Shown: piece by piece, positions 1 to 58,403 of the stretch
Position numbering within the stretch: position 1 is the first letter of the stretch
How the letters are laid out: every line of letters begins with the position of its first letter
Virus record (IMG/VR): IMGVR_UViG_3300007276_000054
Coordinates: 1 to 58,403 of that record
From: a virus
Lineage: Duplodnaviria; Caudoviricetes
Length of the DNA stretch: 58,403 nt
Strand: one strand, 5' to 3'
Translations under genes and position numbers: made by a program
The notes under the pieces: generated by a model
What the model saw: only the letters and a program-made list of their open reading frames with translations
What the model was told of the DNA's origin: nothing
The model's database searches: none

Positions 1-189
1 AATCTCTGCGTCTACCCTAGCCTTCGCTTCTTCAGGCGACACGTCAGGCTCATTGTCCAACAGATTTTTTACAATGCCTAACGCCCCGCTGTCTGGAAGC
101 AAGTCACCTACAGTGTCTAGCACATTGGGTGCTGCCTTAGCTAGCCACTTCCCTAGCCCGGTGTCCTTAATCTTTTTCTTTTCAGCCAT
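1..189 (-). CDS. Putative 3-TM holin, N-terminal part (runs off left edge)
   Basis: Not in the ORF track. Manual translation: MAEKKKIKDTGLGKWLAKAAPNVLDTVGDLLPDSGALGIVKNLLDNEPDVSPEEAKARVDAEI. Start overlaps the DUF5675 stop; the matching C-terminus appears at 58288-58403. Confidence 0.7.
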   Translation of the reverse strand, partial: MAEKKKIKDTGLGKWLAKAAPNVLDTVGDLLPDSGALGIVKNLLDNEPDVSPEEAKARVDAEI

Positions 190-652
190 CGTAATCTGTG
201 TATGTTATGGTGCAGTCTTCACATCCTAGTGCCTCTGCAATCGCTGGGTAAACTCTTCTGTATGCTTCAGTAGAGCCCCCTACAAATCCAGTTGACTTTA
301 TGTTTTCTGTTTGAGTATTGCCTAGCAACAGGCAACCGCTCGTATCCCCTTCGTCATTGCCGCAATGAATCAGGATGTGCTTGAAATTAGGAACCTCCAT
401 CACCTCAAGCATCCCCTTGTGCATCTCTCCAAATCTTTTTGAATACCTATCGTGGTATCCTCCCCACGTTTTTAATCTGAGGTTGTATGTGCCAGATGGG
501 ATTCTTGTTTCGTGCATGACTTTTTCTTTCCTGTCTTCGTCCTCTAAGGTGAAGCAAAGAAATTCTCTGAAATCACTCCCGTTGCTTACATCAAACAGAA
601 GTCCAAGCGTGTCATTCTTTTGACTACTAAACCTTACTACCTCTAGATTCAT
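182..652 (-). CDS. DUF5675-family protein, candidate endolysin
   Basis: TLG.L...FTLED...ETRIPSGTY...HILIHCGNDEGDTSGCLLLG signature; lies next to the holin. Confidence 0.75.
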   Translation of the reverse strand: MNLEVVRFSSQKNDTLGLLFDVSNGSDFREFLCFTLEDEDRKEKVMHETRIPSGTYNLRLKTWGGYHDRYSKRFGEMHKGMLEVMEVPNFKHILIHCGNDEGDTSGCLLLGNTQTENIKSTGFVGGSTEAYRRVYPAIAEALGCEDCTITYTDYDG

Positions 653-3600
653 TCTTCCAATGCTTGTAGATAAATATCCGTCTCAATCTTAGACGGCTCT
701 AGCATACTGAAGTAAGCCTGTGCCATCTCGCTTAACTCTTTGTAGTCCTGAGTATTCATGGACAAAGCCTTGGCTCGCATCACAACGTAGTAGTCTCTAC
801 TGTTCTTGACTCTCCTTTGTATTTCTCTGAGCTCACCTATATGCTTCTTAAAGGTGTCGGGGAACCTCTTCCGCATTGCTGTTTCAGCGATAGGTTGATT
901 GAATCCTTTTGAGAAAGCGTTAGCAACCTTATCAGCTTGCTGTGGGTCTGCTCCTGCTTCTTCCATGAGCTTCAAGAAACGAACTCTTCCACCCTTCTCG
1001 TCAATGTTTTTGACAGCTTCAGAGAATTGAGGGTCACTGGCAGCCAGTGCGTCCGCAACCACTTCATACGCAGCCAAGTCTTCCTCGCTGCCTAGGGCTC
1101 TTTCCTTACCCATGTTGTCAAGTGTCTTGATTAACTGCTCGGCTTCTTTGTTTCCGAAACCAATCAAGTTACCTCCAGTCATAGCTAGCTTCATGTAGAA
1201 ATACATTGCCATGTTTGGCCGGTCTTCAGGTCTTACGAAGTACTCCCTTCCTGTAGATGTAACAACTTTGTTGCTACCACTAGACATACTAATGACGTTA
1301 ATCATAGTGTTGTGAGACTCCGTAAGGAACTGACCGTATGGTCCGACGTAAGACAGCATAGACATAGGGTCACCCGGTTCAGTCCTAGACCCATAGATAG
1401 GAACACCACCTTTAACCTTGGACCAGCGCTCATAACGCTCGTCATAGCTCTCTTCACCTATGCCGAAGTTGTCCTCTTCAAGAAGCGGGAATATTAAGTA
1501 CTTGTTTACAGCAAACCTCATACTATTGTCAATCATCGCAAGAGGAATCTGCGGGAGGAAATCCACCAACGTAGATGCCCCTACATCCCACCAAGCCTTC
1601 TGCTTATCCTCTTCTGTTAACTGGTCTTCATCATCCCCAAAGATTGCAGATACTATAGCTGGCAACAGAATCTTACCCACCATGTGGAACGTAGCCAGCT
1701 CCGCAACACTACCGACGAGCGCCTTACCTCCTTCTCCTTTAGCCTTACCGCTTCCGTAGAAAATCTTCTTGACATCCGAGGTGATGCTTCTCTTCTTGTT
1801 GACGGCAAACCTAGAGAACGGGAGCAGAAAATTCTGCATTAAATAGGCGAGTTGAGGAGCAAAATCACTGCCCCCAGCGTACAGGTCAGCGGCCTGACGT
1901 GGAGTAGAAGCCGCTTGGTCTTTCGTCACCAATGAATCCGCATAACTCAGTGCCTCTTTGTTGGGACTAACGGCCTCTTGCTCCCAGTCAATGTCGCTTA
2001 CACTGTCAACTACACCCTGCTCAATTAGCGCATCAGCATAGAATCCAAACCACGAAGCGATAGCAACCACCTTGTCCGTACCCTTGAGGTTCTTGAGTGC
2101 GAGCTTATTTAGATACTCCGTCACCTTTTGGAACTGCGTAGCGTCAAATTCCATAGACCCAGTAAACGGGTCGATGTTACCGGCCTCGTAATCCCTGCTG
2201 AATACCGGGGAGTTCTGCAATAGTCTGTATCTGCCGTTGTTGTCCAGAGCAATCTTAGAGTCAGCCATGAACAAGCCCTTACCGCTGTGGTAAACCATCT
2301 CGGCTACCGTTTGCAATACATAGGGGAATGTCTTCAGTGGGTTCTTCGCTTGGAAGAAGGTGTTCAAGATTACTGGCGACTGCTTAGCCGTCTGAATCAA
2401 GAATCCACCAAAAGCCTTGGTGATTACAGCCAGCCTAATAATGTAGCTTGGGTTCTCGAAACGTTTACCGAACAAGACAAAGTCCTTCTGGAATACAGCG
2501 GGAACCTTGCCCGTGTCTTGGTGTACGTACTTGGAAATCTTTCTTTCTAGAGCCTGTTTAACTGTAGTATTGGGTATAAGGTCAGTGGCCTCTTGGGAAT
2601 TCATAACGAATCTATGTGCCAGTGTAGAGCCAACAGTCTCCATTAGCGTAACGTTCTCCCTCAATGTAGATTCATTGACTCTTAAGAAGTCTAAACCAAT
2701 AATAGCTTTACTCCCTGACAATGACCTTGGGTTACGTTCAAAGCTACTTCCAGCAACCTTCTTGGTTTGACCAAGTGCTGATTCAGTAAGGGCTTTGTGA
2801 AAGCCTTCAAACATTCTCATGGTTTCATTTACCACATCGTTTTTAGTTTGAATACGGACATCAAAAGGAGTGTAGTTGTCCTCCATCACTAGCTCTTTAC
2901 CTAGGTATCTCTCAACGTAGTTAGAGAACTGAGGAATCAAACCAACATGCATATCAACCATGAAGTCTACAAACTGAACTAACTCAGGTGATTCAGACTT
3001 AACCTTAGCTTGCAGCTCCTGAAGGCTATTGGTGTCACCAAACATAAAGTCATACGCTGCTTGCATTTCTGCAATCTCCGCCTTGGAAAACGCGCCACCT
3101 GCTGCGACCTGCTGTTGATTGTGGTATTCAATCGTGCGCTGCATGACTCCCTTTAGATTCACAAACCACTCAGCGGCGTTCTGACCTTCCTGAGTTTCAT
3201 TGTCAATGACGGGGACTTGACGGCTCATAGAGAATATCTGCATGATAGCCTTCTGACGAACTCCAGTAATCTTTTTCTTGCTCTTTCTCTCTAGCTCCTC
3301 AACCTTCTCAGACATCTTCTCTACGAGCATTGAGTGCCTGAAGTCAGCTCTACCGAAAGCGCCTTCAATAGAACCAAAGCCCAACGAACGTCTGAGTCTT
3401 GCTATCGTGATGTCATCCGTAGAAAAAGCCATCCGAATGTAGGAGTCAACCGTGTCCAAAAAGCCCATGTAAACCTTGGGTCTAGCCTGAAGACCTTCTT
3501 TCTTGAGACTTGCTAAATCACTAGCGTAATCTATATTACCTCGGACCAATGAATGAACATACCCCAATCCAAACACAGAGCCATTAACAATGAAGTCGTC

Positions 3601-6600
3601 AAGCTTGTAATCTAGGTGAGCTAGCTGTCTCCTATTAAGCTTTAGTAGTCTGTTCTTTAGGTCCGCGAAGTTCAGTTTACTCGGGTCTGCAATTCCTAAG
3701 ATGTCTGCAATCATAGGCTCTTCTAGAAGCACGTCAAGGTTAGCTGCAATTCTAGGCAACATGACGTCATCTACAATCATCTCTGATTCCTCTTCATTCT
3801 TGCCTGACTTCTCGTTGTACAGTGCCTCAAGTACACGCTCAAGGTGAGCGGGATTGCTGCTATCGAGCTGGTCGTTTACATTATTCTTATTCCACTCATC
3901 GATGTATCTAAGAATGTTCTTTCTGTTTTGAGATAGTTGAGACCTCTCATAACCAGCCTTGATTTTGTTGTACTCCTCGTCAACCGTAGTGTTGTTCTTA
4001 AGGGCCAGTCTCTCAGCTCTTGCTGCAAAGACAGCGTTTCTTCCTAGCGTTTCTTTAGATTGAAACTGAGCAACCAAAACTGCTAGGTCTTCAGCGGGTA
4101 GCTTAGGAAACGACACCGCTTCCCTTCCGTCTTCTCCCTTCTTTATTTGAGGGGCTTTCATCGAGCCCAGCGTAGCAAGGAGAGTCTGTTCGAAGGTTGT
4201 AATATCTTCGTTGTCCAGTAATGCTGGGTTGATTTTAGCTAATGCTTCTGCGTACTTGTTGTATGTCGCTGTAGACTTCAGCGCCTCGCCAGCCTTCCTT
4301 GGCTTTGCTGCTTTCCCTAGTCTCTTCTGCAATCCCCTAACCCTATTTACTTGGTCGAGGTACTCCTGCATTGCCTTCTTGGTATCTCTAGCATCGAAGA
4401 CGGCAGATAGCTTATCAATAAACGTCTGCATAACCTCAAAGCCTTCCGCCTTTACCCTTTTCCCGGACACTCGGTGAGCTTCTCTTGCAATCTTAAACAG
4501 CTTCTGAACCTGCGAGCTAGTAAAAGGAGTCTTGGAGTTTTCCTTCATTCGTTCCTTGACAATTTCTATTGCCTCCCTAAGGAACTCTTTGTAGTTTTTA
4601 GACTTGTCCCTCAATTGTTCGAGGTCGGTTCTAAGATTCTTGGCTTCAGTGGTAAGCTTTCTCACCTTCTTGTTCACCTCTTTCTTTCCAATGAGTCTTC
4701 CACGCTTGAAGTCATAAGCCCTACGGTACGCAGCAAGCGCAGCCTCCTTGGACATGCCCATGTCCTGTAACAGCTTTAAGATTTCTGGCTTGGCGTATGC
4801 CATGGTAGCCATCTGCCCAATAGACGCTTCGAGTCTTACCGGGTTCTTTCTTCTCTTGTCTCGCTTTACTGTGGGGTTACTGTATTCCTTGTCTAAGAAG
4901 TCAGCAATCTGACGAGTCAGGTCACCTTGAAATTTTACTTCCCCGGATACATCCCCTGCACTACGGCTAGTTCCTCCCCCTCTAGTTCCTTCCCGTCCAG
5001 AAGCTCCACCGCTTCTATCCACGTCTCTAGATTCGGGCTGCTCTCTGCCAATCTTGGATACGGCGTCCCGAATAGCGGGAGCCCAATCCGGCGTTCCAAT
5101 TCCGCCTGCTTCTTTGAGAAGCCCTTCTCTAAGTTGCTCTCTTGTAATTTCTGCATTTCTATACTTGGTATGGAGTGATTGAATCCTTGACTTATTTGCC
5201 TCGCTGTTCTTAAATCCAGCGGTATAGAGAAGCCTGACAGCCTCCCACGTAATGCTTTGCATCTCTCTTGGAAGCAAGCCTCGTTCCTCAGCGGCAATCC
5301 TATATGCTTCAAGATAAGCATAATAGTTACCGGAAATAGCGTGAACTGACGAATTAGAAACTTTTAACTCAGCGAATCCTTTCTTCAGGGCCCAAGGTTT
5401 CCAGTCTGCAACGCCCTTTACTTTTATACCAGCTGCTTTGGCTAGATTGGCGACCTCTTTTCCCCCGTAAACAACACCGTTCTTGTCTATGAAGGTGCCC
5501 CCAGTTGCTCCGAAGTTAGCTCCCACCTCCCCAGAAGAGGAAGACATGGGCTTGAGGAGGGCCGCTCCTACAGCGTGAGTATCAATGGTGGTGTCTGAGC
5601 CAAATCCGGGGTTGTGGATGTTGTTGAAGAAGTGTCGAATCTTGTGCTGCTCACCAAGCACCCTAGAAATCTCAGCTACATCTTCGGTAAGCAGGGCCGA
5701 AACAGCCTTGTCAATCATAGTCAAGGAAGACCAAGCGGCCCTCGACTCCTTGCCTTGTAAGTTTGTCTTCTTACCCCCCCGCTCACCGCTCGGTGTAATG
5801 ATGTCGTAAGACCTAGACATGTTCAGGTCAACAAAGGCCCACACAGCCATGGCTCTGACATTTCCCGGAGGGAGCTCAACAATAGAAGTACCGACGTACT
5901 TAGACAGCTCTCTAGCCCACGCAACTTTTGCACCCCCTGCATTCATGAAGAAGTCTACCATCTCTTGCGTGACTGGCTTATTGCCATTGTTAACCACAGC
6001 TTCGATGACCACCTCTCCAAGTCTGACGTTTTGGTACCAGTCCTTTTGAGGGGACAGGGCAGCAATGGCTGCCGCAACCTGAATCGGGTCAATGTCGTAC
6101 TCCTCCGCCAGTTGCTGGGCAATAATGTTGGCACCATCGTACCAAAGTGTAGCAACCTCCCTTAGGTCTGCCTCGAACGCATCGTGAAGGAAGAGCAGGT
6201 TGTTCTTTGCTTCCTCAATAAAGATATCGTACACCTCATCAGCGTACTTCATTGCGTCCTTACCCTCGAAAACAGAGTTCTTAAACTTTCTTACGCCTGC
6301 AACGATGTCAAGTTGAGACAAAAAGAGCGCGTTCTTGACGTAGATTTTAGGCTCGTTTTCTTTTACGTGAGCCAGACTAAGTATGTAGCTGTCATCTAGC
6401 TTAGATGATTTTGCAGTACCATACCCTTGACCAATTCTAGTCCCTTTAATGGTTTGCTTTTTGATTGACCGAGCAAACTCGCCCATCAACTTGGGCCCGA
6501 ACTTAGGGTCGTTCTCTGGACTAGGCTCAGCGAGCGCGTCTTGGAACTTGATAGGCACCCCTTCTGGCGTGGTCTTACCAGTGTCAAACATTGGGTCAGA

Positions 6601-9600
6601 AGGAAGAACCTTCTTCGTGTCCTTGGCAAGGACAAGAGCACCGATTTGAATGAGCTCACTAGCTTCGGTGACGGGCATACCGTCGCGCTTGTCGTAGAAC
6701 CAACTGTGTCTATAGGGATTCATACCAACCTGAACCCACCCCTCCTGAACACCCTCAGACTTATGGTCCTTGTGGTACTCTTTGGAGGCCATAATTTTCT
6801 CAGCCTTAGCCTTGATGGTTGCGGGGTCGTGATTCACCCAGTCACCGAACATCCTAGCTATTGTAGTCTTGTTTGTTCTAGTTGCAATACTCAACGAGCC
6901 GATTGGACTACCGCCAAACTTGACACCTTTAATTACGCCAGTCTGAGAATAAGCAACAGCCTTTCCGCTGGTGTCGCCAATCTTCTTTGCAAATGAGGAT
7001 GCGGTCTTGTTGCCTTCGTGAACAGAGGCAACCCATACATCGTAAGTATTGTATGCAGGGATATCTAATCTCAACCCAACAAAGTAACCCTCTGGTAATT
7101 CCTTATTGAGGTCGTAGATTCCTGTCTCCAACTGAGAACTTTTCAAGGCTGCGCCAATCTCTGGTAGCGTAGGCATATCGGGCACTACATCAAAAGGCGT
7201 GATAGGCATAACCCCTCTTACCACTTCGATGTATTGTTCCTGTGTAAGCGTCCCCTCTTTCATGGCCTCAATAGCCTCTACATTTCTGGGGACTCTATCA
7301 AGTCTTTGGTTTTTATCTAGCTTGAGTTCTGACTTAAGTTCTGTAAGCTGTTCCTCTGTTAAGTTGGCTGTGCTTAGGAAGCTCTCTAGCCCGGCGCCAG
7401 TTCTCAAGCTTTCATCAAGCTCTCCTTGAAACCTAACCTCCTCGTCGTCAGAAACTTGACGCTCTTCAGGCTTTAAATTCAGCCCCTCTGTAGCCTTTGA
7501 AAGACCAGCTACCGCCTCTGTAACATCTTCGCCCGAAGCCATCCTTCCCGTTAGGTTTTCAATAGCTCTACCTACGTCAGAGATGCCCGGAGTTGGAATC
7601 TTTCCAACAAAAGGCAATGGGCTAAGACCACGGTTTATCAATCCAGAAAACCGCTCAATCAATCCACGCTTCACCTCAATGCTCAAGTTACCGGCAGAGA
7701 TGTCCGCTAGAAGCTCCGTCAAAAACTCATCTGCAAATGCAGCAGACTGCATAAGCTTAACTATGTCGGTCTCCTTTGTTCCGTCAATACCTAAAGCCGT
7801 TAGTTGCTCTTGAACTCTCTCGCTTTGAAGCACTCTACTTAGGTACTTGCCGAACTTGTTGGCAACACCTTCACCTTGAAGAGATTGCGCTAGCTCTGTA
7901 GCTAAACCAACGAGAGCCTCGTCACCCAACATCGCGTCAAGACCTAGCTCGTGGTACCCTTCGTGGTACGCTGTGTTTTCAAGAATCGCAGGAACGAGCA
8001 AATGAATTTTGTAACCGCCGTCTTGTTGCTTAGCGACATACACACCTCTACCAACCTTTCCACCCGGGACAGAGTTTGCCATAGACGCTATAGTCTTATG
8101 AATCATAATCCCCTTGAACCCCTTCTTCGTCTTCGATAATGTCTTTACCGCAGTGATTGTGTTCCTTAAGCCATCCATAACGGCCTGAGGAGAAGATATT
8201 CTACCTAACCCAAGAGGCAAGTTCAATGCCATTTTATCGAGCAACAGATTATTAATCCTGTCAAGGACATTATCCGAGTTTGCTTCGTCAACAACAACGC
8301 TTTCCTTTCCTTCAAACAAGGTGTCAAGACTGTACTCTTCAAGAACTCTGGACACGTTGTCCATTATCTGGTTAGTCGTAGTCCGAGAACCCAAGTCGTG
8401 AGAAACATCAAGGTCTGTTTCCAGCTTTGCTCTCTGCTTAACCAATCCGTTTACTTCGTTCCTAAGTCTTCTTCTCTGGCTTTTGTTTTCAGTGCGTTCG
8501 TAATCAATAGCCTTCTTCGTAATCTGTGTTTGAATATCTACAAGAGTTGAGTAGGCTTCGGGGTCTGATTGTCTTAGCTCTTCATAGTAATCTCTTCGCT
8601 TCTTTCCCTCCGACTCGTTCTTTTGAATAGCGCCTACTAGTCTAGCCATTACTTCTCGGCGACCAGATACAGTTTCTTGAGCGTCTAGTTCTTTCTTGAG
8701 CTGTTGAATTACCAGCTTAGATTGTATAGACGGGATAGAACTTGCAGCTAAGCCAAGTGCCCCAACAGATGAACCAGCACCTGCAATACCACCACCCATC
8801 ACAGCACCTGCATAGAAGCCGTTCTTTATGGCCTTGTCCATTTGGACAACATCAATGTCTTGACCTTTTGCGTTCTGCTCAATGACGTACTGCATGCCGC
8901 CTGTGACAGCCTCTGTAATCGCCTCTTCTCCCATTGCAAGGGGAGTGTTCATGATTGCACCGTAGATGAAATCAGCAGCGCCTTTTGAGTTAGCCCTTAA
9001 GCCTTTAAACCTGTCAAATATTTTAGCACCTACAAATGCGGGCGCACCTTCTGCAACACCATACCCTAGAACGAAACCACCTTGCTGTACAACGTTCATC
9101 TTATTGAACCATTCCTCGTCACGAGCAATGTCATAAGCCGTCAACGAGCCCATCCCAGCTACAACTCCAGCAGTGAGCTTACTGTTTCCTGTAAGCCTTT
9201 GAGTGACAATAGCAGCAGCCATCATTGGCACACTATGGCCGAAGTCAGAGACAACATCTGCCATGCCTCCAGACCAGTCTCCGTTTTCAAACTTTGAAGC
9301 AGGGTCAACTTGAGGCGTTGAACTGTACCTATCAATAGAATTTGATAATTCCTTATAGGCTTTACGGTGCATGTCTGTCTTCTGCCTTCCGTATGCCCAC
9401 TCCCCAAACGCTAACTCAACAGCGTTTACGCCAACGTCCTCTAATCCGACACCTAACGTGCCCACTATCTTAACAACTTCTGAGCCTAACCCACGGAAGA
9501 AATCAGCAGTAACGTTACGTCCTTCAGACGTGTCACCGATGTACCCAGTGTCGTTGAGGTCCGCCATAATGTCGTACTCCTCAAGGAGGTGACGCTCAAG

Positions 9601-10554
9601 ATTTCTTACGTTCTCTTCATCAGTAAAGAAGTCTGCACTCAGTGTACCTTTTATAGCGTCATTAGTAGAACTGTTCACATCGGCCATGAGCCGCGCCTTA
9701 GCCGCACTTAACCTTCGTTGGTAGTACTGCTCTCTAGCAGACTCTTTAAATGCTTTGTTCTTATCTTGAATCTGTTCTTCAGAAAGCCCAGCTAAAGATT
9801 CGGCACCCTCTACTATCTCTTGACCAAACGCGGTGTATAGGGGGTTTCCTGTAGCTCCCATTGCGCTTAGCCCACGTCCTCTACCACCTACAGAAATAGA
9901 CTCAGCAACAGAGTCGTCGTCTCCCATTTGAAGTCCGCTTGAAAAAGCGTTGTCAGAACCCTTCAAGAGCTCCTCTAGTACCGAGTCATCGTTGTATGGG
10001 TTTAGCTTATTGCCATCACCATCTTCTCCTGAACGAGACTTAATAGAAGCCATTAGAGAAGCATTCATCATGCGTTGCTCTTCATTGCTCGCGGACCTCC
10101 AGCGTTGAGCTGCTTGAGGTCTTCCCGTTGCTTCGTAGTACCTGTCTGAGTTAAAGTTTATGTCGAAGTAATTCTCTAAGGAGTTCTGATATGTGTCGGT
10201 ATACGCGGTAATGATGTCAGCATCTTGTTTGCTAATGTCATTCCCGTCGTATAGGTACGAAGTCAATACCTCCGTCTCAGCCCTTGCATTGTATCGGTCA
10301 ATACTCTCTTGAGAGTAAGGGTCAACGATATTTACGCTCGGAACTGTACCCGAATTTCCAGACGCTTCTCTCGAAGAGACATCGATACTCGAGGTAGAAT
10401 CCGTAGAAACCTCTTGAGCCAAAAGAGAACCCGATGCGGAAGTTTTTTCTTTTTTTTTTTGACCGTAATAGTCGTTGATGATTTGGCGTACTTCTAATTT
10501 AGAGGCTCCATTAGCAATGGCTTCATCAACAAGTGCTTTCAATTCTGGCTCCAT
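649..10554 (-). CDS. Giant (3301 aa) polyvalent / virion ejection protein with HExxH metallopeptidase and inserted effector domains
   Basis: Long ORF after the tail genes. Gly/Ala-rich hydrophobic segment ~aa 360-610; HEGYH at 7951-7965; MNPYRHSWFYDK domain; LSPQKDWYQN...TIDTHAV domain; helical C-terminus. Confidence 0.75.
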   Translation of the reverse strand: MEPELKALVDEAIANGASKLEVRQIINDYYGQKKKEKTSASGSLLAQEVSTDSTSSIDVSSREASGNSGTVPSVNIVDPYSQESIDRYNARAETEVLTSYLYDGNDISKQDADIITAYTDTYQNSLENYFDINFNSDRYYEATGRPQAAQRWRSASNEEQRMMNASLMASIKSRSGEDGDGNKLNPYNDDSVLEELLKGSDNAFSSGLQMGDDDSVAESISVGGRGRGLSAMGATGNPLYTAFGQEIVEGAESLAGLSEEQIQDKNKAFKESAREQYYQRRLSAAKARLMADVNSSTNDAIKGTLSADFFTDEENVRNLERHLLEEYDIMADLNDTGYIGDTSEGRNVTADFFRGLGSEVVKIVGTLGVGLEDVGVNAVELAFGEWAYGRQKTDMHRKAYKELSNSIDRYSSTPQVDPASKFENGDWSGGMADVVSDFGHSVPMMAAAIVTQRLTGNSKLTAGVVAGMGSLTAYDIARDEEWFNKMNVVQQGGFVLGYGVAEGAPAFVGAKIFDRFKGLRANSKGAADFIYGAIMNTPLAMGEEAITEAVTGGMQYVIEQNAKGQDIDVVQMDKAIKNGFYAGAVMGGGIAGAGSSVGALGLAASSIPSIQSKLVIQQLKKELDAQETVSGRREVMARLVGAIQKNESEGKKRRDYYEELRQSDPEAYSTLVDIQTQITKKAIDYERTENKSQRRRLRNEVNGLVKQRAKLETDLDVSHDLGSRTTTNQIMDNVSRVLEEYSLDTLFEGKESVVVDEANSDNVLDRINNLLLDKMALNLPLGLGRISSPQAVMDGLRNTITAVKTLSKTKKGFKGIMIHKTIASMANSVPGGKVGRGVYVAKQQDGGYKIHLLVPAILENTAYHEGYHELGLDAMLGDEALVGLATELAQSLQGEGVANKFGKYLSRVLQSERVQEQLTALGIDGTKETDIVKLMQSAAFADEFLTELLADISAGNLSIEVKRGLIERFSGLINRGLSPLPFVGKIPTPGISDVGRAIENLTGRMASGEDVTEAVAGLSKATEGLNLKPEERQVSDDEEVRFQGELDESLRTGAGLESFLSTANLTEEQLTELKSELKLDKNQRLDRVPRNVEAIEAMKEGTLTQEQYIEVVRGVMPITPFDVVPDMPTLPEIGAALKSSQLETGIYDLNKELPEGYFVGLRLDIPAYNTYDVWVASVHEGNKTASSFAKKIGDTSGKAVAYSQTGVIKGVKFGGSPIGSLSIATRTNKTTIARMFGDWVNHDPATIKAKAEKIMASKEYHKDHKSEGVQEGWVQVGMNPYRHSWFYDKRDGMPVTEASELIQIGALVLAKDTKKVLPSDPMFDTGKTTPEGVPIKFQDALAEPSPENDPKFGPKLMGEFARSIKKQTIKGTRIGQGYGTAKSSKLDDSYILSLAHVKENEPKIYVKNALFLSQLDIVAGVRKFKNSVFEGKDAMKYADEVYDIFIEEAKNNLLFLHDAFEADLREVATLWYDGANIIAQQLAEEYDIDPIQVAAAIAALSPQKDWYQNVRLGEVVIEAVVNNGNKPVTQEMVDFFMNAGGAKVAWARELSKYVGTSIVELPPGNVRAMAVWAFVDLNMSRSYDIITPSGERGGKKTNLQGKESRAAWSSLTMIDKAVSALLTEDVAEISRVLGEQHKIRHFFNNIHNPGFGSDTTIDTHAVGAALLKPMSSSSGEVGANFGATGGTFIDKNGVVYGGKEVANLAKAAGIKVKGVADWKPWALKKGFAELKVSNSSVHAISGNYYAYLEAYRIAAEERGLLPREMQSITWEAVRLLYTAGFKNSEANKSRIQSLHTKYRNAEITREQLREGLLKEAGGIGTPDWAPAIRDAVSKIGREQPESRDVDRSGGASGREGTRGGGTSRSAGDVSGEVKFQGDLTRQIADFLDKEYSNPTVKRDKRRKNPVRLEASIGQMATMAYAKPEILKLLQDMGMSKEAALAAYRRAYDFKRGRLIGKKEVNKKVRKLTTEAKNLRTDLEQLRDKSKNYKEFLREAIEIVKERMKENSKTPFTSSQVQKLFKIAREAHRVSGKRVKAEGFEVMQTFIDKLSAVFDARDTKKAMQEYLDQVNRVRGLQKRLGKAAKPRKAGEALKSTATYNKYAEALAKINPALLDNEDITTFEQTLLATLGSMKAPQIKKGEDGREAVSFPKLPAEDLAVLVAQFQSKETLGRNAVFAARAERLALKNNTTVDEEYNKIKAGYERSQLSQNRKNILRYIDEWNKNNVNDQLDSSNPAHLERVLEALYNEKSGKNEEESEMIVDDVMLPRIAANLDVLLEEPMIADILGIADPSKLNFADLKNRLLKLNRRQLAHLDYKLDDFIVNGSVFGLGYVHSLVRGNIDYASDLASLKKEGLQARPKVYMGFLDTVDSYIRMAFSTDDITIARLRRSLGFGSIEGAFGRADFRHSMLVEKMSEKVEELERKSKKKITGVRQKAIMQIFSMSRQVPVIDNETQEGQNAAEWFVNLKGVMQRTIEYHNQQQVAAGGAFSKAEIAEMQAAYDFMFGDTNSLQELQAKVKSESPELVQFVDFMVDMHVGLIPQFSNYVERYLGKELVMEDNYTPFDVRIQTKNDVVNETMRMFEGFHKALTESALGQTKKVAGSSFERNPRSLSGSKAIIGLDFLRVNESTLRENVTLMETVGSTLAHRFVMNSQEATDLIPNTTVKQALERKISKYVHQDTGKVPAVFQKDFVLFGKRFENPSYIIRLAVITKAFGGFLIQTAKQSPVILNTFFQAKNPLKTFPYVLQTVAEMVYHSGKGLFMADSKIALDNNGRYRLLQNSPVFSRDYEAGNIDPFTGSMEFDATQFQKVTEYLNKLALKNLKGTDKVVAIASWFGFYADALIEQGVVDSVSDIDWEQEAVSPNKEALSYADSLVTKDQAASTPRQAADLYAGGSDFAPQLAYLMQNFLLPFSRFAVNKKRSITSDVKKIFYGSGKAKGEGGKALVGSVAELATFHMVGKILLPAIVSAIFGDDEDQLTEEDKQKAWWDVGASTLVDFLPQIPLAMIDNSMRFAVNKYLIFPLLEEDNFGIGEESYDERYERWSKVKGGVPIYGSRTEPGDPMSMLSYVGPYGQFLTESHNTMINVISMSSGSNKVVTSTGREYFVRPEDRPNMAMYFYMKLAMTGGNLIGFGNKEAEQLIKTLDNMGKERALGSEEDLAAYEVVADALAASDPQFSEAVKNIDEKGGRVRFLKLMEEAGADPQQADKVANAFSKGFNQPIAETAMRKRFPDTFKKHIGELREIQRRVKNSRDYYVVMRAKALSMNTQDYKELSEMAQAYFSMLEPSKIETDIYLQALEE

Positions 10555-10557
10555 ACC

Positions 10558-12753
10558 TTATAGATTTTCTGGTCTCACAAAGGTAAGTGTTCCTTCTTCT
10601 ATTTTTGGAAGCAGGCCATTGGCTTTCATGCGAGCAATCTGAACTTCCATGTCTGCTTGAAGCTCTTCGTCGAGAGCCTCATAATAATCTTGCACGCCCT
10701 CTACAACATCTTCATTTAAATCAGCGAGGTCATCCAATACATTCATGAACGTGTTGTACGCTTCAGCCGTTTCGATAGTTGCTGGTTCCTGAGCTGCCGG
10801 GCCTGAACTTTCAGGTATCTCTATGTTCGATAAGTCAACTGCTGCTGTGGTGTCTGATTGAGCAGGCTCCGGAGGAGGTGGTGGTGGCGTCGTAACTGTA
10901 CTGTCAGTTGACGCTGTAGGAGGTGGTGGTGGCGTCGTAACTGTACTATCAGTTGACGCTGTAGCTGGACCACCTGTACCTGTTGACGCTGTAGCCGGAC
11001 CACTTGTACCTGTTGACGCTGTAGCCGGACCACTTGTACCTGTTGACGCCGTAGCTGGACCACTTGTACTCGCAGCAGTAGTGCTTGAGCCTACGGGTTG
11101 AGCTTGAGGTCTAATGATTCCGCTTTGGCCGAGAGAACCCTCTCTTAATTCATTAGTCAGGAACAATTCAATCTTGTCTCTTGCCAACAACCTTTGGTTT
11201 TCTGACATCGGCTTATTTCCCGATTCAAAAAGACCGTTGTTTAATCCCACTTTAAGCCTAAGGAATTCAGGTTCTCTTTGAGCGAGGTCAATAATGGTAT
11301 TGTCATACTTCTTGAACCAATCTTTAATAATTTGCTCCGCTTTCTCTTGAGACATGCCACCGTTAAGAAGAGCGTCAATGCTCTCTTGTCTGCTTTTAGT
11401 AGCAGACACCTTGTATCCGATTTCAGCACCTTGGTCATTAAAGATAATCTCCTCAATCTGAAGACCCCTTCCTTCCATTGTTACTTGGTACCTGTTGTCA
11501 GCAAGTGTTGGCATGATAAATTGCTGGTCTCCATTACTCGCGTCAGTGGCAATAAGCCCGGGAGCTTGAGCCAAGTAAGCCTCCATATCTTCAGCAGATT
11601 CAGATGATGCTTCTCTCATAGCTTCAGCCATTGCCGCCGCTTCGTCGTTAAGCGACTCTGCATATAATCCAGCCTCGTTGTCTTTACCAATTCTTTCTGC
11701 TATTGTTCCTGCCACCCCTTCATAGTAAGTAGCTTTTGCCTCACGTACTGCTCGAATCTGAGCGAGCTGCTCTTCGCTTCCCGGCGCTGGATTAGTGTTT
11801 CTAAATTGTTCCAAATCCACGTTGAACACGTACTCTCCATCTTCGTTGAATGAACCCTCAAGAAAACTAGCTCCCGGCATGTAGGCTTCTGGAGGATAAA
11901 TCATAGCTGCGTCAAGGACATCTTGTTGAGATAACTCCTTTTTGTTTGGAGCGTCGTTGACCTTGTATCCGTAGATAGAAATGGCTTGACCCATTTCATT
12001 AGGGTGCGCTTGATTCTTTTTGTCTAGCACTCTCTCTACGTCTGAATACAAAAGACCTAAGTCCAAATCACCCGTCTGAAAGTCAGTGCCTTCAAACCGT
12101 ACTTGATAGGTTCCTTCAGAGTTAGCAAAGTTCTCCGAGTACATAGTGTCTGAAATAGGAGCAACTAAATATTCTGTTCCTTCAAACTTAATTGGGGGGG
12201 CATATGCATTTCTTGCGTTGTTAAGGCTTGACTCCCTCCAAGGCACTTGTTTACCGCTTTCATCTTGAAAAGCAAAAGAGCCGTCGGCAAGTCTTACAGG
12301 AACACCGCTGTCGTGAACATTGTACTCAGCCTGAATCTCAGGCACAGAGACCGATGCATTTTGAAAGTTTCCAATGGCAACATTATCCATTATGTTTTTT
12401 TCTGCCGAGGACACAGCAGTGCCGATATTGACTAGGTCAACGTATTCTTGCTTAGCAGCTTGATAAGCCTGAACATCTTGAGCCCTGCCAGTCGAGTAGG
12501 CCATAGCCGCTTTTTCCTGCATATCCCCAAGAAGCACTTGACCCATTCTGTTATAGCGCCCACTTAATCCAGCGGGCACGTTTGCTTGTTGTGCCTTTGT
12601 GAACCCCATACGGGTATCTAGCTCAAGCTGACGTTGCTTTCTCTTCTCTGTGATTTCGCTCAGGCTAGAGGCAATGTTTGCCCCAGCTTGTCTCCCCATC
12701 TCCGTGAAGCTAACTCTATCAGCGAGGAAGCCGGTCTTAAATTTTTCAGCCAT
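10558..12753 (-). CDS. Putative internal virion/ejection protein with Thr/Ser/Pro-rich repeat linker
   Basis: 731-aa ORF between the 320-aa and giant genes, a position typical of ejection proteins. Confidence 0.55.
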   Translation of the reverse strand: MAEKFKTGFLADRVSFTEMGRQAGANIASSLSEITEKRKQRQLELDTRMGFTKAQQANVPAGLSGRYNRMGQVLLGDMQEKAAMAYSTGRAQDVQAYQAAKQEYVDLVNIGTAVSSAEKNIMDNVAIGNFQNASVSVPEIQAEYNVHDSGVPVRLADGSFAFQDESGKQVPWRESSLNNARNAYAPPIKFEGTEYLVAPISDTMYSENFANSEGTYQVRFEGTDFQTGDLDLGLLYSDVERVLDKKNQAHPNEMGQAISIYGYKVNDAPNKKELSQQDVLDAAMIYPPEAYMPGASFLEGSFNEDGEYVFNVDLEQFRNTNPAPGSEEQLAQIRAVREAKATYYEGVAGTIAERIGKDNEAGLYAESLNDEAAAMAEAMREASSESAEDMEAYLAQAPGLIATDASNGDQQFIMPTLADNRYQVTMEGRGLQIEEIIFNDQGAEIGYKVSATKSRQESIDALLNGGMSQEKAEQIIKDWFKKYDNTIIDLAQREPEFLRLKVGLNNGLFESGNKPMSENQRLLARDKIELFLTNELREGSLGQSGIIRPQAQPVGSSTTAASTSGPATASTGTSGPATASTGTSGPATASTGTGGPATASTDSTVTTPPPPPTASTDSTVTTPPPPPPEPAQSDTTAAVDLSNIEIPESSGPAAQEPATIETAEAYNTFMNVLDDLADLNEDVVEGVQDYYEALDEELQADMEVQIARMKANGLLPKIEEGTLTFVRPENL
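10874..11070. repeat. Coding tandem repeats: 4 x 30 bp (TASTGTSGPA-like) and 2 x 45 bp (TASTDSTVTTPPPPP)
   Basis: Near-identical tgttgacgctgtagccggaccacttgtacc units at 10951-11070; 45-bp unit at 10874-10918 and 10919-10963. Confidence 0.9.
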
Positions 12754-13667
12754 TAGTCTGCTTTTTCAAAGTCATTAACCATAGTTTCCACTTCCTTTCT
12801 TAAGACCTTCATTCCTTTGATTGACGTGTCTCTTGACTTCTTCTTAAGTCGGTTGGCGCGAGCTGGGTCAATTACGTACTCACCTCCCGTGAGAGCAAGC
12901 CCCATTGATTCTCCTTGCTCGTCAACCACGTACATCTCGTTCTCTTCATGGCTGAACTTCCCGGGAGTTTTTTGAACCTTAGCACCTGTTGCCCCTGTTG
13001 CCCCCTCCTTCAATGAATTCAGCCCAATACCACCAACAGCGGCGGTAGCAGCACCACTAACGAGTCCGCTAAAACCCTGTCCGATTTGCTGTCTAGCCTG
13101 TGCAAGTCTAGCTTCACTTAGAGACTTAGCGTCATACCCATAAGCGATATCTCTAGTAGACCTATTCTCACGAAGATTAACTTCTCGCTCTCTAGCACCA
13201 GCTAGGTTCGTAAGTGCCTGTGTTTGTAGCTGCTGTTGATTCAACGCTTCCGTTCTCATTTGATTTTGAGCCTGAGCCTGAGCGCCCATAATAGCACCCA
13301 AACCACGTGAACCATACTGCTGTGCTGCTTTTGTTGTGGTTGCCAGTGAACGATTGATATCGTCGGTACGCATCTGCAATAGCCGCTGGTCATACGAATT
13401 TTTTACAGCCTCATAGTATTCACCCGGGGTAGACAGGGACGGCTGGTTTGCCAACACCTTGTCTAGGTTTTCGTTAGCTTTAGCCAGCTCTCCCTTTGCG
13501 CTCTTCTTTGCGCTGAAGCCCGTAATGATATCTGCGATACCACCAAGGGCACTTCCAGCGCCCTGAGCAATCATCCCCGCATAGTCGCCTGTCAGTCCGT
13601 ATCCATCTTGACCACCACCACCACCACCACCTGCTGCTGCTGCCGCTGCTTGTTCGTTTTCGTCCAT
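12753..13667 (-). CDS. Putative ejection/pilot protein (Gly/Ala-rich, coiled-coil)
   Basis: Start revised to MDENE, 5 nt after a TAAATTTG promoter. Poly-Ala/poly-Gly N-terminus, two Gly-rich hydrophobic helices, C-terminal FSHE...GGEYVI motif. Confidence 0.6.
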   Translation of the reverse strand: MDENEQAAAAAAGGGGGGGQDGYGLTGDYAGMIAQGAGSALGGIADIITGFSAKKSAKGELAKANENLDKVLANQPSLSTPGEYYEAVKNSYDQRLLQMRTDDINRSLATTTKAAQQYGSRGLGAIMGAQAQAQNQMRTEALNQQQLQTQALTNLAGAREREVNLRENRSTRDIAYGYDAKSLSEARLAQARQQIGQGFSGLVSGAATAAVGGIGLNSLKEGATGATGAKVQKTPGKFSHEENEMYVVDEQGESMGLALTGGEYVIDPARANRLKKKSRDTSIKGMKVLRKEVETMVNDFEKAD

Positions 13668-13677
13668 GGTTACAAAT

Positions 13678-16600
13678 TTATTCTTTTTGGTCGTTATGCA
13701 ATGGTGAAACAGCATATACTGCGTTTACAGCAAAGAGCTCTACCGAAGCAGTGTTGTCGTTAGTTAGTTTTATTTTAGCGTGATAGTCTCTGATTTTATC
13801 TCCATTGATTTCGTCTGGAGAAACTGCCATCATAGTGCCACCGACACCACCAACGAAGGAGCCGCTAACCTGAATTGTATTTCTGTCTAAAACTTTTGTT
13901 ATTGTAACACCCTGACTGGCCTGACTGTTTGCTGCTAGCAAGAACATCGTGTCCCCTAAATTAAACGGAAGGTTGCTAATACGGCTAGAAAAAGTAATCT
14001 GATTGAGGCCACCTCCACCAACCGCGCTAACTGTGCCAAGCACCACCTTATGGGATGTGTTGGCCGTTGAGTTAGCTGTAATGTCCTTAGGTATCACAGT
14101 GTAGTACATGCCTTCCCTCTCCTCGTACATAGGCTCTGTGATGTTTGTAGTCTGCTCCGTGTTAGAAATAACAGCGGCCCATGTATCACTACCTTCCAAG
14201 CTTAGTGCGTTGTAAACCTTGACAGAGGATGGATTTTGCTTAGCCACTAATTCCACAACAGAATTAAACTGGTTCCCGTAAAAGTTGTTGTACGTAGAGC
14301 TTACGTTGTGTCTGTAAATCTGACCGTTCTCGAAGGAGAAGAATCTATTGTGCAGGTTTGCGTAAAGCTCAGGGTTAAATGAGTATTCAGTTAACCAAAA
14401 GTTCTTTGTCGCACTCCAAGCAACAGTCTTCCCGTCGTCATCCGCCCCTGCCGCAACAACAACATCTGCGCTCGCATCGTTACTTTCCAGAGCAGCAATA
14501 GCAACACACTGAGTAGGAAGCTTAATTGAACCGTCAGATGGATTGAATTGACAAACCCCACGAAACTTTCCTTTCGAGTGAATCACGTCCATCTCGATAG
14601 TCGCAGTACCCTTGTTTAGAGCGGGCTCAATAAAAACAGAGGCACGCTCTGTAAGCCTGTCAATATACATCACAGAACTTCCAACCTTATTCCACTGAGG
14701 CAACCTCTCCACTGGACGAATCACGTCAGAACTCCAAGTCACTGGGTCTTTATCCCAAGTCAGTAGATTCTCAAAAGAACTTACAGGCTTCACCTTTCCG
14801 CTTGCTGATGCGATTGTCGGATTAGTGTCCGGTGTAGGCACATCGCCAACATCAACACTACCTATTGAAATATCGTTTACTTGTTGACCTTCAACAGTGA
14901 CCACATACTCGCTGTTCTCTGGGTCGAAACCACAAGGGACTCTTGGAATCTGTTCTCTTACTATGAGGTCTGCGAATAACCCTTCAAAGAATGACTCCAT
15001 CTTAACGTCACTAATCGGCTCGATGCCTTTAGCTGACACCCTAACAACTTTACCTGCCTCCATGTCACAGAAGTAGGTGACACCGAACCTTTCAATAACA
15101 GACTCAGGGTTTCTTCCCGGGCCGTAAATTCCAGCGTAGTATGTCTCTGTCCCTAGTACGTTCTTGCTGGTAACAAGCATACCGTCTTTTGCTGATTCAA
15201 TCAACTGCCTGCCTACAGGGGTTACGCTGCACTTCTTTTCTTGAAGGACAAGTAAAGACTCTCCTTTATCTACAAGGTATGTGATGAAACCATCAGATGA
15301 ATTATAGTCCTTGTATGGGAACAGCACAGGATTAAACGATGACAAGTTCAATCTAGAGGAATCAGAAACAAAAGGCTCGCTATATGTTACTGCTGATGTT
15401 CTCGCAATTTCTTTTTGGTCAGGCGTTTCTATGTGAGGTCTTCCGACGCTGACTGCATGAGAGTCAAAAAAGTCACTAATCCGTTCATCCTCGACTACAT
15501 ACTTGGCATACGTAGCGCTATCAACGTCAATCGGACTGAAGGGACGGACAAGGTCGGCCTGAAGAGCGGGTATGTAAGGGACTTCAGGGTTAGTCAATTG
15601 CTCCCTGATTCTCATGTACACGTCTCCTTGGTCTAGGGTAATCACCCCGGGAAACAATCCGTTACTTCCTGTAGCCGATATTGTATTGCTGCCAAAAGAT
15701 GTACCAACGACGTTTTGATTGAATGAGTTTGAGGGGTGAGTAGTGTATGTATGTGTTCCGTCTCCCTCATCAAAGACATTTTCCACGAACGTATGCCCGC
15801 TAGTAGTTCCGCTGGTCAATACCTTGTCTCCACGGTACAATCTTTGAGTGGAGCTAAATCTATTGGGTGTGATTACAGAGATAGAAAACGTCGGAGACGT
15901 AGAATTACTCCTGTCTCCAGCGTGAGTACGAACTCCACCGACTTCAACAATATCATACTGTTCTCCTACTTCGAAGTAAACCTTTGTCTCTGAGGACCTC
16001 TTAGGTCTGTATATTTCTACTAGGCACCGCTGCGAGAAAAAGTCCACTCCTTTTCTTACAGCCTCTCTATCGAATCCCGGTGATGAGTTGTCTCTAATAG
16101 TCAGAAACCATCCGGTAGACCTATAGTTATCTTCGTCGTCTTCCGACGTCGTGTCCGTAAGCTTAATAGGGTTCTCATCGTCGTCTTGATAATACTTGTA
16201 TGAGGTGATTTTAAACTCAGTCATAGGGCGAACAATACCCTCACCGTCTGAATATTCAAGAACCCTGAGTACGTCACCCTCTTTGTACTCATAGCTAATC
16301 TCAGCACCCTTAAAGTCCTTGTATGAGTTTGACTTACCCTCGAAGGCACGCATAGACAAGAATATCTGACCGTTTATACCGCCTTCAAGACCTTGCAATA
16401 CCGGCCTTGTTTTCACCCCGTCGTTTGAACGTATGTCAGTGAAGTCTGTTCTCTTCCCTAGTGCAGCCTCGGCAATAGAAACTTGCAGTATCTTCTCATA
16501 GGTGTTGTTCTTAGAGTATACCGGAGCCCACTTTGTGGCCCACTCTGGTGGCTCATGAAGAACCCTAAAGTCTACACTTGTTCTTCCTTCCCTTCCCTGT

Positions 16601-18918
16601 CTCTGGGCATTACCAAAGTGAGGGACGCTTATCTCTGAAATCTTTTGAACTCCAGACGCTCTATTTCTGTGGTCGTAGTAGACCATGCCAAAGTCATGTC
16701 CCGCACCAGCCTTGAACGAAGTAAGGTCTGAGCCGTCAGATTGAATAATATCCAACGCCCCTCCAGCAACATCATAGTCAATAAAGTAAGACCTTATAGC
16801 CCCGTTGTTTCCGTTGCTCCAATCACGAAGTCCTTTACCCGATACTGGGTTTACGTATTGACTGTCTATGATAAGACTAATGTTAGGCCCGCTAAATTGA
16901 TATGCTGTAAACCCGTTATTAAGTACACCTCCCCCTTGAAAGGTGCCGGCTATTGGGTTGGTGCTACCATTAACAAAATCATTCCCAATCACTGACCCTG
17001 AGCTAGTGGTTTGCACAGGCGCTACAGCGTGGACAGCTTCTAAGTCTACACCAATGCAGCGAATTTTAAATTTCACCGTGCTATCAACCTCATTAAGCTC
17101 AGCCGAAGCAATCTTATAATCTAAAACACCTTCCATCCATACCGCTAGCCTGTCTGCGTCACTACTGTTACCGGCTGTCTGATTCCCAGCGCTAGCATGA
17201 ACCATTGCGCTTGCTCCAGAAAGGATGTGAGGGTTATTAGCCGGATTAGTGAGTGGTTCGCTATTGTAAGTAACAGGCAACTGTGCCTCTAAGCCTACAA
17301 TATTTTCTTGAATCCAAGTAAAAAACTCAGCCGTTGTGTTTGCGGACGGTGCAGAGAATTGAGACTGAAAGGTAAGATTACCTATTGGCTTTAAACTAAT
17401 GGCGTTGTAGTTGTTGTCGCTATCAAGAACAAAGACGCTACTAGAGTGAATCAAAGTATCCCCACCGCCGGAGTACGTTGCTGCTGTATACTGCTGCCTA
17501 GTGGCGCCAACAGCATCACCGGTTGCTTGGCCTGCCTGAACACCCTGAGTTGCCACTAAAGCGACCTTACTAGATGCTAGGCTAACGTTGAAATCAACCA
17601 CACCCTGATTAGCCTGAACCCCTCCAGAAGGGAAGTTAGATAAGTTAAGGTTGAAATGGATTCCGTCAGTTGTTGAATCTCCAAATCTGGCAATAGGACT
17701 TGATGGTAACCCCACACCAAACGCTGGGTTGCCGCCCACCTCAGCAAACATATGTTGATTCCGCTCAAGCTCACTATTACTGGTTGTGATGACTTCAGTC
17801 TCACCGTCAACCATAGGCAGGTTTAAGTTTATTGCCGTCGCTTCACGTGGGGAAAAAACACTATAAGAATAAACGTCTGTCTTCTCTAGGTTATCAAACC
17901 CTTCTACGTAATCGCCGTACATTAAACGACCGTTACATACAGCTTGACTAGACGCAAGCCTAGGCACAGCGTCAAAGGGCTTATTGACCTCTTCATCACT
18001 CAGAGCAGGGTAAACACCGTCGTTTCTAAATGTGAATGACTGGGTGCCTCCGGATATATTGTTGTCTAGTTCCGCAACCTTAAGAAACAATTGCTCGTTA
18101 TTCTTTCTTGCAAACGCACGAATCTTACGTACAGGGCCGTCAGAGTTAGATACGGTAACCTCCAGTTCATTGTTCAAGCCTCCAAGGAACTCCTGTGAAG
18201 GAGCATTAAAAGCCATGTTTGTAGGGCTTACAGCGAGGTCGCTATAGACACCTAAGGCAGAAACTTCTCCGTCGTCGTACACGTATTGATACGTGAATTG
18301 GAAACAGCTTTCTTTTAGATTGTTATATCCAATACTATTGTTTGTGACAAACGCAAAGGTGGCAGGAGCTTGAGGTGGTTGCTTGCACACAGTAAGAAAC
18401 TTATTCTTCTGAACGACTGTCCCCGTGTTTAGGCTCGGGTGATAGTTTCCTAGGAGTAGCTTTGTAGCGTTTATTTTTCTTGGCTCGTTGCGGTTGTCCG
18501 TAAAGTATAGAAGGTGTTCCTGATGCTGGTTAATGACCACATCCCCCTTCACAAAAGCATCACGCTGAAAATTCAAAACAGAATCCTCGTAGAGTTTTTC
18601 GTACTTGTCTGTAACAGAATCATATCTGTAAATCCCATGATTGCCACCTGAGTTGTACAGGAAAAAATACATGCACTTACCGGCCTCGCAAGAAACTGTA
18701 CCTACGATTCGATTGTCTCCGCTAGACGGGATTGAATCTGTCCCTGCGTCGGCTGGAGCAACGGCTGTGTTCCCCTCTACGTTTTTGATGATTCCTTGAC
18801 TACCGTCTGACTCATGAGATACGCGCACGTTAAGTGCGTCAGTCATTTCAAACGGCTTGACTAACCTCTCGTCTTCATCCTTGTTGAGGTACTGTGGTAT
18901 TAGCTTTTCGATTGCCAT
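13678..18918 (-). CDS. Tail stabilization / muzzle protein (P22 gp10-like, crAss-type)
   Basis: N-terminal LNKDEDERLV...DALNVRV, YFTDNRNEPRKIN, GRLMYGDYVEGFD, YGPGRNPES and C-terminal GDKIRDY motifs; follows the ring-protein genes. Confidence 0.8.
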   Translation of the reverse strand: MAIEKLIPQYLNKDEDERLVKPFEMTDALNVRVSHESDGSQGIIKNVEGNTAVAPADAGTDSIPSSGDNRIVGTVSCEAGKCMYFFLYNSGGNHGIYRYDSVTDKYEKLYEDSVLNFQRDAFVKGDVVINQHQEHLLYFTDNRNEPRKINATKLLLGNYHPSLNTGTVVQKNKFLTVCKQPPQAPATFAFVTNNSIGYNNLKESCFQFTYQYVYDDGEVSALGVYSDLAVSPTNMAFNAPSQEFLGGLNNELEVTVSNSDGPVRKIRAFARKNNEQLFLKVAELDNNISGGTQSFTFRNDGVYPALSDEEVNKPFDAVPRLASSQAVCNGRLMYGDYVEGFDNLEKTDVYSYSVFSPREATAINLNLPMVDGETEVITTSNSELERNQHMFAEVGGNPAFGVGLPSSPIARFGDSTTDGIHFNLNLSNFPSGGVQANQGVVDFNVSLASSKVALVATQGVQAGQATGDAVGATRQQYTAATYSGGGDTLIHSSSVFVLDSDNNYNAISLKPIGNLTFQSQFSAPSANTTAEFFTWIQENIVGLEAQLPVTYNSEPLTNPANNPHILSGASAMVHASAGNQTAGNSSDADRLAVWMEGVLDYKIASAELNEVDSTVKFKIRCIGVDLEAVHAVAPVQTTSSGSVIGNDFVNGSTNPIAGTFQGGGVLNNGFTAYQFSGPNISLIIDSQYVNPVSGKGLRDWSNGNNGAIRSYFIDYDVAGGALDIIQSDGSDLTSFKAGAGHDFGMVYYDHRNRASGVQKISEISVPHFGNAQRQGREGRTSVDFRVLHEPPEWATKWAPVYSKNNTYEKILQVSIAEAALGKRTDFTDIRSNDGVKTRPVLQGLEGGINGQIFLSMRAFEGKSNSYKDFKGAEISYEYKEGDVLRVLEYSDGEGIVRPMTEFKITSYKYYQDDDENPIKLTDTTSEDDEDNYRSTGWFLTIRDNSSPGFDREAVRKGVDFFSQRCLVEIYRPKRSSETKVYFEVGEQYDIVEVGGVRTHAGDRSNSTSPTFSISVITPNRFSSTQRLYRGDKVLTSGTTSGHTFVENVFDEGDGTHTYTTHPSNSFNQNVVGTSFGSNTISATGSNGLFPGVITLDQGDVYMRIREQLTNPEVPYIPALQADLVRPFSPIDVDSATYAKYVVEDERISDFFDSHAVSVGRPHIETPDQKEIARTSAVTYSEPFVSDSSRLNLSSFNPVLFPYKDYNSSDGFITYLVDKGESLLVLQEKKCSVTPVGRQLIESAKDGMLVTSKNVLGTETYYAGIYGPGRNPESVIERFGVTYFCDMEAGKVVRVSAKGIEPISDVKMESFFEGLFADLIVREQIPRVPCGFDPENSEYVVTVEGQQVNDISIGSVDVGDVPTPDTNPTIASASGKVKPVSSFENLLTWDKDPVTWSSDVIRPVERLPQWNKVGSSVMYIDRLTERASVFIEPALNKGTATIEMDVIHSKGKFRGVCQFNPSDGSIKLPTQCVAIAALESNDASADVVVAAGADDDGKTVAWSATKNFWLTEYSFNPELYANLHNRFFSFENGQIYRHNVSSTYNNFYGNQFNSVVELVAKQNPSSVKVYNALSLEGSDTWAAVISNTEQTTNITEPMYEEREGMYYTVIPKDITANSTANTSHKVVLGTVSAVGGGGLNQITFSSRISNLPFNLGDTMFLLAANSQASQGVTITKVLDRNTIQVSGSFVGGVGGTMMAVSPDEINGDKIRDYHAKIKLTNDNTASVELFAVNAVYAVSPLHNDQKE

Positions 18919-19724
18919 TAGAACTTCGGTGCCTGAGTTGTGTTCTTACGAATCGTCTTCAGAGCTTCCTCCATACTAAATGCCTTTAGTCGCGCGTTAG
19001 CTTTTCGTCGCTCATTGTAGTACTCGGCTCTTGCTCTGTTTTTTTCTGACGCAGGTACACTGCTTTTTCGTTCTATGATTCTAAAGTATATGAACGAACG
19101 CAATGCCTCTTCTGCCTCTACGTGAACCGTCGGGTTTACTGACCGGGCTTCATCAGCGATATACTCAATAACAACATCAGAGAAAGCGCCCGCAGAAACC
19201 TCAATTCGATTCTGGTCTTCGTTCATTCTGTATTGCCCTTGATAGTGACCACCGCCTAATCCGTAAATTTGACCAATGTTGTTCTGGTAAACGTAGTTGC
19301 TGAAGACAACATAGTCGTCGTCTCCAAACACTCCGAGACCAAGCGTTCCTCCTTTGGCATCCTCCCTATCGTTGATGCCGTCTTGGTCACTGTCAATAGC
19401 GTTTCCTGACGCATCTTTAACATACTTCTGGGAGTAGTTGATATTCTTGTTCTCTCCAAGTACGTAGACTAATCCGTCTGACCCAACGATTCCAATCTTA
19501 ACTAAGGATACATAGTCGTCTGGCAAGGTCACTGTGTCGTTACTATTCTTTGATAGCTTCAACGACCTTACCCTCTTCAACATATCAAACCCCATCTCTC
19601 GGATTCCTCGCAGGGCAAAGTTCCTTACGACAACATCAGATACATTGCTGACGTAATCGTCAGAGTCAAGAGTCAGGATAAAGTCATTGACTACTTGGTC
19701 TACGGTGACTAGATTTCTTGCCAT
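18918..19724 (-). CDS. Tail ring/tubular protein
   Basis: LPDDYVSLVKI, V.IEYIAD and C-terminal RKANARL motifs; synteny. Confidence 0.7.
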   Translation of the reverse strand: MARNLVTVDQVVNDFILTLDSDDYVSNVSDVVVRNFALRGIREMGFDMLKRVRSLKLSKNSNDTVTLPDDYVSLVKIGIVGSDGLVYVLGENKNINYSQKYVKDASGNAIDSDQDGINDREDAKGGTLGLGVFGDDDYVVFSNYVYQNNIGQIYGLGGGHYQGQYRMNEDQNRIEVSAGAFSDVVIEYIADEARSVNPTVHVEAEEALRSFIYFRIIERKSSVPASEKNRARAEYYNERRKANARLKAFSMEEALKTIRKNTTQAPKF

Positions 19725-19727
19725 GCG

Positions 19728-20465
19728 TTATTGTTGTTGGGCCTTTTGCTGGCCGTAATTGTATACGTTGGCATCCCTCAAATTCACACCAATTAACCTA
19801 GCCATTTCCTCAACGATTTGTGGGGTGTAGTGCTCAGGTAGTTCGAAGTCCACACTAGTAGAAGCAGAGTATGTTTCCTTGTTGTTGTTCACGGTGAACC
19901 CGAACTTAGGAAGTGATACAGTTCTTGCGCCGGTTGTAGGGCTCAACCCTTCAGGCTGCTTGTAATACCGAACACGGATTTTGTTTAGATTCTGTGGGTA
20001 TACTTCAATCTGGTCATCTAAGAAAGCAATCGGCGAGGACTCACTTGGAGCACTAAGCGTGCTGTGAAGAACGTACTCTAACTTCTCCTCATCATATTCG
20101 ACGGGAATAGTAACAGAAGTGTTCTCACCAAACAATAAAGACCCGTCAGTCTTGACGTTGATTATTCTAGCTAGGTCGTCTGGCTTATTGAAGTGAGACC
20201 CAGATGTTCGAGAGATAGTGCCTGATGTTTTTGTAAACAAGGAGAGGTCTTCCTTAACCTGTTTAATGAAAGAGTTGTTTCTTCCCGGGTCAACTCCCCG
20301 CTTCCTCAGCGCTTCTGCGTTAAGCAGCTGCCTGAAAAGGCCATTAAAAATATTCGTTTGAGCAACGGGTGCAAAGGAATTAAACTCTGTGGGCGTGACA
20401 AATCCACGCTCATCTTTGTTAGCGATGTCCTTCAATGCATTATAAACCTCTCTAACACTTGCCAT
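19728..20465 (-). CDS. Tail ring/tubular protein (P22 gp4-like)
   Basis: ANKDERGFVTPTEFN..A..AQ, YYKQP and SVDFELPE motifs; synteny. Confidence 0.7.
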   Translation of the reverse strand: MASVREVYNALKDIANKDERGFVTPTEFNSFAPVAQTNIFNGLFRQLLNAEALRKRGVDPGRNNSFIKQVKEDLSLFTKTSGTISRTSGSHFNKPDDLARIINVKTDGSLLFGENTSVTIPVEYDEEKLEYVLHSTLSAPSESSPIAFLDDQIEVYPQNLNKIRVRYYKQPEGLSPTTGARTVSLPKFGFTVNNNKETYSASTSVDFELPEHYTPQIVEEMARLIGVNLRDANVYNYGQQKAQQQ

Positions 20466-20491
20466 GGTAAGGTATTGTCTGGCAAATATAC

Positions 20492-20523
20492 AGAAAAAGA
20501 AAAGGGGCTTGCGCCCCCTTTCC
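20492..20523 (-). terminator. Intrinsic terminator
   Basis: gaaaagggggc-ttgc-gccccctttcc hairpin followed on the minus strand by a T-rich run. Confidence 0.75.
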
Positions 20524-20544
20524 AGTATCCATGCCGGTTACGTA

Positions 20545-21375
20545 TTAAGCAATAGCCTCTAACTGTCGGTCAATATCAGACAGAACTATCGAGCCCTTGT
20601 CCGTCATTACAAAGCGGGTCATAACCTCTACCTTGTCTTGCCCTACAGGTACCGAAGCAATCAACTTGCCAGAATCAAACCACACAACGGCGCCCTGCCT
20701 AAAGTCGATGATTTGAAAATCAAAGCCTTCTACTACTGTTGACCGCGCCTTTACCATAGGGCTGTCTACCATAGACATGAAGTGATTAGCGTCTCTCTTT
20801 GCAATCTGCACCAGTGTGCGTTTGATTTGAAGGTCTTTTTGAGACGTGTCAACATTCATAGCAATAGCTACAGGAAGCAACTCCTCGATAGGGCGCGACT
20901 TGATAATTGCTATAGCGTCATTAATTTGAAACTCCTGTTCCAAAACCTTCTCGGCGTCATCCTCTTTGTTCACAAGCTTGAAGACACGGCCTCCGTTAAC
21001 TGAGTTGTCTGGGTGGGCATCTAAATACGCGATGAGGTTTGGCTTGTCGTAGTTGACAATTAACATCTTATCGTTAAAGATGACGTGAGACCGAACAGAT
21101 TGTGTGCCTTGCTCGTCAATGAAAATGCTTGGTTCTGATGGGCAATATCTAATACCCCTTACGGAATTAGTTGCTTCATCATAAACCTGAATGCTATTAC
21201 CTCGAATCTTCAAAAACACACCTCCCTTTCCTCCTACGGTTTCGTAGACTCTAGGCAGCTTGGATTCATTCTTCAAGGTACGCTTTACGTTTCTCGTTTT
21301 AGTTGGCTCGGAAGCAACAACCTTTTGAGTGGGGGCTTTTCTTGGGCGACCCATACCCTTTTTCGTCTGTTCCAT
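20545..21375 (-). CDS. Conserved structural-module protein downstream of MCP
   Basis: 276-aa ORF with IRYC..EPSIFIDEQ motif; synteny. Confidence 0.6.
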   Translation of the reverse strand: MEQTKKGMGRPRKAPTQKVVASEPTKTRNVKRTLKNESKLPRVYETVGGKGGVFLKIRGNSIQVYDEATNSVRGIRYCPSEPSIFIDEQGTQSVRSHVIFNDKMLIVNYDKPNLIAYLDAHPDNSVNGGRVFKLVNKEDDAEKVLEQEFQINDAIAIIKSRPIEELLPVAIAMNVDTSQKDLQIKRTLVQIAKRDANHFMSMVDSPMVKARSTVVEGFDFQIIDFRQGAVVWFDSGKLIASVPVGQDKVEVMTRFVMTDKGSIVLSDIDRQLEAIA

Positions 21376-21393
21376 TTCAATATGATTTTATTT

Positions 21394-21436
21394 AAAAGAA
21401 AGAATGTAGGGGAGAGCGATTCCCTCCCCCCATTCT
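21394..21436 (-). terminator. Intrinsic terminator after major capsid gene
   Basis: agaatg..ggggag / ctcccc..cattct stem followed by TTCTTTT on the minus strand. Confidence 0.65.
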
Positions 21437-21449
21437 ATTAGTCAGTCAC

Positions 21450-22904
21450 TTAGCTCTTGATGAGAACGTGCTGGTTAGCAGCACGAGTCACGAGGTTACA
21501 CTCAGAGCGGTAGTTAAACTTAGCAGCGTCCTTTCCGTCGGTCTTGAAACCGAGAACACCACCACCAGTTACCCAGTGCTCCATCTCACGGCTATATCCG
21601 CCAGCTGCCTTGTAGTTCATCTCCAAGGCTGGAGCTCTGTTACCTGTCTTTGGGTCAGCAACAGTGGTCAAAGGAATCATTACACCGGAAACCAAGTCGC
21701 CAGCAATGTCTCCCGCACCTGTCGCTCCGAGGAGAGTTGGGTCGTTCAACAGCTTCCAGCCGTGCTTATGGAAAGTATATCCACCACGAGCGAAAGACGC
21801 GAAGCCTAAGTTGGCTGCCATGTCCTTGTCGTTGTTGAAAGCTCCATAGCTACCCTGCAATCCAGCAGTGTTACTATTACCACCATTGGCAATCATGTTG
21901 TCCATTGCAAGCATCTGTCCTGTGTTAGCATAGACAGCGTACTCGGGAGGACATCCATTCTTGTCCATCATCTTGATGATTTGGTCGATGTCTTCAAAGT
22001 CAGTTGTCGTAGCGCCGACAAGACCTGTAGTCACCAAACCTCTATCTTCCAAGGCAGCAAAGTATCCTTCGGTGCCCTCGATGCCAGCCAAGGCAGCGTC
22101 ACTAGAAGTCACCTTCTCGCCGAGCAACATCATCATCTCTCTCTTGTCGAGGAAACGCTGACGGGTATCGGCTTCAGACTTCAAGTACCAACGGTAATCA
22201 CCTCCACCTACATCGATGTAACCGATGTTGGTTGCTTGAGAACCAGAAACCTCGTAAGACTCTTTGATGATGACATACGGGTTAGTTCTCTTCACAACGT
22301 TTGACTGGAGGAAGAAGTCGGGTTGGTCAGTTCCCTGAGCGTACATGTTACCGACAATGATTGCCACAACCGCAGCGTTGTCAGTGAAGGCAGTGAATCC
22401 ACCGCTAAGGAGAGACTTCACAACAATCTCAGTACCAGCGGTGTTCACGGCAGAGACATAAGCTCTTTCGTTTCCATTGATAATGAGTACGTCACCCTTG
22501 CGAGCAACGTTTTGAGGAGTTGTTCCCTCGGTGTATCCTGATGCAGCAGTAGCATAAAGAACTCCGTCGATAGTGAACGATACGTCAGCAGCTGTGACAG
22601 CGCCTTTGATAACGCCAGTGAGCTTCTGGTGGAGGCGAGCCTCTTCCCAGTAAGTAACTTCGTCAGCAGTTCCAGCAGCGTTTACAGCACCGGTAAGCTT
22701 CAAGAAGCCTGTGATGCCTTGGTCACCGAAAGTTTTGACGAGGTTAGCACGGATGTCCGGTGCGTTTACTTCGTCGATAAAGTCATGCAAGGACGTGTAT
22801 TTCGCCGGGTCTTGCAGGTTATAAGCGGAATTACCAATTCCTTTAGGGTTAGTAGCGGCAACATTGTTGCTGCCGCCTTGTTGGGTTACGTTAATCGCAG
22901 CCAT
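21450..22904 (-). CDS. Major capsid protein
   Basis: 484 aa; DEVTYWEEARLH, YEVSGSQATNIG, WYLKSE.DTRQRF, GF.SF.RGGYTFH motifs; preceded by a scaffold-like gene and followed by a terminator. Confidence 0.85.
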   Translation of the reverse strand: MAAINVTQQGGSNNVAATNPKGIGNSAYNLQDPAKYTSLHDFIDEVNAPDIRANLVKTFGDQGITGFLKLTGAVNAAGTADEVTYWEEARLHQKLTGVIKGAVTAADVSFTIDGVLYATAASGYTEGTTPQNVARKGDVLIINGNERAYVSAVNTAGTEIVVKSLLSGGFTAFTDNAAVVAIIVGNMYAQGTDQPDFFLQSNVVKRTNPYVIIKESYEVSGSQATNIGYIDVGGGDYRWYLKSEADTRQRFLDKREMMMLLGEKVTSSDAALAGIEGTEGYFAALEDRGLVTTGLVGATTTDFEDIDQIIKMMDKNGCPPEYAVYANTGQMLAMDNMIANGGNSNTAGLQGSYGAFNNDKDMAANLGFASFARGGYTFHKHGWKLLNDPTLLGATGAGDIAGDLVSGVMIPLTTVADPKTGNRAPALEMNYKAAGGYSREMEHWVTGGGVLGFKTDGKDAAKFNYRSECNLVTRAANQHVLIKS

Positions 22905-22916
22905 GATTTCTTGTTA

Positions 22917-24032
22917 TCAGATTTTAAAAGTCATTGTTGAACTACCACCGAAAGCATTAATAATCTGTTCGTCAAGTCCGCTTGTTTGCTGGGATGTGTC
23001 ACGTTGATTCGGCTGGTTAGTCACGTTAGCGGCATTTTCTACCACCTTCCGTTGTCCATCACTCATACCTTGCTGGTATACAGAGCGTACAATAGAGTCG
23101 ATGTTGTCAATGACCGCACGATGTGCGTTCAGCTTTTCATAGTTCCACTCACCGTCATCAAAGACGTAATCGTCGAAATGATTTTCAATCTTACTGTTTT
23201 TTGAAGCAAGCTCTTTACGGTAGTCTTCATTGATTCCAAAGGTGAAGTTCTCACCTGTAGGGAGTTCGAAGACGAGACCATCAAAGTCCTTAACCTCAGC
23301 CTGCATAGCAGACATCCAGTCTTCAGTGATAGGGGATTGCACTTCGCCTTCCTCAGACACAGGCAACATGTAATCGTCGCGCAGGTTTGAGATAGTCTTC
23401 CGTGCTGATTCCGCATCCATCTTCAGTTGCAGCTTAGCCATTTTGGTTTCGCTCTCATCAAAACGGTCTTCGTCCAGTTTGTATTTGCTTTCGAGCAACA
23501 TGTTGACTTCTTCCGTCGTCAGGTTACCGTGCTCTACTACCATCTGGTTACGCACAGCGGTGAAATCATCCATTTCAGATGGGTTCAATTGCTGAAACTT
23601 GTACCAGTCTTCTGGACTTCGACCCGTCTTTTGAACGAAATCATTGATAGCTTGTACGCGCTCGTCGATTTCAACGGGGATATTTGAATTAGCCAATGCA
23701 ATTGCGTCGAAAGAGCTTACGTCCGAGCCTAGCTTTTCACTAAGATATCGGAGTACCTCTGCATCGACGTCAACGTCAGGGCTTGGTTCAGATTCTTTTA
23801 CGGCCTCTTGAACAGATTCCTGAACAGGCTTGCTAGGTTGAGCTTGAGGCTCAGATACAGCTTGCGTAGTTTCAGGAGTAGTCTGTTGAACAGGCTCTTG
23901 ATTTGGGACAGGCTCCAAAGGAGTGTCTGCCACGGTTTCCGGAACATCATTCTGTTCTTGGTTAAATGTTGGTGGAGTATCACTAATAGTGATACCTGCA
24001 CTTTCAAGTGCGTTTTCGAATTGCTTACTCAT
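22917..24032 (-). CDS. Scaffold-like acidic protein upstream of MCP
   Basis: Start revised to MSKQFEN. Acidic Pro/Gln-rich N-terminus, F.QKTGRSPEDW motif, position directly before MCP. Confidence 0.65.
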   Translation of the reverse strand: MSKQFENALESAGITISDTPPTFNQEQNDVPETVADTPLEPVPNQEPVQQTTPETTQAVSEPQAQPSKPVQESVQEAVKESEPSPDVDVDAEVLRYLSEKLGSDVSSFDAIALANSNIPVEIDERVQAINDFVQKTGRSPEDWYKFQQLNPSEMDDFTAVRNQMVVEHGNLTTEEVNMLLESKYKLDEDRFDESETKMAKLQLKMDAESARKTISNLRDDYMLPVSEEGEVQSPITEDWMSAMQAEVKDFDGLVFELPTGENFTFGINEDYRKELASKNSKIENHFDDYVFDDGEWNYEKLNAHRAVIDNIDSIVRSVYQQGMSDGQRKVVENAANVTNQPNQRDTSQQTSGLDEQIINAFGGSSTMTFKI

Positions 24033-24034
24033 TA

Positions 24035-24355
24035 TCAATTGTATTTCTTTTTCTGGCTTTTCGGTGGAGCCTTTTTGCTGCCTCCGGCCTTCCACAAGAA
24101 TCGGTTGGCCCAGTACGCGGCACTTCCCTTTCTTGCAATATTCTTAGCATGTCTACTCTTGAACGCAGCTCTAGCTTTTGAACTGTAGTTGTTCCCCATA
24201 CTCTGGTCGCCGAAGCGAACGACAGCTCCGTCCTCTTGACCGGGGCCAAGTGTACTTACAACGGCTGCTTTTTTTGTGGAATGACCCCGAGTTAGCTTGG
24301 GTTCATTGACCCCGCTAAACCCTAATCGTTTTGCTTTTTCCGCAGCCTTAGACAT
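24035..24355 (-). CDS. Small basic viral protein (DUF5754-like)
   Basis: VVRFGD..MG...AFKSRHA...SAAYWAN..LW motif; TATATTTG 4 nt before the ATG. Confidence 0.6.
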   Translation of the reverse strand: MSKAAEKAKRLGFSGVNEPKLTRGHSTKKAAVVSTLGPGQEDGAVVRFGDQSMGNNYSSKARAAFKSRHAKNIARKGSAAYWANRFLWKAGGSKKAPPKSQKKKYN

Positions 24356-24376
24356 ACTACAAATATAAACAACTAG

Positions 24377-24655
24377 TCAACCTCTCAATCTGCTCTTCAA
24401 CGCCCTGTAGAACTTGTCAAATTCATCAGCGTTATCAAAAGCCTTACTGTAATCCTCTACCCAAAGAACGTCCTTCTCTATAGGGTCTTCGTCTTCTACC
24501 CTTTCAATGGTTTCTTCGTTAAGTACTGTGTTGTCAACCCTAGATATGATTCTGTAGTAGTCCCCTTCTGTCACTCCTTTTGCAGGGGTGATTAACACAT
24601 CAGTTTCTTTGTATGCGTACCTAATGTAAAACTTATCTTTTAGCTCGTCATCCAT
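24377..24655 (-). CDS. Hypothetical protein
   Basis: 92-aa ORF translationally coupled to the upstream gene. Confidence 0.6.
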   Translation of the reverse strand: MDDELKDKFYIRYAYKETDVLITPAKGVTEGDYYRIISRVDNTVLNEETIERVEDEDPIEKDVLWVEDYSKAFDNADEFDKFYRALKSRLRG

Positions 24656-26340
24656 TATGGCACCGGGGTTAGATTGATTTCCGAAGTATTAGTACTAGCC
24701 GTTCCGTGTTTGTTTAACAGCTTAGCGAATAATGAAGGTGACAGCTCAGTGGTCTTAATGTTATCCAATGAAAGGTCTCCTTGATATGTTATACTTGAGC
24801 TTAAACCAGTCTCCCCTGTCTCCATTAAACTGGCGTTGGTTGTGTAGGTCTGCGGTTGCACAACGAAGTACAAGTAGTAGTCATCGTTGGTCGTCCTAAA
24901 AGTGCTCGGTATTTCAATCTCAATTTTCCTCCACAGAGTAGTCGAACTATTTACACCCCCATTTCCTGAGATTTGATAGTTGCTCCATTCGTTTTCTGTG
25001 CCAGTATTGTAACCACCATACTGAGATGAAGAAGCTCCCGGCCCCCCATAAACTCCGTCAGTGCCCGTATACACCCTAGCCCTTGTCTTCCCTCTTGAAA
25101 AGCCTGACACATTATTAACGTGCCTCGTCTCAACGTTGGCAAGCCATGTTGCTGAAGCGTCATTAGACGTGGCAGTGTCGTCTATATATATCGATAAGCA
25201 CCCGCAGTTCCCCTTAAAAGCGTATAGAAAAAAGCTAAGCACCAAGGTGTTACTGGTGTCATTCATTGACTGGTTCCAGTTAATAGCTTTACTTCTGAAA
25301 ATGAATTGCTTAGTGTTAGAGCTTCCGGATTGACCGCCTGCATTTGCTGACGTCTCACAGTATAGGAACCTAGAATTAGTGTCGGATACTGAGGTATCCA
25401 TTCCCTCTGTTAGGGTTCCCGAAGCTGGTGTAACTGATGAGGTGTTTGTTCCACCCCTCGGACCTGTATTCGATGAACCAGTACCGTTACCCGAACTTGA
25501 AGGGCCGCAACCCCACCTAGCAATATTTTTATTTAGCTCAATACTAGGGGTGTCGGAATTGCTCGAAGTTTTCCAGTAAGTTCCGTTTACAGCCCCGGAG
25601 CCATTCACCCAGTCAGTGAGGTTGTTGCTACCTTGAGTGCCTCCGCCATTACTAGGTGACCATAAAGTAGTTATACCTTGACCGTCCATAGTAACTATCT
25701 CCCCGCCAGATTCATTTCCAACATCGTCTGGTGCTGTTCCTGCGGCGGCTGAGTTACTATTGATTGCTATTGAGTTCCACTTACTTACCTCCGTCTGTGT
25801 GTAGTGAATCCTAACGGTTGGAGATTCCAACGCTACGGGGGCTCCATCATCAACAGCAGATTGGAATCTGAATATGTTTCCGTTAGCATTGACTGTGGTC
25901 TCAAAGTCAAAGACGAGGAGGTTTAGATTACTTGGTAAACTCATTAGAGTACCCAAGCCGTGCATGTCCGTTGCGCCCCCTACAACGTGATTAACATAAG
26001 CAATACCAACACTACTTAAGTGGTTAGCTGTAGTAGCCGTTCCCATCGATTCATAAGTTCCCTGAAGAGACCTGCCCGGTTGTATCGTAAATGTAACGTT
26101 ACCGGAATTGGCCCTTGTACAAACCCTGAATTCATAACCAACTATAACGGCGCCAGAAGGTATACCACTATTAGAAATCCCCCCCATCCTTACTGTAGAA
26201 CCTACAGTCGCACAATCAATGTATTGGTTGTCAGTAGGACTGCCTGCTACGAAGTTAGCTTCGGTCATCCCACTCCCGTAAGCAGCTCCTCCCGAAAGAG
26301 ATTGAACATCATCGAAGAAAAGGAAGTCTGTACTAGGCAT
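24655..26340 (-). CDS. Putative receptor-binding/fibre protein with MAM-like domain
   Basis: Start revised to MPSTDF, coupled to the upstream stop. TGSSNTGP...FLYCETS...LSFFLYAF.G..G.L.IY...W..IEI...GDLSLDNI matches the MAM-domain pattern. Confidence 0.6.
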   Translation of the reverse strand: MPSTDFLFFDDVQSLSGGAAYGSGMTEANFVAGSPTDNQYIDCATVGSTVRMGGISNSGIPSGAVIVGYEFRVCTRANSGNVTFTIQPGRSLQGTYESMGTATTANHLSSVGIAYVNHVVGGATDMHGLGTLMSLPSNLNLLVFDFETTVNANGNIFRFQSAVDDGAPVALESPTVRIHYTQTEVSKWNSIAINSNSAAAGTAPDDVGNESGGEIVTMDGQGITTLWSPSNGGGTQGSNNLTDWVNGSGAVNGTYWKTSSNSDTPSIELNKNIARWGCGPSSSGNGTGSSNTGPRGGTNTSSVTPASGTLTEGMDTSVSDTNSRFLYCETSANAGGQSGSSNTKQFIFRSKAINWNQSMNDTSNTLVLSFFLYAFKGNCGCLSIYIDDTATSNDASATWLANVETRHVNNVSGFSRGKTRARVYTGTDGVYGGPGASSSQYGGYNTGTENEWSNYQISGNGGVNSSTTLWRKIEIEIPSTFRTTNDDYYLYFVVQPQTYTTNASLMETGETGLSSSITYQGDLSLDNIKTTELSPSLFAKLLNKHGTASTNTSEINLTPVP

Positions 26341-27434
26341 TAGGCAATCTCCAAGAAATCGAAAGAAGGATTGAAATGCACAAGAGTGCAAGGGGTGCCA
26401 CCCGAGGTTATCGACCTTATTGCATACCCCATGTGTCGGACTATGTCACCGGTAGTAGTAGGGATATTGTAAGTGAAATGTCCAGCATCGGTGTCAGACA
26501 AATACAAAATAGCTCCCGTAGCAAAAGTGCCGACAATCTCCGTGTTGGGGACAAGGACCGCACCTTGTAAAAAAAGAGTTACGGATTGCTGAGACGACAA
26601 AGTTTCATTAACATACAAACCCAGCATACCTGTAGCGGTAGTAGATGAGTTTGCTTGAGCAGGAACAAGTGTTCCGTTACTGGCGTATCTATGAATCTGA
26701 CCCTTGGTTAGAGAGCTTGCGGTAATCCTCATGGAGATATTGGTCCCCGTATTAGAGTAAGCCGAGCTTGCCGTTGAACTAGCGTTTAGTAAAGCATCAC
26801 CGTAAGCGTTATCCGTGTCCCAGACCGTACCGGTAGGCTTAGTTCCGTTAGACTTTGAGTTTATAACCCCAAAGTTCTGAAGCCTATAAGTACTATTGTT
26901 GTTTTGTTGGCTGACCGTGTAGGCTTGAAACGTAAGATATTGTTCAGCATCAATATTTGTATTGCTGTCCCCACCGGTAAGAACCCTGTGCTCAGCCCAG
27001 TCGTCTATTACCGTTCCGCCAGAACCACCATCAGCAAAGGAAAGGACTCCAGAGCCGTTTGTTTTTAGGAACTGCCCGGAGGTGCCGTCTGCCGCAGGTA
27101 GAGTCAGTGCTAAGTTTGCTGACATTGTTGCGGGCGCCTGAAGGCCTACGTAATGGTCTCCAGCGTCGTTGCTAGACTCGTAAAATTTTAGTTGAAGAAC
27201 AGTTGACCCTACTGGGTGTCGTAAATTAACAGCCCCGGCCTCTATCTCAACGAGGTCACTTGCTGCATTAACTGGAGAACTCGTGAGCTTGAGTAAATTA
27301 GAACCGTTGTCTGACACAAAAGTCAGAGCAGAGCTTTGGTCTAGCGTAAATGTCCTGCTAGCGTCCGCAGTGAGGTTTGCAGTAGCAAGATTGGTGTTGT
27401 CACCATCCGTAAGTATTTTTTTCCAAGTAGCCAT
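26340..27434 (-). CDS. Tail fibre protein
   Basis: YVGLQAP...LTLPAADGTSGQFLKTNGSGVLSF fibre motif; C-terminal G..LYLS...G...P..TGDIVR.MGY...HFNPS.D domain. Confidence 0.75.
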   Translation of the reverse strand: MATWKKILTDGDNTNLATANLTADASRTFTLDQSSALTFVSDNGSNLLKLTSSPVNAASDLVEIEAGAVNLRHPVGSTVLQLKFYESSNDAGDHYVGLQAPATMSANLALTLPAADGTSGQFLKTNGSGVLSFADGGSGGTVIDDWAEHRVLTGGDSNTNIDAEQYLTFQAYTVSQQNNNSTYRLQNFGVINSKSNGTKPTGTVWDTDNAYGDALLNASSTASSAYSNTGTNISMRITASSLTKGQIHRYASNGTLVPAQANSSTTATGMLGLYVNETLSSQQSVTLFLQGAVLVPNTEIVGTFATGAILYLSDTDAGHFTYNIPTTTGDIVRHMGYAIRSITSGGTPCTLVHFNPSFDFLEIA

Positions 27435-27443
27435 GGCGCCGCA

Positions 27444-27626
27444 TTACTTTGCAGCTTCCATCACGCCCTTGGATGGCTGCTCTTTTTCTTGAATCTTTTG
27501 CAAACGGACAAATTCTTTATCCAGTTTTTCTATAACCCTTGTCACAAAGGGAGCGTCTGAAGCCTTAACGGACACCTGTTCAATCGCCTGCTTCACAAAG
27601 TACACTTCTTGAATTTCAAATTTCAT
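27444..27626 (-). CDS. Small helical protein, possible fibre chaperone
   Basis: 60 aa, between fibre genes; similar to the adjacent 57-aa ORF. Confidence 0.6.
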   Translation of the reverse strand: MKFEIQEVYFVKQAIEQVSVKASDAPFVTRVIEKLDKEFVRLQKIQEKEQPSKGVMEAAK

Positions 27627-27644
27627 TTTAATTGATTTTGGTTT

Positions 27645-27818
27645 TTACTTGGCCTTTAATTGATTTTGTAGCTTGTTTACTACATCTGCCAGTAAAAGTA
27701 CGTCCTTTCCTTCGAAGCTGCAATCATGCAGCATCTTTAATAGGAAAGTGAGCTCTTGCTGGGTCAGGGTGTCGGTGCTTATTGCGCCAGCATCCCTGCT
27801 CTTCGAAAGCATACCCAT
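27645..27818 (-). CDS. Small helical protein (57 aa, absent from ORF track), possible fibre chaperone
   Basis: MGMLSKSRDAGAISTDTLTQQELTFLLKMLHDCSFEGKDVLLLADVVNKLQNQLKAK; TAATG-coupled to the upstream fibre stop. Confidence 0.65.
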   Translation of the reverse strand: MGMLSKSRDAGAISTDTLTQQELTFLLKMLHDCSFEGKDVLLLADVVNKLQNQLKAK

Positions 27819-29098
27819 TAGTCAACTCTAATGAAGAGGTCTTTTGCGTCAGTCTCAAAGTAGAAAGAGCCAATACCTGCACCCTTAGTCTCTGTACCGT
27901 CTGTTGCACTAACAGGCGTGGGAGTGCCAAAGTCCATAATTGCGATAGGGTGCTTGTTCGTTGCGGTCTCTGCAACAGAGCTGGCATCAAGAAGCGACCA
28001 ACCAGTGAGCTGTACGTTGTCCCACAAGATGGACGCATAATCAGCTTCAGAGGAACTAGTGTCAGAGACAATATGGATACCACCTCCAGTAGCACCAGCG
28101 ACAGCAAGTGCGTCACTGCCGTAGGCAGTAGTTGGGTCACCGAGGCGGATGTTCTTGTCTTCAACAACAAGGGTTGCGGCATCGAGGGTTGTGGTAGTAC
28201 CGTTGACGGTCAAGTTACCGCGAACAACAACTGTCGTATCATCACCAGAGTCACCAATGTTCAATGTTTGGGAGCCACTGATTTGCCCCATCCGAGTGAT
28301 GAGGTTGGCTACACTAACATCAACGTCCGTACCCGCATCTGTCATGTCATCAACCACAAGGTCAATGGTACCGTCGGTATCATCGTATGTGACTGCAATG
28401 CGCGTCTCTGTATTGGACGAAAACATCGCCCCTACGATGTCTTGAACTGCCTCTGCCGTTAGCTGAGTATCAGCAGACATATCATCGACAACAAGGTCGA
28501 TTGTCCCGTCACCGTCTTGATAGGTGGCAGCGATGCGTGTCTCAGTGTTAGACGAGAACATAGCACCAACAATATCTTGGACCTCTTCCGTGGTAAGCGG
28601 CTGAGTGTCAGCGCTCATGTCATCTACCACCAAGTCGATAGTACCGTCGGTGTCATCGTATGTAGCAGCGATGCGTGTCTCTGTATTGCTACTAAACATG
28701 GCACCAACGATATCCTGAACCGCCTCAGCTGTGAGCTGAGTATCAGTATCAGCAGTCATGTCGTCTACAACAAGGTCGATAGTTCCATCACCGTCTTGAT
28801 AGGTGGCTGAAATTCTGGTCTCAGTGTTAGAGCTGAACATAGCACCAACAATGTCCTGCACCTGCTCGGTTGTCAGGGGTCCGTCTGTAGCTGCCGAGAA
28901 CGCACCAGTATTAAAGTCAGCTGTGATGGTTTTCAGCTCACCACTATCAAGAACAATCAGCTCAACCGAAGGGTGGTTACTACCCGTTAGTGAGCTAGTG
29001 ATGTCAGAGAGGCCGGATGCACTTACAGTACCGTCTGTGGTAATGTTAGTAACCGAAATGTTTTGGTCCTCAAGCAGGACTTTTTTCCATGTTGCCAT
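27818..29098 (-). CDS. Tail fibre protein with four internal repeats
   Basis: GNLTVNGTTTT...VEDKNI.L fibre motif; four ~45-aa repeats. Confidence 0.75.
   Translation of the reverse strand: MATWKKVLLEDQNISVTNITTDGTVSASGLSDITSSLTGSNHPSVELIVLDSGELKTITADFNTGAFSAATDGPLTTEQVQDIVGAMFSSNTETRISATYQDGDGTIDLVVDDMTADTDTQLTAEAVQDIVGAMFSSNTETRIAATYDDTDGTIDLVVDDMSADTQPLTTEEVQDIVGAMFSSNTETRIAATYQDGDGTIDLVVDDMSADTQLTAEAVQDIVGAMFSSNTETRIAVTYDDTDGTIDLVVDDMTDAGTDVDVSVANLITRMGQISGSQTLNIGDSGDDTTVVVRGNLTVNGTTTTLDAATLVVEDKNIRLGDPTTAYGSDALAVAGATGGGIHIVSDTSSSEADYASILWDNVQLTGWSLLDASSVAETATNKHPIAIMDFGTPTPVSATDGTETKGAGIGSFYFETDAKDLFIRVD
28343..28876 (-). repeat. 4 x ~45-aa coding repeat LT.E.VQDIVGAMFSSNTETRI..TY.D.DGTIDLVVDDM
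   Basis: Directly visible in the translation; alternating A-B-A-B variants. Confidence 0.9.
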
Positions 29099-29139
29099 TA
29101 CAGGAAGTGTTTAATTTTATGATTCAAAGATAAGGAGTT

Positions 29140-29628
29140 TTAAGTTACTCCGAAGTATAGATTGTCGTTGGTGTCTGCGTACATACCGCCCTCAAAAGCA
29201 TCAGGCGCTGACGAAGGGTCAAACTGCTTGAACTCCACCACACCGTCTAGCTTTACCCTGCCCGTCCCGTTGGGGGTGAACTGAATGTGACCGTTGCTTT
29301 TGGTGGTCGTAATTTTAAACTCTGTGGTTCCATCGTACAGGTCGAGGTCTCCTCCAAGCTGTGGGCTGGTGTCTTCAACAACATTCTGTAGACCACTACC
29401 ACTACCTATTTCCGTCCAGTTATTAGCATCCGTCCAAGTGCCGCTACCATAAATAAATGGCGTAGTCCCTACGATTGCCAAGAACCCGCTCACCCTAAGA
29501 TTTGCATTTAGTGAGTCTCTCTCGCCTGTGTTCGCAAAAAAGCCAAAGCCTTTTACCTGATTGCCGGTGGCGTCAAGTATAGGGGCGTTGGGATTGTTGT
29601 GCGATACTGGTCCGGGAAAAATTGGCAT
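29140..29628 (-). CDS. Fibre-associated structural protein
   Basis: VVEDTSPQLGGDLD and I.FTPNGTG.V motifs, common in phage fibres. Confidence 0.65.
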   Translation of the reverse strand: MPIFPGPVSHNNPNAPILDATGNQVKGFGFFANTGERDSLNANLRVSGFLAIVGTTPFIYGSGTWTDANNWTEIGSGSGLQNVVEDTSPQLGGDLDLYDGTTEFKITTTKSNGHIQFTPNGTGRVKLDGVVEFKQFDPSSAPDAFEGGMYADTNDNLYFGVT

Positions 29629-30899
29629 CAGAAATCAATAGTTAGAATCTGACCGATTGCAAAAGCTTTGTCGAAGTCGCTTCTGTAAAACCGATAAGAT
29701 GTGGTTATACCATAGGGGTTAGTTAAATTGTAATCTACTGGAGACTGGAAGTCGGAAAGAACGTCCACACCAGCCAAGTCCACTTTATTGAGGTTGCCAA
29801 ATGAGGCCGGGTATGCAATCCAAGTATAGTTGAGTGCTGTGTCCATTGAGGAGTTAGCAGTAACATTGAAGTCTGACTCGGAGCGCAAGGCATTGAAGGC
29901 AGTCGTAAGTCCAGAATCAAAAAGTGCTTGAGCGTTAGCGTCTGAGCTGATAGAGCTTGTAGTCGAGCCACCAACCTTGAGTCTGGGCCTAAACGAAATA
30001 GTAATGCTTCCGCTGTTTATGGTTTGGTCTCCGAGCCCAGAGCCACCATCGTCGATGGCAGTTGCTTTGTATGATACACTGGTATTGTTTCCTGTATCCT
30101 GCTCCTCTACAGACGACAAAGTCTTTGTTCCGTTTGCGTCTGAAAACCCCTGCTCAAGAACACTGCCTCCTCTTAGAAACTTCACGGAGTCGTCTATTGT
30201 TTGAGTGTTGTCTCCGATGGAAATAGCAAATGCAGAAACCCTAACGCCCTGACCCATCTCTAGTGTTTCATTTGAGCTAAGTGTGCTGAATGACCCATAC
30301 CCACCACCAGTCTGCTGAAGTGCTCTCGTGATAGACGACATGGAAATACTAGTTCGGTTGTACTGCTCCAACATGTTCCTAAGAACAGCCTCAATAGACG
30401 TACCCGAAGTTATAGGGTTAGTCATATGAGCGAAAGCGTTGTCGTTGTTCGAGATTGTAATCGCGGACACGATAGTAGAACCTACGTCACTCCACTGAGT
30501 ATTGTAGTTTGTTCCGTCAATTTTTGTAAGTGCCTGACCTGCTGTTCCACCAACAGGAACACCTTGACCGTCAGTACCGTCAGTACCGTCAGTACCGTCA
30601 GCACCGTCAGTACCGTTACTCCCCGCTGGTCCCGCCGGCCCCGCTGGTCCTGCTGGCCCCGCTGGTCCTTGTGGTCCGTCAGCACCTGTTGGTCCTTGAT
30701 TGCCATCCTCTCCCCGGACTCCAGTAGCACCTGTTGGTCCAGCACCAATCGCGCCAGCAACCGTAATAGAGTTATTGGCTACCTGATTAAAGACAACGGT
30801 CTTTATCTCAGAGCCACTCTTAACAATGGATACATTAATAATGTCTCCGTGCTCGCTAGATACTTTTACGCTTTTAGGTTGAGTTACGCTTACAGGCAT
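29628..30899 (-). CDS. Collagen-like fibre protein
   Basis: Gly-X-Y run (GPAGPAGPA, GTDGTDGTD) followed by VPVGGTAGQAL.K.DGTNYNTQW. Confidence 0.75.
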   Translation of the reverse strand: MPVSVTQPKSVKVSSEHGDIINVSIVKSGSEIKTVVFNQVANNSITVAGAIGAGPTGATGVRGEDGNQGPTGADGPQGPAGPAGPAGPAGPAGSNGTDGADGTDGTDGTDGQGVPVGGTAGQALTKIDGTNYNTQWSDVGSTIVSAITISNNDNAFAHMTNPITSGTSIEAVLRNMLEQYNRTSISMSSITRALQQTGGGYGSFSTLSSNETLEMGQGVRVSAFAISIGDNTQTIDDSVKFLRGGSVLEQGFSDANGTKTLSSVEEQDTGNNTSVSYKATAIDDGGSGLGDQTINSGSITISFRPRLKVGGSTTSSISSDANAQALFDSGLTTAFNALRSESDFNVTANSSMDTALNYTWIAYPASFGNLNKVDLAGVDVLSDFQSPVDYNLTNPYGITTSYRFYRSDFDKAFAIGQILTIDF

Positions 30900-30908
30900 T
30901 GAGCTTCA

Positions 30909-31301
30909 TTATGAGGTTATTGAAATATCTTCATTCACCTTCAGCGTGCCATAAATCAATGTGCTTACAGTATCTCCTGATTTTTGCTCAACGTCATATA
31001 CATACAGTCCAGCAGGCATTGTCTTCATTACACTCGCCGCTACATTAAGGTCAATGTATTTTGCAGTGACGTCCGTGCCGGACGCTGTCACGTCGTCCGT
31101 AAAGTTGGCACTGCCGTTGCTCACCAGAGAACCTACATCAGAGTCTCTCACCTCAAAAAGAAACACATCACCCGACGCGAAAGCAGCAGCATCACCCGCC
31201 GCGTTAGTAATAGTCAAGCGAAGAGAGAACGTGTCTCCTTTTCTACAAGTAACATCCACTCTGGATGAGGTATCTAGATTGATTTTTGTTGCGTTACTCA
31301 T
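30909..31301 (-). CDS. Ig-like / BppU-N-like fibre adaptor
   Basis: DVTCRKGDTF.L...G.YVYDVE....TLIYG.L.V..DI pattern. Confidence 0.6.
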   Translation of the reverse strand: MSNATKINLDTSSRVDVTCRKGDTFSLRLTITNAAGDAAAFASGDVFLFEVRDSDVGSLVSNGSANFTDDVTASGTDVTAKYIDLNVAASVMKTMPAGLYVYDVEQKSGDTVSTLIYGTLKVNEDISITS

Positions 31302-33744
31302 CTCCTAGGATTTGATTCATGATGTCATTGTTTGCTTCTGGGTCACCCTCAATTTCCCCTCTCCTTCCCTGTCTCTGAGAGATGAGCTTGCTTTGCTCAA
31401 CAGCCTGCTTCTGAACCCTAGAATCCTTACGGTCCTCCTTGAGTACTTCAATCTTTTGCCTGAACTCTTTATCGTCGGCCTTGAACCCGAGACTTGACTG
31501 AGCTCTAATCATCTCAATCTCTTTACGCATCTCATGCATTGCGGCAGCAACCTGAACATCAACCTGACCTTTTAATTGCATCTTCTGTGAATCGGCCTGA
31601 GCTTCCATTTGGATTCTCTGCATTTCCATTTGAGCCTTCTGCTGTGCCGCTTGTGCGTTCATCTGAGATTGCATCTGCATATTCTGTTGTTGTTGTTGTT
31701 GCAACTTAGCCAAACGCTTAGAGCGTCTAACAATCAACAGCCTTTGAGCTTGGTCAATGTCTTTTACTTGACGAACCGCCATCGCATCCTCTAGGTCAAT
31801 CTCTTTCTGCGCGAGGCTTGCCTGTACGTTCTGCTCTAGAAAGATTCGGTCATCGTCTGACATCTCTTGAACTACGCGAATTCCAAAGTTGTACATAGGC
31901 AGCTCGTTAAAGCTGTTGAGGATGTCCATACTTTTTTCTCCAATAGCCTTGGCGTAGACCCGGTAGAGAATAGATTCTTTTGGAATAACCTGTAAACACT
32001 TAACAACGTCTTGACAGACTCTCTTGTAGAGTACCATGCTCGCGTTTGTTATGTCGTACAAAGCGTTGTTACCAGCAGCAATAGCTTGTTGCCGCACGCC
32101 AACGAGTGCTTCCCCTTTCGGAGTACTTGCATCCATAACTTCATTGATGCCCGTAGCATCCCTAATCATACGGAGGTAGTGGTTGTATAGGCCGATGTAC
32201 TCGTTGATGTTTCGAATGCTGTTCTCAATAGACCGGATGGGTGGGTTTTGGAATCCCCCTTCTGGGTTCTTGCTTCTGTAGTAGAACACACCAGTCTGTT
32301 CATAGATGTCTTGAATCTGCAAGGGGGACAACTCACCACCTCTTCCTAGCTGCACGTTTTCAAGACCTTCAATATCCACTAGTACGCCGTCGGGCTTTGC
32401 CTTGGCTACCGCTTGCTGAATTTTCAAGTGAGTCAACTGTAGCTGGTCAGCAAATCCTAAGATGCCGCCCACCATAGACTTAGGCATCATTCGACGTAAA
32501 TTAGTAGTAGAAACACTATAAGAGAGCCGGGCCTTGGTAATGTCATGAACGTTTTTAGGTACGTTCTTTTTCATACCGTAGTTGTAAATCAAGTCAGTGC
32601 CCATCACGTGGCAGCCACCATATACGGTTTGATACTCCATCTTGTGAGCCTCCCTGTCGTACACAGAATTAGATGGCATCTTGTACTCAGAGCCCTTGAA
32701 GTAGAATCCAGTGTTTCCGTGTTGAGTGTCTTTACTCTCGTAGTACACGCAGTCCACAGAAACAAACTCAAAATCCATGATGTCTATCAAGTAGTCGTCA
32801 TACCCAAAAGTATACTTCTGTCTGGTTTGGTCGTAGGTTTTATAGTCAAAGGCACTGCCGTTATTGTAGCTTTTATTCTTTACTGAACTAGCAAGCTTCT
32901 CGTACTCTGACTCAGGGATGTCGCTGCCGGCCTGACGCTTAAGTTCTTGAATGCTGATTCTCTGAACGTGAGCACCGTACACGATATCAGACATGTTAGG
33001 GTCTTCCGTGTAGCTATGAAGGAACGTAGCCGGGTCAATGTACTTAGTACTAATTCCGTAGTTGGGGTCGTTGTCTCTTTTGGCTACTGCCATACCACAT
33101 ACTACCAAGTCTTCTACACACCGTCTATAAACCTTCTGGTCAAAGTCGTTCCAATCCAGAGTAAGTGCAGTGCCTAGTTGAGCTGCAATCTCTGCGTTGG
33201 TCTTCATGTTTTGCTCCATAAAGATTTCCGCCTCTTCTGTAGTATCGGGAAGTTCGTCAGGGTCAATCTTAGGTTGAAGACCTAACTGCTTTGCTTGTTG
33301 AAGCAGCTCCTTGTCTTTAATCGATGACTCAATTGTAGCACGAGCCATGTCCTTTTCGTTCTTACTTATCGGGTCAAGAGCCTCGACCGAAGGATAAGGT
33401 TTACGAGAAAGGATGCGGTTCACCACGACCTTTACGAATTTCGGGACAATAGGCACAGGGCTCCAGTCCAGATTTAGTAGTGTCCCGTCCCCGTTATTAG
33501 GGTCGAGAGAGTTTAGGATTTGCTTGTAGATAGACGTGTCCTGAGTTCCGTTGGCGTAATCTCGGCTCTTGTCAAAATCATACATACGGCGACGAAACAA
33601 TGATGTTTGGTCGGCACCGTATCCCCACTGTGAGTTAATCGCTTTAGCAAAGAGAAGTCCATATTTCTTGGACACCTTTACCTCAGGAGAAACAAACGGG
33701 TCAGGGAAGCTTCCATACTTGTTATTTTTGTTCCCGTCGGTCAT
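31294..33744 (-). CDS. Portal protein
   Basis: Start revised to MTDGNK. LNLDWSPVPIVPKFV, FADQLQLTHLKIQQ, IRDATGINE..D motifs; lies next to TerL. Confidence 0.85.
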   Translation of the reverse strand: MTDGNKNNKYGSFPDPFVSPEVKVSKKYGLLFAKAINSQWGYGADQTSLFRRRMYDFDKSRDYANGTQDTSIYKQILNSLDPNNGDGTLLNLDWSPVPIVPKFVKVVVNRILSRKPYPSVEALDPISKNEKDMARATIESSIKDKELLQQAKQLGLQPKIDPDELPDTTEEAEIFMEQNMKTNAEIAAQLGTALTLDWNDFDQKVYRRCVEDLVVCGMAVAKRDNDPNYGISTKYIDPATFLHSYTEDPNMSDIVYGAHVQRISIQELKRQAGSDIPESEYEKLASSVKNKSYNNGSAFDYKTYDQTRQKYTFGYDDYLIDIMDFEFVSVDCVYYESKDTQHGNTGFYFKGSEYKMPSNSVYDREAHKMEYQTVYGGCHVMGTDLIYNYGMKKNVPKNVHDITKARLSYSVSTTNLRRMMPKSMVGGILGFADQLQLTHLKIQQAVAKAKPDGVLVDIEGLENVQLGRGGELSPLQIQDIYEQTGVFYYRSKNPEGGFQNPPIRSIENSIRNINEYIGLYNHYLRMIRDATGINEVMDASTPKGEALVGVRQQAIAAGNNALYDITNASMVLYKRVCQDVVKCLQVIPKESILYRVYAKAIGEKSMDILNSFNELPMYNFGIRVVQEMSDDDRIFLEQNVQASLAQKEIDLEDAMAVRQVKDIDQAQRLLIVRRSKRLAKLQQQQQQNMQMQSQMNAQAAQQKAQMEMQRIQMEAQADSQKMQLKGQVDVQVAAAMHEMRKEIEMIRAQSSLGFKADDKEFRQKIEVLKEDRKDSRVQKQAVEQSKLISQRQGRRGEIEGDPEANNDIMNQILGDE

Positions 33745-33794
33745 AGAATAAAGTTTGGGCTCATTTGCAAATATAACAATAGTCCCCAAGGCTT

Positions 33795-35900
33795 TTACAC
33801 CTTGTATCTCCTGAAGAAGACCGCGTCGTCAAAAGTCTTTTTCTTTTGTTTAGGCTTTACTTTTTGAGCGGCGAGCAGTGCTAAACCAGAACTAATCGAC
33901 AAGTCATACTTTGTTCTGTTGTCAATCTTGAACCCTATCCAGTCTTCCAACGTCCTGTTGAAGTACATAGAGCCGGGGTTTCCATCCTCGTTTAATCCTA
34001 CATGATTGTGAATGTAGTCTTCTATTGCAGATGCGTGAGCTTGAATAACGTCTTGTGAGTTTGAGGGGATACCCTTTGTCTTTGACATAGACGAACCCGC
34101 CTTCAAGTGCTCTGGCCTATCCATGACATAGCCGTCGTAACCCCTTGATTCAAAGTACCTTACGATTCCGTACTTGTTGTTCTCAATCAAAAGGGGGTAA
34201 CCATAGAACACGGCAGCCATTAGAACATCCTCGTAGAAGATGCTCGCCATCGGTGGTCTGCTTGCATACTCTGCAACAAACATATTAGACGCACCGTTCA
34301 AGTTGAACTTGTTGTATATATGGCAAGCACCTTTGGATGACCTACCATCAACAGTAGCGTCTAAGTCATAAGAGTCAACACCCCCGCAACCCATAGACGG
34401 ATTTGAAGGTACACGTCTGCCACGCTCCTCACCTATGACACTTCTATTTCTGTCTTCAGGCATCCAGCTTATGTACCATCTTCCTTTCGGGTCTGGATTA
34501 AAAAACACCTTGGTGTCTTTGATTCCTTTACTCCATTGGAAATTTCCTCTGACAACTGGGCTAGGATACATGTGGTCATTGTGTTCGACCTGCTCGTAAA
34601 TCTTTCCAATGTTAAACAGACTTCCTTCGATGCTGTCCCTGAAAGCTTCGTCCGGAGTAAAGGGGAACTGACGAATGATTTCATTCATCTCTCTGGCGTC
34701 GTGTTTAACGGAGTCTCTTTCGTTCTTTAGGAATGACCTAGCACCCAATGACATGTTGTCACCGTCAAGTGTCTCTACCGGGCTCTCAGGGTCTTCTATG
34801 ATTGGCTTGCCGTGCTTGTCAAAGAACCCCTCAAGAGATTCATACGCAGGAATGAATAAACGATATAGTCCAGATACTGTTCTACCGTTAGCGTTTCGTT
34901 TAGTAGGGTCAGAGTCTTTCCAAATCTGCTTGTACTCTTCCCCTCCTTTGTCCATTGGATTTACAGTAGAGCCTACCAGAGCCTTACCCACAATACGTCT
35001 ACCCACGATAAGGCAGGTTCTTTCTATTCTCCAAGCCTCACGAATGTCTGAAGGCTTCTCCCACTTGCCGGCCTCATCCATGTAAAGCATATGAAGCTTC
35101 TCCCCATCGTATGCATTGTTTGTTGTGCTCTTCCAGTTTAGAACGGTGTTCAATGCATCACCAGCGTAAGACGTTTTGTTGTTCTTAGTGATTCTTTTAG
35201 ACGGCTCGCGAAAAGCTAATTCCATTCGAGGGTTAGTGGTACCGTCTTGAATTGGTTTGAAGAAGAACGGGTAGTGCCTAAACATAGACACCACTTTTTT
35301 CATGAAGATGTTTTCTTGTGCGTCCTTACCCGTCTTGGATTGGATGCCGAGAAGTTTGTCTTTTACCTGCGTAGCTTCGTCAAGCAGAACAGAAGCGCAG
35401 ATATTAGTGTAACCAGAGCGACGACACTTAGTGTAAAGCTGCCCAATACAACGTGAGTCAGCTTCGCACGCAGCCATGTGAAGAAAGATATCCCTTTGAA
35501 ATGCGAGATATGACGGGTACCCAATATCAATCTTAGTCCACTGGAGTAGCATGTAGTGCCTTCCGGTAACATACGTAGGCTTACCCGCGTTGTAAAACCA
35601 ATGACCGTCACGACGCCTTCGAAACTCCTCCTCGATATATGGACGAAATCTCTCTCGAAACTCCTTTGGCGATTCGGCCCACTCGTCCATGCTTCGAATA
35701 CGGGACAGCTCTTGTGGCAGAGGTACCCTGCTCCACACCTGCAAATCTGACGCCAGCCCTTCTCCTTGGATTCCTTCTTTTGGTTTTTCGGGTAGGCCAA
35801 TGAGAAGCCCCCCAAGTTCGATGACGTCCCCAAGCGTACCGTTGGGACAAACCTTGACAACCTCTTCATCATATCCATCTACAATTGCTAGGGCGTTCAT
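33795..35900 (-). CDS. terL: Terminase large subunit
   Basis: Walker A-like KCRRSGYT, Walker B LYMDEAGK, coupling motif GSTVN, nuclease GVDSYD...LIENNK...KYD.SISSGLA. Confidence 0.9.
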   Translation of the reverse strand: MNALAIVDGYDEEVVKVCPNGTLGDVIELGGLLIGLPEKPKEGIQGEGLASDLQVWSRVPLPQELSRIRSMDEWAESPKEFRERFRPYIEEEFRRRRDGHWFYNAGKPTYVTGRHYMLLQWTKIDIGYPSYLAFQRDIFLHMAACEADSRCIGQLYTKCRRSGYTNICASVLLDEATQVKDKLLGIQSKTGKDAQENIFMKKVVSMFRHYPFFFKPIQDGTTNPRMELAFREPSKRITKNNKTSYAGDALNTVLNWKSTTNNAYDGEKLHMLYMDEAGKWEKPSDIREAWRIERTCLIVGRRIVGKALVGSTVNPMDKGGEEYKQIWKDSDPTKRNANGRTVSGLYRLFIPAYESLEGFFDKHGKPIIEDPESPVETLDGDNMSLGARSFLKNERDSVKHDAREMNEIIRQFPFTPDEAFRDSIEGSLFNIGKIYEQVEHNDHMYPSPVVRGNFQWSKGIKDTKVFFNPDPKGRWYISWMPEDRNRSVIGEERGRRVPSNPSMGCGGVDSYDLDATVDGRSSKGACHIYNKFNLNGASNMFVAEYASRPPMASIFYEDVLMAAVFYGYPLLIENNKYGIVRYFESRGYDGYVMDRPEHLKAGSSMSKTKGIPSNSQDVIQAHASAIEDYIHNHVGLNEDGNPGSMYFNRTLEDWIGFKIDNRTKYDLSISSGLALLAAQKVKPKQKKKTFDDAVFFRRYKV

Positions 35901-36085
35901 TAGATAACTCCACCCCACCGGTCACTCCTAAAGCTGGGTACACCGGTCTTGGGTTCATTGTTGTTCATGTGTGAGCCACACTCATCACACTTGATGTCGT
36001 GCCTTGCTTCTCCGTCAATTATTTTAATTGATACGTTGTGCCCCTTCTTTATGCTTTCACATTTTGGGCAAATAAATTCAGCCAT
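35900..36085 (-). CDS. Zinc-ribbon protein
   Basis: CPKC...CDEC motif; translationally coupled on both sides. Confidence 0.7.
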   Translation of the reverse strand: MAEFICPKCESIKKGHNVSIKIIDGEARHDIKCDECGSHMNNNEPKTGVPSFRSDRWGGVI

Positions 36086-36378
36086 TACTTTGAGAATTTT
36101 TCAGCAAAACCTCCAGAGTAATCCTTAATCTCTTCAATAGAGCCGGTAACCTTTAGAGCTTTAGCCATTTGTTCTAGTCGTTGTCTTTCAACGAGCAGTT
36201 CTTTGCAGTCTATAGCGGTCTGCTTGATTGACTGTAGTTCAGCTTTTCTAGCGCTACCTCCAGCCTCGGGGTCAACCGGTCTCTTGACCTCGTCAATCAT
36301 GTTGTCTATAGCTATCTCCATAGACCTCATCAATCTCTCAGCCGCGTCTACGGTTGTAAATTTATTCTTTGACGACAT
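36085..36378 (-). CDS. Putative terminase small subunit
   Basis: Helical 97-aa protein ending GGFAEKFSK, just upstream of TerL. Confidence 0.5.
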   Translation of the reverse strand: MSSKNKFTTVDAAERLMRSMEIAIDNMIDEVKRPVDPEAGGSARKAELQSIKQTAIDCKELLVERQRLEQMAKALKVTGSIEEIKDYSGGFAEKFSK

Positions 36379-36949
36379 AAGACAAATCTTCTAGACGCAT
36401 CCTATAAACTATTGAGTCATCATCAAGCTTCATCTTGTAGTCAGAACCGACGTCAAAACCAACAACGTCTCCAATTTCAACACCCTGCTCGATTAGCTGC
36501 GGGTGAGGCATAACTACAATAGCCGTCTTGTCGTCAACCTCCTCTGTCTTAAGGTTAACGATAATACCAGAATCTGTAACCTCTTCTTCGGTTTCTTTTT
36601 CCGGTGGCTGAACAAAGACCCATCCAGAAAGCATTGACAGCTCACCTTCTGAATCTCTATAAGCAATTGCGTGAGAAGCCCTAGAGTGTTCTTGGTCATA
36701 AACCACAATGTACTTGTTGTCCCCAAGGCTAAGCGAAGGGTTTGTGGTTACGTGATGGTGAAAGAAAAGAGTGTCCCCCTCCTTTACTCCTGTATCTATT
36801 AAGAAGGGAGCGGAAACTACAGAGCCGTGACAAACGCGATGGTCAAACTCGTTGAACCTAGTGTCAAGGTAAAGTTCTTTTTCTCCCAGCTTTATTGTGT
36901 CCTCATGCTTTTCGAGCACCTCAACAACAAAGTGGCGCAATACTTTCAT
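36362..36949 (-). CDS. Tandem (two-domain) GroES-like co-chaperonin
   Basis: Two copies of the GroES pattern: G.VVSAP...VKEGDTLFFHH and TDSGIIV...VEIGDVVGF...VYRMR..D. Confidence 0.7.
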   Translation of the reverse strand: MKVLRHFVVEVLEKHEDTIKLGEKELYLDTRFNEFDHRVCHGSVVSAPFLIDTGVKEGDTLFFHHHVTTNPSLSLGDNKYIVVYDQEHSRASHAIAYRDSEGELSMLSGWVFVQPPEKETEEEVTDSGIIVNLKTEEVDDKTAIVVMPHPQLIEQGVEIGDVVGFDVGSDYKMKLDDDSIVYRMRLEDLSYVVKE

Positions 36950-37182
36950 TAAAACTTACAGTCATATTCAATTAATAGCGGTTGATTCTCAACCGTTTTC
37001 CAAATGTACGTAGATTCTTCGTCCTCTAGGTATACGTGATACCGACGCACATTGTATTTGAATAAAGCTGCATCGTCTTCTACGATTGCTGATACCTTTG
37101 CGCTTCCTGCTTTCATGCCTACATAGTAGGCCATTGCGTCCTTGGGGTTTGGCCCAATGACAATCTTTCTAATTAGATTCAT
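36949..37182 (-). CDS. Conserved hypothetical phage protein
   Basis: IRKI.IGP..KDAM.Y.VG...WK...P..IEYD motif; coupled to the GroES gene. Confidence 0.65.
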   Translation of the reverse strand: MNLIRKIVIGPNPKDAMAYYVGMKAGSAKVSAIVEDDAALFKYNVRRYHVYLEDEESTYIWKTVENQPLLIEYDCKF

Positions 37183-37186
37183 AAGT

Positions 37187-37465
37187 TTAGTTTAGTGAGA
37201 GTCCACTAAACCAATCCTCAGCCTCACCCTCTTGATTGTAGGCTTCAACTTGGAGTGTCATGAACTCTGCAAATTCGTCGTCGTCTGTGGCATTCCACCC
37301 ATAGGCTAAGTTCCACTTTCGAGCATCGTCTGTTTCTTCTTCTACAAAGCCAACAGCCATAGTGTATACTACCGTGTCAGAACCATACTTAGACACTACA
37401 TTTTCAAGCTCCTCGAAAACAGATTGAACTTCTTTTCGGAATGATTTTCTTAAAATATCGTCCAT
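37187..37465 (-). CDS. Hypothetical acidic protein
   Basis: 92-aa ORF in the operon. Confidence 0.6.
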   Translation of the reverse strand: MDDILRKSFRKEVQSVFEELENVVSKYGSDTVVYTMAVGFVEEETDDARKWNLAYGWNATDDDEFAEFMTLQVEAYNQEGEAEDWFSGLSLN

Positions 37466-37467
37466 GA

Positions 37468-38301
37468 TTATGGTTCTATGATTGTATTTGTGCCGCTAGG
37501 TGCAGCTGAAGTTGTCGTTAAGTCAGCCGTAAGCATCCAAAGCGAGCTACTAATTCCAAATAAGTGGAATCGGTCACCAACGCCTCCTCCAGTGCCAGCG
37601 GCGTTGCTATCCAGTGAGAAGGACGTCGCTGTGTTAGCCTCAGCAATTTGGGTGTCCGTCTTATCAGCGGTGGTTGAGTTCAACGTTACCCTTCCCTTGA
37701 TTTTGGTAGAGCTAACCTTTGTGGTGAAGGTAATTGCGGTTGCTTTGGAAGACGTTAAGACAACTGTTATCTGAGCTCCGGCAACACAATCGGGTAGTAC
37801 AATGCTAGATGATGCAACCGCTGCGTCCAAAGTGTACGTTGCATTTGAAGCCGTCATCGCCGTTGCACCATTACCTAGATTAATTACGTTTGCTGAACCA
37901 GAGGAGATTGTTATTGTATCGCTATTCCGACTTAATCCAATCCCGTTACCCGCAGCGAACGTAACAGTCTTTGTTGTTCCAGCCGCGTCTGCAATAGTTA
38001 AGGTGGGCGCTGCGGTACCCCCTACCGTTGTGGTTACACTTTCGAAAGTAGGTAGTGTTCTATGCTCAACGACTTTTGAAGTTGAATTCCAAACAAGCAC
38101 CTTATCGTTATCGCTCCCGGCGGGTACCGTATTGAGCTGAAGAGTCTCTGCTTTAAGTGTGCTGGTAGACAATGACAAGGCAGAATTATTACCTTCGCCA
38201 TCTTGAATGACCTTAAGCGTGCCAGTAAGAACCGCTGCGTCATTGGTCTTAAGAAGACCTTGATAGGTGTTTTTGATTCGAGTTCCGCTGAGAGTAGCCA
38301 T
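37468..38301 (-). CDS. Putative structural/fibre-like protein
   Basis: MATL.G..IK.TY..LLK...DG.GN.SAL N-terminus; Thr/Ser/Gly/Ala-rich beta sequence; own TATATTTG promoter. Confidence 0.6.
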   Translation of the reverse strand: MATLSGTRIKNTYQGLLKTNDAAVLTGTLKVIQDGEGNNSALSLSTSTLKAETLQLNTVPAGSDNDKVLVWNSTSKVVEHRTLPTFESVTTTVGGTAAPTLTIADAAGTTKTVTFAAGNGIGLSRNSDTITISSGSANVINLGNGATAMTASNATYTLDAAVASSSIVLPDCVAGAQITVVLTSSKATAITFTTKVSSTKIKGRVTLNSTTADKTDTQIAEANTATSFSLDSNAAGTGGGVGDRFHLFGISSSLWMLTADLTTTSAAPSGTNTIIEP

Positions 38302-38306
38302 AGAAT

Positions 38307-38325
38307 TAACTTTGGTACAAATATA
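38307..38325. promoter_or_regulatory. Face-to-face pair of Bacteroidota -7 promoters
   Basis: TAACTTTG (+, 38307-38314) and TATATTTG (-, 38318-38325) in a 28-bp gap between divergent genes. Confidence 0.65.
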
Positions 38326-38329
38326 CTAG

Positions 38330-38755
38330 ATGAGCAGACACCACAACGGTAGACGTAGGAGAGACTTTAGTAAACTGAACAAACGGTATGTAGCCAAAAA
38401 CTACATGAAAAAGTGGGGGCTTGTAGTTAGAGACATTAAAAAGAACTACGAGATACAACAGACAGAACTAGAGTTCATGATGTATGTGTATGACTTTGAG
38501 TTCTTTACCGTTTCTCACATAGCCAAAGTTATGAGCAGGAGCAGACACAAGTTATATGAAAGAACAATCCTACCTATGAAGAAACAAGGGTGGATTGAAA
38601 ATATCTATCACGGAAAAGAGGTAGACCAATATGTAAATGCGCTATTCCAAGAAAGGCAAAACCACGAACACCGACTAGGGCTTTCCCAGAAAGGGAGGAT
38701 GATGGTGCAGAGGGTATATCGAAAACTAGAAGGAGACGAACCCATTAAAATTTAG
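38330..38755 (+). CDS. Winged-helix (MarR-like) DNA-binding protein
   Basis: ELEFMMYVYD...SHIAK...MKKQGWI...LSQKGRMMV pattern; one of only two plus-strand genes in the late arm. Confidence 0.6.
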   Translation: MSRHHNGRRRRDFSKLNKRYVAKNYMKKWGLVVRDIKKNYEIQQTELEFMMYVYDFEFFTVSHIAKVMSRSRHKLYERTILPMKKQGWIENIYHGKEVDQYVNALFQERQNHEHRLGLSQKGRMMVQRVYRKLEGDEPIKI

Positions 38756-39593
38756 AAGTCATCGCTCCTTTGTATGTGTCCCTAAGTTCGTGGGGATACA
38801 ACCTTTTAAGCATGTACTCTTGATTTACATTACCGCCGGCAACATCATAGTATGTTCTTCCCTGAGAATCAGTGCCGGTAGCTATGATGACATCCGTATG
38901 GCTGTTGTACTTCTCTCCTTTACTTCCTGATTTCTTGAACTGATTAAACTTCCAGTCTGCGGTGTTCTTGAAGTCGCGCTTATCTCCATGCGCATCATCG
39001 TAACCCCTGAACAGCATGTCGCCAACTCTAAGCTGACTTGCTTGCTTTCCAATTAGTCTAGTCGCTTTGTAAGCGTCGTACTCATACGTCTCCTCGCCCT
39101 TCAATGCTTTAGTCTTGAACGCATCATTCATATAAAGTCTGTGTGCTGCGTATGGGCGAAACCCCATCTCTTTAGCTTCTTCATTTGAACTTGCCCCTAG
39201 AAACCCTCTTACATGGGCTGAGGTCGTGGCTGCGCTCCAAGCTGTTCCCGTAGCAGTGGCTTTAGAATCTCCTCGGTACACATCCGTCAGGAGAACCTCC
39301 TCGATAAACGCACCCGAACGAGGGTCTGATTCTTCAAGGAACTTCATACTGGTTACACCCGGTCGTGAGTCTTCATCAATAACGAAATTGTTTTGGATGT
39401 TTGCAGCTGTCATTGCAAGACGCATCTCTGCTTCCTCTCTATCGTTAATTCCCGGTGCTTCGCCGACATACTCTGCTTTACCCCTCCGCTCGTTACGCCT
39501 TCTCTTTTTTTTTCTTCCTCCGAATAGGCTACGAATTCCCGGCTTCCTAGATGAATCCCAGCGGTAGTCTTCGTCTTTTTTAGATACTTCCAT
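38745..39593 (-). CDS. DUF2272-like (CHAP/NlpC-related) putative peptidoglycan hydrolase
   Basis: AWSAA...AAH..Y...LRVGDMLF...SHTDVI...GGNV motif order; start uncertain (39593 or 39632). Confidence 0.6.
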   Translation of the reverse strand: MEVSKKDEDYRWDSSRKPGIRSLFGGRKKKRRRNERRGKAEYVGEAPGINDREEAEMRLAMTAANIQNNFVIDEDSRPGVTSMKFLEESDPRSGAFIEEVLLTDVYRGDSKATATGTAWSAATTSAHVRGFLGASSNEEAKEMGFRPYAAHRLYMNDAFKTKALKGEETYEYDAYKATRLIGKQASQLRVGDMLFRGYDDAHGDKRDFKNTADWKFNQFKKSGSKGEKYNSHTDVIIATGTDSQGRTYYDVAGGNVNQEYMLKRLYPHELRDTYKGAMTSKF

Positions 39594-39611
39594 GACAGTT
39601 TTCGATTGCTG

Positions 39612-39638
39612 CACAATATACGGAATCTTCAAACGTTA
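39612..39638 (+). promoter_or_regulatory. Repeated CAATAW-N14/15-CGTT motif, copy 1
   Basis: CACAATAT-acggaatcttcaaa-CGTTA upstream of the gene at 39671. Confidence 0.6.
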
Positions 39639-39670
39639 AGGATGTAGACAAACCTTCAAACACATTTACA

Positions 39671-40102
39671 ATGAAGAATATCATCATCATCCTAACAGCC
39701 CTTCCGGGCTTCCTCTTTGCTCAAAGCGAAATCGACATTAATATTATTGTAGCCCCACAGGGGAACCTGTTTGCCTCTACGGAAAACGACGACGCGGTAT
39801 GGTCGCACTTCTTAGAGCCGTTATACTACAGCATCGATAACCCTGCCTTCGTGCCCTTTGAGTATGGTTCAACAGTACTAGATTTCACAACAGGTCAAAA
39901 AGGAACTCATCACTTGCTCCTCACAGCTGGCAGCGATACAATCGCATACGTCATACTACACATTGACCACACAGTACTGTCAGTCCATAACTACCATGAA
40001 ATTCTAGTGAACCAAACCGAAGACTCAAACGCTACGTTTGCGCCTACACGCAACAATAAAGTGAGTAGCATCTTTGGACTTGAACCCGGACTGCAAGATT
40101 AA
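39671..40102 (+). CDS. Exported protein with Sec signal peptide
   Basis: MKNIIIILTALPGFLFA|Q: basic-hydrophobic-Ala then Gln at +1, typical of Bacteroidota signal peptides. Confidence 0.6.
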   Translation: MKNIIIILTALPGFLFAQSEIDINIIVAPQGNLFASTENDDAVWSHFLEPLYYSIDNPAFVPFEYGSTVLDFTTGQKGTHHLLLTAGSDTIAYVILHIDHTVLSVHNYHEILVNQTEDSNATFAPTRNNKVSSIFGLEPGLQD

Positions 40103-41400
40103 AAGTTTACCTTGAGGTCTTTTCGGGTGAACAGCTTACCGAATCCAGTGGGGTACTTTACAGTGCCCTTGTTCCCGAAACTCTCGGTGCGGTTGAACAA
40201 GCCTCTACTGACAGAAGTGACTCCGCGTTCACGCTCCTCTTTCGTGGGGTCAACCTTAACTCCTTTGTCAGCACGCTTGTAAATCACTCCTCCGCCATAC
40301 AGCTGACCCTTTTGTCTGGCGATTTGCTCAGCGGCTCTTCTACGTCTTTCATTAGCGAAGTCGGCGGCTGATTTTGTGGAGCTTTGGGATGTTGGAGAGA
40401 CGGCTCCTCTACGTCTTTCATTAGCTTGCTCTCTGCTCAAAGCATCCTTTGCTTCAAAAGAATCTTTAGCTCGGTCCATAAAGTACTCGTTGTCTGCTCC
40501 CTCATAACCCCTACCTCTTTCTTGAGAGCCAAACTCATCCATGAACTTTGTTACAAAATTAATCGATGCTTCGTTTTCCTCGGACAAGTCCACGCCAGCT
40601 TCTTCTGCGCGAGAAGCAAGAGCAGAGATGTCTCCCGGGGATACCATCCTATCTCCTACACCGTTGAGCACCTTAGGGAAACTAGCTCCACGGAACCCCG
40701 ACTGAGAAACTTCCGGGTTCGGGTCATAGAACCTTGCGGTTGGAACATCCATTTTATCAAAGCTGAGAGCTCCGTGAAAATCCCCAATCTTCTTGTCGGT
40801 CATATAAGAACTCATGAGATTCAGTTTCTCTTCGTCGCTCTTACCATCCAGTGCCCTAGCAAAGTTGCTATTGCCAGAAGCAATCATATTGTCAGCAGCG
40901 GCCAGAGCCTTCTCAGGATTTTCGCTAATAAATCTGTTAATCTTCGTTGCGTATTGTTGGTACTGGGAATCAAGAGAACCACTACCACTTAGGTATTTTT
41001 TTCCGAATGCAGTCTTCTTCAATCGCTCCTGCTCGTCTGGGGACATAGCATCGAGACCCCCGTCCGGGACGTTAAAGTTGTAGGCATCAATCTTCCCCTC
41101 ACCTTGGGCGGACTGCATGCCATCGTTGCTGGTGTATTCAACGCTAGCTACTTCTTTACTTCTAACGTAAGGGCTCTTCTTGCTCTTCTTTGGGTCGCCT
41201 TCTGGAACATCGTTCCCCTCATCTGCATATGCCATCTTTCCACCGAAGCGCATATACTTGTATGGCTTTTCCTCAATCTCGCCACCCATAGCATATCTCC
41301 TTACCTCTGCTCCAGAAAGAGCACGCCTTAAATCGTTGCTTCCTTTTCCATCGTTAGCAAAGAATGGAACCATCTTGCCGTTTACTTTGACCATCTTCAT
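40099..41400 (-). CDS. Hypothetical (probable virion) protein with repeated xxGG/AxxG motifs
   Basis: Start revised to MKMVK, 5 nt after TATATTTG; 433 aa. Confidence 0.65.
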   Translation of the reverse strand: MKMVKVNGKMVPFFANDGKGSNDLRRALSGAEVRRYAMGGEIEEKPYKYMRFGGKMAYADEGNDVPEGDPKKSKKSPYVRSKEVASVEYTSNDGMQSAQGEGKIDAYNFNVPDGGLDAMSPDEQERLKKTAFGKKYLSGSGSLDSQYQQYATKINRFISENPEKALAAADNMIASGNSNFARALDGKSDEEKLNLMSSYMTDKKIGDFHGALSFDKMDVPTARFYDPNPEVSQSGFRGASFPKVLNGVGDRMVSPGDISALASRAEEAGVDLSEENEASINFVTKFMDEFGSQERGRGYEGADNEYFMDRAKDSFEAKDALSREQANERRRGAVSPTSQSSTKSAADFANERRRRAAEQIARQKGQLYGGGVIYKRADKGVKVDPTKEERERGVTSVSRGLFNRTESFGNKGTVKYPTGFGKLFTRKDLKVNF

Positions 41401-41419
41401 GGTCACAAATATAATGTTA

Positions 41420-41839
41420 TTAGCGCAGGTCTGTGTCGTGCTTCTTAGAGCCCTTGATGTAGCTATTGACCCTACCCATAGCCCAAGCAGCCATCGGAGC
41501 GCCGCGTCTAGAGCCTGACGAAAGCCAAGCACCCTGACCACGTCGGTACACCTTTGCTAGGGTTCCGTAAGAAATTCCGGAACTCTTGGCTTTCTTCTGG
41601 AGAGTGGCCTTGGTTGAGGCGTTTATTGGCTTGGCCTTAACCTTCGCTCCTTTCTTTGCCTCGGTTCTTTTCTTAAACTTAAGGAAGGAAATCTTCTTTC
41701 CCTTCCTGTACTCGTCTGCCATATCCTTCTTGTTGGCAGCATCCTCCTCTACAGTCGCTTTGATTTCCTTGCCTTGTCCGGGGTCGGTGTATCTAGTAGG
41801 GAGTCCGAGTTTGTATTCCTGTTTTCTCTTACTTGCCAT
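41420..41839 (-). CDS. DUF5824-like small basic protein
   Basis: KKAKSSGISYGTL.KVYRRG.GAW..SGSR.G....WA..RVNS motif. Confidence 0.65.
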   Translation of the reverse strand: MASKRKQEYKLGLPTRYTDPGQGKEIKATVEEDAANKKDMADEYRKGKKISFLKFKKRTEAKKGAKVKAKPINASTKATLQKKAKSSGISYGTLAKVYRRGQGAWLSSGSRRGAPMAAWAMGRVNSYIKGSKKHDTDLR

Positions 41840-42017
41840 GGCTGGCGATTTTAAACGAAGCCTCCTTTACGGCACCGGGGTGTGGCTGGTAATCTCCCTT
41901 CATGAGGTAGTATCTACCCTGCTCCTCCATCCAGTGATACCCGGACGGTGGTGGGACAGATACCTTCTTGGAGGATACGCTGAGCTTTGGGCGTTCTGAT
42001 TTACGAGCCGTCTCCAT
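41829..42017 (-). CDS. Conserved small phage protein
   Basis: PPSGYHWM...LMKGDY.PH.GA...A.F motif. Confidence 0.6.
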   Translation of the reverse strand: METARKSERPKLSVSSKKVSVPPPSGYHWMEEQGRYYLMKGDYQPHPGAVKEASFKIASHGK

Positions 42018-42243
42018 CTTTCTGGCGTTTACGCTCTTTGGAAATCATCTTATTCATTGCGTCTTCACGCATTCCTGAAAGAAGATACACCATAGAGTAA
42101 TTCTTTAGTGTTGAGTCGGGTATGGATACCTCTGGAAATTCCTTTGCAAACCTAGCCTTAGTCTCTTTGAGAACAGACTCTTTTGTTACTGGCTCTTTAG
42201 GGTCACCTGCAACGGCACCTGATTTTGCTTTCTTGTACTTCAC
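42001..42243 (-). CDS. Small basic hypothetical protein
   Basis: Probable GTG start 4 nt after TATATTTG (MKYKKAKSGAVAGDPKE...). Confidence 0.55.
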   Translation of the reverse strand: MKYKKAKSGAVAGDPKEPVTKESVLKETKARFAKEFPEVSIPDSTLKNYSMVYLLSGMREDAMNKMISKERKRQKDGDGS

Positions 42244-42257
42244 ACAGCAAATATAAC

Positions 42258-42524
42258 TCACTTAGATAGACCCCAGTTGTGATTGCTGTAGCCAACATGA
42301 ACCTTATAGTCTATAGACTTAATAGTGAGCCGGAGGTTTTCCCGCTGCTTTTTTATGCGGGCAGGAGTCTTAAATGCGTAAGATATTAATCTGTCCCTAT
42401 GAATGTCAGATGACCATATCAAGTCCTTGTCGTTCCCGGCTAGGACGACACCCTTGACGGGGTACTCCTTCTTAGATTTAGCATCGTATAGAACAACGTC
42501 ACAAAGGTGGATTGGGTCTTTCAT
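42258..42524 (-). CDS. Hypothetical protein
   Basis: 88 aa; ATG lies 6 nt after the CGTTAT of the repeated motif. Confidence 0.6.
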   Translation of the reverse strand: MKDPIHLCDVVLYDAKSKKEYPVKGVVLAGNDKDLIWSSDIHRDRLISYAFKTPARIKKQRENLRLTIKSIDYKVHVGYSNHNWGLSK

Positions 42525-42530
42525 AGACCT

Positions 42531-42557
42531 ATAACGCTACCGACCTAAGATTTATTG
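42531..42557 (-). promoter_or_regulatory. Repeated CAATAW-N14/15-CGTT motif, copy 2
   Basis: Minus strand: CAATAA-atcttaggtcggtag-CGTTAT-aggtct-ATG. Confidence 0.55.
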
Positions 42558-42758
42558 CAGCTGGTTTTTAGCCAACAGAACTTTGACTTCTTGGACCTCT
42601 TTTAGCAACTGCTTTACGTCGTCCTTCATCTCAGAATTGTCTGTCTCCAAGGCAGTTACTCTCCCTTTCAATGAGCTGTAGTCTGATTGATGCTTAATCC
42701 AAATACCAATTAACGAGCCCGCTATGAGCAGTAGCTCAAATTGTGTCATTGCGTCCAT
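42552..42758 (-). CDS. Small membrane protein (one TM + coiled coil), holin/XhlA-like
   Basis: LLLIAGSLIGIW followed by heptads LKGRVTALE...VKQLL..VQEVK.LL. Confidence 0.55.
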   Translation of the reverse strand: MDAMTQFELLLIAGSLIGIWIKHQSDYSSLKGRVTALETDNSEMKDDVKQLLKEVQEVKVLLAKNQLQ

Positions 42759-42788
42759 GCTCACAAAAGTAATAACTGAAAGGCTTGT

Positions 42789-43997
42789 TTATTTCAATAC
42801 AATGACGTGACCTGATGCATTGACAATGTGTGAAGAAGCTACTTTTGAAGCCTTAAGAGAGTACACGTAACTGCCATCAGAAACGCCCGAAAGCGCCCAC
42901 TGCTCTCCCGGGTCATTGCTGTACCAAACAATCTGACCCCATCTATTATAAACGTTAAGCTCCCAAGTCCTCCAGCACTCAGGGTCTGTAACGGCATAGA
43001 ATGTATCATTAATACCGTCTCCATTAGGCGTAACGGCATTGGGAATAAATACGTCAACCTCGTCACACACCATACCTACTATGTCTTCACACAGGAGTCC
43101 AGAGTCGCAATCAATGTATTCTGTTACAACAGAGTATTCTGTTACCATTACCGTGTCAGTTAGGTATATGTACTCCGTAAGGACGACGTCTACATATGTG
43201 GTGTCGTAAACGGTTGTCTCCGTGAAGACCGTGTCCGTTAAGTATATGTAGTTGTCTATGTAGGTGGTGTCATACATGTACACCTCGATGTAATTGTCTA
43301 CTATCAGGGTGTCTATGATAGTTAGCGTTAAAGTGTCGGGCGGCATCTCCACGTACACTGTGTCGGTCTGATACACATAGACCGTATCCACCAACGTGGG
43401 GTCTGGGCAGAATGTCAATCTGTTATCACTCAGGTTGATGTCGGGGTAGGTTTGAGTTTGATTGAAGCTAGTTCCGGAGCTCCACCCTTCGGGGAATGGA
43501 AAGTCCTCGTAGTCCGCCGTTTGAGATACGTTTATCTGCCATATTACAACCTCCCAGCAGTAGCCCTCTAGCTCTGTATCTATGATGCAGTCCCAACTAA
43601 ACGGTGGATTGAGAACGAAATTAGTGAATCCGTTTGTCCATCCCGTATTGTTTGAGGACATAACATAAGACCATCCCGGATGAAACGTATTGGACGTGCA
43701 GTCCGTGTTCTCTCCATAGTCCTCTCCAGTTACCTCGTCCACGTAGTGGAGGCCAAACACAATATGAGTTACCGTCTCGTTGTTTGAGACATTGAAGCCG
43801 CCGCTTTCTTCGCACGTGTTACCATCGAATTGGGTGAACTCATTGCAGCCACAGTTCTCAGTGTTGAGCCATTGGACTTGAAAGGAGTGTAGTCCGTTAG
43901 AAACGGCGGCGCCAGTGTACCCTAGTAGTGCTATGTCGCAGGTCTGAGAGTAGGATACAAAGGGGGCTAAGAGAAGCAGAAGAAGGGAAGGTTTCAT
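42789..43997 (-). CDS. Secreted protein with signal peptide and T9SS type-B (gliding-motility-associated, CHU_C/TIGR04131-type) C-terminal domain
   Basis: MKPSLLLLLLAPFVSYS|Q; C-terminus VFIPNAVTPNGDGINDTF...LNVYNRWGQIVW...W...DGSYVYSL...GHVIVLK; DT[VLT] repeat stalk. Confidence 0.85.
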   Translation of the reverse strand: MKPSLLLLLLAPFVSYSQTCDIALLGYTGAAVSNGLHSFQVQWLNTENCGCNEFTQFDGNTCEESGGFNVSNNETVTHIVFGLHYVDEVTGEDYGENTDCTSNTFHPGWSYVMSSNNTGWTNGFTNFVLNPPFSWDCIIDTELEGYCWEVVIWQINVSQTADYEDFPFPEGWSSGTSFNQTQTYPDINLSDNRLTFCPDPTLVDTVYVYQTDTVYVEMPPDTLTLTIIDTLIVDNYIEVYMYDTTYIDNYIYLTDTVFTETTVYDTTYVDVVLTEYIYLTDTVMVTEYSVVTEYIDCDSGLLCEDIVGMVCDEVDVFIPNAVTPNGDGINDTFYAVTDPECWRTWELNVYNRWGQIVWYSNDPGEQWALSGVSDGSYVYSLKASKVASSHIVNASGHVIVLK

Positions 43998-44160
43998 GCC
44001 CCAAATCTAGCAACTTTTTGGGCACAGCTTTCCCTCATTCACTCTCTAGTTATTGTGACGTTAGGGGCTCACGATTACCCCATGTGTCTAAGCCCCGTAG
44101 GTGTCAAGCTGGTCCGCCCAAGCGGGCCAAGTGCGATACCGTTTTCGTGCCAAGGCAAAG

Positions 44161-44191
44161 CAAAGGTACACGAAAAAAACTACAAAGTCAA
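44161..44191 (-). promoter_or_regulatory. Full-consensus Bacteroidota promoter
   Basis: Minus strand TTG-N20-TACCTTTG; no ORF directly downstream. Confidence 0.6.
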
Positions 44192-44198
44192 GTACTTA

Positions 44199-44288
44199 TT
44201 ACGCTTCTTTAATGGCTGAGCGAATTGCTCGTATCACCATCAAGAACCAGATTGTTATAACAGAGTATGCTACGTATGAAGAGACCAT
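44199..44288 (-). CDS. 29-aa hydrophobic peptide
   Basis: MVSSYVAYSVITIWFLMVIRAIRSAIKEA; TACTTTTG at 44315-44322 upstream. Confidence 0.4.
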   Translation of the reverse strand: MVSSYVAYSVITIWFLMVIRAIRSAIKEA

Positions 44289-44751
44289 GCCTAATGTCAA
44301 TTTTGTTTCGGGCGCAAAAGTACATTTTGATTCGCCATTTGACTAATCAACCTTGTGAAAAAAGATGAGAGCAATACAGAGTCAGGGGATTATATATATA
44401 TAGAATCGAAATCGCATCAAAACCGAAACGATTTGTTGTAACCCACCCCCTTGGATTCGTGTCGGGTCGGCGCTAACATTCCAGCGTTTTGCCCAGCACC
44501 ATTGGAACCACAGCCCTCGTGACTGACACCACACCATGCAACGTGACGTGAACAGAGTCTCCGCACATCGATGCAGGTGCACAGGAGATAGGTACAATCA
44601 CACCCCTGCCTTTGCCGAGTTCGATTGAGTACCCATCTGTGGGTGTTAACATCTGTTGGCAATCACTGGATACTAGAACAAGATTGATATCCGTTTAACA
44701 CTCAACAACGCGACAGCTAATATATAACAGGCATCACATAACATACTGACA

Positions 44752-45243
44752 ATGAACAAGTTAAACATCACATTCAAGCGGGGCATCAACACAATCGATT
44801 TGAGCGCCGAGGGGTACGGAGTCTTCCAGCAAAAGGTCACTGACGTTTTCGTCGATGGCGAATTCAAAATGTTCATCTCCAAGGACGAGGTGCTCAAGGA
44901 CTACTCTGCCTTCGAGGACAATGACAGCGAAATGGTTGCTGGGGGCCAGACCTTAAAGGAGTGCAAAGAGAACGTTCAGCGCGTCCTGTTGAAGGAGGCT
45001 CGTGAGGACAATCAAGATGCATATGAGGACGCGGTACTCGAGCGTCGACACATGCGAAATGTCAAGGACGCTTGCACCACCCCCAGCGAACGATTCGAGG
45101 CTCAGGAAGCCATTGATATCGCACAGGCCAAACTGGATGCATTGCAGTCTGAGTTCGAGGCGATACTGGACCGCCTAAAGGACCTGATGCCTAGCCACGC
45201 ACGGAGCATGGCGCAAATCCGATTAGGTAAGTCAGCACAATAA
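44752..45243 (+). CDS. Early hypothetical protein (C-terminal coiled coil)
   Basis: First ORF of the plus-strand arm; C-ending codon bias. Confidence 0.7.
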   Translation: MNKLNITFKRGINTIDLSAEGYGVFQQKVTDVFVDGEFKMFISKDEVLKDYSAFEDNDSEMVAGGQTLKECKENVQRVLLKEAREDNQDAYEDAVLERRHMRNVKDACTTPSERFEAQEAIDIAQAKLDALQSEFEAILDRLKDLMPSHARSMAQIRLGKSAQ

Positions 45244-45263
45244 AGAAGAACCGGTGAACGTTA
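45236..45263 (+). promoter_or_regulatory. Repeated motif, copy 3
   Basis: CACAATAA-agaagaaccggtgaa-CGTTAccactata. Confidence 0.7.
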
Positions 45264-45294
45264 CCACTATATAACCCCCAACCCCCACGTCAAA

Positions 45295-45756
45295 ATGAGC
45301 ATGCTTCCAATCGTTTCCATCAAAGTCCAGAACGGCACATCCGTCGTCACGCTCTCCACCATGGGAGACACCACCCACGTCCAGACCGACACCGGAGTCT
45401 GCTTCCACGTCCGCCAGCTAGCTGAGGACAGCGTGTACTTCAAGCCCGCCCGGACCATCCTCAATCAGGCCCGTCAACTGGACCGCACCGAGCACGAGAT
45501 GAGCCAATCGTTCAAGTCTGTTCTAAGGGCCCGTCACAGCATCCAGAGCCTACTCAAGGACGGCGTAGATGCACCGAGCCATGCCGACGCGGACCGAATC
45601 GTTAACGACGCCTTCGACACCCTAGCGAAGTTGGAGGTGCTCCGAATCGAGGTCATGCGGGACCGGGACGAACTCCATCAGGACATCAAAGCGCAGAACT
45701 TCAGCAGCCGGATTGCCAACGGGGACGGCACGTCCACAGAAATTTTAGAGTACTGA
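45295..45756 (+). CDS. Early hypothetical protein
   Basis: 153-aa ORF downstream of the motif. Confidence 0.65.
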   Translation: MSMLPIVSIKVQNGTSVVTLSTMGDTTHVQTDTGVCFHVRQLAEDSVYFKPARTILNQARQLDRTEHEMSQSFKSVLRARHSIQSLLKDGVDAPSHADADRIVNDAFDTLAKLEVLRIEVMRDRDELHQDIKAQNFSSRIANGDGTSTEILEY

Positions 45757-45784
45757 CACAATAACCTGAAACCAGTACACGTTA
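45757..45784 (+). promoter_or_regulatory. Repeated motif, copy 4
   Basis: CACAATAA-cctgaaaccagtaca-CGTTAtactatt, upstream of ardC. Confidence 0.7.
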
Positions 45785-45832
45785 TACTATTGAACCGAGG
45801 GGGTAACAGGGCCCCCTCACAATTGAATCCAG

Positions 45833-46759
45833 ATGAGCAAAGAAAAGCAAGACATCTACCAGAAAGTGACCGACCGCATCGTGGCTGGTCTGAACCAAAA
45901 GGGCCTCACATGGTTCCGTCCATGGACCTCCGACGGAATGATGGCCCCCATCAATAACTCAACCGGACGGGCCTACAAGGGCATCAACGTCCTCCTGCTT
46001 TGCGCCGAGGCTGTTGAGCAAGGCTACGAGCACAACGAGTGGGTCACCTACAAGCAGGCCGTTGCCATAGGAGGCAATGTCAAGAAAGGTTCCGAGTCCA
46101 CCTTCATCGTGTTCTGGAACATCGTCTACAAGTGTGTTGAGACCGGGAAGAGCTACCGCAAGTTGGAAGACATTCCCGTGGGGAAGCGATACACAAAGCT
46201 GTTCTTCCCTCGTTCCTTCAACGTGTTCAACATCGACCAGTGCGAAGGTTTGGAGCCACGCCGTGAAAAGGTAGAGCCCACCGGAGACTTCAACCCGATT
46301 GAGCAGGCCGAGAACATCTACAAGGAGCAGTACCCTAAGGAGGTGCGCCCCACGTTGGCTCACGGCGGTTCGAGCGCCTTTTACGTCCCCAGCAAGCACC
46401 ATGTGCAAATGCCTAAGCAGGAGACATTCATCACCAGCGATGACTACTACAAGGTGCTCTTCCATGAGTTGGTCCACAGCACAGGACACGACACCATCCT
46501 CAAGCGGTTGGACAAGGTTGCTGCCTTCGGAGGCGATGCTTACAGCAAGGAAGAGTTGGTCGCTGAGATTGGTTCGCAGTTCCTCGTAGGTCTGACAGGG
46601 ATACAACCCAAGGACGATGAGACCAACAGCCAAGCCTACATCAATGGCTGGTGCAAGAAACTCACTGACCATCCAAAGATGGCTTTGAGTGCAGCGAACA
46701 AGGCCATGAAAGCCGTGGACTTCATCACAGGGGAGGGGGCAGTAGCTCCTTCCCTCTAA
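45833..46759 (+). CDS. ardC: ArdC-like antirestriction protein (ssDNA-binding N-domain + zincin metallopeptidase)
   Basis: W.RPW...N..TGRAYKGIN.LLL...W.TYKQA...GG.VKKG; FNVFNIDQ; FHELVHSTGH; YSKEELVAE. Confidence 0.9.
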   Translation: MSKEKQDIYQKVTDRIVAGLNQKGLTWFRPWTSDGMMAPINNSTGRAYKGINVLLLCAEAVEQGYEHNEWVTYKQAVAIGGNVKKGSESTFIVFWNIVYKCVETGKSYRKLEDIPVGKRYTKLFFPRSFNVFNIDQCEGLEPRREKVEPTGDFNPIEQAENIYKEQYPKEVRPTLAHGGSSAFYVPSKHHVQMPKQETFITSDDYYKVLFHELVHSTGHDTILKRLDKVAAFGGDAYSKEELVAEIGSQFLVGLTGIQPKDDETNSQAYINGWCKKLTDHPKMALSAANKAMKAVDFITGEGAVAPSL

Positions 46760-46770
46760 CCCCAGCAGCC

Positions 46771-46839
46771 ATGAGCCTATCGGAACTACAAGAGATGTAC
46801 GGACTCGAGTGGATTGACTACGTAGAGTTCTTAGATTGA
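46771..46839 (+). CDS. Possible 22-aa acidic microprotein
   Basis: MSLSELQEMYGLEWIDYVEFLD; fills the gap after ardC. Confidence 0.3.
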   Translation: MSLSELQEMYGLEWIDYVEFLD

Positions 46840-46877
46840 CCACCACGGCAATCGTTAACATTCATTCACAAATCAGG

Positions 46878-46905
46878 CACAATATGAAGAGACTTTACCC
46901 CGTTA
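46878..46905 (+). promoter_or_regulatory. Repeated motif, copy 5
   Basis: CACAATAT-gaagagactttaccc-CGTTActactata. Confidence 0.7.
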
Positions 46906-46928
46906 CTACTATACAAGACACAGAGAAA

Positions 46929-47285
46929 ATGAAAAAGATGACAGAATACAATTCAACCCCCATTGCATATGCAAGCTACCCAGCCACAGGTGTGGTAAGG
47001 ACAGACCGAAAGTTCAAGGCTCAAATCCAGTTCTACACTGGCAGCGCATGGGGCCGAGGCACATGGGACTGCACAAAGACCTTCAATGACGAAGGCCACC
47101 TTGACAACTTCATCGCTTACATCGAGCGTACAAAAGGATGGAACTTGGATGAGGTGTGGTACGTGAGCAACATCACTCCACTCAAGGATTCATGGGCCTA
47201 CCAAGGAGACCCGGTGAACCACTCCAAGCTCAGTGCATTCCACAAGCCTAATGGATGGAAGGCGCGAAGAGCAGCAGGTCTTTAA
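46929..47285 (+). CDS. Early hypothetical protein
   Basis: Start revised to the first ATG after the motif; KTFNDEGHLDNFI.Y motif. Confidence 0.65.
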   Translation: MKKMTEYNSTPIAYASYPATGVVRTDRKFKAQIQFYTGSAWGRGTWDCTKTFNDEGHLDNFIAYIERTKGWNLDEVWYVSNITPLKDSWAYQGDPVNHSKLSAFHKPNGWKARRAAGL

Positions 47286-47302
47286 CAAAACCCCCACCCA
47301 GA

Positions 47303-47470
47303 ATGATTTTTGACAATTCCCCCAATCCGTTTGTAGAGCTAGACCTTAACAAAGAAGAGTTGGTTGAAGCCTATGGTTTCTTCGCCGATGTAGACCCTGA
47401 AGCCCAGAGTCTGGTGATTAGCGCAATGGATATGAAATACTCCCTGATGGAGCTTGTTAACTTCCATTAA
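47303..47470 (+). CDS. Small acidic hypothetical protein
   Basis: MIFDNSPNPF..., 55 aa. Confidence 0.5.
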   Translation: MIFDNSPNPFVELDLNKEELVEAYGFFADVDPEAQSLVISAMDMKYSLMELVNFH

Positions 47471-47479
47471 CAACCCGAG

Positions 47480-47506
47480 CACAATAACAGCATACTTGCC
47501 GCGTTA
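47480..47506 (+). promoter_or_regulatory. Repeated motif, copy 6
   Basis: CACAATAA-cagcatacttgccg-CGTTAttaatac. Confidence 0.7.
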
Positions 47507-47542
47507 TTAATACAGAAGCAGTTCAATTAAAATCTTAGTAAA

Positions 47543-48805
47543 ATGACCGAAGTAAAATTCAACATCGACATCGAGACAGACATGATGTCCATCGCTCAAA
47601 GCATAGCAGACAACAACTGCTTGGACATCTTGAAGTCTAAGTACGCCTTCAAGAACGCCCTGTGCGTGGCTTTCTACGACAAACACAAGGACTCTATGGG
47701 CCACTGCAACTTGCGCATCTGGAACGTAAACACTGAAGAGGTGGCTGAGCTCAAGGCAGAGCTTTTGCCAGAGGGACTCACGGAACTTGCGCGGTCAGTT
47801 CGCCAGCGTATGGAGAAGCAAATGATGGAGGAGTCAGGCAGGCGATACGTTTCCATTGGAGGCTCTGAGATGAAGCAGTTCCAAGATGCCATCGATGTGG
47901 CCTTCGGAGTGCAAACATTTCTAAGCGGAAGCAAGCACGACTACAGCTACGAGTTCAACAGAGTCATTGAATGCTTAGACGACATTGCCGACCACGGCTA
48001 CGGTACACGCCTCGACCAAGGCATGATTGAAGAGCGCAACACCCGTGCCCGTCGCAAGTTCAAGCGTGGTCGCTTCCTTAAGAAGGACACCCTGAAGAGC
48101 GGCGAGAGCAGCGCGTACAACATCAACGTGGACGCAGTTGTGCAAGACCACCCAGACATCATGGATGGCATCAAGGTCGTCCCTCCTGTTCTCCGTCTTT
48201 CTAAGGAGCAAGGTGACACTGAATTCACGATGCACCGCGTCTTGCCTGATGGCACCGAGAATTACATGACGTACCCGGACAATCTGTTCGCCGCCGTCAA
48301 CCAGCTGGGCAGTATGCTCAAGCGTCGAGAGGCTGGGGCTATCAAGAAGGCCACCCAGAACGCCGCTCAGGGCCGTGACCTCAAAGAGGACAACGGATTC
48401 TACACCAACGAGGAACTCGCTATCCTGTTGCAAGGTGTTGAGCTCCCTGAGGAGCAGACCTACGCCGTCATCGACACGGGCAAGCCCAACGAGCACAGCT
48501 GTAGCCGTCTGGTGACTGACGCGGAGCGCCACGCTGTTGTAGAGGAGCTGTTCGCAGCTGGTCGCAACCCACGCATCGTCATGAGTGGTATGACCCACGC
48601 CACGGCAAAGAAGGTGGAGGCCAAGCTCCAGCGTTCCGCCTACATCGTCTCGAAGCAGAAGAGTGTTTGCGAGAGCATCACCTCTCTGCGTGAGAAACTG
48701 GAGGAGTTGGTCAAGGAGAACAAGAACTTGTCGGAGTCCAAGTCTGACAACAACGAAGCGATGATGGAGCTAATTAACAGTTCTTCACAAGTCAGCGCAC
48801 AATAA
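47543..48805 (+). CDS. Early hypothetical protein (420 aa)
   Basis: Long ORF with strong codon bias; no motif recognised. Confidence 0.75.
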   Translation: MTEVKFNIDIETDMMSIAQSIADNNCLDILKSKYAFKNALCVAFYDKHKDSMGHCNLRIWNVNTEEVAELKAELLPEGLTELARSVRQRMEKQMMEESGRRYVSIGGSEMKQFQDAIDVAFGVQTFLSGSKHDYSYEFNRVIECLDDIADHGYGTRLDQGMIEERNTRARRKFKRGRFLKKDTLKSGESSAYNINVDAVVQDHPDIMDGIKVVPPVLRLSKEQGDTEFTMHRVLPDGTENYMTYPDNLFAAVNQLGSMLKRREAGAIKKATQNAAQGRDLKEDNGFYTNEELAILLQGVELPEEQTYAVIDTGKPNEHSCSRLVTDAERHAVVEELFAAGRNPRIVMSGMTHATAKKVEAKLQRSAYIVSKQKSVCESITSLREKLEELVKENKNLSESKSDNNEAMMELINSSSQVSAQ

Positions 48806-48824
48806 CAAGGAAAGTCCTGCGTTA
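48798..48824 (+). promoter_or_regulatory. Repeated motif, copy 7
   Basis: CACAATAA-caaggaaagtcctg-CGTTAttactgta. Confidence 0.7.
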
Positions 48825-48857
48825 TTACTGTAGAAGCCACATGAAAAACACATCATC

Positions 48858-49106
48858 ATGACTGAAAAAATCATTAAGACAACAGAAGACGGATGGGACT
48901 GCGCTCCCTCCATCATGGAGGTATCCGAGCTACTCCCACAGGCTCGTGAGATGTACCACGAGATTCAGTGTTGCAAGCGAAGCATGAGCGCGAAGGACAT
49001 GCTCAGCGACCTCAAAGATTTCGTCACCGACCTCAAGCAAAGGATAGACGATGCCGTTGAAGTATTGGAAGGAGTTGAATTTGAAACCGTTGACGATGAA
49101 GACTAA
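48858..49106 (+). CDS. Hypothetical acidic protein
   Basis: 82-aa ORF after the motif. Confidence 0.6.
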   Translation: MTEKIIKTTEDGWDCAPSIMEVSELLPQAREMYHEIQCCKRSMSAKDMLSDLKDFVTDLKQRIDDAVEVLEGVEFETVDDED

Positions 49107-49326
49107 AGCATTTATGGTTCCAACCCGACAGCTTACAAAGCGTCTCTCGGACTACGAGTCAGGCAATCTCAATGTAGACCAAGTCCTTGACCTCTATTCT
49201 GTATTGATTCAGAATGGCATGGCGTGGACACTCGAAAGCAAGTACGGAAGAATGGCACGCCATCTCATTGATTCTGGTTCATTAACATCTGATGGCACAA
49301 TAACTCACGAACATCTCCCGTTCTGA
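49096..49326 (+). CDS. Conserved small phage protein
   Basis: YESG.L......L...LI..G.AW.L...YGR.A..LI..G motif; start revised to MKTKAF. Confidence 0.65.
   Translation: MKTKAFMVPTRQLTKRLSDYESGNLNVDQVLDLYSVLIQNGMAWTLESKYGRMARHLIDSGSLTSDGTITHEHLPF
49296..49323 (+). promoter_or_regulatory. Repeated motif, copy 8
   Basis: CACAATAA-ctcacgaacatctcc-CGTTCtgactaca. Confidence 0.6.
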
Positions 49327-49352
49327 CTACAGAAAACATTAAAACAATTACG

Positions 49353-49589
49353 ATGAGTGCATTTGAAAAAACCCCACGACCATTTAAGGTCGTAATGAAT
49401 AAGGCCACCAAGTCTGGTGTGTTTAAGATTCAAATCGGTGAGCTGGAGCTCAGTATCACCACCCTTGACGGTAACAACGAAGCCGTAGTCTTCTCCAAGA
49501 GTGGAGACCAGATTGCAGAGCGCAGGTTCACAGACTTCAATGAGGTTGTGTCCTTTTTCTGGAAGCTGGAGCACATCGATAGCGAGTGA
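49353..49589 (+). CDS. Hypothetical protein
   Basis: 78-aa ORF after the motif. Confidence 0.6.
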   Translation: MSAFEKTPRPFKVVMNKATKSGVFKIQIGELELSITTLDGNNEAVVFSKSGDQIAERRFTDFNEVVSFFWKLEHIDSE

Positions 49590-49593
49590 AGAC

Positions 49594-49689
49594 ATGGACA
49601 ACAAAAACTTTTCTGATACCATGTGCAATATTGGTTGGCTCGGTATCGTTATAACACTGACTCTAATCTTAATTCAATCCAAATGCTAG
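49594..49689 (+). CDS. Small single-TM protein
   Basis: MDNKNFSDTMCNIGWLGIVITLTLILIQSKC. Confidence 0.4.
   Translation: MDNKNFSDTMCNIGWLGIVITLTLILIQSKC
49626..49652 (+). promoter_or_regulatory. Repeated motif, copy 9
   Basis: tgCAATAT-tggttggctcggtat-CGTTAT, upstream of the ATG at 49683. Confidence 0.55.
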
Positions 49690-49883
49690 AAGTACAAGAG
49701 AAAAACCGGAGGACATTTCAACTCCACGACAGCGAGACAATTTGTAAGCTGTTCCTTAACGCCTGTCGCCAATTAGACGCCGGGAAATTAACACCAGAAG
49801 AGTTTACCCAGAGTTGCATGCGTATCAACGACGAAGCAGAAAACTACGGTCTGTTGGACTCTTTAACTGATTGGGAATCATGA
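49683..49883 (+). CDS. Hypothetical protein
   Basis: MLEVQEK...; start revised. Confidence 0.55.
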   Translation: MLEVQEKNRRTFQLHDSETICKLFLNACRQLDAGKLTPEEFTQSCMRINDEAENYGLLDSLTDWES

Positions 49884-50092
49884 GCATTAAAAAAAAGTTC
49901 ATAAGAAAGGTGCTCAAAATGTTGAAACTTTCCCACGGATTCCCGAACTTCGCCAAACAAGCAAACGCGGAGCGGAAAGATTTCGTAACCCTACTGTCTC
50001 AACAGAGCATGATGCTCGACGAATATGAAACTCTAGTTGCTGAGTATGACAAGCAACTCAACCCTGAAACTAAAATTCAATCCAATGAGTGA
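49880..50092 (+). CDS. Hypothetical protein
   Basis: ATGA-coupled ORF, MSIKKKF... Confidence 0.55.
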   Translation: MSIKKKFIRKVLKMLKLSHGFPNFAKQANAERKDFVTLLSQQSMMLDEYETLVAEYDKQLNPETKIQSNE

Positions 50093-50642
50093 TTACAAAT
50101 TCAAGACCACGAACATACGTGGCAAAAAATACGTCGAGGTAAGCGAGCGTATCAAATTTTTCCGTCAAGAAGAACGGTTTAAAAACTGGACAATCTCTTC
50201 TGAAATCACGATGTCAGATGACAGGAAAGAGGTTATCTGTAAGACCATCATCGCTGACACAGAACAACGAGTCATCTCTACGGGGCACGCTCACGAAGAG
50301 AGGGCTTCCAGCAACATCAACAAGACTAGCTTCGTAGAGAACTGTGAAACTTCAGCAATCGGAAGAGCTCTAGCCATGCTGGGAATTGGTATCGATGTAA
50401 GTATCGCGTCAGCAAACGAGGTGAAGGACGCCATCGCTAAACAAGACGCCAAGCCAGCAGTAAAGAAACAGACTACTGAGGAGTCTACAGAGAGTGACTA
50501 CCAGAAAGCAATAACCTTCTTGAAGAACTCGTCTGACCCCGTTGATGCGTGGAGCAAGATTAGCAAGCAGTCAAAAACCAAGTTCAGTGACGAGCAGTAT
50601 GACAGACTTCAATCGTTCGTTGCCGAAAAATCCAAGAGCTAA
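50085..50642 (+). CDS. Single-strand annealing protein (Rad52/Sak-like)
   Basis: IRGKKYVEV.ERI...TGHA.E......IN.TSFVENCETSAIGRALA.LGIG....IASA.EV; paired with an exonuclease. Confidence 0.7.
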   Translation: MSDYKFKTTNIRGKKYVEVSERIKFFRQEERFKNWTISSEITMSDDRKEVICKTIIADTEQRVISTGHAHEERASSNINKTSFVENCETSAIGRALAMLGIGIDVSIASANEVKDAIAKQDAKPAVKKQTTEESTESDYQKAITFLKNSSDPVDAWSKISKQSKTKFSDEQYDRLQSFVAEKSKS

Positions 50643-51406
50643 TGTTGAGTATTAAGCTAGCAGAAGCAGTAGGTAAGGGCCACTTATCCTATAGCTCAAT
50701 CAAGTACGCACTCCAAGACATGAAGCTTTGGGAGATGTACATGAAAGGCCAGCTCTTTAAGGAGAGCGAGGCACTAACCTTCGGAAGCATGTATGACTGC
50801 CTACTCTTTACTCCTGAGAACTTCGACAAGCAGTTCATGGTGCTCAATGATAGTGCCCAGTGTAAGGAGATTGGCGGGCGTGCCCCTCGAATGACAAACA
50901 AGTACAAAGCTTGGGTCAAGGACTATCACGAAGATGCTGAAGAGAAAGGAGTCAAGCTCATCGGAGAAGACGACTTCAAGAAGGCTAATGAGATGATTGA
51001 AAGACTCAAGGTGAGTGGCGTATTGGAAACCTACCTCATCGGTAACTACCAGCACGAGTTCAATCAGGAAATCAACGGGATACCTGTTCGAGGATTCTTG
51101 GATTGCCTGAACAAAGACTACATCAGTGACCACAAAACCACGAGGAGCTTATCGTCTTTCAGGTATGCAGTAAAAGATTACGGATACGATATCCAAGCTT
51201 ACATCTACTGCTCCGTGTTAGGCATTGACAAGTTCTACTGGGTGGCACAAGAGAAAGCATATCCTTTTGCTATTGGGGTCTATGAAGCAAGTGAAGAGAC
51301 CTTGGCTAGAGGAGAGCAGAAATTCAACAAAGCCGTAGAGAGAATCACCCGGTATTTGGACAACAACCTGAAGACCGATACGTTCTTCATCAAAGAAACA
51401 ATCTAA
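50642..51406 (+). CDS. PD-(D/E)XK exonuclease (RecE/exonuclease VIII-like)
   Basis: LSYSSIK, AL.FGS, RGFLD...ISDHKTT, YGYDIQAYIY, FYWVAQEK..P motifs. Confidence 0.8.
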   Translation: MLSIKLAEAVGKGHLSYSSIKYALQDMKLWEMYMKGQLFKESEALTFGSMYDCLLFTPENFDKQFMVLNDSAQCKEIGGRAPRMTNKYKAWVKDYHEDAEEKGVKLIGEDDFKKANEMIERLKVSGVLETYLIGNYQHEFNQEINGIPVRGFLDCLNKDYISDHKTTRSLSSFRYAVKDYGYDIQAYIYCSVLGIDKFYWVAQEKAYPFAIGVYEASEETLARGEQKFNKAVERITRYLDNNLKTDTFFIKETI

Positions 51407-51672
51407 TGACATTGCAACAACTCATCGAGAAAGCAAACTCCCACTTCGGTATCGACGTGACTATGCCAACAAACTTCAGCGGCGATGGTTTTGAACCACG
51501 TTGCCTGACCACGTACTACGCCATCACAAATATGAAGGCTCCGTACAACAAGTTGGCAGACGTCATGAAGTCCGACAGGAACGAGCTTAGACTGATGTGG
51601 TTGTATGCAGAAGGAAACCTCGGCGTAGTGAACAAACGTCGAGCGTACAAAGCGTTCACAAACACTCTTTAA
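51406..51672 (+). CDS. Small protein, possibly degenerate DnaA domain IV-like HTH
   Basis: HFGIDV...R.......LA.VM..DR pattern. Confidence 0.45.
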   Translation: MTLQQLIEKANSHFGIDVTMPTNFSGDGFEPRCLTTYYAITNMKAPYNKLADVMKSDRNELRLMWLYAEGNLGVVNKRRAYKAFTNTL

Positions 51673-51684
51673 TTTTTTCATACC

Positions 51685-51945
51685 ATGGCTGATAACAGCA
51701 ACGTGTATGCGGGATACACAGAATCCCCGCGAGTCCAACAGCGAATCTCTTTCACTACGGAAGAGCTTGATAACCTCAAGCAGTACGCTACTGAGAAAGG
51801 ACGTGTCTACTTGACCGTCGTGTCTGTCCCTCACAAGGACGATAACCGCAAGATGAAAGCCTTTTGTGAGGTCTATGACCCCAACGCTCCCAAAGAGCAA
51901 GACCGAAAGGCAAATGCAATGACTACAACTGAGGTTCCTTTCTGA
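51685..51945 (+). CDS. Putative minimal single-stranded DNA-binding protein
   Basis: Short beta-rich body with SSB-like C-terminal EVPF tail; in the recombination cluster. Confidence 0.5.
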   Translation: MADNSNVYAGYTESPRVQQRISFTTEELDNLKQYATEKGRVYLTVVSVPHKDDNRKMKAFCEVYDPNAPKEQDRKANAMTTTEVPF

Positions 51946-51967
51946 GGAATCCATAGTAGTTGTTAGT

Positions 51968-52011
51968 GAGGGGGGGAGGCATCGACCATCGTATTCTTCC
52001 CCCTTTTTCTT
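51968..52011 (+). terminator. Terminator-like hairpin before tRNA
   Basis: gaggggggga...ttcccccttttt. Confidence 0.5.
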
Positions 52012-52085
52012 GCCCTCGTAGCTCAGATGGATAGAGCAACTGCCTTCTAAGCAGTAGGCCATAGGTTCGATTCCTATCGAGGGTG
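52012..52085 (+). tRNA. tRNA-Arg (anticodon UCU)
   Basis: Acceptor GCCCTCG/CGAGGGT, D arm GCTC..GAGC, anticodon arm ACTGC-CTTCTAA-GCAGT, T arm ATAGG-TTCGATT-CCTAT; CCA not encoded. Confidence 0.95.
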
Positions 52086-52089
52086 CATT

Positions 52090-52254
52090 AAGTCACACGC
52101 CCATCTTAAACTTTACCTTGTCGGGTGAGGTGGGGTGTCCAGTCCTTTACCTTAAGTATTATAGTAGGAGTAAGGGGTCAAGTCAGGTGGTGTGTGGCGA
52201 CTTGTGTAGGCCCTGTTATGGACATCAAAGACTGACGGCTCGGAAAGACGAGCA
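52090..52254 (+). ncRNA. Candidate structured RNA downstream of tRNA
   Basis: ORF-free; several complementary segments; terminal gctcg-gaaaga-cgagc hairpin. Confidence 0.45.
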
Positions 52255-52282
52255 TCCTCGAACACAATTAAACCAATTATAA

Positions 52283-52897
52283 ATGAATATTTTTCAAGAA
52301 ACGTGGGAAGAGTACCTGCTAACTATCGGGCACGAGCACGAGAACAACAGGCAGAGACCCAACGTAGAGTGCCGGGCCGCGTTCTCAAATGCGTGCGCAC
52401 CTTTCTTTCACAACGATAACGTTTCAAAACTGTGGTCAAAAGACAGGACTACAGTATACCATTATCTTCGCAGTCACGAAACATACTACAGATACAGCAA
52501 GGATTACAGGGAGTGGTTCAACGCGGCTACACAGGTAGTCACTGACAAGATTGAGCTCGTTGACCTGAATGACTTGACTGGAGAAGCAAAGAATAAAATA
52601 GGAGCTCATGAGCAAATTGATTCAATCACAGGGACAATCAAAGTCCTCCAAAACGTCCTTAGAAAAATCGAAGCCAGAGTACGAGGCAGTAGACCATCCC
52701 AGTCACTACAAGACGGGGGGCAAGGAAGTGTACCAGATGATGCAAGACATATGGGGGACAGAATTGTACATAGGGTTCTGCGAGATGAACAGCTTCAAGT
52801 ATCGGATGAGGGCAGGAAAGAAGCCGGGTCAGTCGATGAGTCAGGACATGGAGAAGGCCAAGTGGTACGAGAACCAAGTGAAGCTACTCAAGGATGA
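52283..52897 (+). CDS. DnaA domain IV-like HTH protein
   Basis: R.R..VE.R.AF......VS.LW.KDRTTVYHY...HE motif; 3' half overlaps the DUF3310 gene. Confidence 0.55.
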   Translation: MNIFQETWEEYLLTIGHEHENNRQRPNVECRAAFSNACAPFFHNDNVSKLWSKDRTTVYHYLRSHETYYRYSKDYREWFNAATQVVTDKIELVDLNDLTGEAKNKIGAHEQIDSITGTIKVLQNVLRKIEARVRGSRPSQSLQDGGQGSVPDDARHMGDRIVHRVLRDEQLQVSDEGRKEAGSVDESGHGEGQVVREPSEATQG

Positions 52898-52985
52898 AAG
52901 AGAGAAAGGTAACAATCTACCCGACAATCTATCGCACACAAGAGGCAGTAGTCACGACGTTGGATACTGTTCTAACGAGGATTAA
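52608..52985 (+). CDS. DUF3310 (SaV-like) protein
   Basis: VDHPSHY...E......GFC..N..KY..RAGKK.....D..KA.WY. Confidence 0.8.
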   Translation: MSKLIQSQGQSKSSKTSLEKSKPEYEAVDHPSHYKTGGKEVYQMMQDIWGTELYIGFCEMNSFKYRMRAGKKPGQSMSQDMEKAKWYENQVKLLKDEREKGNNLPDNLSHTRGSSHDVGYCSNED

Positions 52986-54690
52986 AGAAGGGAGGAGTAA
53001 AGAACAGGTCACCAACGTTAGAGGGGGCGACAAGACAGCCAAACAAAAACTACCCGCAGTCTGTTTCAGTGGCATCTTTAAAGATGGAAAGAGAAACGAC
53101 GACGCACTGCTCTATCATAGTGGACTGGTTGTTCTAGACTTTGACCACGTTGACGTTGACCGCACTAAGAAAGCGCTGGCCGCAAACAAGTACATAGCTG
53201 CTTGTTGGGTATCTCCTAGCGGAGACGGAGTCAAGGCACTTGTAGAGGTAACTAATACGGAGAAGCACCGAGAGCACTATCGGTCCCTGAAGAAATACTT
53301 TGATGAGCAGTACGGCTTAGAGCTTGACAGTACAGGTGAGAACGAATCCCGGGCTTGCTTTGAAAGCTTTGACCCCGACCTAGTATTTAAAGCAGAGTTC
53401 GAGAAGTATGGTGGCATGTTGTCTGACCGCTCAGAGCAGCAACAAATCAAAGACACGGGAGAGAAGACAGATTATCAGAAGGTGAACATCGCCTCGATGA
53501 TGATTAGCAAAGCCGAAGAAGGAGAGAAGCACAACATCTTAGTCAAAGCTGCTACTTTACTTGGTGGTTTTGTAGCGTCAGGAATAGTCGAGGAATCTGT
53601 TGCTCACTGGGTGTTGCTTCGTGAGATTTCTAAGCGTGATGTAAGAGACTTAGACGCTGCAAAGAAGAGCATCAAAGAAGGTATTGAGAACGGAAAGAAA
53701 CTCCCTATCTCTGAGGTGTTGAACAACGAGGAGCGCATCCGTAGAGAGATGAAGCTTACCGACGGTGACATGAGCTTTGTGTCTAGCGACAACGTTGACT
53801 ATGATTGGATTGAGAGGTACGTAGCGGGCGACATTCCTGTTGGTCTATCTACAGGAAACGAGTACTTGGACAATAACTTTGTTTTCAAGAAGGAGTTTGT
53901 AATGATAAACGGGCACAGCAACATTGGCAAAACGACATTTGCTTTATGGATGATGGTTGCCAGCTCGATGAATCACAACTGGCGCTGGGTTATTTACTCT
54001 AGTGAGAACAGAACCGCTGCAATCAAGATGAAGCTTGTGACGTTTGCCCTTAACAAGCAGATTGGAATCACTACCTATCAAGAACGAAAGAAAGCTCGTG
54101 AGTGGGTTGAAGAGCACTTCATTGTGATTGATAACAGCAAGGTGTACAGTTACACGGACATCATCTTGTTCTGTGAAAAGATTCACCGACAGAACCCCAT
54201 CGACGGGTTGTTCATTGACCCATACAACAGCTTGAAGATTGAGATGTCGTCAGGTAGAGGGGTGGGTGTACATGAGTACCATTACGAGGCTGCTAGTGAG
54301 TTCCTGACCTTTAGCAACAACTTAGATATTGCTGTCTGGGTAAACGCTCACAGCGTTACAGAATCTCAGCGTCGTAAAGGAGATGATGGCTTACCTATCG
54401 CTCCATTTGCTGAAGACACAGAGCACGGAGGTAAGTGGGTCAATAGAAGTGACTGCTTCATTACACTGCATCGAAAGATTCAAAGCCCTGACCCTCTACA
54501 ACGCCGGTGTATTGAAATGCACGTGCGCAAAGTCAGAGAGACTGATACAGGTGGTAAACCTACCCCGTACATAGAGCCTTTGTTGTTTGAATTCAACAGC
54601 ACAATGAGTGGATACATGATGTTGAAACCAAATACAAAACTGTTCACAAGCCTAGGTGAACAACTTGTTGGCGAACAGACGTCCCTTTGA
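52894..54690 (+). CDS. Primase-helicase: BT4734/VirE-N-like primase domain + SF4-like helicase
   Basis: K..LPAVCFSG.F...HSGLVVLDFD...SPSGDGVK...SRACF.SFD; Walker A GHSNIGKT; IDPYN; KVR. Confidence 0.85.
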   Translation: MKERKVTIYPTIYRTQEAVVTTLDTVLTRIKEGRSKEQVTNVRGGDKTAKQKLPAVCFSGIFKDGKRNDDALLYHSGLVVLDFDHVDVDRTKKALAANKYIAACWVSPSGDGVKALVEVTNTEKHREHYRSLKKYFDEQYGLELDSTGENESRACFESFDPDLVFKAEFEKYGGMLSDRSEQQQIKDTGEKTDYQKVNIASMMISKAEEGEKHNILVKAATLLGGFVASGIVEESVAHWVLLREISKRDVRDLDAAKKSIKEGIENGKKLPISEVLNNEERIRREMKLTDGDMSFVSSDNVDYDWIERYVAGDIPVGLSTGNEYLDNNFVFKKEFVMINGHSNIGKTTFALWMMVASSMNHNWRWVIYSSENRTAAIKMKLVTFALNKQIGITTYQERKKAREWVEEHFIVIDNSKVYSYTDIILFCEKIHRQNPIDGLFIDPYNSLKIEMSSGRGVGVHEYHYEAASEFLTFSNNLDIAVWVNAHSVTESQRRKGDDGLPIAPFAEDTEHGGKWVNRSDCFITLHRKIQSPDPLQRRCIEMHVRKVRETDTGGKPTPYIEPLLFEFNSTMSGYMMLKPNTKLFTSLGEQLVGEQTSL

Positions 54691-54704
54691 ATGTAAATTG
54701 TAAA

Positions 54705-55187
54705 ATGTCACAGCGATACAAAAAGAATCTGACTCGTCCACATAAGTCGAAGAAGAGAAACCTGAGTAGAGGTCGTGTTACCATGAAGTCTACACTTGAA
54801 ACGTATTGCTATGACCAGCTGAAGGAGGCAAAGCTCAAGTTCTATTATGAGCCTGAAACGTTTGAGCTGGTGAGCTCATTTAGATACGGCGGAGTATACT
54901 ACAAGTCGTCAAAGGGGAAGGATGTCATGACAAACGCTACAGAAAGGGTAGTGTTGCCAATTAAATACACCCCTGACTTCGTTAGTCACGAGCACAAGTT
55001 CATCATAGAAACTAAGGGCTATGTCCCTTCTCAGCACACGTTTCCGCTACGTTGGAAGCTATTCTTACATTACCTAAGAGACAATGATATGGACGATTAC
55101 ATGTTGTTCATTCCTAAAAATAAAAAGCAAGTCGATGAAACGATTCGCGTAATCAAACAACACCTAAATGGACAAGGAGAAACTTAG
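54705..55187 (+). CDS. Endonuclease (T7 endonuclease I-like, possible resolvase)
   Basis: KS.LE...YEPE...KYTPDF...IIETKG motif. Confidence 0.75.
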   Translation: MSQRYKKNLTRPHKSKKRNLSRGRVTMKSTLETYCYDQLKEAKLKFYYEPETFELVSSFRYGGVYYKSSKGKDVMTNATERVVLPIKYTPDFVSHEHKFIIETKGYVPSQHTFPLRWKLFLHYLRDNDMDDYMLFIPKNKKQVDETIRVIKQHLNGQGET

Positions 55188-55392
55188 TAGGTTGTATAGC
55201 TTCTCCACAATAGAAATACAGAAGCTAACTACCGAGCTCTACGAAGAGCTTCATAACGACAAAGGGGAACCCAAGCTTGAATGGGAGCCAATGCTCAACG
55301 ACGTAAGAAAATACAAGCGATTGGTCATTCAAGAACTAGAGGCTCTGAAGGTTGCACTTAAAGAGTTCTTGGAGCACCATGAGCACAGTTGA
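55168..55392 (+). CDS. Hypothetical protein
   Basis: 74-aa helical ORF in the operon. Confidence 0.6.
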   Translation: MDKEKLSRLYSFSTIEIQKLTTELYEELHNDKGEPKLEWEPMLNDVRKYKRLVIQELEALKVALKEFLEHHEHS

Positions 55393-55966
55393 ACGAGATA
55401 AAAAATGGGGGGCGGTAGTAGAGCATCAGTGGGCTGCTTGGCTTAAGGCTAGGATACCCGACGTGGAGGTTACTCATGCCCCTGACTTAAAGCACCCGGC
55501 TTGGGATATGTACACCACCGTACCTACAGGAAGGAGGAGGTACTACGAAGTTAAATGGGACGCCAGCGCACAGGCACCATGGAAAGATTATCGTGGCAAC
55601 AAAAGAGACGCTACAGGTAACGTCTTCATTGAGTATGAAAACCCCTACCGCAATGAGAAGTCTGGCATCGAGGCGTCTGACGCACATTACTGGGTGTACG
55701 TAATGAAGATGGCTTACGAGCTCGTTGGCATGGAGCAGGTGCAGAAGTACAAGGTTCAGGCTCTCGTGCTTGACAAGGAGCTGCTCAAATCGTTCACGGC
55801 AGACGGCAACTACAGGGTTGTAGACACCAAAAGAGATTCCAAAGGAGGCCAACCTAACGCCCGAGGAAAGCTAGTCCCCATCTCGGATATACTATCAAAC
55901 AAAGAAGCTTCAGGACTACGAATGAAAGTAGATTTTACTGAGTATCTTCGCCCACTTTTTCTTTAA
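55379..55966 (+). CDS. PD-(D/E)XK-type nuclease-like protein
   Basis: WD......YEVK.D...TGNVFIEY...SGI..S.A.YW motif. Confidence 0.65.
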   Translation: MSTVERDKKWGAVVEHQWAAWLKARIPDVEVTHAPDLKHPAWDMYTTVPTGRRRYYEVKWDASAQAPWKDYRGNKRDATGNVFIEYENPYRNEKSGIEASDAHYWVYVMKMAYELVGMEQVQKYKVQALVLDKELLKSFTADGNYRVVDTKRDSKGGQPNARGKLVPISDILSNKEASGLRMKVDFTEYLRPLFL

Positions 55967-55978
55967 TCCCATACTATT

Positions 55979-57883
55979 ATGAGTAAACCATCTCAGACCC
56001 CGGATATTCCATGGGGTCCAGTAGGATACGTGACCTATAAAAGAACGTATTCTCGCAAATTAAATGAAAAGGCCAGCGAAGAATGGCCTGACACTGTTTC
56101 CCGTGTGCTTTCTGCCTGCGACAAACAGCTTGGTGTTGACTTCACAGATGAAGAGGAACAAGAAGTTCGTGACATCATGTTAAACTTGAAGGGCACGGTA
56201 GCAGGTAGGTTCCTGTGGCAGCTTGGAACAAAGACAGTTGATAGATTGGGACTCCCATCACTACAGAATTGCGCCTTCGTTGTTGTAGACCAACCCGTGC
56301 GTCCCTTCACATGGGCGTTCGAGATGTTAATGCTTGGAAGTGGCGTTGGGTTCAACATCCAGAGAGAGAATGTTTACCAGCTGCCTAAGCTTCAAAAGAA
56401 AAAGGTAAAGCTGGTAAGGAAAGATGAGAACGATGCAGACTTTATAGTTCCAGACTCTCGTGAAGGGTGGGTGGAGTTGCTTGACCGTGTGATTAGGGCG
56501 TCCTTTGAAACAGGACAGGGCTTCTCCTACGCAACACACCTTATCAGACCCGCCGGAGCACCAATCAAAGGCTTTGGAGGAACTGCGTCTGGAGCAGAAG
56601 ACTTGGTGAAGGGGATGGTGAGCATCAATGAGTTGCTTAACTCTCGTTCCGGTAAAAGACTGAGACCAGTTGACTGCCTTGATATCATGAATATCATTGG
56701 TAGCGTAGTGGTAGCAGGAAACGTTCGTCGGTCAGCTCAGATTGCTCTTGGCGACCACGATGACATTGAGTACTTACGCGCTAAGCGTTGGGACTTAGGG
56801 AGCATTCCAAACTGGAGGGCTATGTCAAATAACTCTGTTGTGTGCGACGACATCAGCCTTCTTCCTGAAGAGTTTTGGGAGGGGTACAAAGGAAACGGAG
56901 AACCGTATGGGTTAATCAACCTTGAATCCTCTCGTCGCATGGGTAGGACTAACGAGACTCAGTATCCTGACCCAGACGTTCAAGGATACAACCCTTGTGC
57001 TGAACAATCATTAGCTAACTTTGAGACGTGCTGCTTGGCTGAGATTTTCTTGCCAAACATTGAGTCAGAAGAGGAGTTACTTAAGGTTTCTAAGTACCTG
57101 TACAGAATCAATAAGCATAGTCTTGCGATTAAATGCGCAGTGAAGGAGACTGAAGAGATTGTCCATCAAAACATGCGAATGGGTATTGGGGTTACCGGGT
57201 ACCTACAAGCAACTGAAGAACAGCGTCAATGGTTATCTGGCGTTTACCCTAAACTAAGAGAATACGACGATGACTATTCAAGACTACGAGGATTTCCAAA
57301 GTCTATTAAGCTCACCACAGTTAAGCCCAGTGGGACGTTGTCTTTACTTGCTGGCGTTACACCGGGAGCTCATCCCGGATACTCAGAATATTTCATTAGA
57401 CGAATTAGAATGGCTTCAGGTAGCGACCTTGTACAAGCTTGTCGGGACCGAGGGTATAGCATAGAGTACGTCAAGAACTTTGATGGCACTGAAGACCATG
57501 GAACCGTAGTCGTTGAATTTCCGTGCAAGTTTCCTGAGGGTACGATGTACGCAAAAGACATGACTGCTATTGACCAACTGAAAGTAATCAAAAGATTGCA
57601 GCAAGAGTGGTCAGACAACAGCGTGTCTGTAACAATCTACTATCGCAAAGAGGAGCTAGAAGACATCAAGATGTGGCTCGCATTAGAGTATGACAACGTA
57701 AAGTCTGTTAGCTTTCTACTGCATAATGAACACGGGTTTGCGCAAGCTCCGTTTGAAGAGATTTCTAAGGAGGTCTATGACGATATGAGCTCTAAGGTTA
57801 GGCCCATTACTGGCCTTGGTGTGTTAGACATGGGGGACATCGAGATTCAAGATTGTGATACAGGAGCATGCCCAGTACGATGA
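55979..57883 (+). CDS. nrdJ: Class II (B12-dependent) ribonucleotide reductase
   Basis: YKRTYSR, LQNCAF, DSREGW, VVAGNVRRSA, NPCAE, CCLAE, TTVKPSGTLS and C-terminal C..GACPVR; no beta-subunit gene. Confidence 0.9.
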   Translation: MSKPSQTPDIPWGPVGYVTYKRTYSRKLNEKASEEWPDTVSRVLSACDKQLGVDFTDEEEQEVRDIMLNLKGTVAGRFLWQLGTKTVDRLGLPSLQNCAFVVVDQPVRPFTWAFEMLMLGSGVGFNIQRENVYQLPKLQKKKVKLVRKDENDADFIVPDSREGWVELLDRVIRASFETGQGFSYATHLIRPAGAPIKGFGGTASGAEDLVKGMVSINELLNSRSGKRLRPVDCLDIMNIIGSVVVAGNVRRSAQIALGDHDDIEYLRAKRWDLGSIPNWRAMSNNSVVCDDISLLPEEFWEGYKGNGEPYGLINLESSRRMGRTNETQYPDPDVQGYNPCAEQSLANFETCCLAEIFLPNIESEEELLKVSKYLYRINKHSLAIKCAVKETEEIVHQNMRMGIGVTGYLQATEEQRQWLSGVYPKLREYDDDYSRLRGFPKSIKLTTVKPSGTLSLLAGVTPGAHPGYSEYFIRRIRMASGSDLVQACRDRGYSIEYVKNFDGTEDHGTVVVEFPCKFPEGTMYAKDMTAIDQLKVIKRLQQEWSDNSVSVTIYYRKEELEDIKMWLALEYDNVKSVSFLLHNEHGFAQAPFEEISKEVYDDMSSKVRPITGLGVLDMGDIEIQDCDTGACPVR

Positions 57884-58173
57884 ACCCACAACCTAGCAAA
57901 CAGTTTCTCGCTAACCTTATTGCGTTTAGAAGGGAGCAGTTCGTCCAGACTTTGGCGGACAACGAAGCGCTACTCGCTGACGGATTTGAAGAAGCTCTAA
58001 TCGGACATACTAACGGACACAACGTGGTTGCTGTGTATGACTACGACTTATGCGTACAAATCCTGATGGAGGGAGAAGGCATGAGCACTGAAGACGCCAT
58101 TGAATTCATGGAGTTTAATGTGGTAGGCTCTTACGTCGGGGAAAAGACTCCGATATTCATCTCTCTATCGTGA
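57880..58173 (+). CDS. Conserved phage protein
   Basis: ADGF..ALIG...AVYD..C...EDA.EF..FNV.G.YVGE.TPIF motif. Confidence 0.7.
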   Translation: MNPQPSKQFLANLIAFRREQFVQTLADNEALLADGFEEALIGHTNGHNVVAVYDYDLCVQILMEGEGMSTEDAIEFMEFNVVGSYVGEKTPIFISLS

Positions 58174-58260
58174 GGGCTATGAGCCATTGTTGGGTGAGCC
58201 AACTTTACTATCTTGGTACTGTTACGCCGGACTAGTGTCGGAGTTTCGTTACCTTAATTA

Positions 58261-58294
58261 GACCCCTGCTCTTCGGAGTGGGGGTTTTTATTTT
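58261..58294. terminator. Terminator at the convergence of the two genome arms
   Basis: acccctgctc-TTCG-gagtgggggt followed by a T run. Confidence 0.8.
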
Positions 58295-58403
58295 CTGGTC
58301 TTTTCGATTGTTCGGCCAGCAAAGTAAGCGCCAAAGGACGTTAGCATTAGAATCTGTAGCAGGTCGATGTAGCTATCCTTCACGTCGAACGGCCACTCTT
58401 CTA
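58288..58403 (-). CDS. Putative 3-TM holin, C-terminal part (enters from right edge)
   Basis: Manual translation: ...EEWPFDVKDSYIDLLQILMLTSFGAYFAGRTIEKTRK*; the AYF.GR..EK ending is typical of this holin family. Confidence 0.7.
   Translation of the reverse strand, partial: EEWPFDVKDSYIDLLQILMLTSFGAYFAGRTIEKTRK

Follow-up and report, generated by a model that had tools for sequence, protein, structure and literature searches.

Polyvalent proteins, as set out by Iyer, Burroughs, Anand, de Souza & Aravind (2017; PMC5512222), are giant multi-domain phage proteins whose genes lie among those for portal, terminase and virion proteins; that account states that they combine MPTase zincins with variable domains, as the initial annotation of the present sequence had noted, and predicts their autoproteolysis by the MPTase. 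Its main text contains no junction or cleavage motif, with 'linker' and 'boundaries' occurring 0 times and 'cleavage site' only in a reference. Processing is not to be assumed, because the N4 virion RNA polymerase, despite having an MPTase domain, is reported to enter the virion in unprocessed form (PMC5512222). N4 gp50, which is this polymerase, and phi24B gp47 are proteins of ~2800–3500 aa that are packaged and ejected (PMC13434306; bioRxiv 10.64898/2026.04.10.717836), and the latter carries LPD domains and was found in virions by mass spectrometry (bioRxiv 10.64898/2026.04.10.717836); the passages of these two sources that concern gp50 and gp47 describe no junction motif for either. In MARTX toxins, according to the parts of the literature that deal with their layout, long conserved flanks enclose effector domains that can be exchanged, and the toxin's own protease domain frees these by cutting between domains (PMC4453568, PMC6315884, PMC11296635, PMC2900308).

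The window analysed here—58,403 nucleotides of IMG/VR virus record IMGVR_UViG_3300007276_000054—encodes a giant protein (P0001; Table 1) on the same strand as genes for portal, large terminase, adaptor and a muzzle-like protein (Pfam, PHROG), the last of these, of 1746 aa, lying two genes upstream. Among 7990 scored candidates, 399 were homologues at E ≤ 0.001, mostly ~3300 aa long and on contigs of 55–65 kb. The product is best explained as a virion-associated 'polyvalent' protein of an uncultured podophage, the host of which is probably a member of the Bacteroidota, and its layout as a conserved N-core, two cassette slots (occupied here by an L5-gp82-like domain and DUF7178) and a conserved C-core. 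Within the N-core lie Gly/Ala-rich hydrophobic stretches (~440–612), a helical stretch of charged character and the HExxH domain. A hydropathy scan found one strongly hydrophobic segment in the C-core (residues 2946–2974), and tblastn of the C-core against 50,697 deposited phage records gave no match.

Table 1. Features of the giant protein and its surroundings, in window coordinates.
Feature	Residues	Coordinates	Strand	Basis
Giant ORF P0001, polyvalent protein	1-3301	649..10554	minus	Single 3301-aa translated ORF
Conserved N-core	1-1039	7438..10554	minus	BLAST HSPs q1-~1012/1040 in most full-length homologues; invariant columns
Zincin-like HExxH domain	~789-977	7624..8190	minus	AF2 topology; profile matches 257 cluster representatives at E<=0.001
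HEGYH	864-868	7951..7965	minus	H864, E865 and H868 invariant in 17 and 22 aligned homologues
ADEFLTELLAD helix, candidate third zinc ligand E943/E947	941-951	7702..7734	minus	Invariant columns; predicted helix
Junction motif 1, VRFQ then G, N-core end	1040-1043	7426..7437	minus	Q1043 [KR]xQ 17/17; K1041 nearly invariant; variable flanks
Module 1, L5-gp82-like domain	1044-1334	6553..7425	minus	AF2 pLDDT 89.5; PF25735 in homologues
Junction motif 2, IKFQ then D, module 1 end	1335-1338	6541..6552	minus	Q1338 [KR]xQ 17/17; 47/50 distinct aligned contexts
Module 2, DUF7178 plus Gly/Ser/Arg-rich linker	1339-1872	4939..6540	minus	PF23802 E 5.1e-22
Junction motif 3, VKFQ then G, C-core start	1873-1876	4927..4938	minus	K1874 and Q1876 invariant; [KR]xQ in 42/51 distinct aligned contexts
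Conserved C-core, with stop codon	1877-3301	649..4926	minus	HSPs q1869/1874-3301
Virion protein, 1746 aa, crAss muzzle C-terminal domain		13678..18918	minus	PF25729 E 1.7e-10; PHROG virion structural protein

The initial annotation had reported VRFQ, IKFQ and VKFQ downstream of HEGYH in one protein, each following a charged or low-complexity linker and together bracketing two globular modules. All four elements are placed as it claimed within the single ORF; its 12-nt ranges cover the four residues of [VI][RK]FQ, and the fifth letter quoted for each falls just beyond the range. Three copies of [VI][RK]FQ occur in the giant protein against 0.079 expected from its own composition, and a search of all stop-to-stop frames of at least 90 aa on both strands of the 58.4 kb for [VILM][RK]FQ gave three matches, all in this ORF. 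Because the codons differ among the three copies, the motifs are not a DNA repeat and selection therefore acts on the protein. The description of the linkers is accurate for motifs 1 and 3, which are situated in disordered or low-complexity linkers (charged or Gly/Ser/Arg-rich before the motif, and with pLDDT <50 in the model tail at motif 1), but not for motif 2, which in the predicted structure follows the final strands of module 1 and forms a short strand itself (pLDDT ~80).

The motif is conserved at module boundaries, as had been proposed, in a broader form than the one first written down. In an alignment of 17 full-length homologues (34–68% identity, 4714 columns), [KR]xQ reaches a frequency of 70% or more in only five columns. 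Four of these are module junctions—the N-core/insert junction (13/17), Q1043, Q1338 and Q1876 (17/17 each)—and the fifth, Q2880, is within a conserved block of the C-core; the Gln is invariant at three junctions with poorly conserved flanks. Three of the 17 (P0007–P0009) have no Q at the N-terminal junction of the insert module. In ~2490 aa of neighbouring virion proteins, a single [KR]xQ column is conserved. At motif 1, 11 of 16 distinct contexts have [KR]xQ in exact alignment, the background rate for such counts being 0.0055 per residue. P2 may be F, A, S, Y or R and P4 may be V, I, A, S, P or G, with K/R and Q kept; P1' is G in 38 of the 42 [KR]xQ contexts at motif 3 and, unlike there, varies widely at motif 2 (H, R, K, D and others). 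Relatives carry the signal at each junction, sometimes twice with a spacer of 10–20 aa, as in the order KPQ, ART-PolyVal, KFQ, 56-aa module, KFQ, module 1, KYQ, DUF7178, KFQ, C-core of one homologue (P0010). Forms in distant clades are GR[DE]Q then K, K[FY]Q then LD, and RSQ then LTDD, and an indel between two proteins (P0018 and P0019) is delimited by two such distant-clade sites. Judged from these alignments, the conserved signal is [KR]-x-Q, of which [VI][KR]FQ is the local version in this phage, and it is almost certainly a real junction signal under selection.

Both bracketed stretches are real domains, as claimed from the sequence. Residues 1044–1338 gave an AF2 model with pLDDT 89.5 and pTM 0.89. 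PF25735 (Phage_L5_gp82) matches 31 of 33 aligned members of module 1 at E ≤ 0.1 (best 2.3e-7), the window's own copy scoring 20.8 bits (E 3.6e-4), below the 27-bit cut-off. The fold had no match among PDB structures; in BFVD there were 14 structural matches at E ≤ 0.001 in multi-domain phage proteins, and matches to small phage proteins at E 3e-5 to 1.7e-2. A conserved block, GW.QVGMNP.RHSWFYDKRDG, is accompanied by RLD and H136. In small module-1 homologues, most well under 520 aa, 'IKF' is kept and the end is E, N or K, not Q: these three residues form a strand that belongs to the structure of module 1, and the Q of motif 2 goes along with the giant proteins. For module 2, PF23802 (DUF7178) scores 79.2 bits against a 27-bit cut-off, above the curated threshold, and the nearest Atlas clusters are phage proteins of 412–481 aa, with DUF7178 in three of the four listed.

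Typical HSPs cover q1–~1012, q1048–1338/1341 and q1869/1874–3301, with unrelated modules between. Many homologues have other modules in place of module 2, some have additional inserts immediately ahead of motif 1, and in some the modules come in reverse order. Close relatives with cores at 83–89% identity are 99% or 69% identical in module 2; in one (L003), it is 99% identical and the adjoining parts 84–92%. Homologues thus insert, replace or reorder modules at the motif junctions, ART-PolyVal and LPD23 modules among them.

An independent set comprised 92 giant representatives from clusters at ≤50% identity, in each of which the zincin match stops before the motif. In the 40-aa stretch where the HExxH domain is predicted to end, 65 [KR]xQ were found against 19.0 expected (3.4×, Poisson P 1.2e-16), with at least one in 52 of the 92. 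Control patterns in the same region—[KR]xE (1.02×), [KR]xN (0.88×), [DE]xQ (0.95×), Qx[KR] (1.41×), [KR]xD (1.61×) and [KR]xS (1.71×)—were none of them enriched as much, and in distant relatives the signal is tied specifically to the place where the zincin domain ends. Over whole proteins, 96 distant representatives showed no enrichment of [KR]xQ (1500 against 1538 shuffled) or [KR]xQG (81 against 104), and controls with E or N in place of Q equalled the forward/reverse asymmetry of [KR]xQ, so that the signal emerges only when positions are taken one at a time. Such enrichment where the domain ends could simply reflect a junction there, and alone does not identify the zincin as the enzyme.

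The HExxH and the downstream Glu helix noted in the initial annotation are both invariant in the aligned homologues, the helix at A941, E943, L945, E947, L949 and D951. The AF2 model of the domain has a mean pLDDT of only 59.6. Its predicted elements run, in model numbering, H29–49, E53–59, E78–82, E88–93, H100–131 and H178–194, with HEGYH within helix 100–131 and E943 and E947 on helix 178–194; their order in this low-confidence model fits a zincin core of a helix, three strands, an HExxH helix and a later Glu helix. None of the 22 aligned members of the domain matched Pfam peptidase families at E ≤ 1, and its profile found nothing below E 0.33 among PDB sequences. Foldseek with the low-pLDDT model placed anthrax lethal factor in the top rows at non-significant E values of 0.2–0.7, and the VIA similarity of the model to LF-N and Certhrax (Z 4.2–4.7, 153–163 residues, rmsd 4.8–5.3 Å) is within noise.

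Compared with the polyvalent proteins as described in the main text of PMC5512222, the protein is likewise giant, has its gene among those for portal, terminase and virion proteins, and is built of several unrelated domains in one polypeptide (HExxH, L5-gp82-like, DUF7178, two cores). Hallmark hub and LPD domains in variable architectures are found through its homologues, which carry ART-PolyVal (P0010), LPD38 (P0017), LPD23 (L013) and a tail lysozyme (Phage_lysozyme2, P0110); in the window's own protein the candidate zincin is the sole named hub domain. Beyond what that main text describes, it has [KR]-x-Q at every junction, a variable region between two large conserved cores and a zincin-like domain that matches no Pfam family. 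We class it within the 'polyvalent protein' theme, as a variant whose logic would resemble that of MARTX toxins. It shares with N4 gp50 (PMC13434306) and phi24B gp47 (bioRxiv 10.64898/2026.04.10.717836), as far as those sources describe them, the form of a giant podophage protein with an HExxH or metallopeptidase domain. With MARTX toxins it shares a variable region between conserved flanks and a short conserved motif at each linker, at which cleavage is presumed. However, MARTX toxins, in the cited descriptions, are secreted by bacteria and act on eukaryotic cells, with an InsP6-activated cysteine protease and repeat-containing flanks, whereas here a zincin is the candidate enzyme, Gln would occupy P1 and a phage virion would serve as the vehicle. 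The whole giant protein has 12 Pfam rows at E ≤ 1, none of them a MARTX-type cysteine protease domain, and the likeness is best read as functional analogy, not membership. Viral polyproteins with 3C/NIa-type proteases are typically cut after Gln, with a small P1', at every domain boundary, and the potyvirus NIa consensus, V-x-F-Q then G/S, resembles VRFQ then G. Unlike those sites, the signal here has a conserved P3 Lys/Arg and a variable P2; the Pfam scan of the giant protein detected no chymotrypsin-like protease, and we treat the resemblance as convergent or coincidental.

We suggest that [KR]-x-Q would be an endoproteolytic site, cut after Gln, and that the most probable enzyme is the protein's own zincin, which would act first in cis where its domain ends on the C-terminal side and next at the remaining junctions, within the capsid or after ejection. 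Four products would result: N-core (1–1043), module 1 (1044–1338), module 2 (1339–1876) and C-core (1877–3301). We infer the cutting, the HExxH domain as cutter and injection from analogy, gene position and the positional association of zincin and motif. There is a good chance that the motifs are proteolytic sites; that the protein's own zincin cuts them is, overall, about an even call, and self-processing by the zincin at [KR]-x-Q junctions, the best explanation as a whole, we hold with confidence evenly balanced for and against. The doubled sites with 10–20-aa spacers and the small P1' at motif 3 resemble polyprotein sites, while the ordered strand, structural 'IKF' and variable P1' of motif 2 count against cleavage.

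It is unlikely that these sites are cut by another enzyme—a protease of the host, one of the phage that escaped recognition, or a module such as the near-universal module 1—while the HExxH domain is directed at host targets or is required for packaging as in N4. Action of MPTases as effectors on host proteins is also allowed in the main text of Iyer et al. (2017; PMC5512222), the zincin assignment is weak, and module 1 has sites on both sides, a strongly conserved block and a fold without a PDB match; small stand-alone homologues of module 1 exist, however, for which self-excision is unnecessary. Nor did the 20 Pfam-scanned or the 20 PHROG-scanned window proteins include any peptidase family besides the candidate zincin, the adjoining virion proteins lack the conserved [KR]xQ sites that a general maturation protease would suggest, and the link between motif and zincin edge in 92 distant proteins also speaks for the protein's own enzyme.

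Unlikely, too, is that the motif stays uncut, as a linear element docking as a strand on capsid, portal or chaperone in the course of packaging, keeping modules unfolded or threaded until ejection, or serving the preceding domain as a capping strand. The predicted ordered edge strand at motif 2, with IKF kept in stand-alone homologues, would suit this, as would the intact packaging of N4 vRNAP (as given in PMC5512222) and, in the description of the crAss001 virion drawn on here, the binding of portal and tail barrel by short segments of one cargo protein. Such a role, however, accords poorly with invariant K/R and Q beside varying hydrophobic positions, with the disordered or low-complexity setting of motifs 1 and 3, with polyprotein-like sites and with the loss of Q from the small module-1 proteins. 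That the three FQ motifs reflect chance or composition, or a DNA-level recombination linker without a protein role, is highly improbable: the motif was defined after it had been sighted and [KR]xQ is common (~16 copies per giant protein), but this reading is contradicted by conservation across 17 homologues amid variable flanks, by codon differences and a P2 that varies while K and Q are kept, and by the positional enrichment in the independent set.

If the junction signal proves to be a built-in cutting site, the long-standing idea of injected phage proteins that cut themselves becomes testable.

The three [VI][RK]FQ motifs and the HEGYH motif that the initial annotation had placed in the giant ORF of the window were all located in its translation at exactly the positions claimed. 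The ORF holds three [VI][RK]FQ copies against 0.079 expected from composition, and [VILM][RK]FQ occurs nowhere outside these copies in any genome frame of at least 90 aa. VRFQ, IKFQ and VKFQ are encoded by differing codons; because the copies differ in this way, a reading as a DNA repeat or recombination linker was ruled out.

Coordinates of features in the giant protein and the surrounding phage genome (residues refer to the giant protein)
Feature	Residues	Window position (nt)	Strand	Match
Giant ORF	1-3301	649-10554	-	
HEGYH	864-868	7951-7965	-	
ADEFLTELLAD	941-951			
VRFQ (motif 1)	1040-1043	7426-7437	-	
IKFQ (motif 2)	1335-1338	6541-6552	-	
Module 2	1339-1872	4939-6540	-	DUF7178
VKFQ (motif 3)	1873-1876	4927-4938	-	
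crAss muzzle C-terminal domain protein, virion, 1746 aa		13678-18918	-	PF25729, E 1.7e-10
Cpn10/GroES-like domain, 195-aa protein beyond the terminase gene, away from the portal		36362-36949	-	E 2.1e-6
CHU_C type IX secretion sorting domain, C-terminal in 402-aa phage protein		42789-43997	-	E 4.4e-14
tRNA-Arg (anticodon TCT), amid replication genes		52012-52086	+	

Comparison with relatives establishes a modular anatomy, a conserved [KR]-x-Q junction signal, exchange of modules at the junctions and an association of the signal with the zincin-like domain that carries HEGYH. The motifs separate an N-core, module 1, module 2 and a C-core. With residues 780-1900 as query, 399 proteins were recovered at E ≤ 0.001 among 7,990 scored candidates; the 120 homologues listed are mostly 3,200-3,700 aa long and lie on 55-65 kb contigs. 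When the giant protein was compared with these 120 using BLAST, homology stopped and started at the motifs: most full-length relatives align over residues 1 to ~1012, 1048 to 1338/1341 and 1869/1874 to 3301, with unrelated stretches of ~200 and ~390 aa separating the aligned blocks. The same pattern of homology breaks recurs in 42 IMG/VR loci. Homologues P0007-P0010 and P0013 carry an additional module directly ahead of motif 1, and in P0015-P0021 the order is reversed, DUF7178 preceding module 1. Module 2 is 99% and 97% identical in loci L003 and L004 and 69% identical in homologue P0004, out of step with the N- and C-cores (83-89%), which implies that this slot alone has probably been exchanged recently, on short time scales, among close relatives. 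An indel with a [KR]xQ-type site at each edge distinguishes homologue P0018 from P0019, and P0073 and P0074 part three residues past a site. A Pfam search of ten alternative slot segments from relatives assigned a family to one (LPD23). Two C-core-only ORFs, P0146 and P0147 (1,428 and 1,443 aa), begin within eight residues of junction 3; these may be natural gene splits or artefacts of assembly or gene calling.

The [VI][RK]FQ motif proposed initially survives this comparison as [KR]-x-Q, whereas the F and the identity of the flanking hydrophobic residue vary among relatives. Aligned homologues read VKYQ/G, VKSQ/G, GKAQ/N, VKRQ/G and IRYQ/G at the same junctions (the slash marking the putative cut), deeper relatives read KAQ/G, KSQ/G, KLQ/G and KQQ/G, and clades in which nothing but the modules and a remotely related zincin is shared read GR[DE]Q/K, K[FY]Q/LD and RSQ/LTDD. 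Across an alignment of 17 full-length homologues (4,714 columns), [KR]xQ is present in at least 70% of sequences at five columns only, namely the N-core/insert junction (13/17) and Q1043, Q1338, Q1876 and Q2880 (17/17 each), and around the three motifs K/R and Q stand out among columns of low identity. Q2880 belongs to K-D-Q (residues 2878-2880; window 1915-1923, minus strand) within a highly conserved C-core block (VTKDQAASTPRQAADLY), and could be either a site or a plain conserved core motif. When each distinct aligned context in the 120 listed homologues is counted once, the alignment places [KR]xQ at precisely the motif position in 11 of 16 for motif 1, 47 of 50 for motif 2 and 42 of 51 for motif 3, where the residue after Q (P1′) is Gly in 38 of the 42. 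Junctions in relatives are frequently doubled with a short spacer, as in GKAQ/AIVDAEAKAQ/G ahead of the C-core. A candidate second site ~30 aa beyond motif 2, IKKQ, was rejected, conservation being absent. The plainest grammar is that of homologue P0010: KPQ971, ART-PolyVal (1015-1178), KFQ1187, a 56-aa module, KFQ1243, module 1, KYQ1550, DUF7178, KFQ2077 and C-core. This mini-module of ~56 aa (..F.N.YGKYFS..F.NE.H..NYI.FMERKG..; P0010 residues 1188-1243), with a site at each end in P0010, recurs in P0011, P0019 and P0073, the four being otherwise very different giant proteins.

Motif 2 requires a caveat. It forms a short ordered strand in the predicted structure, unlike motifs 1 and 3, which sit in disordered or low-complexity linkers. 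When 24 shorter module-1 homologues (175-506 aa) were examined past the module's last strand, that strand, xIKF, was often retained, followed usually by E, N or K and frequently then by GG; Q followed only in P0122 and P0138, the latter apparently a piece of a giant protein. Since these proteins retain IKF without Q, the I-K-F of motif 2 is part of the module 1 domain, and Gln alone is junction-specific. Many of the small homologues P0123-P0135 carry F-x-[EKNQD]-GG past the last strand, sometimes repeated (..EGG..EGG..), perhaps another kind of junction or terminal signal that operates outside the [KR]xQ family.

Module 1 (residues 1044-1338) was modelled from a 33-sequence alignment with a pLDDT of 89.5 and a pTM of 0.89. 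Searches of this fold against the PDB gave a best Foldseek E-value of 0.51 and none of 48,161 chains at VIA Z ≥ 2, and the best ESM Atlas score, 0.75, was uninformative. Among predicted viral structures, 14 matched at E ≤ 0.001; they belong to phage proteins of several domains, whose names refer to ART-PolyVal, Zeta toxin, tail lysozyme, LT_GEWL or PcfJ-like domains. Small phage proteins matched too. Pfam Phage_L5_gp82 was touched by 31 of the 33 members, with the window's own copy under the cut-off. For module 2, which carries the Pfam family DUF7178, the nearest Atlas clusters are phage proteins of 412-481 aa, and a literature search returned no papers mentioning the family. PDB sequence searches with both modules and with profiles A2 (the HExxH region) and A3 gave nothing significant. 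In the HExxH region, H864, E865, H868, E943 and E947 are invariant in aligned homologues, and the predicted order of elements, in a weak model (pLDDT 59.6), is that of the zincin core as described in the main text of Iyer et al. (2017; PMC5512222). No Pfam family was matched by any of its 22 aligned members, and the best matches among solved structures, to anthrax lethal factor, fell below significance. We describe the region as zincin-like, set in no named peptidase family.

The association between motif and domain extends far beyond these homologues. The 22-sequence HExxH profile was searched against 1.84 billion cluster representatives, recovering 257 at E ≤ 0.001, 70 at ≤ 1e-10 and 21 at ≤ 1e-30. 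From the 150 listed of these 257, 145 ids were new; the 96 of at least 1,800 aa were used, with 49 shorter proteins and five ids of the first set excluded. Over whole proteins, these 96 representatives show no enrichment of [KR]xQ (1,500 observed, 1,538 shuffled) or of [KR]xQG (81 observed, 104 shuffled), and the forward/reverse asymmetry of [KR]xQ is equalled by E and N controls. The power of the signal in distant proteins lies in the positional test only: [KR]xQ peaks sharply where the zincin profile is predicted to end; the two 20-aa bins at this point average 0.43 and 0.29 sites per protein, against mostly 0.03-0.17 and in a few cases up to 0.23 in the remaining bins. After dropping four proteins in which the profile match extended into the motif, the 40-aa window at the zincin end of the remaining 92 contained 65 [KR]xQ, whereas 19.0 would be expected from the remaining sequence of those proteins (3.4-fold, P = 1.2e-16), and 52 of the 92 had at least one. 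The observed/expected ratio of 3.42 compares with 1.02 for [KR]xE, 0.88 for [KR]xN, 0.95 for [DE]xQ, 1.41 for Qx[KR], 1.61 for [KR]xD and 1.71 for [KR]xS; the signal is therefore real and Gln-specific, and throughout a very broad family it is linked to the C-terminal boundary of the HExxH domain.

The window, a phage genome, spans the entire assembly, a single contig of 58,403 bases. Its minus strand encodes the large terminase, portal, adaptor-like and further virion proteins, and replication genes occupy the plus strand beyond about 44 kb; the sign of the AT skew also changes where the coding strand flips, at about 44,000. No blastn match to the portal/terminase region and no tblastn match to the C-core was found among deposited phages. 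The portal protein is ~29% identical to portals of Cellulophaga phi38:1-type and Flavobacterium podophages, and the muzzle-like protein suggests that this 58-kb phage, with its phi38:1-type-like portal, has a crAss-like tail tip. The CHU_C-bearing protein may be exported through the host type IX secretion system, and portal likeness, sorting domain and other genome features together suggest a Bacteroidota host. Counting downstream from the muzzle-like gene, the giant ORF comes third. Mass spectrometry of crAss001 virions detected, among other proteins, large 'cargo' proteins that are believed to be ejected. The crAss001 cargo genes presumably adjoin its muzzle gene. Packaging precedents for such giants are phi24B gp47, detected in virions (bioRxiv 10.64898/2026.04.10.717836), and N4 gp50 (PMC13434306), and the giant protein studied here may likewise be carried in the virion.

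We infer that [KR]-x-Q is a putative cleavage site, cut after Gln, and, with weaker support than for cleavage itself, that the protein's own candidate zincin would perform the cut. A conserved tripeptide might instead be a binding element; cleavage is favoured because the residues that stay invariant are polar (K/R and Q) and the hydrophobic positions vary, because P1′ at motif 3 is small, because sites are doubled with short spacers, because most small module-1 proteins lose the Q, and because neighbouring virion proteins are nearly devoid of conserved [KR]xQ sites (one such column in ~2,490 aa). As to the enzyme, Pfam scans of 20 window proteins and PHROG scans of 20 revealed no other peptidase family, and the peak at the zincin end fits a cut in cis at the enzyme's own C-terminal boundary; the same peak may simply reflect that the end of the zincin domain is itself a junction. 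A precedent against processing is the N4 vRNAP, a giant protein bearing the MPTase (the zincin-like metallopeptidase domain of phage polyvalent proteins), which stays intact according to the main text of Iyer et al. (2017; PMC5512222). Cleavage by the built-in zincin is the reading we prefer, at about even odds.

By descriptive criteria, the giant protein is a polyvalent protein. These proteins are believed to enter the host together with phage DNA, bearing anti-defence and takeover enzymes; to our knowledge, their cutting into active parts, and the positions of any cuts, are so far predictions only. In the literature consulted, including the main text of Iyer et al. (2017; PMC5512222), we found no junction or cleavage motif described for them. 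MARTX toxins pair a swappable central cargo, set between conserved flanks, with a protease of their own (PMC4453568, PMC6315884, PMC11296635, PMC2900308); the giant phage protein, in which the protease is a candidate, works on a comparable logic and lies outside the MARTX family. It is conceivable, if somewhat doubtful on balance, that several hundred giant virion proteins are the phage counterpart of this design, sharing one 'cassette grammar' in which the zincin cuts after Gln at [KR]-x-Q. The built-in zincin would cut its own C-terminal edge first and then each slot boundary, so that any module placed between two sites would reach the host as a free effector.

A three-residue signal at each module boundary, linked to a HExxH domain, makes the prediction of cutting simply testable. 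It also offers a rule by which hundreds of uncharacterised cargo modules of uncultured marine phages could be delimited, including module 1, with its confident predicted fold and no solved-structure match, and DUF7178. If the proposal is true, [KR]-x-Q would be both a release signal and a landmark for evolutionary exchange of cargo, and the boundaries of mature effectors could be read straight from metagenomic sequence.

Follow-up and report, generated by a model that had tools for sequence, protein, structure and literature searches.

Results

The window (here, the whole stretch of 58,403 nt analysed) has a virion module related to that of the crAss-like phage phi14:2 (terminase, portal, muzzle domain), with late, structural genes on the minus strand and an early and replication arm on the plus strand (table 1). 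A pattern scan for CAATAW-N14/15-CGTT recovered nine copies, the same nine that an earlier note on this DNA had picked out by eye; in 100 dinucleotide-preserving shuffles of the window the count averaged 0.42 and never exceeded 3. All nine are co-oriented with the next gene, and the end of CGTT lies 8–49 nt before the next ATG-ORF. As that note had described, the spacer is always 14 nt (three copies) or 15 nt (six copies) with varied sequence, and the TACTAT-like hexamer it saw after the copies is visible as a TAYAG/TATAT box downstream of CGTT. The fuller consensus is ACAATAW-N14/15-CGTTAT-N2/3-CTATAGA; it is asymmetric and strictly follows the orientation of the genes. In the window and in related genomes alike the spacer is free in sequence and fixed in length, as promoters have it. 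These properties support a second, orientation-specific class of putative promoters on the early arm.

Table 1. Coordinates of the motif copies, neighboring genes, and other features of the window; +1, predicted transcription start.
Feature	Position	Strand	Remarks
Giant virion-arm ORF, 3301 aa	649–10554	−	HExxH near residue 860; DUF7178
TATATTTG, Bacteroidetes sigma-A −7 box	20483–20490	−	17 nt before gene 19728–20465
Further late-arm boxes of the same type	10578, 24360, 29125, 37001, 38318, 41406, 42248, 42764, 44002		TAnnTTTG scan
Copy 1, ACAATAT-N14-CGTT	39613–39646 (core 39614–39637)	+	Pattern scan; predicted +1, A 39646
Gene after copy 1	39671–40102	+	143 aa; lone plus-strand gene there
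Copy 2, GCAATAA-N15-CGTT	42524–42558 (core 42533–42557)	−	Pattern scan; predicted +1, 42524
Gene after copy 2	42258–42524	−	88 aa; ATG starts 8 nt after CGTT
Copy 3	45237–45271 (core 45238–45262)	+	Before gene 45295–45756, 153 aa; predicted +1, 45271
Copy 4	45758–45792 (core 45759–45783)	+	Before gene 45833–46759 (ArdC-N plus zincin MPTase-PolyVal, anti-restriction-like); predicted +1, 45792
Copy 5	46879–46913 (core 46880–46904)	+	Before gene 46930–47285; predicted +1, 46913
Copy 6	47481–47514 (core 47482–47505)	+	Before gene 47543–48805, 420 aa, no family; predicted +1, 47514
Copy 7	48799–48832 (core 48800–48823)	+	Before gene 48858–49106; predicted +1, 48832
Copy 8	49297–49331 (core 49298–49322)	+	Before gene 49353–49589; predicted +1, 49331
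Copy 9, GCAATAT	49625–49659 (core 49626–49650)	+	Before ATG at 49684; predicted +1, 49659
Copy 10, ACAACAA-N14-CGTT	51360–51393 (core 51360–51384)	+	Weaker, one mismatch; before gene 51406–51672
Intrinsic-terminator-like hairpin	58260–58287	+	Strong, with T run; end of plus (early/replication) arm

Among 66 distinct copies from the window and its relatives, 62 have an ATG-ORF at most 150 nt away. No copy has its CGTT closer than 8 nt to the ATG; the gap measures exactly 8 nt in four copies and 15–37 nt in 42. Downstream, conservation is highest at the ninth base after CGTT: of 73 copies, 55 have an A there, and in 60 of the 73 the base before it is T or C. Given the 8-nt minimum, we place the start on this conserved A, 9 nt after CGTT; CGTT would thus occupy −12 to −9 and ACAAT about −33 to −29. 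The inferred offset equals that of the mapped 5′ ends of the SM6 promoters described below, and it agrees with the start previously predicted some 6–8 nt after CGTTA, the A being the eighth nucleotide after CGTTA. Since the ATG of the 88-aa gene begins 8 nt past CGTT, a leaderless mRNA is predicted there. The same spacing recurs in relatives: locus L009 of genome G003 has a copy with an identical 8-nt gap before a 90-aa ORF, and in G003 and G004 a copy stands just before the tblastn match to the 88-aa gene, where coordinate arithmetic fits 8 nt. Copy 1 is likewise kept before a homologous gene in G001 and G002; the N-terminus of the 143-aa protein that follows it in the window looks signal-peptide-like by eye. 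The counterparts of the weaker copy 10 match the full pattern in loci L004, L005, and L007.

The motif recurs in related genomes, a check that the earlier note had proposed alongside enrichment over shuffled sequence. Four related phage genomes of about 60 kb (G001–G004) hold 10, 11, 15, and 11 copies against 0.34–0.54 in shuffles, almost all on the early-arm strand. Among early-arm loci, the motif is present in every one with a primase identity of at least 56% (L004–L014), and many of the flanking genes are not common to them. It is absent from the related genomes G005 and MW202828, and related phages of like genome plan have quite different repeats before their early genes; in MW202828 the repeat takes the form of a perfect 16-bp palindrome, as dimeric binding sites typically do. 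The copies were also considered as N4-type hairpin promoters and this was rejected: 73 folded copies share no common stem, and their mean DNA folding energy is −2.10 kcal/mol versus −1.73 kcal/mol in shuffles. A few copies in relatives lie in hairpin loops.

The structural arm has a different signal, in line with the earlier note, which had set the motif apart from TAnnTTTG and put the late genes on housekeeping-type promoters. The −7 box of Bacteroidetes sigma-A promoters spans −12 to −5 (PMC9723704). TAnnTTTG is not enriched in the window overall (38 found vs. 37 expected); 11 of the 38 matches, correctly oriented, precede the start of a minus-strand gene by 2–51 nt, and no plus-strand gene has one before it. 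The −33 TTTG element is absent from these sigma-A-type late promoters of the window. As candidates for sigma-A promoters (−33 TTTG/−7 TAnnTTTG) the motif copies were rejected, with CGTTAT at the −7 position and no TAnnTTTG before plus-strand genes.

The earlier note had recognised no sigma factor or RNA polymerase, and our scans agree. Sigma70_r2, Sigma70_r4_2, and Rpb1 were not found in six frames of five motif-bearing genomes, with controls positive for all three families, nor did Pfam scans of all ORFs return a sigma or RNA polymerase domain; the scan for the T7-type polymerase family PF00940 was blank in the five genomes but also in control genomes. If the phage delivers a specificity factor, the 3301-aa ORF is the sole candidate to carry it; the product of this ORF looks like a polyvalent ejection protein and bears no RNA polymerase signature. 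The catalytic pattern D[FYWLIVM]DxD is absent from it and from the other long virion-arm ORFs, as well as from the giant ORF of MW202828; the sole six-frame matches are DVDVD in a 392-aa ORF (22917–24095) and DLDSD in a 70-aa frame. The giant protein has no BLASTP similarity to phi14:2 gp66, and neither its single sequence nor a 22-sequence profile matched PDB sequences. By language-model features its first 1000 residues are polyvalent-protein-domain-like. AlphaFold models reach pLDDT 69 for residues 1000–1860 and 73 for residues 1850–3010; among the matches listed in fold searches with models of residues 1000–3010 there is no polymerase, two-barrel, or sigma fold. The best of them are helical bundles, with a weak hit (Z 5.8) to a phage ejectosome protein, and no T7-like or N4 match listed is significant (N4 vRNAP appears once, E 0.32, TM 0.09). 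The ORF is kept in the four motif-bearing relatives at 39–89% identity over at least 1446 residues; motif-lacking G005 and MW202828 yield no match to it, or at most one piece of 163 residues at 28% identity.

The closest likeness to the motif lies in the SM6 set, 5′-end-mapped sigma-ECF promoters of Flavobacterium psychrophilum that include gldN, porU, and rmlB (Guerin et al. 2021; PMC9723704). In the supplementary table of that study, 10 of 19 SM6 start sites read as a pentamer, 16 nt, CGTT, and 8 nt before the mapped 5′ end; the pentamer ends in AAT at seven of these 10 sites and is ACAAT at three. For gldN and rmlB the table gives ACAATAA-N14-CGTT, an exact match to the phage pattern. Like the phage copies with their predicted starts, this CGTT subclass (gldN, porU, rmlB, yceA, Rfp11), as tabulated, combines a −35 pentamer ending in AAT at −33 to −29, a 16-nt spacer, and CGTT at −12 to −9, often as CGTTAT; its purine start 9 nt after CGTT and its short or absent leaders are as predicted for the phage. 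The phage copies differ in their conserved G/C-A before CAAT, in the CTATAGA start box, and in allowing a 17-nt spacer (six of the nine window copies). They also follow the more general layout xxAA(T/C), 16–17 nt, CGT, with ACAAT followed by 16 nt (three) or 17 nt (six) and CGTT. Classical ECF promoters (AAC at −35, CGT at −10), such as that of the F. psychrophilum ECF sigma gene THC0290_1774 (GTAAC-N16-CGTC), have the same two blocks and 16–17-nt spacer, and CGT at −12 as predicted for the phage; the phage −35 block ends in AAT. The F. psychrophilum table sets an autoregulated GTAAC/CGT[AC] subclass apart from the CGTT one, and it is the latter that the phage copies resemble (PMC9723704). F. 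psychrophilum is only a stand-in for the host in this comparison.

Discussion

In this study, we describe a motif that occurs beyond chance, is oriented with genes, lacks a conserved hairpin, is kept where flanking genes differ, and has the geometry of mapped flavobacterial sigma-ECF promoters. From this we infer transcription from the motif, the position of its 5′ ends, a cognate sigma, and a flavobacterial host possessing it. A Bacteroidetes host is indicated by the CHU_C type-IX sorting domain on ORF 42789–43997, by late boxes such as TATATTTG, and by relatives that infect Flavobacterium and Cellulophaga. The reading we prefer, at a probability of about one half, is that host RNA polymerase recognises the copies as early promoters by means of a host ECF sigma. 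Host core polymerase would carry an ECF-type sigma like that which in Flavobacterium recognises the xxAAT-N16-CGTT promoters of genes for type IX secretion and gliding; this holoenzyme would bind ACAAT(AW) at about −33 to −27 and CGTTAT at −12 to −7 and start on the conserved A, giving leaders of about 12–29 nt or leaderless mRNAs, while the late genes on the opposite strand would use the sigma-A-type TAnnTTTG boxes. Of the earlier proposal of an ECF-like second promoter class, the ECF-like geometry and the orientation-specific early class stand. Its suggestion that infection is tied to a host stress state finds no support. Expression from the gldN promoter, a member of the same subclass, is high under all conditions given in the F. 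psychrophilum table (PMC9723704); the cognate sigma may therefore be routinely active.

Several observations weigh against a host ECF sigma. ECF sigmas are frequently held inactive, the phage copies vary far less among themselves than the SM6 set does, and the early repeats of relatives differ. Such uniformity is what would be expected if a dedicated phage factor read the copies, and the giant protein, which tracks the presence of the motif across genomes, also fits a co-evolving phage-borne reader. On this alternative, the copies are promoters that owe their specificity to a phage protein entering together with the DNA. It could be one domain of the 3301-aa product or some other protein that is ejected, and could work either as an RNA polymerase that escapes recognition or as an adaptor that, like a sigma, redirects host polymerase, as in phi14:2 or N4. 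Early genes do require a reader present at entry, related phages have distinct early-arm repeats of their own, and the giant ORF sits where phi14:2 has g065–g067. Yet neither the D-x-D-x-D motif nor BLASTP similarity to gp66, nor any polymerase or sigma match by domain, PDB sequence, or models of residues 1000–3010, emerged from the searches above, the first 1000 residues are polyvalent-like, and a known host promoter class already explains the motif geometry; we consider a delivered reader unlikely.

It is a long shot that the copies are instead "middle" promoters. Their reader would be a sigma-like factor or an activator, encoded by the phage in unrecognisable form and produced from a first transcript; the 754-nt non-coding region 43998–44751 or gene 44752–45243 might supply such a transcript. 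This gene and the long non-coding region do head the plus arm without a motif, and many small early proteins belong to no family; but the gene is missing even from the closest relative, G001, which retains the motif, no sigma domain was detected, and no plus-strand gene able to give a first transcript is preceded by a sigma-A-type box. That the copies are not promoters at all, being regulator operators, RNA processing sites, or structured DNA or RNA signals, is highly improbable. The palindromic repeat of MW202828 and the few copies in hairpin loops would suit such a role, against which stand the asymmetry and gene co-orientation of the motif, its distance of never less than 8 nt from the ATG, a folding no stronger than in shuffles, and the promoter-like combination of free sequence and fixed length in the spacer.

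The transcription onset of crAss-related Bacteroidetes phages is known for one model only, phi14:2. The present clade, without recognisable polymerase or sigma, offers a sharply defined putative early promoter with predicted starts, whose signal agrees with a class of host ECF promoters mapped by experiment. Given this resemblance, a host ECF sigma may be what the phage needs to begin infection, which raises the question of whether the early programme of a lytic phage can rest on an alternative sigma of its host, and of what switches to sigma-A-type late promoters lacking the −33 TTTG. More tentatively, a widespread marine clade of crAss-related podophages without polymerase or sigma of its own might run its whole early programme on idealised type-IX-secretion/gliding ECF promoters (SigP-like, gldN/porU), infection firing only with that regulon on. 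Phages of flavobacteria commonly take as receptors the surface structures that this secretion and gliding regulon builds; if the dependence is real, the success of infection may follow how active the regulon is (in Flavobacterium, type IX secretion and gliding). For genetic tools in Bacteroidetes, the copies are candidates for strong, orthogonal promoters.

Among the titles and abstract openings returned by full-text searches, we found none on a phage using a host ECF sigma for its early genes. Podoviruses of the phiEco32/SU10 type encode an ECF-like sigma; the window phage would share with them ECF-type promoter recognition for one temporal class of genes, a candidate feature here. In contrast to them, it has no detectable gene for a sigma, and its class is the early one. 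N4 has a giant virion polymerase of about 3300 aa and special early hairpin promoters. The window phage resembles it in the size of its giant virion protein, about 3300 aa, and in having a special class of putative early promoters. Unlike in N4, the 73 folded copies share no conserved hairpin; PF00940 gave no match in the scan above, and the fold matches listed for residues 1000–3010 include no significant T7-like polymerase. In phi14:2, by the preprint's account, early transcription is carried out by the virion polymerase gp66, which the phage injects, and no early promoter motif was found there (bioRxiv 10.1101/2020.03.07.982082). Although the DFDxD polymerase motif and BLASTP similarity to gp66 are absent from the giant protein of the window phage, its giant gene ends the structural arm at the place of the virion polymerase genes of phi14:2 as described, and both phages appear to place early genes on a non-host-type signal and late genes on promoters of the host primary-sigma type.

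Results

The nine copies of CAATAW-N14/15-CGTT that the earlier note described before early genes were recovered as exactly nine sites in the window, against 0.42 expected and a maximum of three in 100 shuffles, and all of them face the next gene. A tenth copy, with one mismatch, also precedes a gene (see table). The enrichment over shuffled sequence extends to four related genomes, G001-G004, which hold 10, 11, 15, and 11 copies versus 0.34-0.54 in block shuffles. The conservation set comprised 72 related viral loci from a primase-helicase search, and 75 loci were scanned for the motif. All loci with 56-94% primase identity (L004-L014) carry it, in 2-12 copies each; in 64 of the 75 loci, more distant relatives, the exact motif has no match (61) or a single one, the latter including the uncultured phage MW202828 (locus L001). 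The count is zero in G005, a fifth whole genome of the same family, and a reading by eye of the early arm of the Flavobacterium phage elemoA found no repeated motif. Many of the genes behind the copies are not common to the motif-bearing phages; thus, the motif is kept independently of its neighbors.

Over 73 distinct copies the consensus consists of (G)(C)A-CAATA-W and CGTT-A-T-A, separated by a spacer that is fixed in length but not in sequence, with T-A-T-A-G-A-A following. Downstream, the best-conserved position is an A nine bases past CGTT (55 of 73 copies), and the base before it is T or C in 60 of the 73. An ATG-initiated ORF lies within 150 nt in 62 of the 66 copies examined, and the gap between CGTT and ATG, 15-37 nt in 42 of these, is never shorter than 8 nt, a value reached exactly by four copies. 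On the simplest reading, transcription would start on the conserved A and the mRNAs of those four cases would be leaderless. The predicted start therefore places CGTT at -12 to -9 and, with a 14-nt spacer, ACAAT at -33 to -29; with 15 nt, ACAAT moves one base further out. One of the four cases, an 88-aa gene, is conserved in G001-G004, with a motif copy just ahead of the tblastn match in G003 and G004; it may encode an early regulator, one that controls the switch to late promoters, for instance. Two other readings of the motif were rejected. As a hairpin promoter, it lacks a common stem and its mean DNA folding energy is -2.10 versus -1.73 kcal/mol in shuffles; as a sigma-70-like TTAACA-N17-CACAAT promoter, which a consensus scan had flagged, it has a weak T-rich upstream element (at most 0.46 bits per position), and the indicated host type is Bacteroidetes.

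Coordinates of features in the window and of early-arm repeats in its relatives
Feature	Location	Strand	Content
Minus arm	~44,000 down to 180	-	terminase, portal, capsid and tail genes, 1746-aa protein, 3301-aa ORF
Giant 3301-aa ORF	649-10554	-	
195-aa protein	36362-36949	-	C-terminal half GroES-like (Cpn10; PHROG "co-chaperonin GroES")
88-aa gene	42258-42524	-	no known family; first gene of minus arm; predicted leaderless from motif copy
CHU_C ORF	42789-43997		type-IX-secretion sorting domain
Inter-arm stretch	43998-44751		754 nt; no ORF >=100 aa, no family match
Plus arm	44,752-58,173	+	ArdC/zincin anti-restriction-like protein, many small unknowns, exonuclease, primase-helicase, resolvase-like nuclease, ribonucleotide reductase
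Tenth motif copy	51360		one mismatch; gene at 51406
tRNA-Arg	52012-52086	+	anticodon TCT; inside replication arm
Terminator-like hairpin, strong	58,260-58,287	+	at end of plus arm
8-nt gap cases	window (gene 42258-42524, 88 aa)	-	minus-strand copy
8-nt gap cases	L009/G003		copy before 90-aa ORF
8-nt gap cases	L014		two copies
MW202828 palindrome, example sites	L002 (MW202828.1 40000-60850) ~4540, 4810, 5600, 5895, 7660, 8930, 9875		
G005-like leader sites	L060 ~930-4430; L020 ~630-4190; L050 ~810-3440		

The window, 58,403 bp, is the entire contig of the virus record, and PHROG and Pfam scans describe a podovirus-like genome in two arms, with a crassvirus muzzle C-terminal domain at the end of the 1746-aa protein. 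The terminase is nearest to that of MW202828.1 (47% identity), then to those of the Flavobacterium elemo phages (42%), followed by Cellulophaga phages, crAss001, and other crAss-like phages. The CHU_C domain, the late-arm promoter boxes, and the hosts of these relatives together indicate a Bacteroidetes host. A contig search with the CHU_C protein gave a single match, L099 (WLWP01000006.1, 61,607 bp), a phage-like contig in a metagenome-assembled genome (MAG) labeled Pseudomonadales. Since it matches the phage family in size and one of its genes codes for a relative of the CHU_C-domain protein at 38% identity, it is probably a phage contig that was binned with an unrelated genome. GldN was looked for in the window record, control genomes, and this MAG, with no match anywhere, controls included. 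Near-identical DNA to positions 44700-52000 occurs in contigs of 20 metagenome runs from 12 studies (labeled marine, seawater, viral, or freshwater), with no RNA run among the matches listed, and the phage is therefore widespread. In addition to the GroES-like half of the 195-aa protein and a tRNA-Arg in the window, GroEL is encoded by the relatives MW202828 and elemoA. Over most of its length the inter-arm stretch shares 83% identity with G001, the closest relative, which does not share the adjoining gene (44752-45243); the stretch recalls the highly transcribed non-coding regions described for the crAss-like phage phi14:2 (bioRxiv 10.1101/2020.03.07.982082).

The contrast with TAnnTTTG promoters of the structural arm also holds. 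This box, the Bacteroidetes sigma-A -7 element, located at -12 to -5 in Flavobacterium psychrophilum (PMC9723704), is unenriched window-wide (38 found versus 37 expected), yet 11 boxes, five of them TATATTTG, lie 2-51 nt upstream of minus-strand gene starts and none precedes a plus-strand gene. For no match was an upstream TTTG paired at 17-23 nt from the box.

Relatives carry other early-arm signals. In MW202828, a perfect 16-bp palindrome, GTGTCGTTAACGACAC, containing CGTTAACG, occurs in at least 14 copies 25-35 nt before early genes, its 9-mers being found 14-15 times; it has the CGTTA core in common with the window motif but not ACAAT at -33. Long hairpins are present in G005-like phages, as is a 9-nt leader word (AAACTTCAA) that is conserved ~12 nt before early ATGs and has long inverted repeats, tRNA-like 3' ends, or hammerhead-like words upstream. 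The hammerhead-like core words, noted by eye, read CTGATGAG...CGAAAC...GTC; Rfam returned neither hammerhead nor tRNA at these leader loci. Given these distinct repeats, the early-arm signal changes between clades sharing one genome plan.

The giant 3301-aa protein has a ~1160-residue C-terminal stretch conserved in 72 giant homologues (2100-3900 aa). Its AlphaFold model (pLDDT 73) is all-helical and matches helical bundles only, apart from a phage ejectosome protein that it weakly resembles (Z 5.8). For residues 1000-1860, the model (pLDDT 69) has no match above Z 5.7. By language-model features, the first 1000 residues resemble polyvalent-protein domains such as LPD22, LPD23, and ART-PolyVal; they also contain HExxH, near residue 860. 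DUF7178 lies at 1463-1524. PF18760 or PF18838 is found in some homologues, as are ART-PolyVal or LPD23 domains.

Discussion

Judged from sequence, the motif is genuine, looks functional, and is almost certainly a promoter class; a non-promoter role is the least likely reading, to which we give very little weight. The change of early-arm signal between clades is the main argument for a phage-borne reader, and a factor delivered with the virion, although unlikely, ranks next after a host ECF sigma. Conservation of the giant protein, a candidate carrier of such a factor, coincides exactly with the four motif-bearing genomes, the protein being unrecognizable in G005 and MW202828, and its ORF occupies the place of g065-g067 in phi14:2. 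The initial suspicion of a virion polymerase, as in phi14:2, found no support in motif, sequence, or fold searches, however. The DFDxD motif is missing from the giant ORF, from all long frames, and from the giant ORF of MW202828; gp66, the virion polymerase of phi14:2, has no BLASTP similarity to the giant protein; PDB sequences match neither this protein nor its 22-sequence profile; and Foldseek and VIA-align found no polymerase or sigma match for the models of residues 1850-3010 and 1000-1860, a match to the N4 vRNAP domain 9pnq being noise (E 0.32, TM 0.09). A phage factor made early in infection is a still more doubtful reader. Across five motif-bearing genomes, six-frame scans gave no match to Sigma70_r2, Sigma70_r4_2, or Rpb1, with controls positive for all three, nor to a T7-type polymerase domain, for which the controls were blank too; the earlier note had likewise recognized no sigma factor or RNA polymerase in the window.

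The best-supported reader is host polymerase directed by an ECF-type sigma of the host, a predicted pairing that we put at about one in two. The proposal of an alternative, ECF-like promoter class gains from the layout of known promoters, namely the SM6 class of F. psychrophilum. In that species, 5' ends were mapped by Guerin et al. 2021 (PMC9723704); SM6 promoters drive genes for type IX secretion as well as one operon for an ECF sigma and its anti-sigma. The 42 SM6 rows of its supplementary file 3 represent 23 5' ends, 19 of them repeated in the "putative TSSs" sheet. Ten of 19 SM6 starts follow the order pentamer-N16-CGTT-N8-mapped 5' end (PMC9723704), the pentamers being ACAAT (3), ATAAT (2), ATACT (2), GCAAT, AAAAT, and ACAAC, and the genes including gldN, porU, rmlB, yceA (leaderless), and a secretion-linked outer-membrane protein. 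Four others form a separate GTAAC-N16-CGT[AC] subclass, among them the promoter of the ECF sigma gene itself; the CGT box at -12 is missing from the remaining five (PMC9723704). In Porphyromonas gingivalis, type-IX-secretion genes have promoter regions to which the ECF sigma SigP binds (PMC4800418), and the flavobacterial CGTT subclass may belong to a SigP orthologue. The suggested tie between infection and host stress is left unsupported, the gldN promoter of this subclass being highly expressed in every condition shown (PMC9723704). The phage start offset was deduced from leaderless copies before comparison with the SM6 table, and the mapped SM6 starts lie at the same distance from CGTT. Finally, the sequence ACAATAA-N14-CGTT of the gldN and rmlB promoters of F. 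psychrophilum (PMC9723704) fits the phage motif pattern exactly.

Follow-up and report, generated by a model that had tools for sequence, protein, structure and literature searches.

A predicted orphan type-B cargo of the type IX secretion system encoded by a marine crAss-like phage

Why should a phage carry a gene whose product looks like cargo for its host's type IX secretion system (T9SS), and where could such a protein end up? This question is raised by one gene of the IMG/VR virus record IMGVR_UViG_3300007276_000054, of which the whole stretch of 58,403 bp was analysed (hereafter, the window). The gene occupies the same coordinates that the first-pass annotation of the letters had given it, has an ATG start and encodes 402 aa. 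Its parts, together with the promoter-like element in front of it and the gene that follows it, are these:

42789..43997 (-): whole gene, a predicted phage orphan type-B T9SS cargo of 402 aa (ORF list)
43947..43997 (-): aa 1-17, a signal peptide predicted to be cleaved between SYS and QT, leaving Gln at +1 (sequence and family pattern)
43398..43943 (-): N-terminal Cys/Trp-rich beta-sandwich domain (N-domain), aa 19-200, without a named family (AF2 model)
43110..43397 (-): DT-repeat region, aa 201-296, with 8 D-T-[V/L/T] putative sequons; acidic, Y/T/I/V-rich and beta-periodic
42792..43109 (-): Cys-containing linker and type-B T9SS C-terminal domain (CTD), aa 297-402, with the CHU_C match at aa 317-385 (nt 42843-43049)
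44002..44009 (-): TAGATTTG, a -7 promoter-like element of the Bacteroidota type, 4 nt ahead of the ATG
42552..42764 (-): downstream gene of 70 aa, whose product has a hydrophobic helix at its N-terminus and a coiled coil

A core gene of a crAss-like phage and its family

The virus record, whose completeness is rated 100%, encodes a portal, TerL, virion proteins and a crAss muzzle domain, and its source is a marine crAss-like phage of lytic type. The gene matched itself at 100% and has no internal stops. A chimeric assembly, which the first-pass annotation had kept in view, is ruled out by bridging contigs from three independent studies (X6, positions 41800-44800; X10, 41800-44586; X4, 41800-44215) and by synteny with G001, a record of 58,876 bp that has direct terminal repeats, in which the copy of the cargo gene is 82.6% identical, against a median of 84.2% for the 51 genes compared. 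The ORF at 42789-43997 is thus a genuine core gene of a complete crAss-like phage. The window stretch was found near-identical in 20 runs from 11 studies (3 of these rows are possibly the source itself), with no RNA run among the sequencing runs listed, and a megablast of 20 kb of the window against phage records gave zero matches.

The TerL relatives, in 124 records, include phages of Flavobacterium (68), Cellulophaga (15), Bacteroides (4), Tenacibaculum (2), Azobacteroides (2) and Maribacter (1), and TAnnTTTG is enriched upstream of the window genes. Relatives of the window phage infect Flavobacteriia, and it is from the TerL relatives and the placement of the promoter motif that we infer the host phylum. 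Since the host is identified only at this level, we presume that it has a T9SS and a compatible shuttle. The promoter proposed earlier, 4 nt before the ATG, is a predicted one. TANNTTTG is not enriched window-wide (38 matches against 37.07 expected), but 7 of the 38 fall in the 60 nt upstream of a gene start on the same strand, where 1.19 were expected (binomial p 1.6e-4). The 4-nt distance between TAGATTTG and the ATG would imply a leaderless or near-leaderless mRNA. Searches for an RNA in the upstream intergenic region (Rfam, ARAGORN) returned only a tRNA-Arg at 52012-52086.

Looking for the gene in related phages, as had been suggested, revealed not only the syntenic G001 copy but family genes at 74 viral-contig loci. 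Metagenomes hold at least 400 homologous proteins at E<=1e-3, and PF13585 is carried by all of the 120 best of 400 homologs. A profile of the N-domain retrieved 63 clusters among 1.84 billion representatives, and CHU_C was present in 28 of the 35 clusters scanned. When 185,579 species genomes (one each) were scanned with two conserved N-domain peptide motifs and tblastn confirmation, 2 family loci emerged, both on phage-like contigs syntenic with viral loci, while the nearest structural cluster in the ESM Atlas is 100% viral and 100% CHU_C. Against 50,697 phage records, tblastn found no N-domain homolog and just two CTD-level matches, in uncultured megaphages. The family is therefore large and almost confined to viruses. 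In its long forms the family protein is joined to a Peptidase_M43 domain or to CARDB-like modules. The gene is under purifying selection: the natural variant in X10 carries 5 synonymous changes, 2 conservative ones and zero indels, and the whole gene compared with its relative L003 gives a dN of 0.11 at a dS above 2, which is saturated, so that with dS saturated or incomputable we claim only that dN is far below dS.

Signal peptide, N-domain and DT-repeat

The protein begins with the presequence MKPSLLLLLLAPFVSYS, followed by QTCD. The signal peptide was called from its n-, h- and c-region layout and from family conservation rather than by a dedicated predictor. A presequence of at least 8 aa stands directly before Q-x?-C-[DN] in 132 of 161 distinct family sequences, its last residue being A in 91, S in 25, G in 9, T in 6 and P in 1; the remaining 29 are fragments or gene calls truncated at the N-terminus. 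Layout and family pattern together uphold the Sec signal peptide with Gln at +1 that had been proposed. They also bear on whether the protein might belong to the virion. Ig-like domains are common on phage virions, and the CTD-like domain and the beta-sandwich could be taken for Ig-like accessory domains of capsid or tail, with an N-terminal stretch that is not a signal peptide, in a gene that shares its strand with the structural genes. We consider such a decorating role highly improbable, given the small residue before Gln in those 132 sequences, the 12 Cys of the whole protein, which suggest an oxidising compartment, the zero matches to PHROG virion families, and the location of the gene about 7 kb from the head/tail block, beside a divergent promoter region.

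The Cys/Trp-rich globular domain described earlier is there, with 8 Cys and 7 Trp within aa 20-197 and with Cys and Trp columns that are invariant across 49 aligned homologs; W, N, Q, Y and D are frequent among its invariant residues. It had zero matches in Pfam, NCBIfam or PHROG. AF2 modelled the N-domain with 7-8 strands at a pLDDT of 68 and a pTM of 0.69; the full-length model is poor (pLDDT 60), with the repeat unmodelled. Foldseek of the N-domain against the PDB returned nothing at E<=1e-3, the best rows being Asf1 and CARDB (E 8.7e-3), and gave one weak row for the cohesin fold (3ghp_B, E 2.8e-2, TM 0.23); the best hit of the VIA wide comparison (4yok_A, DUF3823; Z 6.2, rmsd 3.1, 101 aligned) falls within the generic beta-sandwich range. 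The PDB sequence profile search produced only two chance phospholipase A2 rows (E 0.12), and ESM Atlas feature searches with the N-domain and the repeat produced no usable match. Judged from the model, the fold of the N-domain is a generic beta-sandwich, and its matches, Ig-like or CBM-like, carry no functional clue.

This matters for the possibility that the protein leaves the cell altogether, being exported by the T9SS, shed to the medium or to outer-membrane vesicles, and binding polysaccharide or particles there. Such a released binder would suit the weak CBM matches (8wac_A, an agarose CBM, Z 5.3, rmsd 3.9, 106 aligned; 8wae_B, Foldseek E 4.3e-2), the prominence of W, N, Q, Y and D among the invariant residues and the Peptidase_M43 fusion in the long forms. 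However, every one of these fold matches is within reach of unrelated beta-sandwiches, and the type-B CTDs characterised so far, as described in PMC12618676, anchor their substrates or move them on the surface, and we think release unlikely. In 38 of 62 loci a small, predicted secreted dockerin-like protein, ending in the motif GDxDxDGxVxxxDLLxFLxNYG, adjoins the family gene. The window lacks this partner, an hmmsearch of its six-frame translation with the cluster-1 profile giving a best E of 0.28. Co-folding of an N-domain (alignment A4, headed by phage L032) with the partner (A3, aa 18-120) scored 0.01 against a mark of 0.32, a result that weighs neither way.

The first-pass annotation had described a stalk of ~85 aa with 8 motifs at ~43140-43395. 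The count and the position stand, the 8 D-T-[V/L/T] motifs lying within 80 aa (aa 204-283, nt 43149-43388), but a generic flexible linker does not describe a repeat that is beta-periodic and conserved. Among 10,000 composition-preserving shuffles of aa 201-300 none reached 8 motifs (mean 1.73), and among 10,000 shuffles of the whole mature protein 13 did. The number of repeats varies in the family, with 5-16 sequons in all 120 homologs examined, and the periodicity is strictly two-residue (even), as in a beta-strand. The repeat is strongly conserved (dN 0.08-0.12 against close relatives) and its AF2 pLDDT is 25-31. It is peculiar to this family, no DT-repeat preceding any of the 5 host type-B CTDs examined.

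The O-glycosylation sequon of Bacteroidota is D(S/T)(A/I/L/V/M/T) (PMC8550257), and the repeat presents it in a protein predicted to be Sec-exported, so that O-glycosylation of the repeat threonines is plausible. On the other hand, D-T-[I/L/V] may owe its form to beta-structure rather than to glycosylation, because the repeat is beta-periodic and T is almost exclusive (1313 DT against 15 DS) though the sequon also accepts S. The S-layer of Tannerella forsythia is an example of O-glycosylated T9SS cargo. Our protein resembles the T. forsythia cargo described in PMC8550257 in its predicted Sec export, three-residue sequons and T9SS CTD, and differs from it in an unusual sequon density (8 in 80 aa) and beta-periodic repeat, its glycosylation being putative.

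Type-B CTD, shuttle and neighbouring gene

The CTD was put to the HMM search that had been proposed for it, and Pfam CHU_C (PF13585) matched over model positions 2-74 of 86 and well above threshold (E 4.4e-14; 52.8 bits, where the gathering cut-off is 27). To call the CTD complete, as was done at first, is slightly generous, since TIGR04131, aligned at positions 3-52 of its 85, reached 30.3 bits (E 3.4e-7), below the NCBI cut-off of 35; this match is the same domain that Pfam scored above threshold. The domain sits at the extreme C-terminus, the match ending at aa 385 of 402 and the protein with GHVIVLK. AF2 models it at a pLDDT of 86-92, and its Foldseek matches are T9SS CTDs (8glk_D, 8gl6_D and PorZ 5m11).

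As described in PMC12618676, substrates with a type-B CTD depend on stoichiometric amounts of PorP/SprF shuttles; these shuttles are scarce and not recycled, and overproduced type-B CTD fusions stay in the cell unless extra shuttle is supplied. In Flavobacterium johnsoniae, 9 of the 12 type-B substrates have an adjacent cognate porP/sprF-like gene, an arrangement that is common and not obligatory, and the other 3 (Fjoh_1123 and Fjoh_1720, along with Fjoh_4934) are orphans with one orphan shuttle, Fjoh_1677, between them (PMC12618676). The window, as first noted, holds no PorP/SprF-like gene: PF11751 had no match in it at E<=1 and none in 5 related viral records, while in G006, a Flavobacteriaceae MAG that holds a family-bearing contig and served as positive control, it picked up 5 PorP/SprF genes. 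Lacking an adjacent shuttle, the protein groups with the orphan substrates, and its membership in type-B cargo is unaffected; with no PorP/SprF of the phage, an orphan type-B cargo would have to use a host shuttle. Because identity between its CTD and the 5 host type-B CTDs of the candidate host G006 reaches only 24-29%, we nominate no candidate shuttle.

The window cargo thus shares with the F. johnsoniae orphans a Sec signal, a type-B (CHU_C/TIGR04131) CTD and the lack of an adjacent porP/sprF, and differs from them in being phage-encoded and not cellular, in its near-virus-only N-domain without a named family and in its DT-repeat. With the substrates of the SprB/SprF and Fjoh_3952/Fjoh_3951 pairs it has in common the CTD class and an adhesin-like, all-beta passenger, yet no cognate shuttle gene lies beside it and, whereas SprB-like proteins have thousands of residues (a 3252-aa frame in G006), it has just 402.

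An orphan made in quantity might serve as a decoy, tying up the limiting PorP/SprF shuttle or the SprA translocon, so that export of SprB-like adhesins is blocked, gliding halts and surface phage receptors are lost. The absence of a shuttle gene from the phage and its 5 related records and the scarcity, stoichiometric use and lack of recycling of type-B shuttles, with overproduced fusions remaining inside (PMC12618676), are in keeping with this, as is the CTD being the part that evolves fastest among close relatives (dN against L003: CTD 0.22, N-domain 0.06, repeat 0.08), which is expected if the CTD tracks host shuttles. A decoy, however, has no need for a strongly conserved 180-aa N-domain, for a conserved repeat, or for the peptidase or CARDB-like fusions of the long forms, and no likeness to one particular host CTD was found among the 5 of G006; we judge it unlikely.

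The gene downstream raises another possibility. In the window, and likewise in L002, L003 and L004, the 70-aa gene comes after the family gene, being co-conserved in the nearest relatives, and its product is 91% identical in G001, with weak matches to Rz-like spanin PHROGs (E 4e-4 and 7e-4) and matches to DivIC/bZIP below cut-off. In other phage lineages, the family gene lies just upstream of the terminase, beside a DUF5675 or endolysin-like gene (phrog_33083, E 7.8e-11). Both contexts would fit a periplasmic factor that is retained in the envelope and, with the 70-aa protein, helps to disrupt the outer membrane when the cell lyses. Nevertheless, the cargo protein has no lipobox (T or Q precedes its first Cys), the spanin matches of its neighbour are marginal, no recognised endolysin adjoins it in the window, and in a host with a T9SS a functional CTD would carry it beyond the periplasm, which leaves such a lysis factor, or a spanin cassette, quite improbable.

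A proposed route to the cell surface

On the sequence evidence, export and surface display by the machinery of the host appear the most economical reading, because a phage gene combines a Sec signal, sequons and a type-B CTD, no phage PorP/SprF accompanies it, and the relatives of the phage infect Flavobacteriia. We give a probability of about 0.6 to host-machinery export followed by retention on the surface of the infected cell, with an altered surface as the purpose; the transport steps, the glycosylation and the biological role are what we infer. The protein would be exported by Sec and cleaved by signal peptidase to expose Gln at +1. In the periplasm its disulfides would form, and the general O-glycosylation system of the Bacteroidota host would probably modify the eight threonines of the D-T-[V/L/T] motifs. 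The type IX translocon of the host would then recognise the type-B CTD and a host PorP/SprF-family shuttle would extract the cargo, as for the orphan type-B substrates of F. johnsoniae, because the phage encodes none. The protein would stay on the outside of the infected cell and hold out its N-domain, a likely binding module, on the acidic, beta-structured and probably glycosylated repeat, and the likely purpose would be a changed surface, with, for example, phage receptors masked or occupied, or adhesion altered. Since secretion of overproduced CTD fusions fails unless more shuttle is provided (PMC12618676), an abundant phage cargo might be exported poorly.

The first-pass annotation knew of no characterised phage T9SS substrate. 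This holds in that the literature found contains no experiment on such a protein, but phage ORFs with T9SS CTDs are in print: the endoglucanase, GH39 and PA14 genes of the 'Cryophage' carry type-A CTDs (PMC7468147), and crAss-BACON cluster 2 phages have ORFs with a T9SS sorting domain (PMC6949934), the type of CTD not being given in the part of that source available. These resemble our case in the sorting domain and in that hijack of the host T9SS is proposed from bioinformatics alone. The type-A CTDs of the Cryophage use the general PorV shuttle, whereas a type-B CTD uses a specific one; moreover, the published CTDs sit on recognisable enzymes or BACON repeats and the present one on a near-virus-only passenger with sequon repeats. 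Supplements aside, nothing was found in the literature on this family or on a phage protein with a type-B CTD.

A more speculative view, to which we lend little credence, makes the family a phage weapon against the type-B branch of the host: the fast-evolving CTD would capture PorP/SprF or replace SprB-like adhesins on the gliding track, and the cell would lose its type-B adhesins, its gliding and the receptors of rival phages while showing a glycan-cloaked, phage-specified binding domain. If true, this would be the first virus to reprogram the substrate selection of a secretion system for superinfection exclusion.

Cargo selection by the T9SS, notably the pairing of type-B CTDs with PorP/SprF, is an open problem, for which a compact, natural orphan cargo of 402 aa, on which a phage depends inside a cell foreign to it, offers a probe at hand for the specificity of shuttles. 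The putative sequons, in their dense and regular array, could likewise serve as a test substrate for Bacteroidota glycosylation. Flavobacteriia are major degraders of algal bloom material, and members of the family abound in marine viral contigs. Should the protein be displayed, Flavobacteriia under infection would bear a virus-specified surface, and superinfection, aggregation and attachment to particles could change.

The gene and the genome that carries it

The first-pass annotation had described an ORF with a signal peptide, a Cys/Trp domain, eight D-T-[V/L/T] triplets and a C-terminal domain (CTD) for type IX secretion (T9SS), preceded by a promoter motif 4 nt before the ATG. All of these are present:

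42789-43997, minus strand: family gene, 402 aa (ORF listing)
N-terminus of the protein, minus strand: predicted signal peptide MKPSLLLLLLAPFVSYS, then QTCD (read from sequence)
aa 19-200, minus strand: Cys/Trp-rich N-domain with 8 Cys and 7 Trp (sequence)
aa 201-296, minus strand: T/V/Y/D/I-rich repeat, with eight D-T-[V/L/T] triplets at aa 204-283 (sequence)
between repeat and CTD, minus strand: three further Cys (sequence)
44002-44009, minus strand: TAGATTTG promoter-like element, 4 nt before the ATG (motif search)

Comparison of the 402-aa protein with PHROGs gave no useful match. As for the promoter, we take TAnnTTTG to be the Bacteroidota -7 element. Across the whole window the TANNTTTG pattern occurs at chance level (38 matches, 37.07 expected), and 7 of the 38 fall in the 60 nt preceding a gene start on the same strand, where 1.19 would be expected (p 1.6e-4), a placement that fits phage use of Bacteroidota-type promoters.

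The 58,403-bp virus record is rated 100% complete, and its main features are:

649-10554, minus strand: 3301-aa giant protein with DUF7178, 89% identical in G001
13678-18918, minus strand: 1746-aa protein with a crAss muzzle C-terminal domain
minus-strand arm: portal protein, large terminase, several 'virion structural protein' PHROGs, collagen-like fibre and GroES-like protein
plus-strand arm: ArdC-like, exonuclease, primase-helicase and class II RNR genes

The two largest proteins listed identify the window as a crAss-like podovirus of marine Bacteroidota. Its terminase is closest to those of Caudoviricetes sp. MW202828 (47.5%) and the Flavobacterium 'elemo' phages (42%), followed by Cellulophaga, Tenacibaculum, Maribacter and crAss-like Bacteroides phages. 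The closest full relative, the sister phage G001 (58,876 bp, with direct terminal repeats), carries the family gene at the same position; the two proteins are 82.6% identical, the median across 51 compared genes being 84.2%.

In three other studies, contigs run through the gene and into its flanks on both sides, which rules out the chimeric assembly raised as a concern in the first-pass annotation. One of them, the natural variant X10, differs in the gene by 7 substitutions (5 synonymous and 2 conservative, V272I and E63D) with no indel, indicating purifying selection; against L003, a related viral locus, the gene has a dN of 0.11 with saturated dS.

Further features were seen along the genome. 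In X10 a 1-nt insertion, at 44014, lies shortly upstream of the promoter-like element. The divergent region between the gene arms spans 750 bp, with a (TA)n run at ~44390-44404 and an 81-aa ORF (44101-44346, plus strand) that is 94% conserved in G001, above the genome median. The otherwise collinear G001 has no counterpart of the first gene of the plus-strand arm (44752-45243, plus strand) or of the class II (B12-dependent) RNR gene (55979-57883, plus strand). Adjacent genes of 578 and 364 aa at 24655-27434 (minus strand) share only 26% and 32% identity with their G001 counterparts, against a genome median of 84%, and are probably a host-recognition (fibre or receptor-binding) cassette.

A family almost confined to viruses

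The gene is one member of a large family that is almost confined to viruses. A word-seeded protein search returned at least 400 family proteins at E<=1e-3. The best 120 of these are full-length and 45-83% identical, and all 120 have PF13585, retain the ...[A/S]-Q-(T)-C-D junction and show 5-16 sequons at the corresponding place; they carry 11-16 Cys each, except for a 288-aa fragment with 7. In IMG/VR, 74 distinct family loci lie on contigs of 4 to 179 kb. The N-domain profile alone matched only 63 clusters among 1.84 billion representative proteins, with CHU_C in 28 of the 35 longer clusters scanned, and in the closest ESM Atlas structural cluster 100% of members are viral and 100% have CHU_C. 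We also searched 185,579 prokaryote species, each represented by a single genome, for a pair of conserved N-domain peptide motifs with tblastn confirmation, and obtained two loci: one in a 'Pseudomonadales' MAG (61.6-kb contig) and one in a Flavobacteriaceae MAG (29-kb contig). Both share synteny with viral loci and are therefore phage contigs that were binned into these MAGs. Among 50,697 phage records, no cultured phage was found to have an N-domain homolog. A GenBank member is a hypothetical protein of 'Virus NIOZ-UU157', automatically named in UniRef as a gliding-motility-associated CTD protein.

An AlphaFold2 (AF2) model of the N-domain built from 44 sequences is a 7-8-strand beta-sandwich (pLDDT 68, pTM 0.69) whose most conserved motifs, ENCGCNEF, WQINxSQT and TQxYPD, fall in long low-confidence loops. 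Fold searches matched only generic Ig-like, CARDB-like and CBM-like sandwiches. Judging from its invariant W, N, Q, Y and D residues, the N-domain is probably a binding module.

The family gene often has a partner, cluster 1, a secreted, Cys-rich protein of ~120 aa ending in the dockerin-like EF-hand motif GDxDxDGxVxxxDLLxFLxNYGxC and matching nothing in Pfam or PHROG. Of 62 loci, 38 have it as the immediate same-strand neighbour of the family gene and 44 have it within two genes; it is found on either side and across several unrelated genome contexts. Longer family members carry extra modules between N-domain and repeat (Peptidase_M43, GCTDPxAxNY-type Cys repeats, CARDB-like). Representatives of both are:

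L032:4042-4404 (plus strand): cluster 1 protein; 30 other distinct sequences include L014:7277-7642 and L039:5630-5989
L023:89-2971, L022:1035-3890, L024:2070-4979, L077:6984-9836: long forms of 950-969 aa

The 950-969-aa forms have an N-terminal Peptidase_M43-like zinc protease (HEMGHYLTLYHTF), then Cys repeats of the same type and a CARDB-like module between N-domain and repeat plus CTD. The architecture is therefore modular, as in cellular T9SS adhesins and enzymes. Cluster 1 is absent from the window (an HMM search of its six-frame translation was negative) and likewise from L002-L005, the nearest relatives, and from 13 further loci; in the window, L002, L003 and L004 a co-conserved 70-79-aa membrane/coiled-coil gene lies downstream in its place. 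The window encodes a DUF5675 protein (phrog_1501) at 182-652 (minus strand), and the DUF5675 cluster 7 of loci L042, L044, L050 and L067, in other lineages, lies between the dockerin-like and family genes.

A type-B sorting domain and no shuttle gene

The type-B T9SS assignment made on first inspection was borne out by Pfam CHU_C at the C-terminus (52.8 bits, cut-off 27); NCBIfam TIGR04131 matched the same region at E 3.4e-7, its 30.3 bits lying under the cut-off of 35. AF2 is confident on the CTD (pLDDT 86-92), and Foldseek matches the model to solved T9SS CTDs: those of translocon-bound NucA and RemA, and that of PorZ. The CTD diverges faster than the other two parts among close relatives: compared with L003, dN is 0.22 in the CTD (42792-43109), 0.06 in the N-domain (43398-43943) and 0.08 in the repeat, contrary to expectation for a generic export tag. 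CHU_C-like C-termini 28-32% identical to aa 279-402 also occur in two uncultured megaphages of ~635-642 kb (LR745206.1:15118-15474, LR756502.1:417968-418381), so type-B CTD cargo is present in huge phages too.

A role in lysis would accord with other lineages, where the unit lies near a DUF5675 or endolysin-like gene and just upstream of the terminase, but we give it a low likelihood because the family protein has no lipobox and a working CTD would take it out of the periplasm.

Export through the host T9SS requires a partner. Type-B substrates depend on a shuttle of the PorP/SprF family, whose gene usually follows directly downstream and whose amount is stoichiometric and limiting; overproduced CTD fusions are secreted only with a co-produced shuttle, and the CTD also directs the substrate to the gliding track or a static anchor (PMC12618676). 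F. johnsoniae has 12 type-B substrates, of which 3 are 'orphans' that all use a single orphan shuttle (PMC12618676). Consistent with the earlier failure to recognise such a gene, a PF11751 (PorP/SprF) profile search found none in the window or in five related viral records, and the same search recovered five in G006, a Flavobacteriaceae MAG holding a family-bearing contig. Of the six type-B genes in that MAG, four each adjoin a shuttle gene, a fifth is an orphan and the last is the phage family gene; one of the five shuttle genes is likewise an orphan. On this evidence the phage protein is an orphan type-B cargo and would have to use a shuttle supplied by the host; with its CTD only 24-29% identical to those of the G006 host proteins, no particular shuttle can be assigned.

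The repeat and proposed display on the infected cell

The "stalk" of the first-pass annotation does contain its eight triplets. Across 161 family sequences the repeat is composed of T 15.7, I 14.0, D 12.2, Y 11.8, V 10.5 and E 9.3%, without K or H and with G, A and S almost absent. Successive positions fall on two faces in alternation, one of Y/T and one of I/V/L/D/E; even DT-to-DT spacings of 8, 10, 12, 14 and 16 occur 300, 214, 183, 177 and 133 times, against 60, 24, 12 and 11 for odd spacings of 9, 11, 13 and 15. Alternating faces and even spacing are, at the level of sequence, a signature of beta-strands, and a PT-type flexible linker was rejected on composition and periodicity. AF2 fails on the repeat (pLDDT 25-31), which is strongly conserved among close relatives (dN 0.08-0.12). 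Upstream of the five host type-B CTDs of G006 it is absent: 150 aa there hold 0-3 sequons, compared with 7 for the phage long form.

All eight triplets match the Bacteroidota O-glycosylation sequon (PMC8550257), making glycosylation of the repeat plausible. The same D-T-x triplet could instead be imposed by structure; DT outnumbers DS in family repeats by 1313 to 15. Putative display of a glycosylated protein through the host T9SS is the best available reading.

T9SS-tagged phage ORFs are already in print twice: Bellas et al. 2020 (PMC7468147) describe phage type-A CTDs, a case they call unique, and De Jonge et al. 2019 (PMC6949934) also remark on such ORFs. The earlier statement that no phage T9SS substrate has been characterised holds for experiment, since the literature searched contained no experiment on phage T9SS cargo and no description of this type-B family. 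The family protein offers a compact, naturally occurring probe of shuttle specificity in the type-B branch, and through it the virus may re-surface abundant marine Flavobacteriia.
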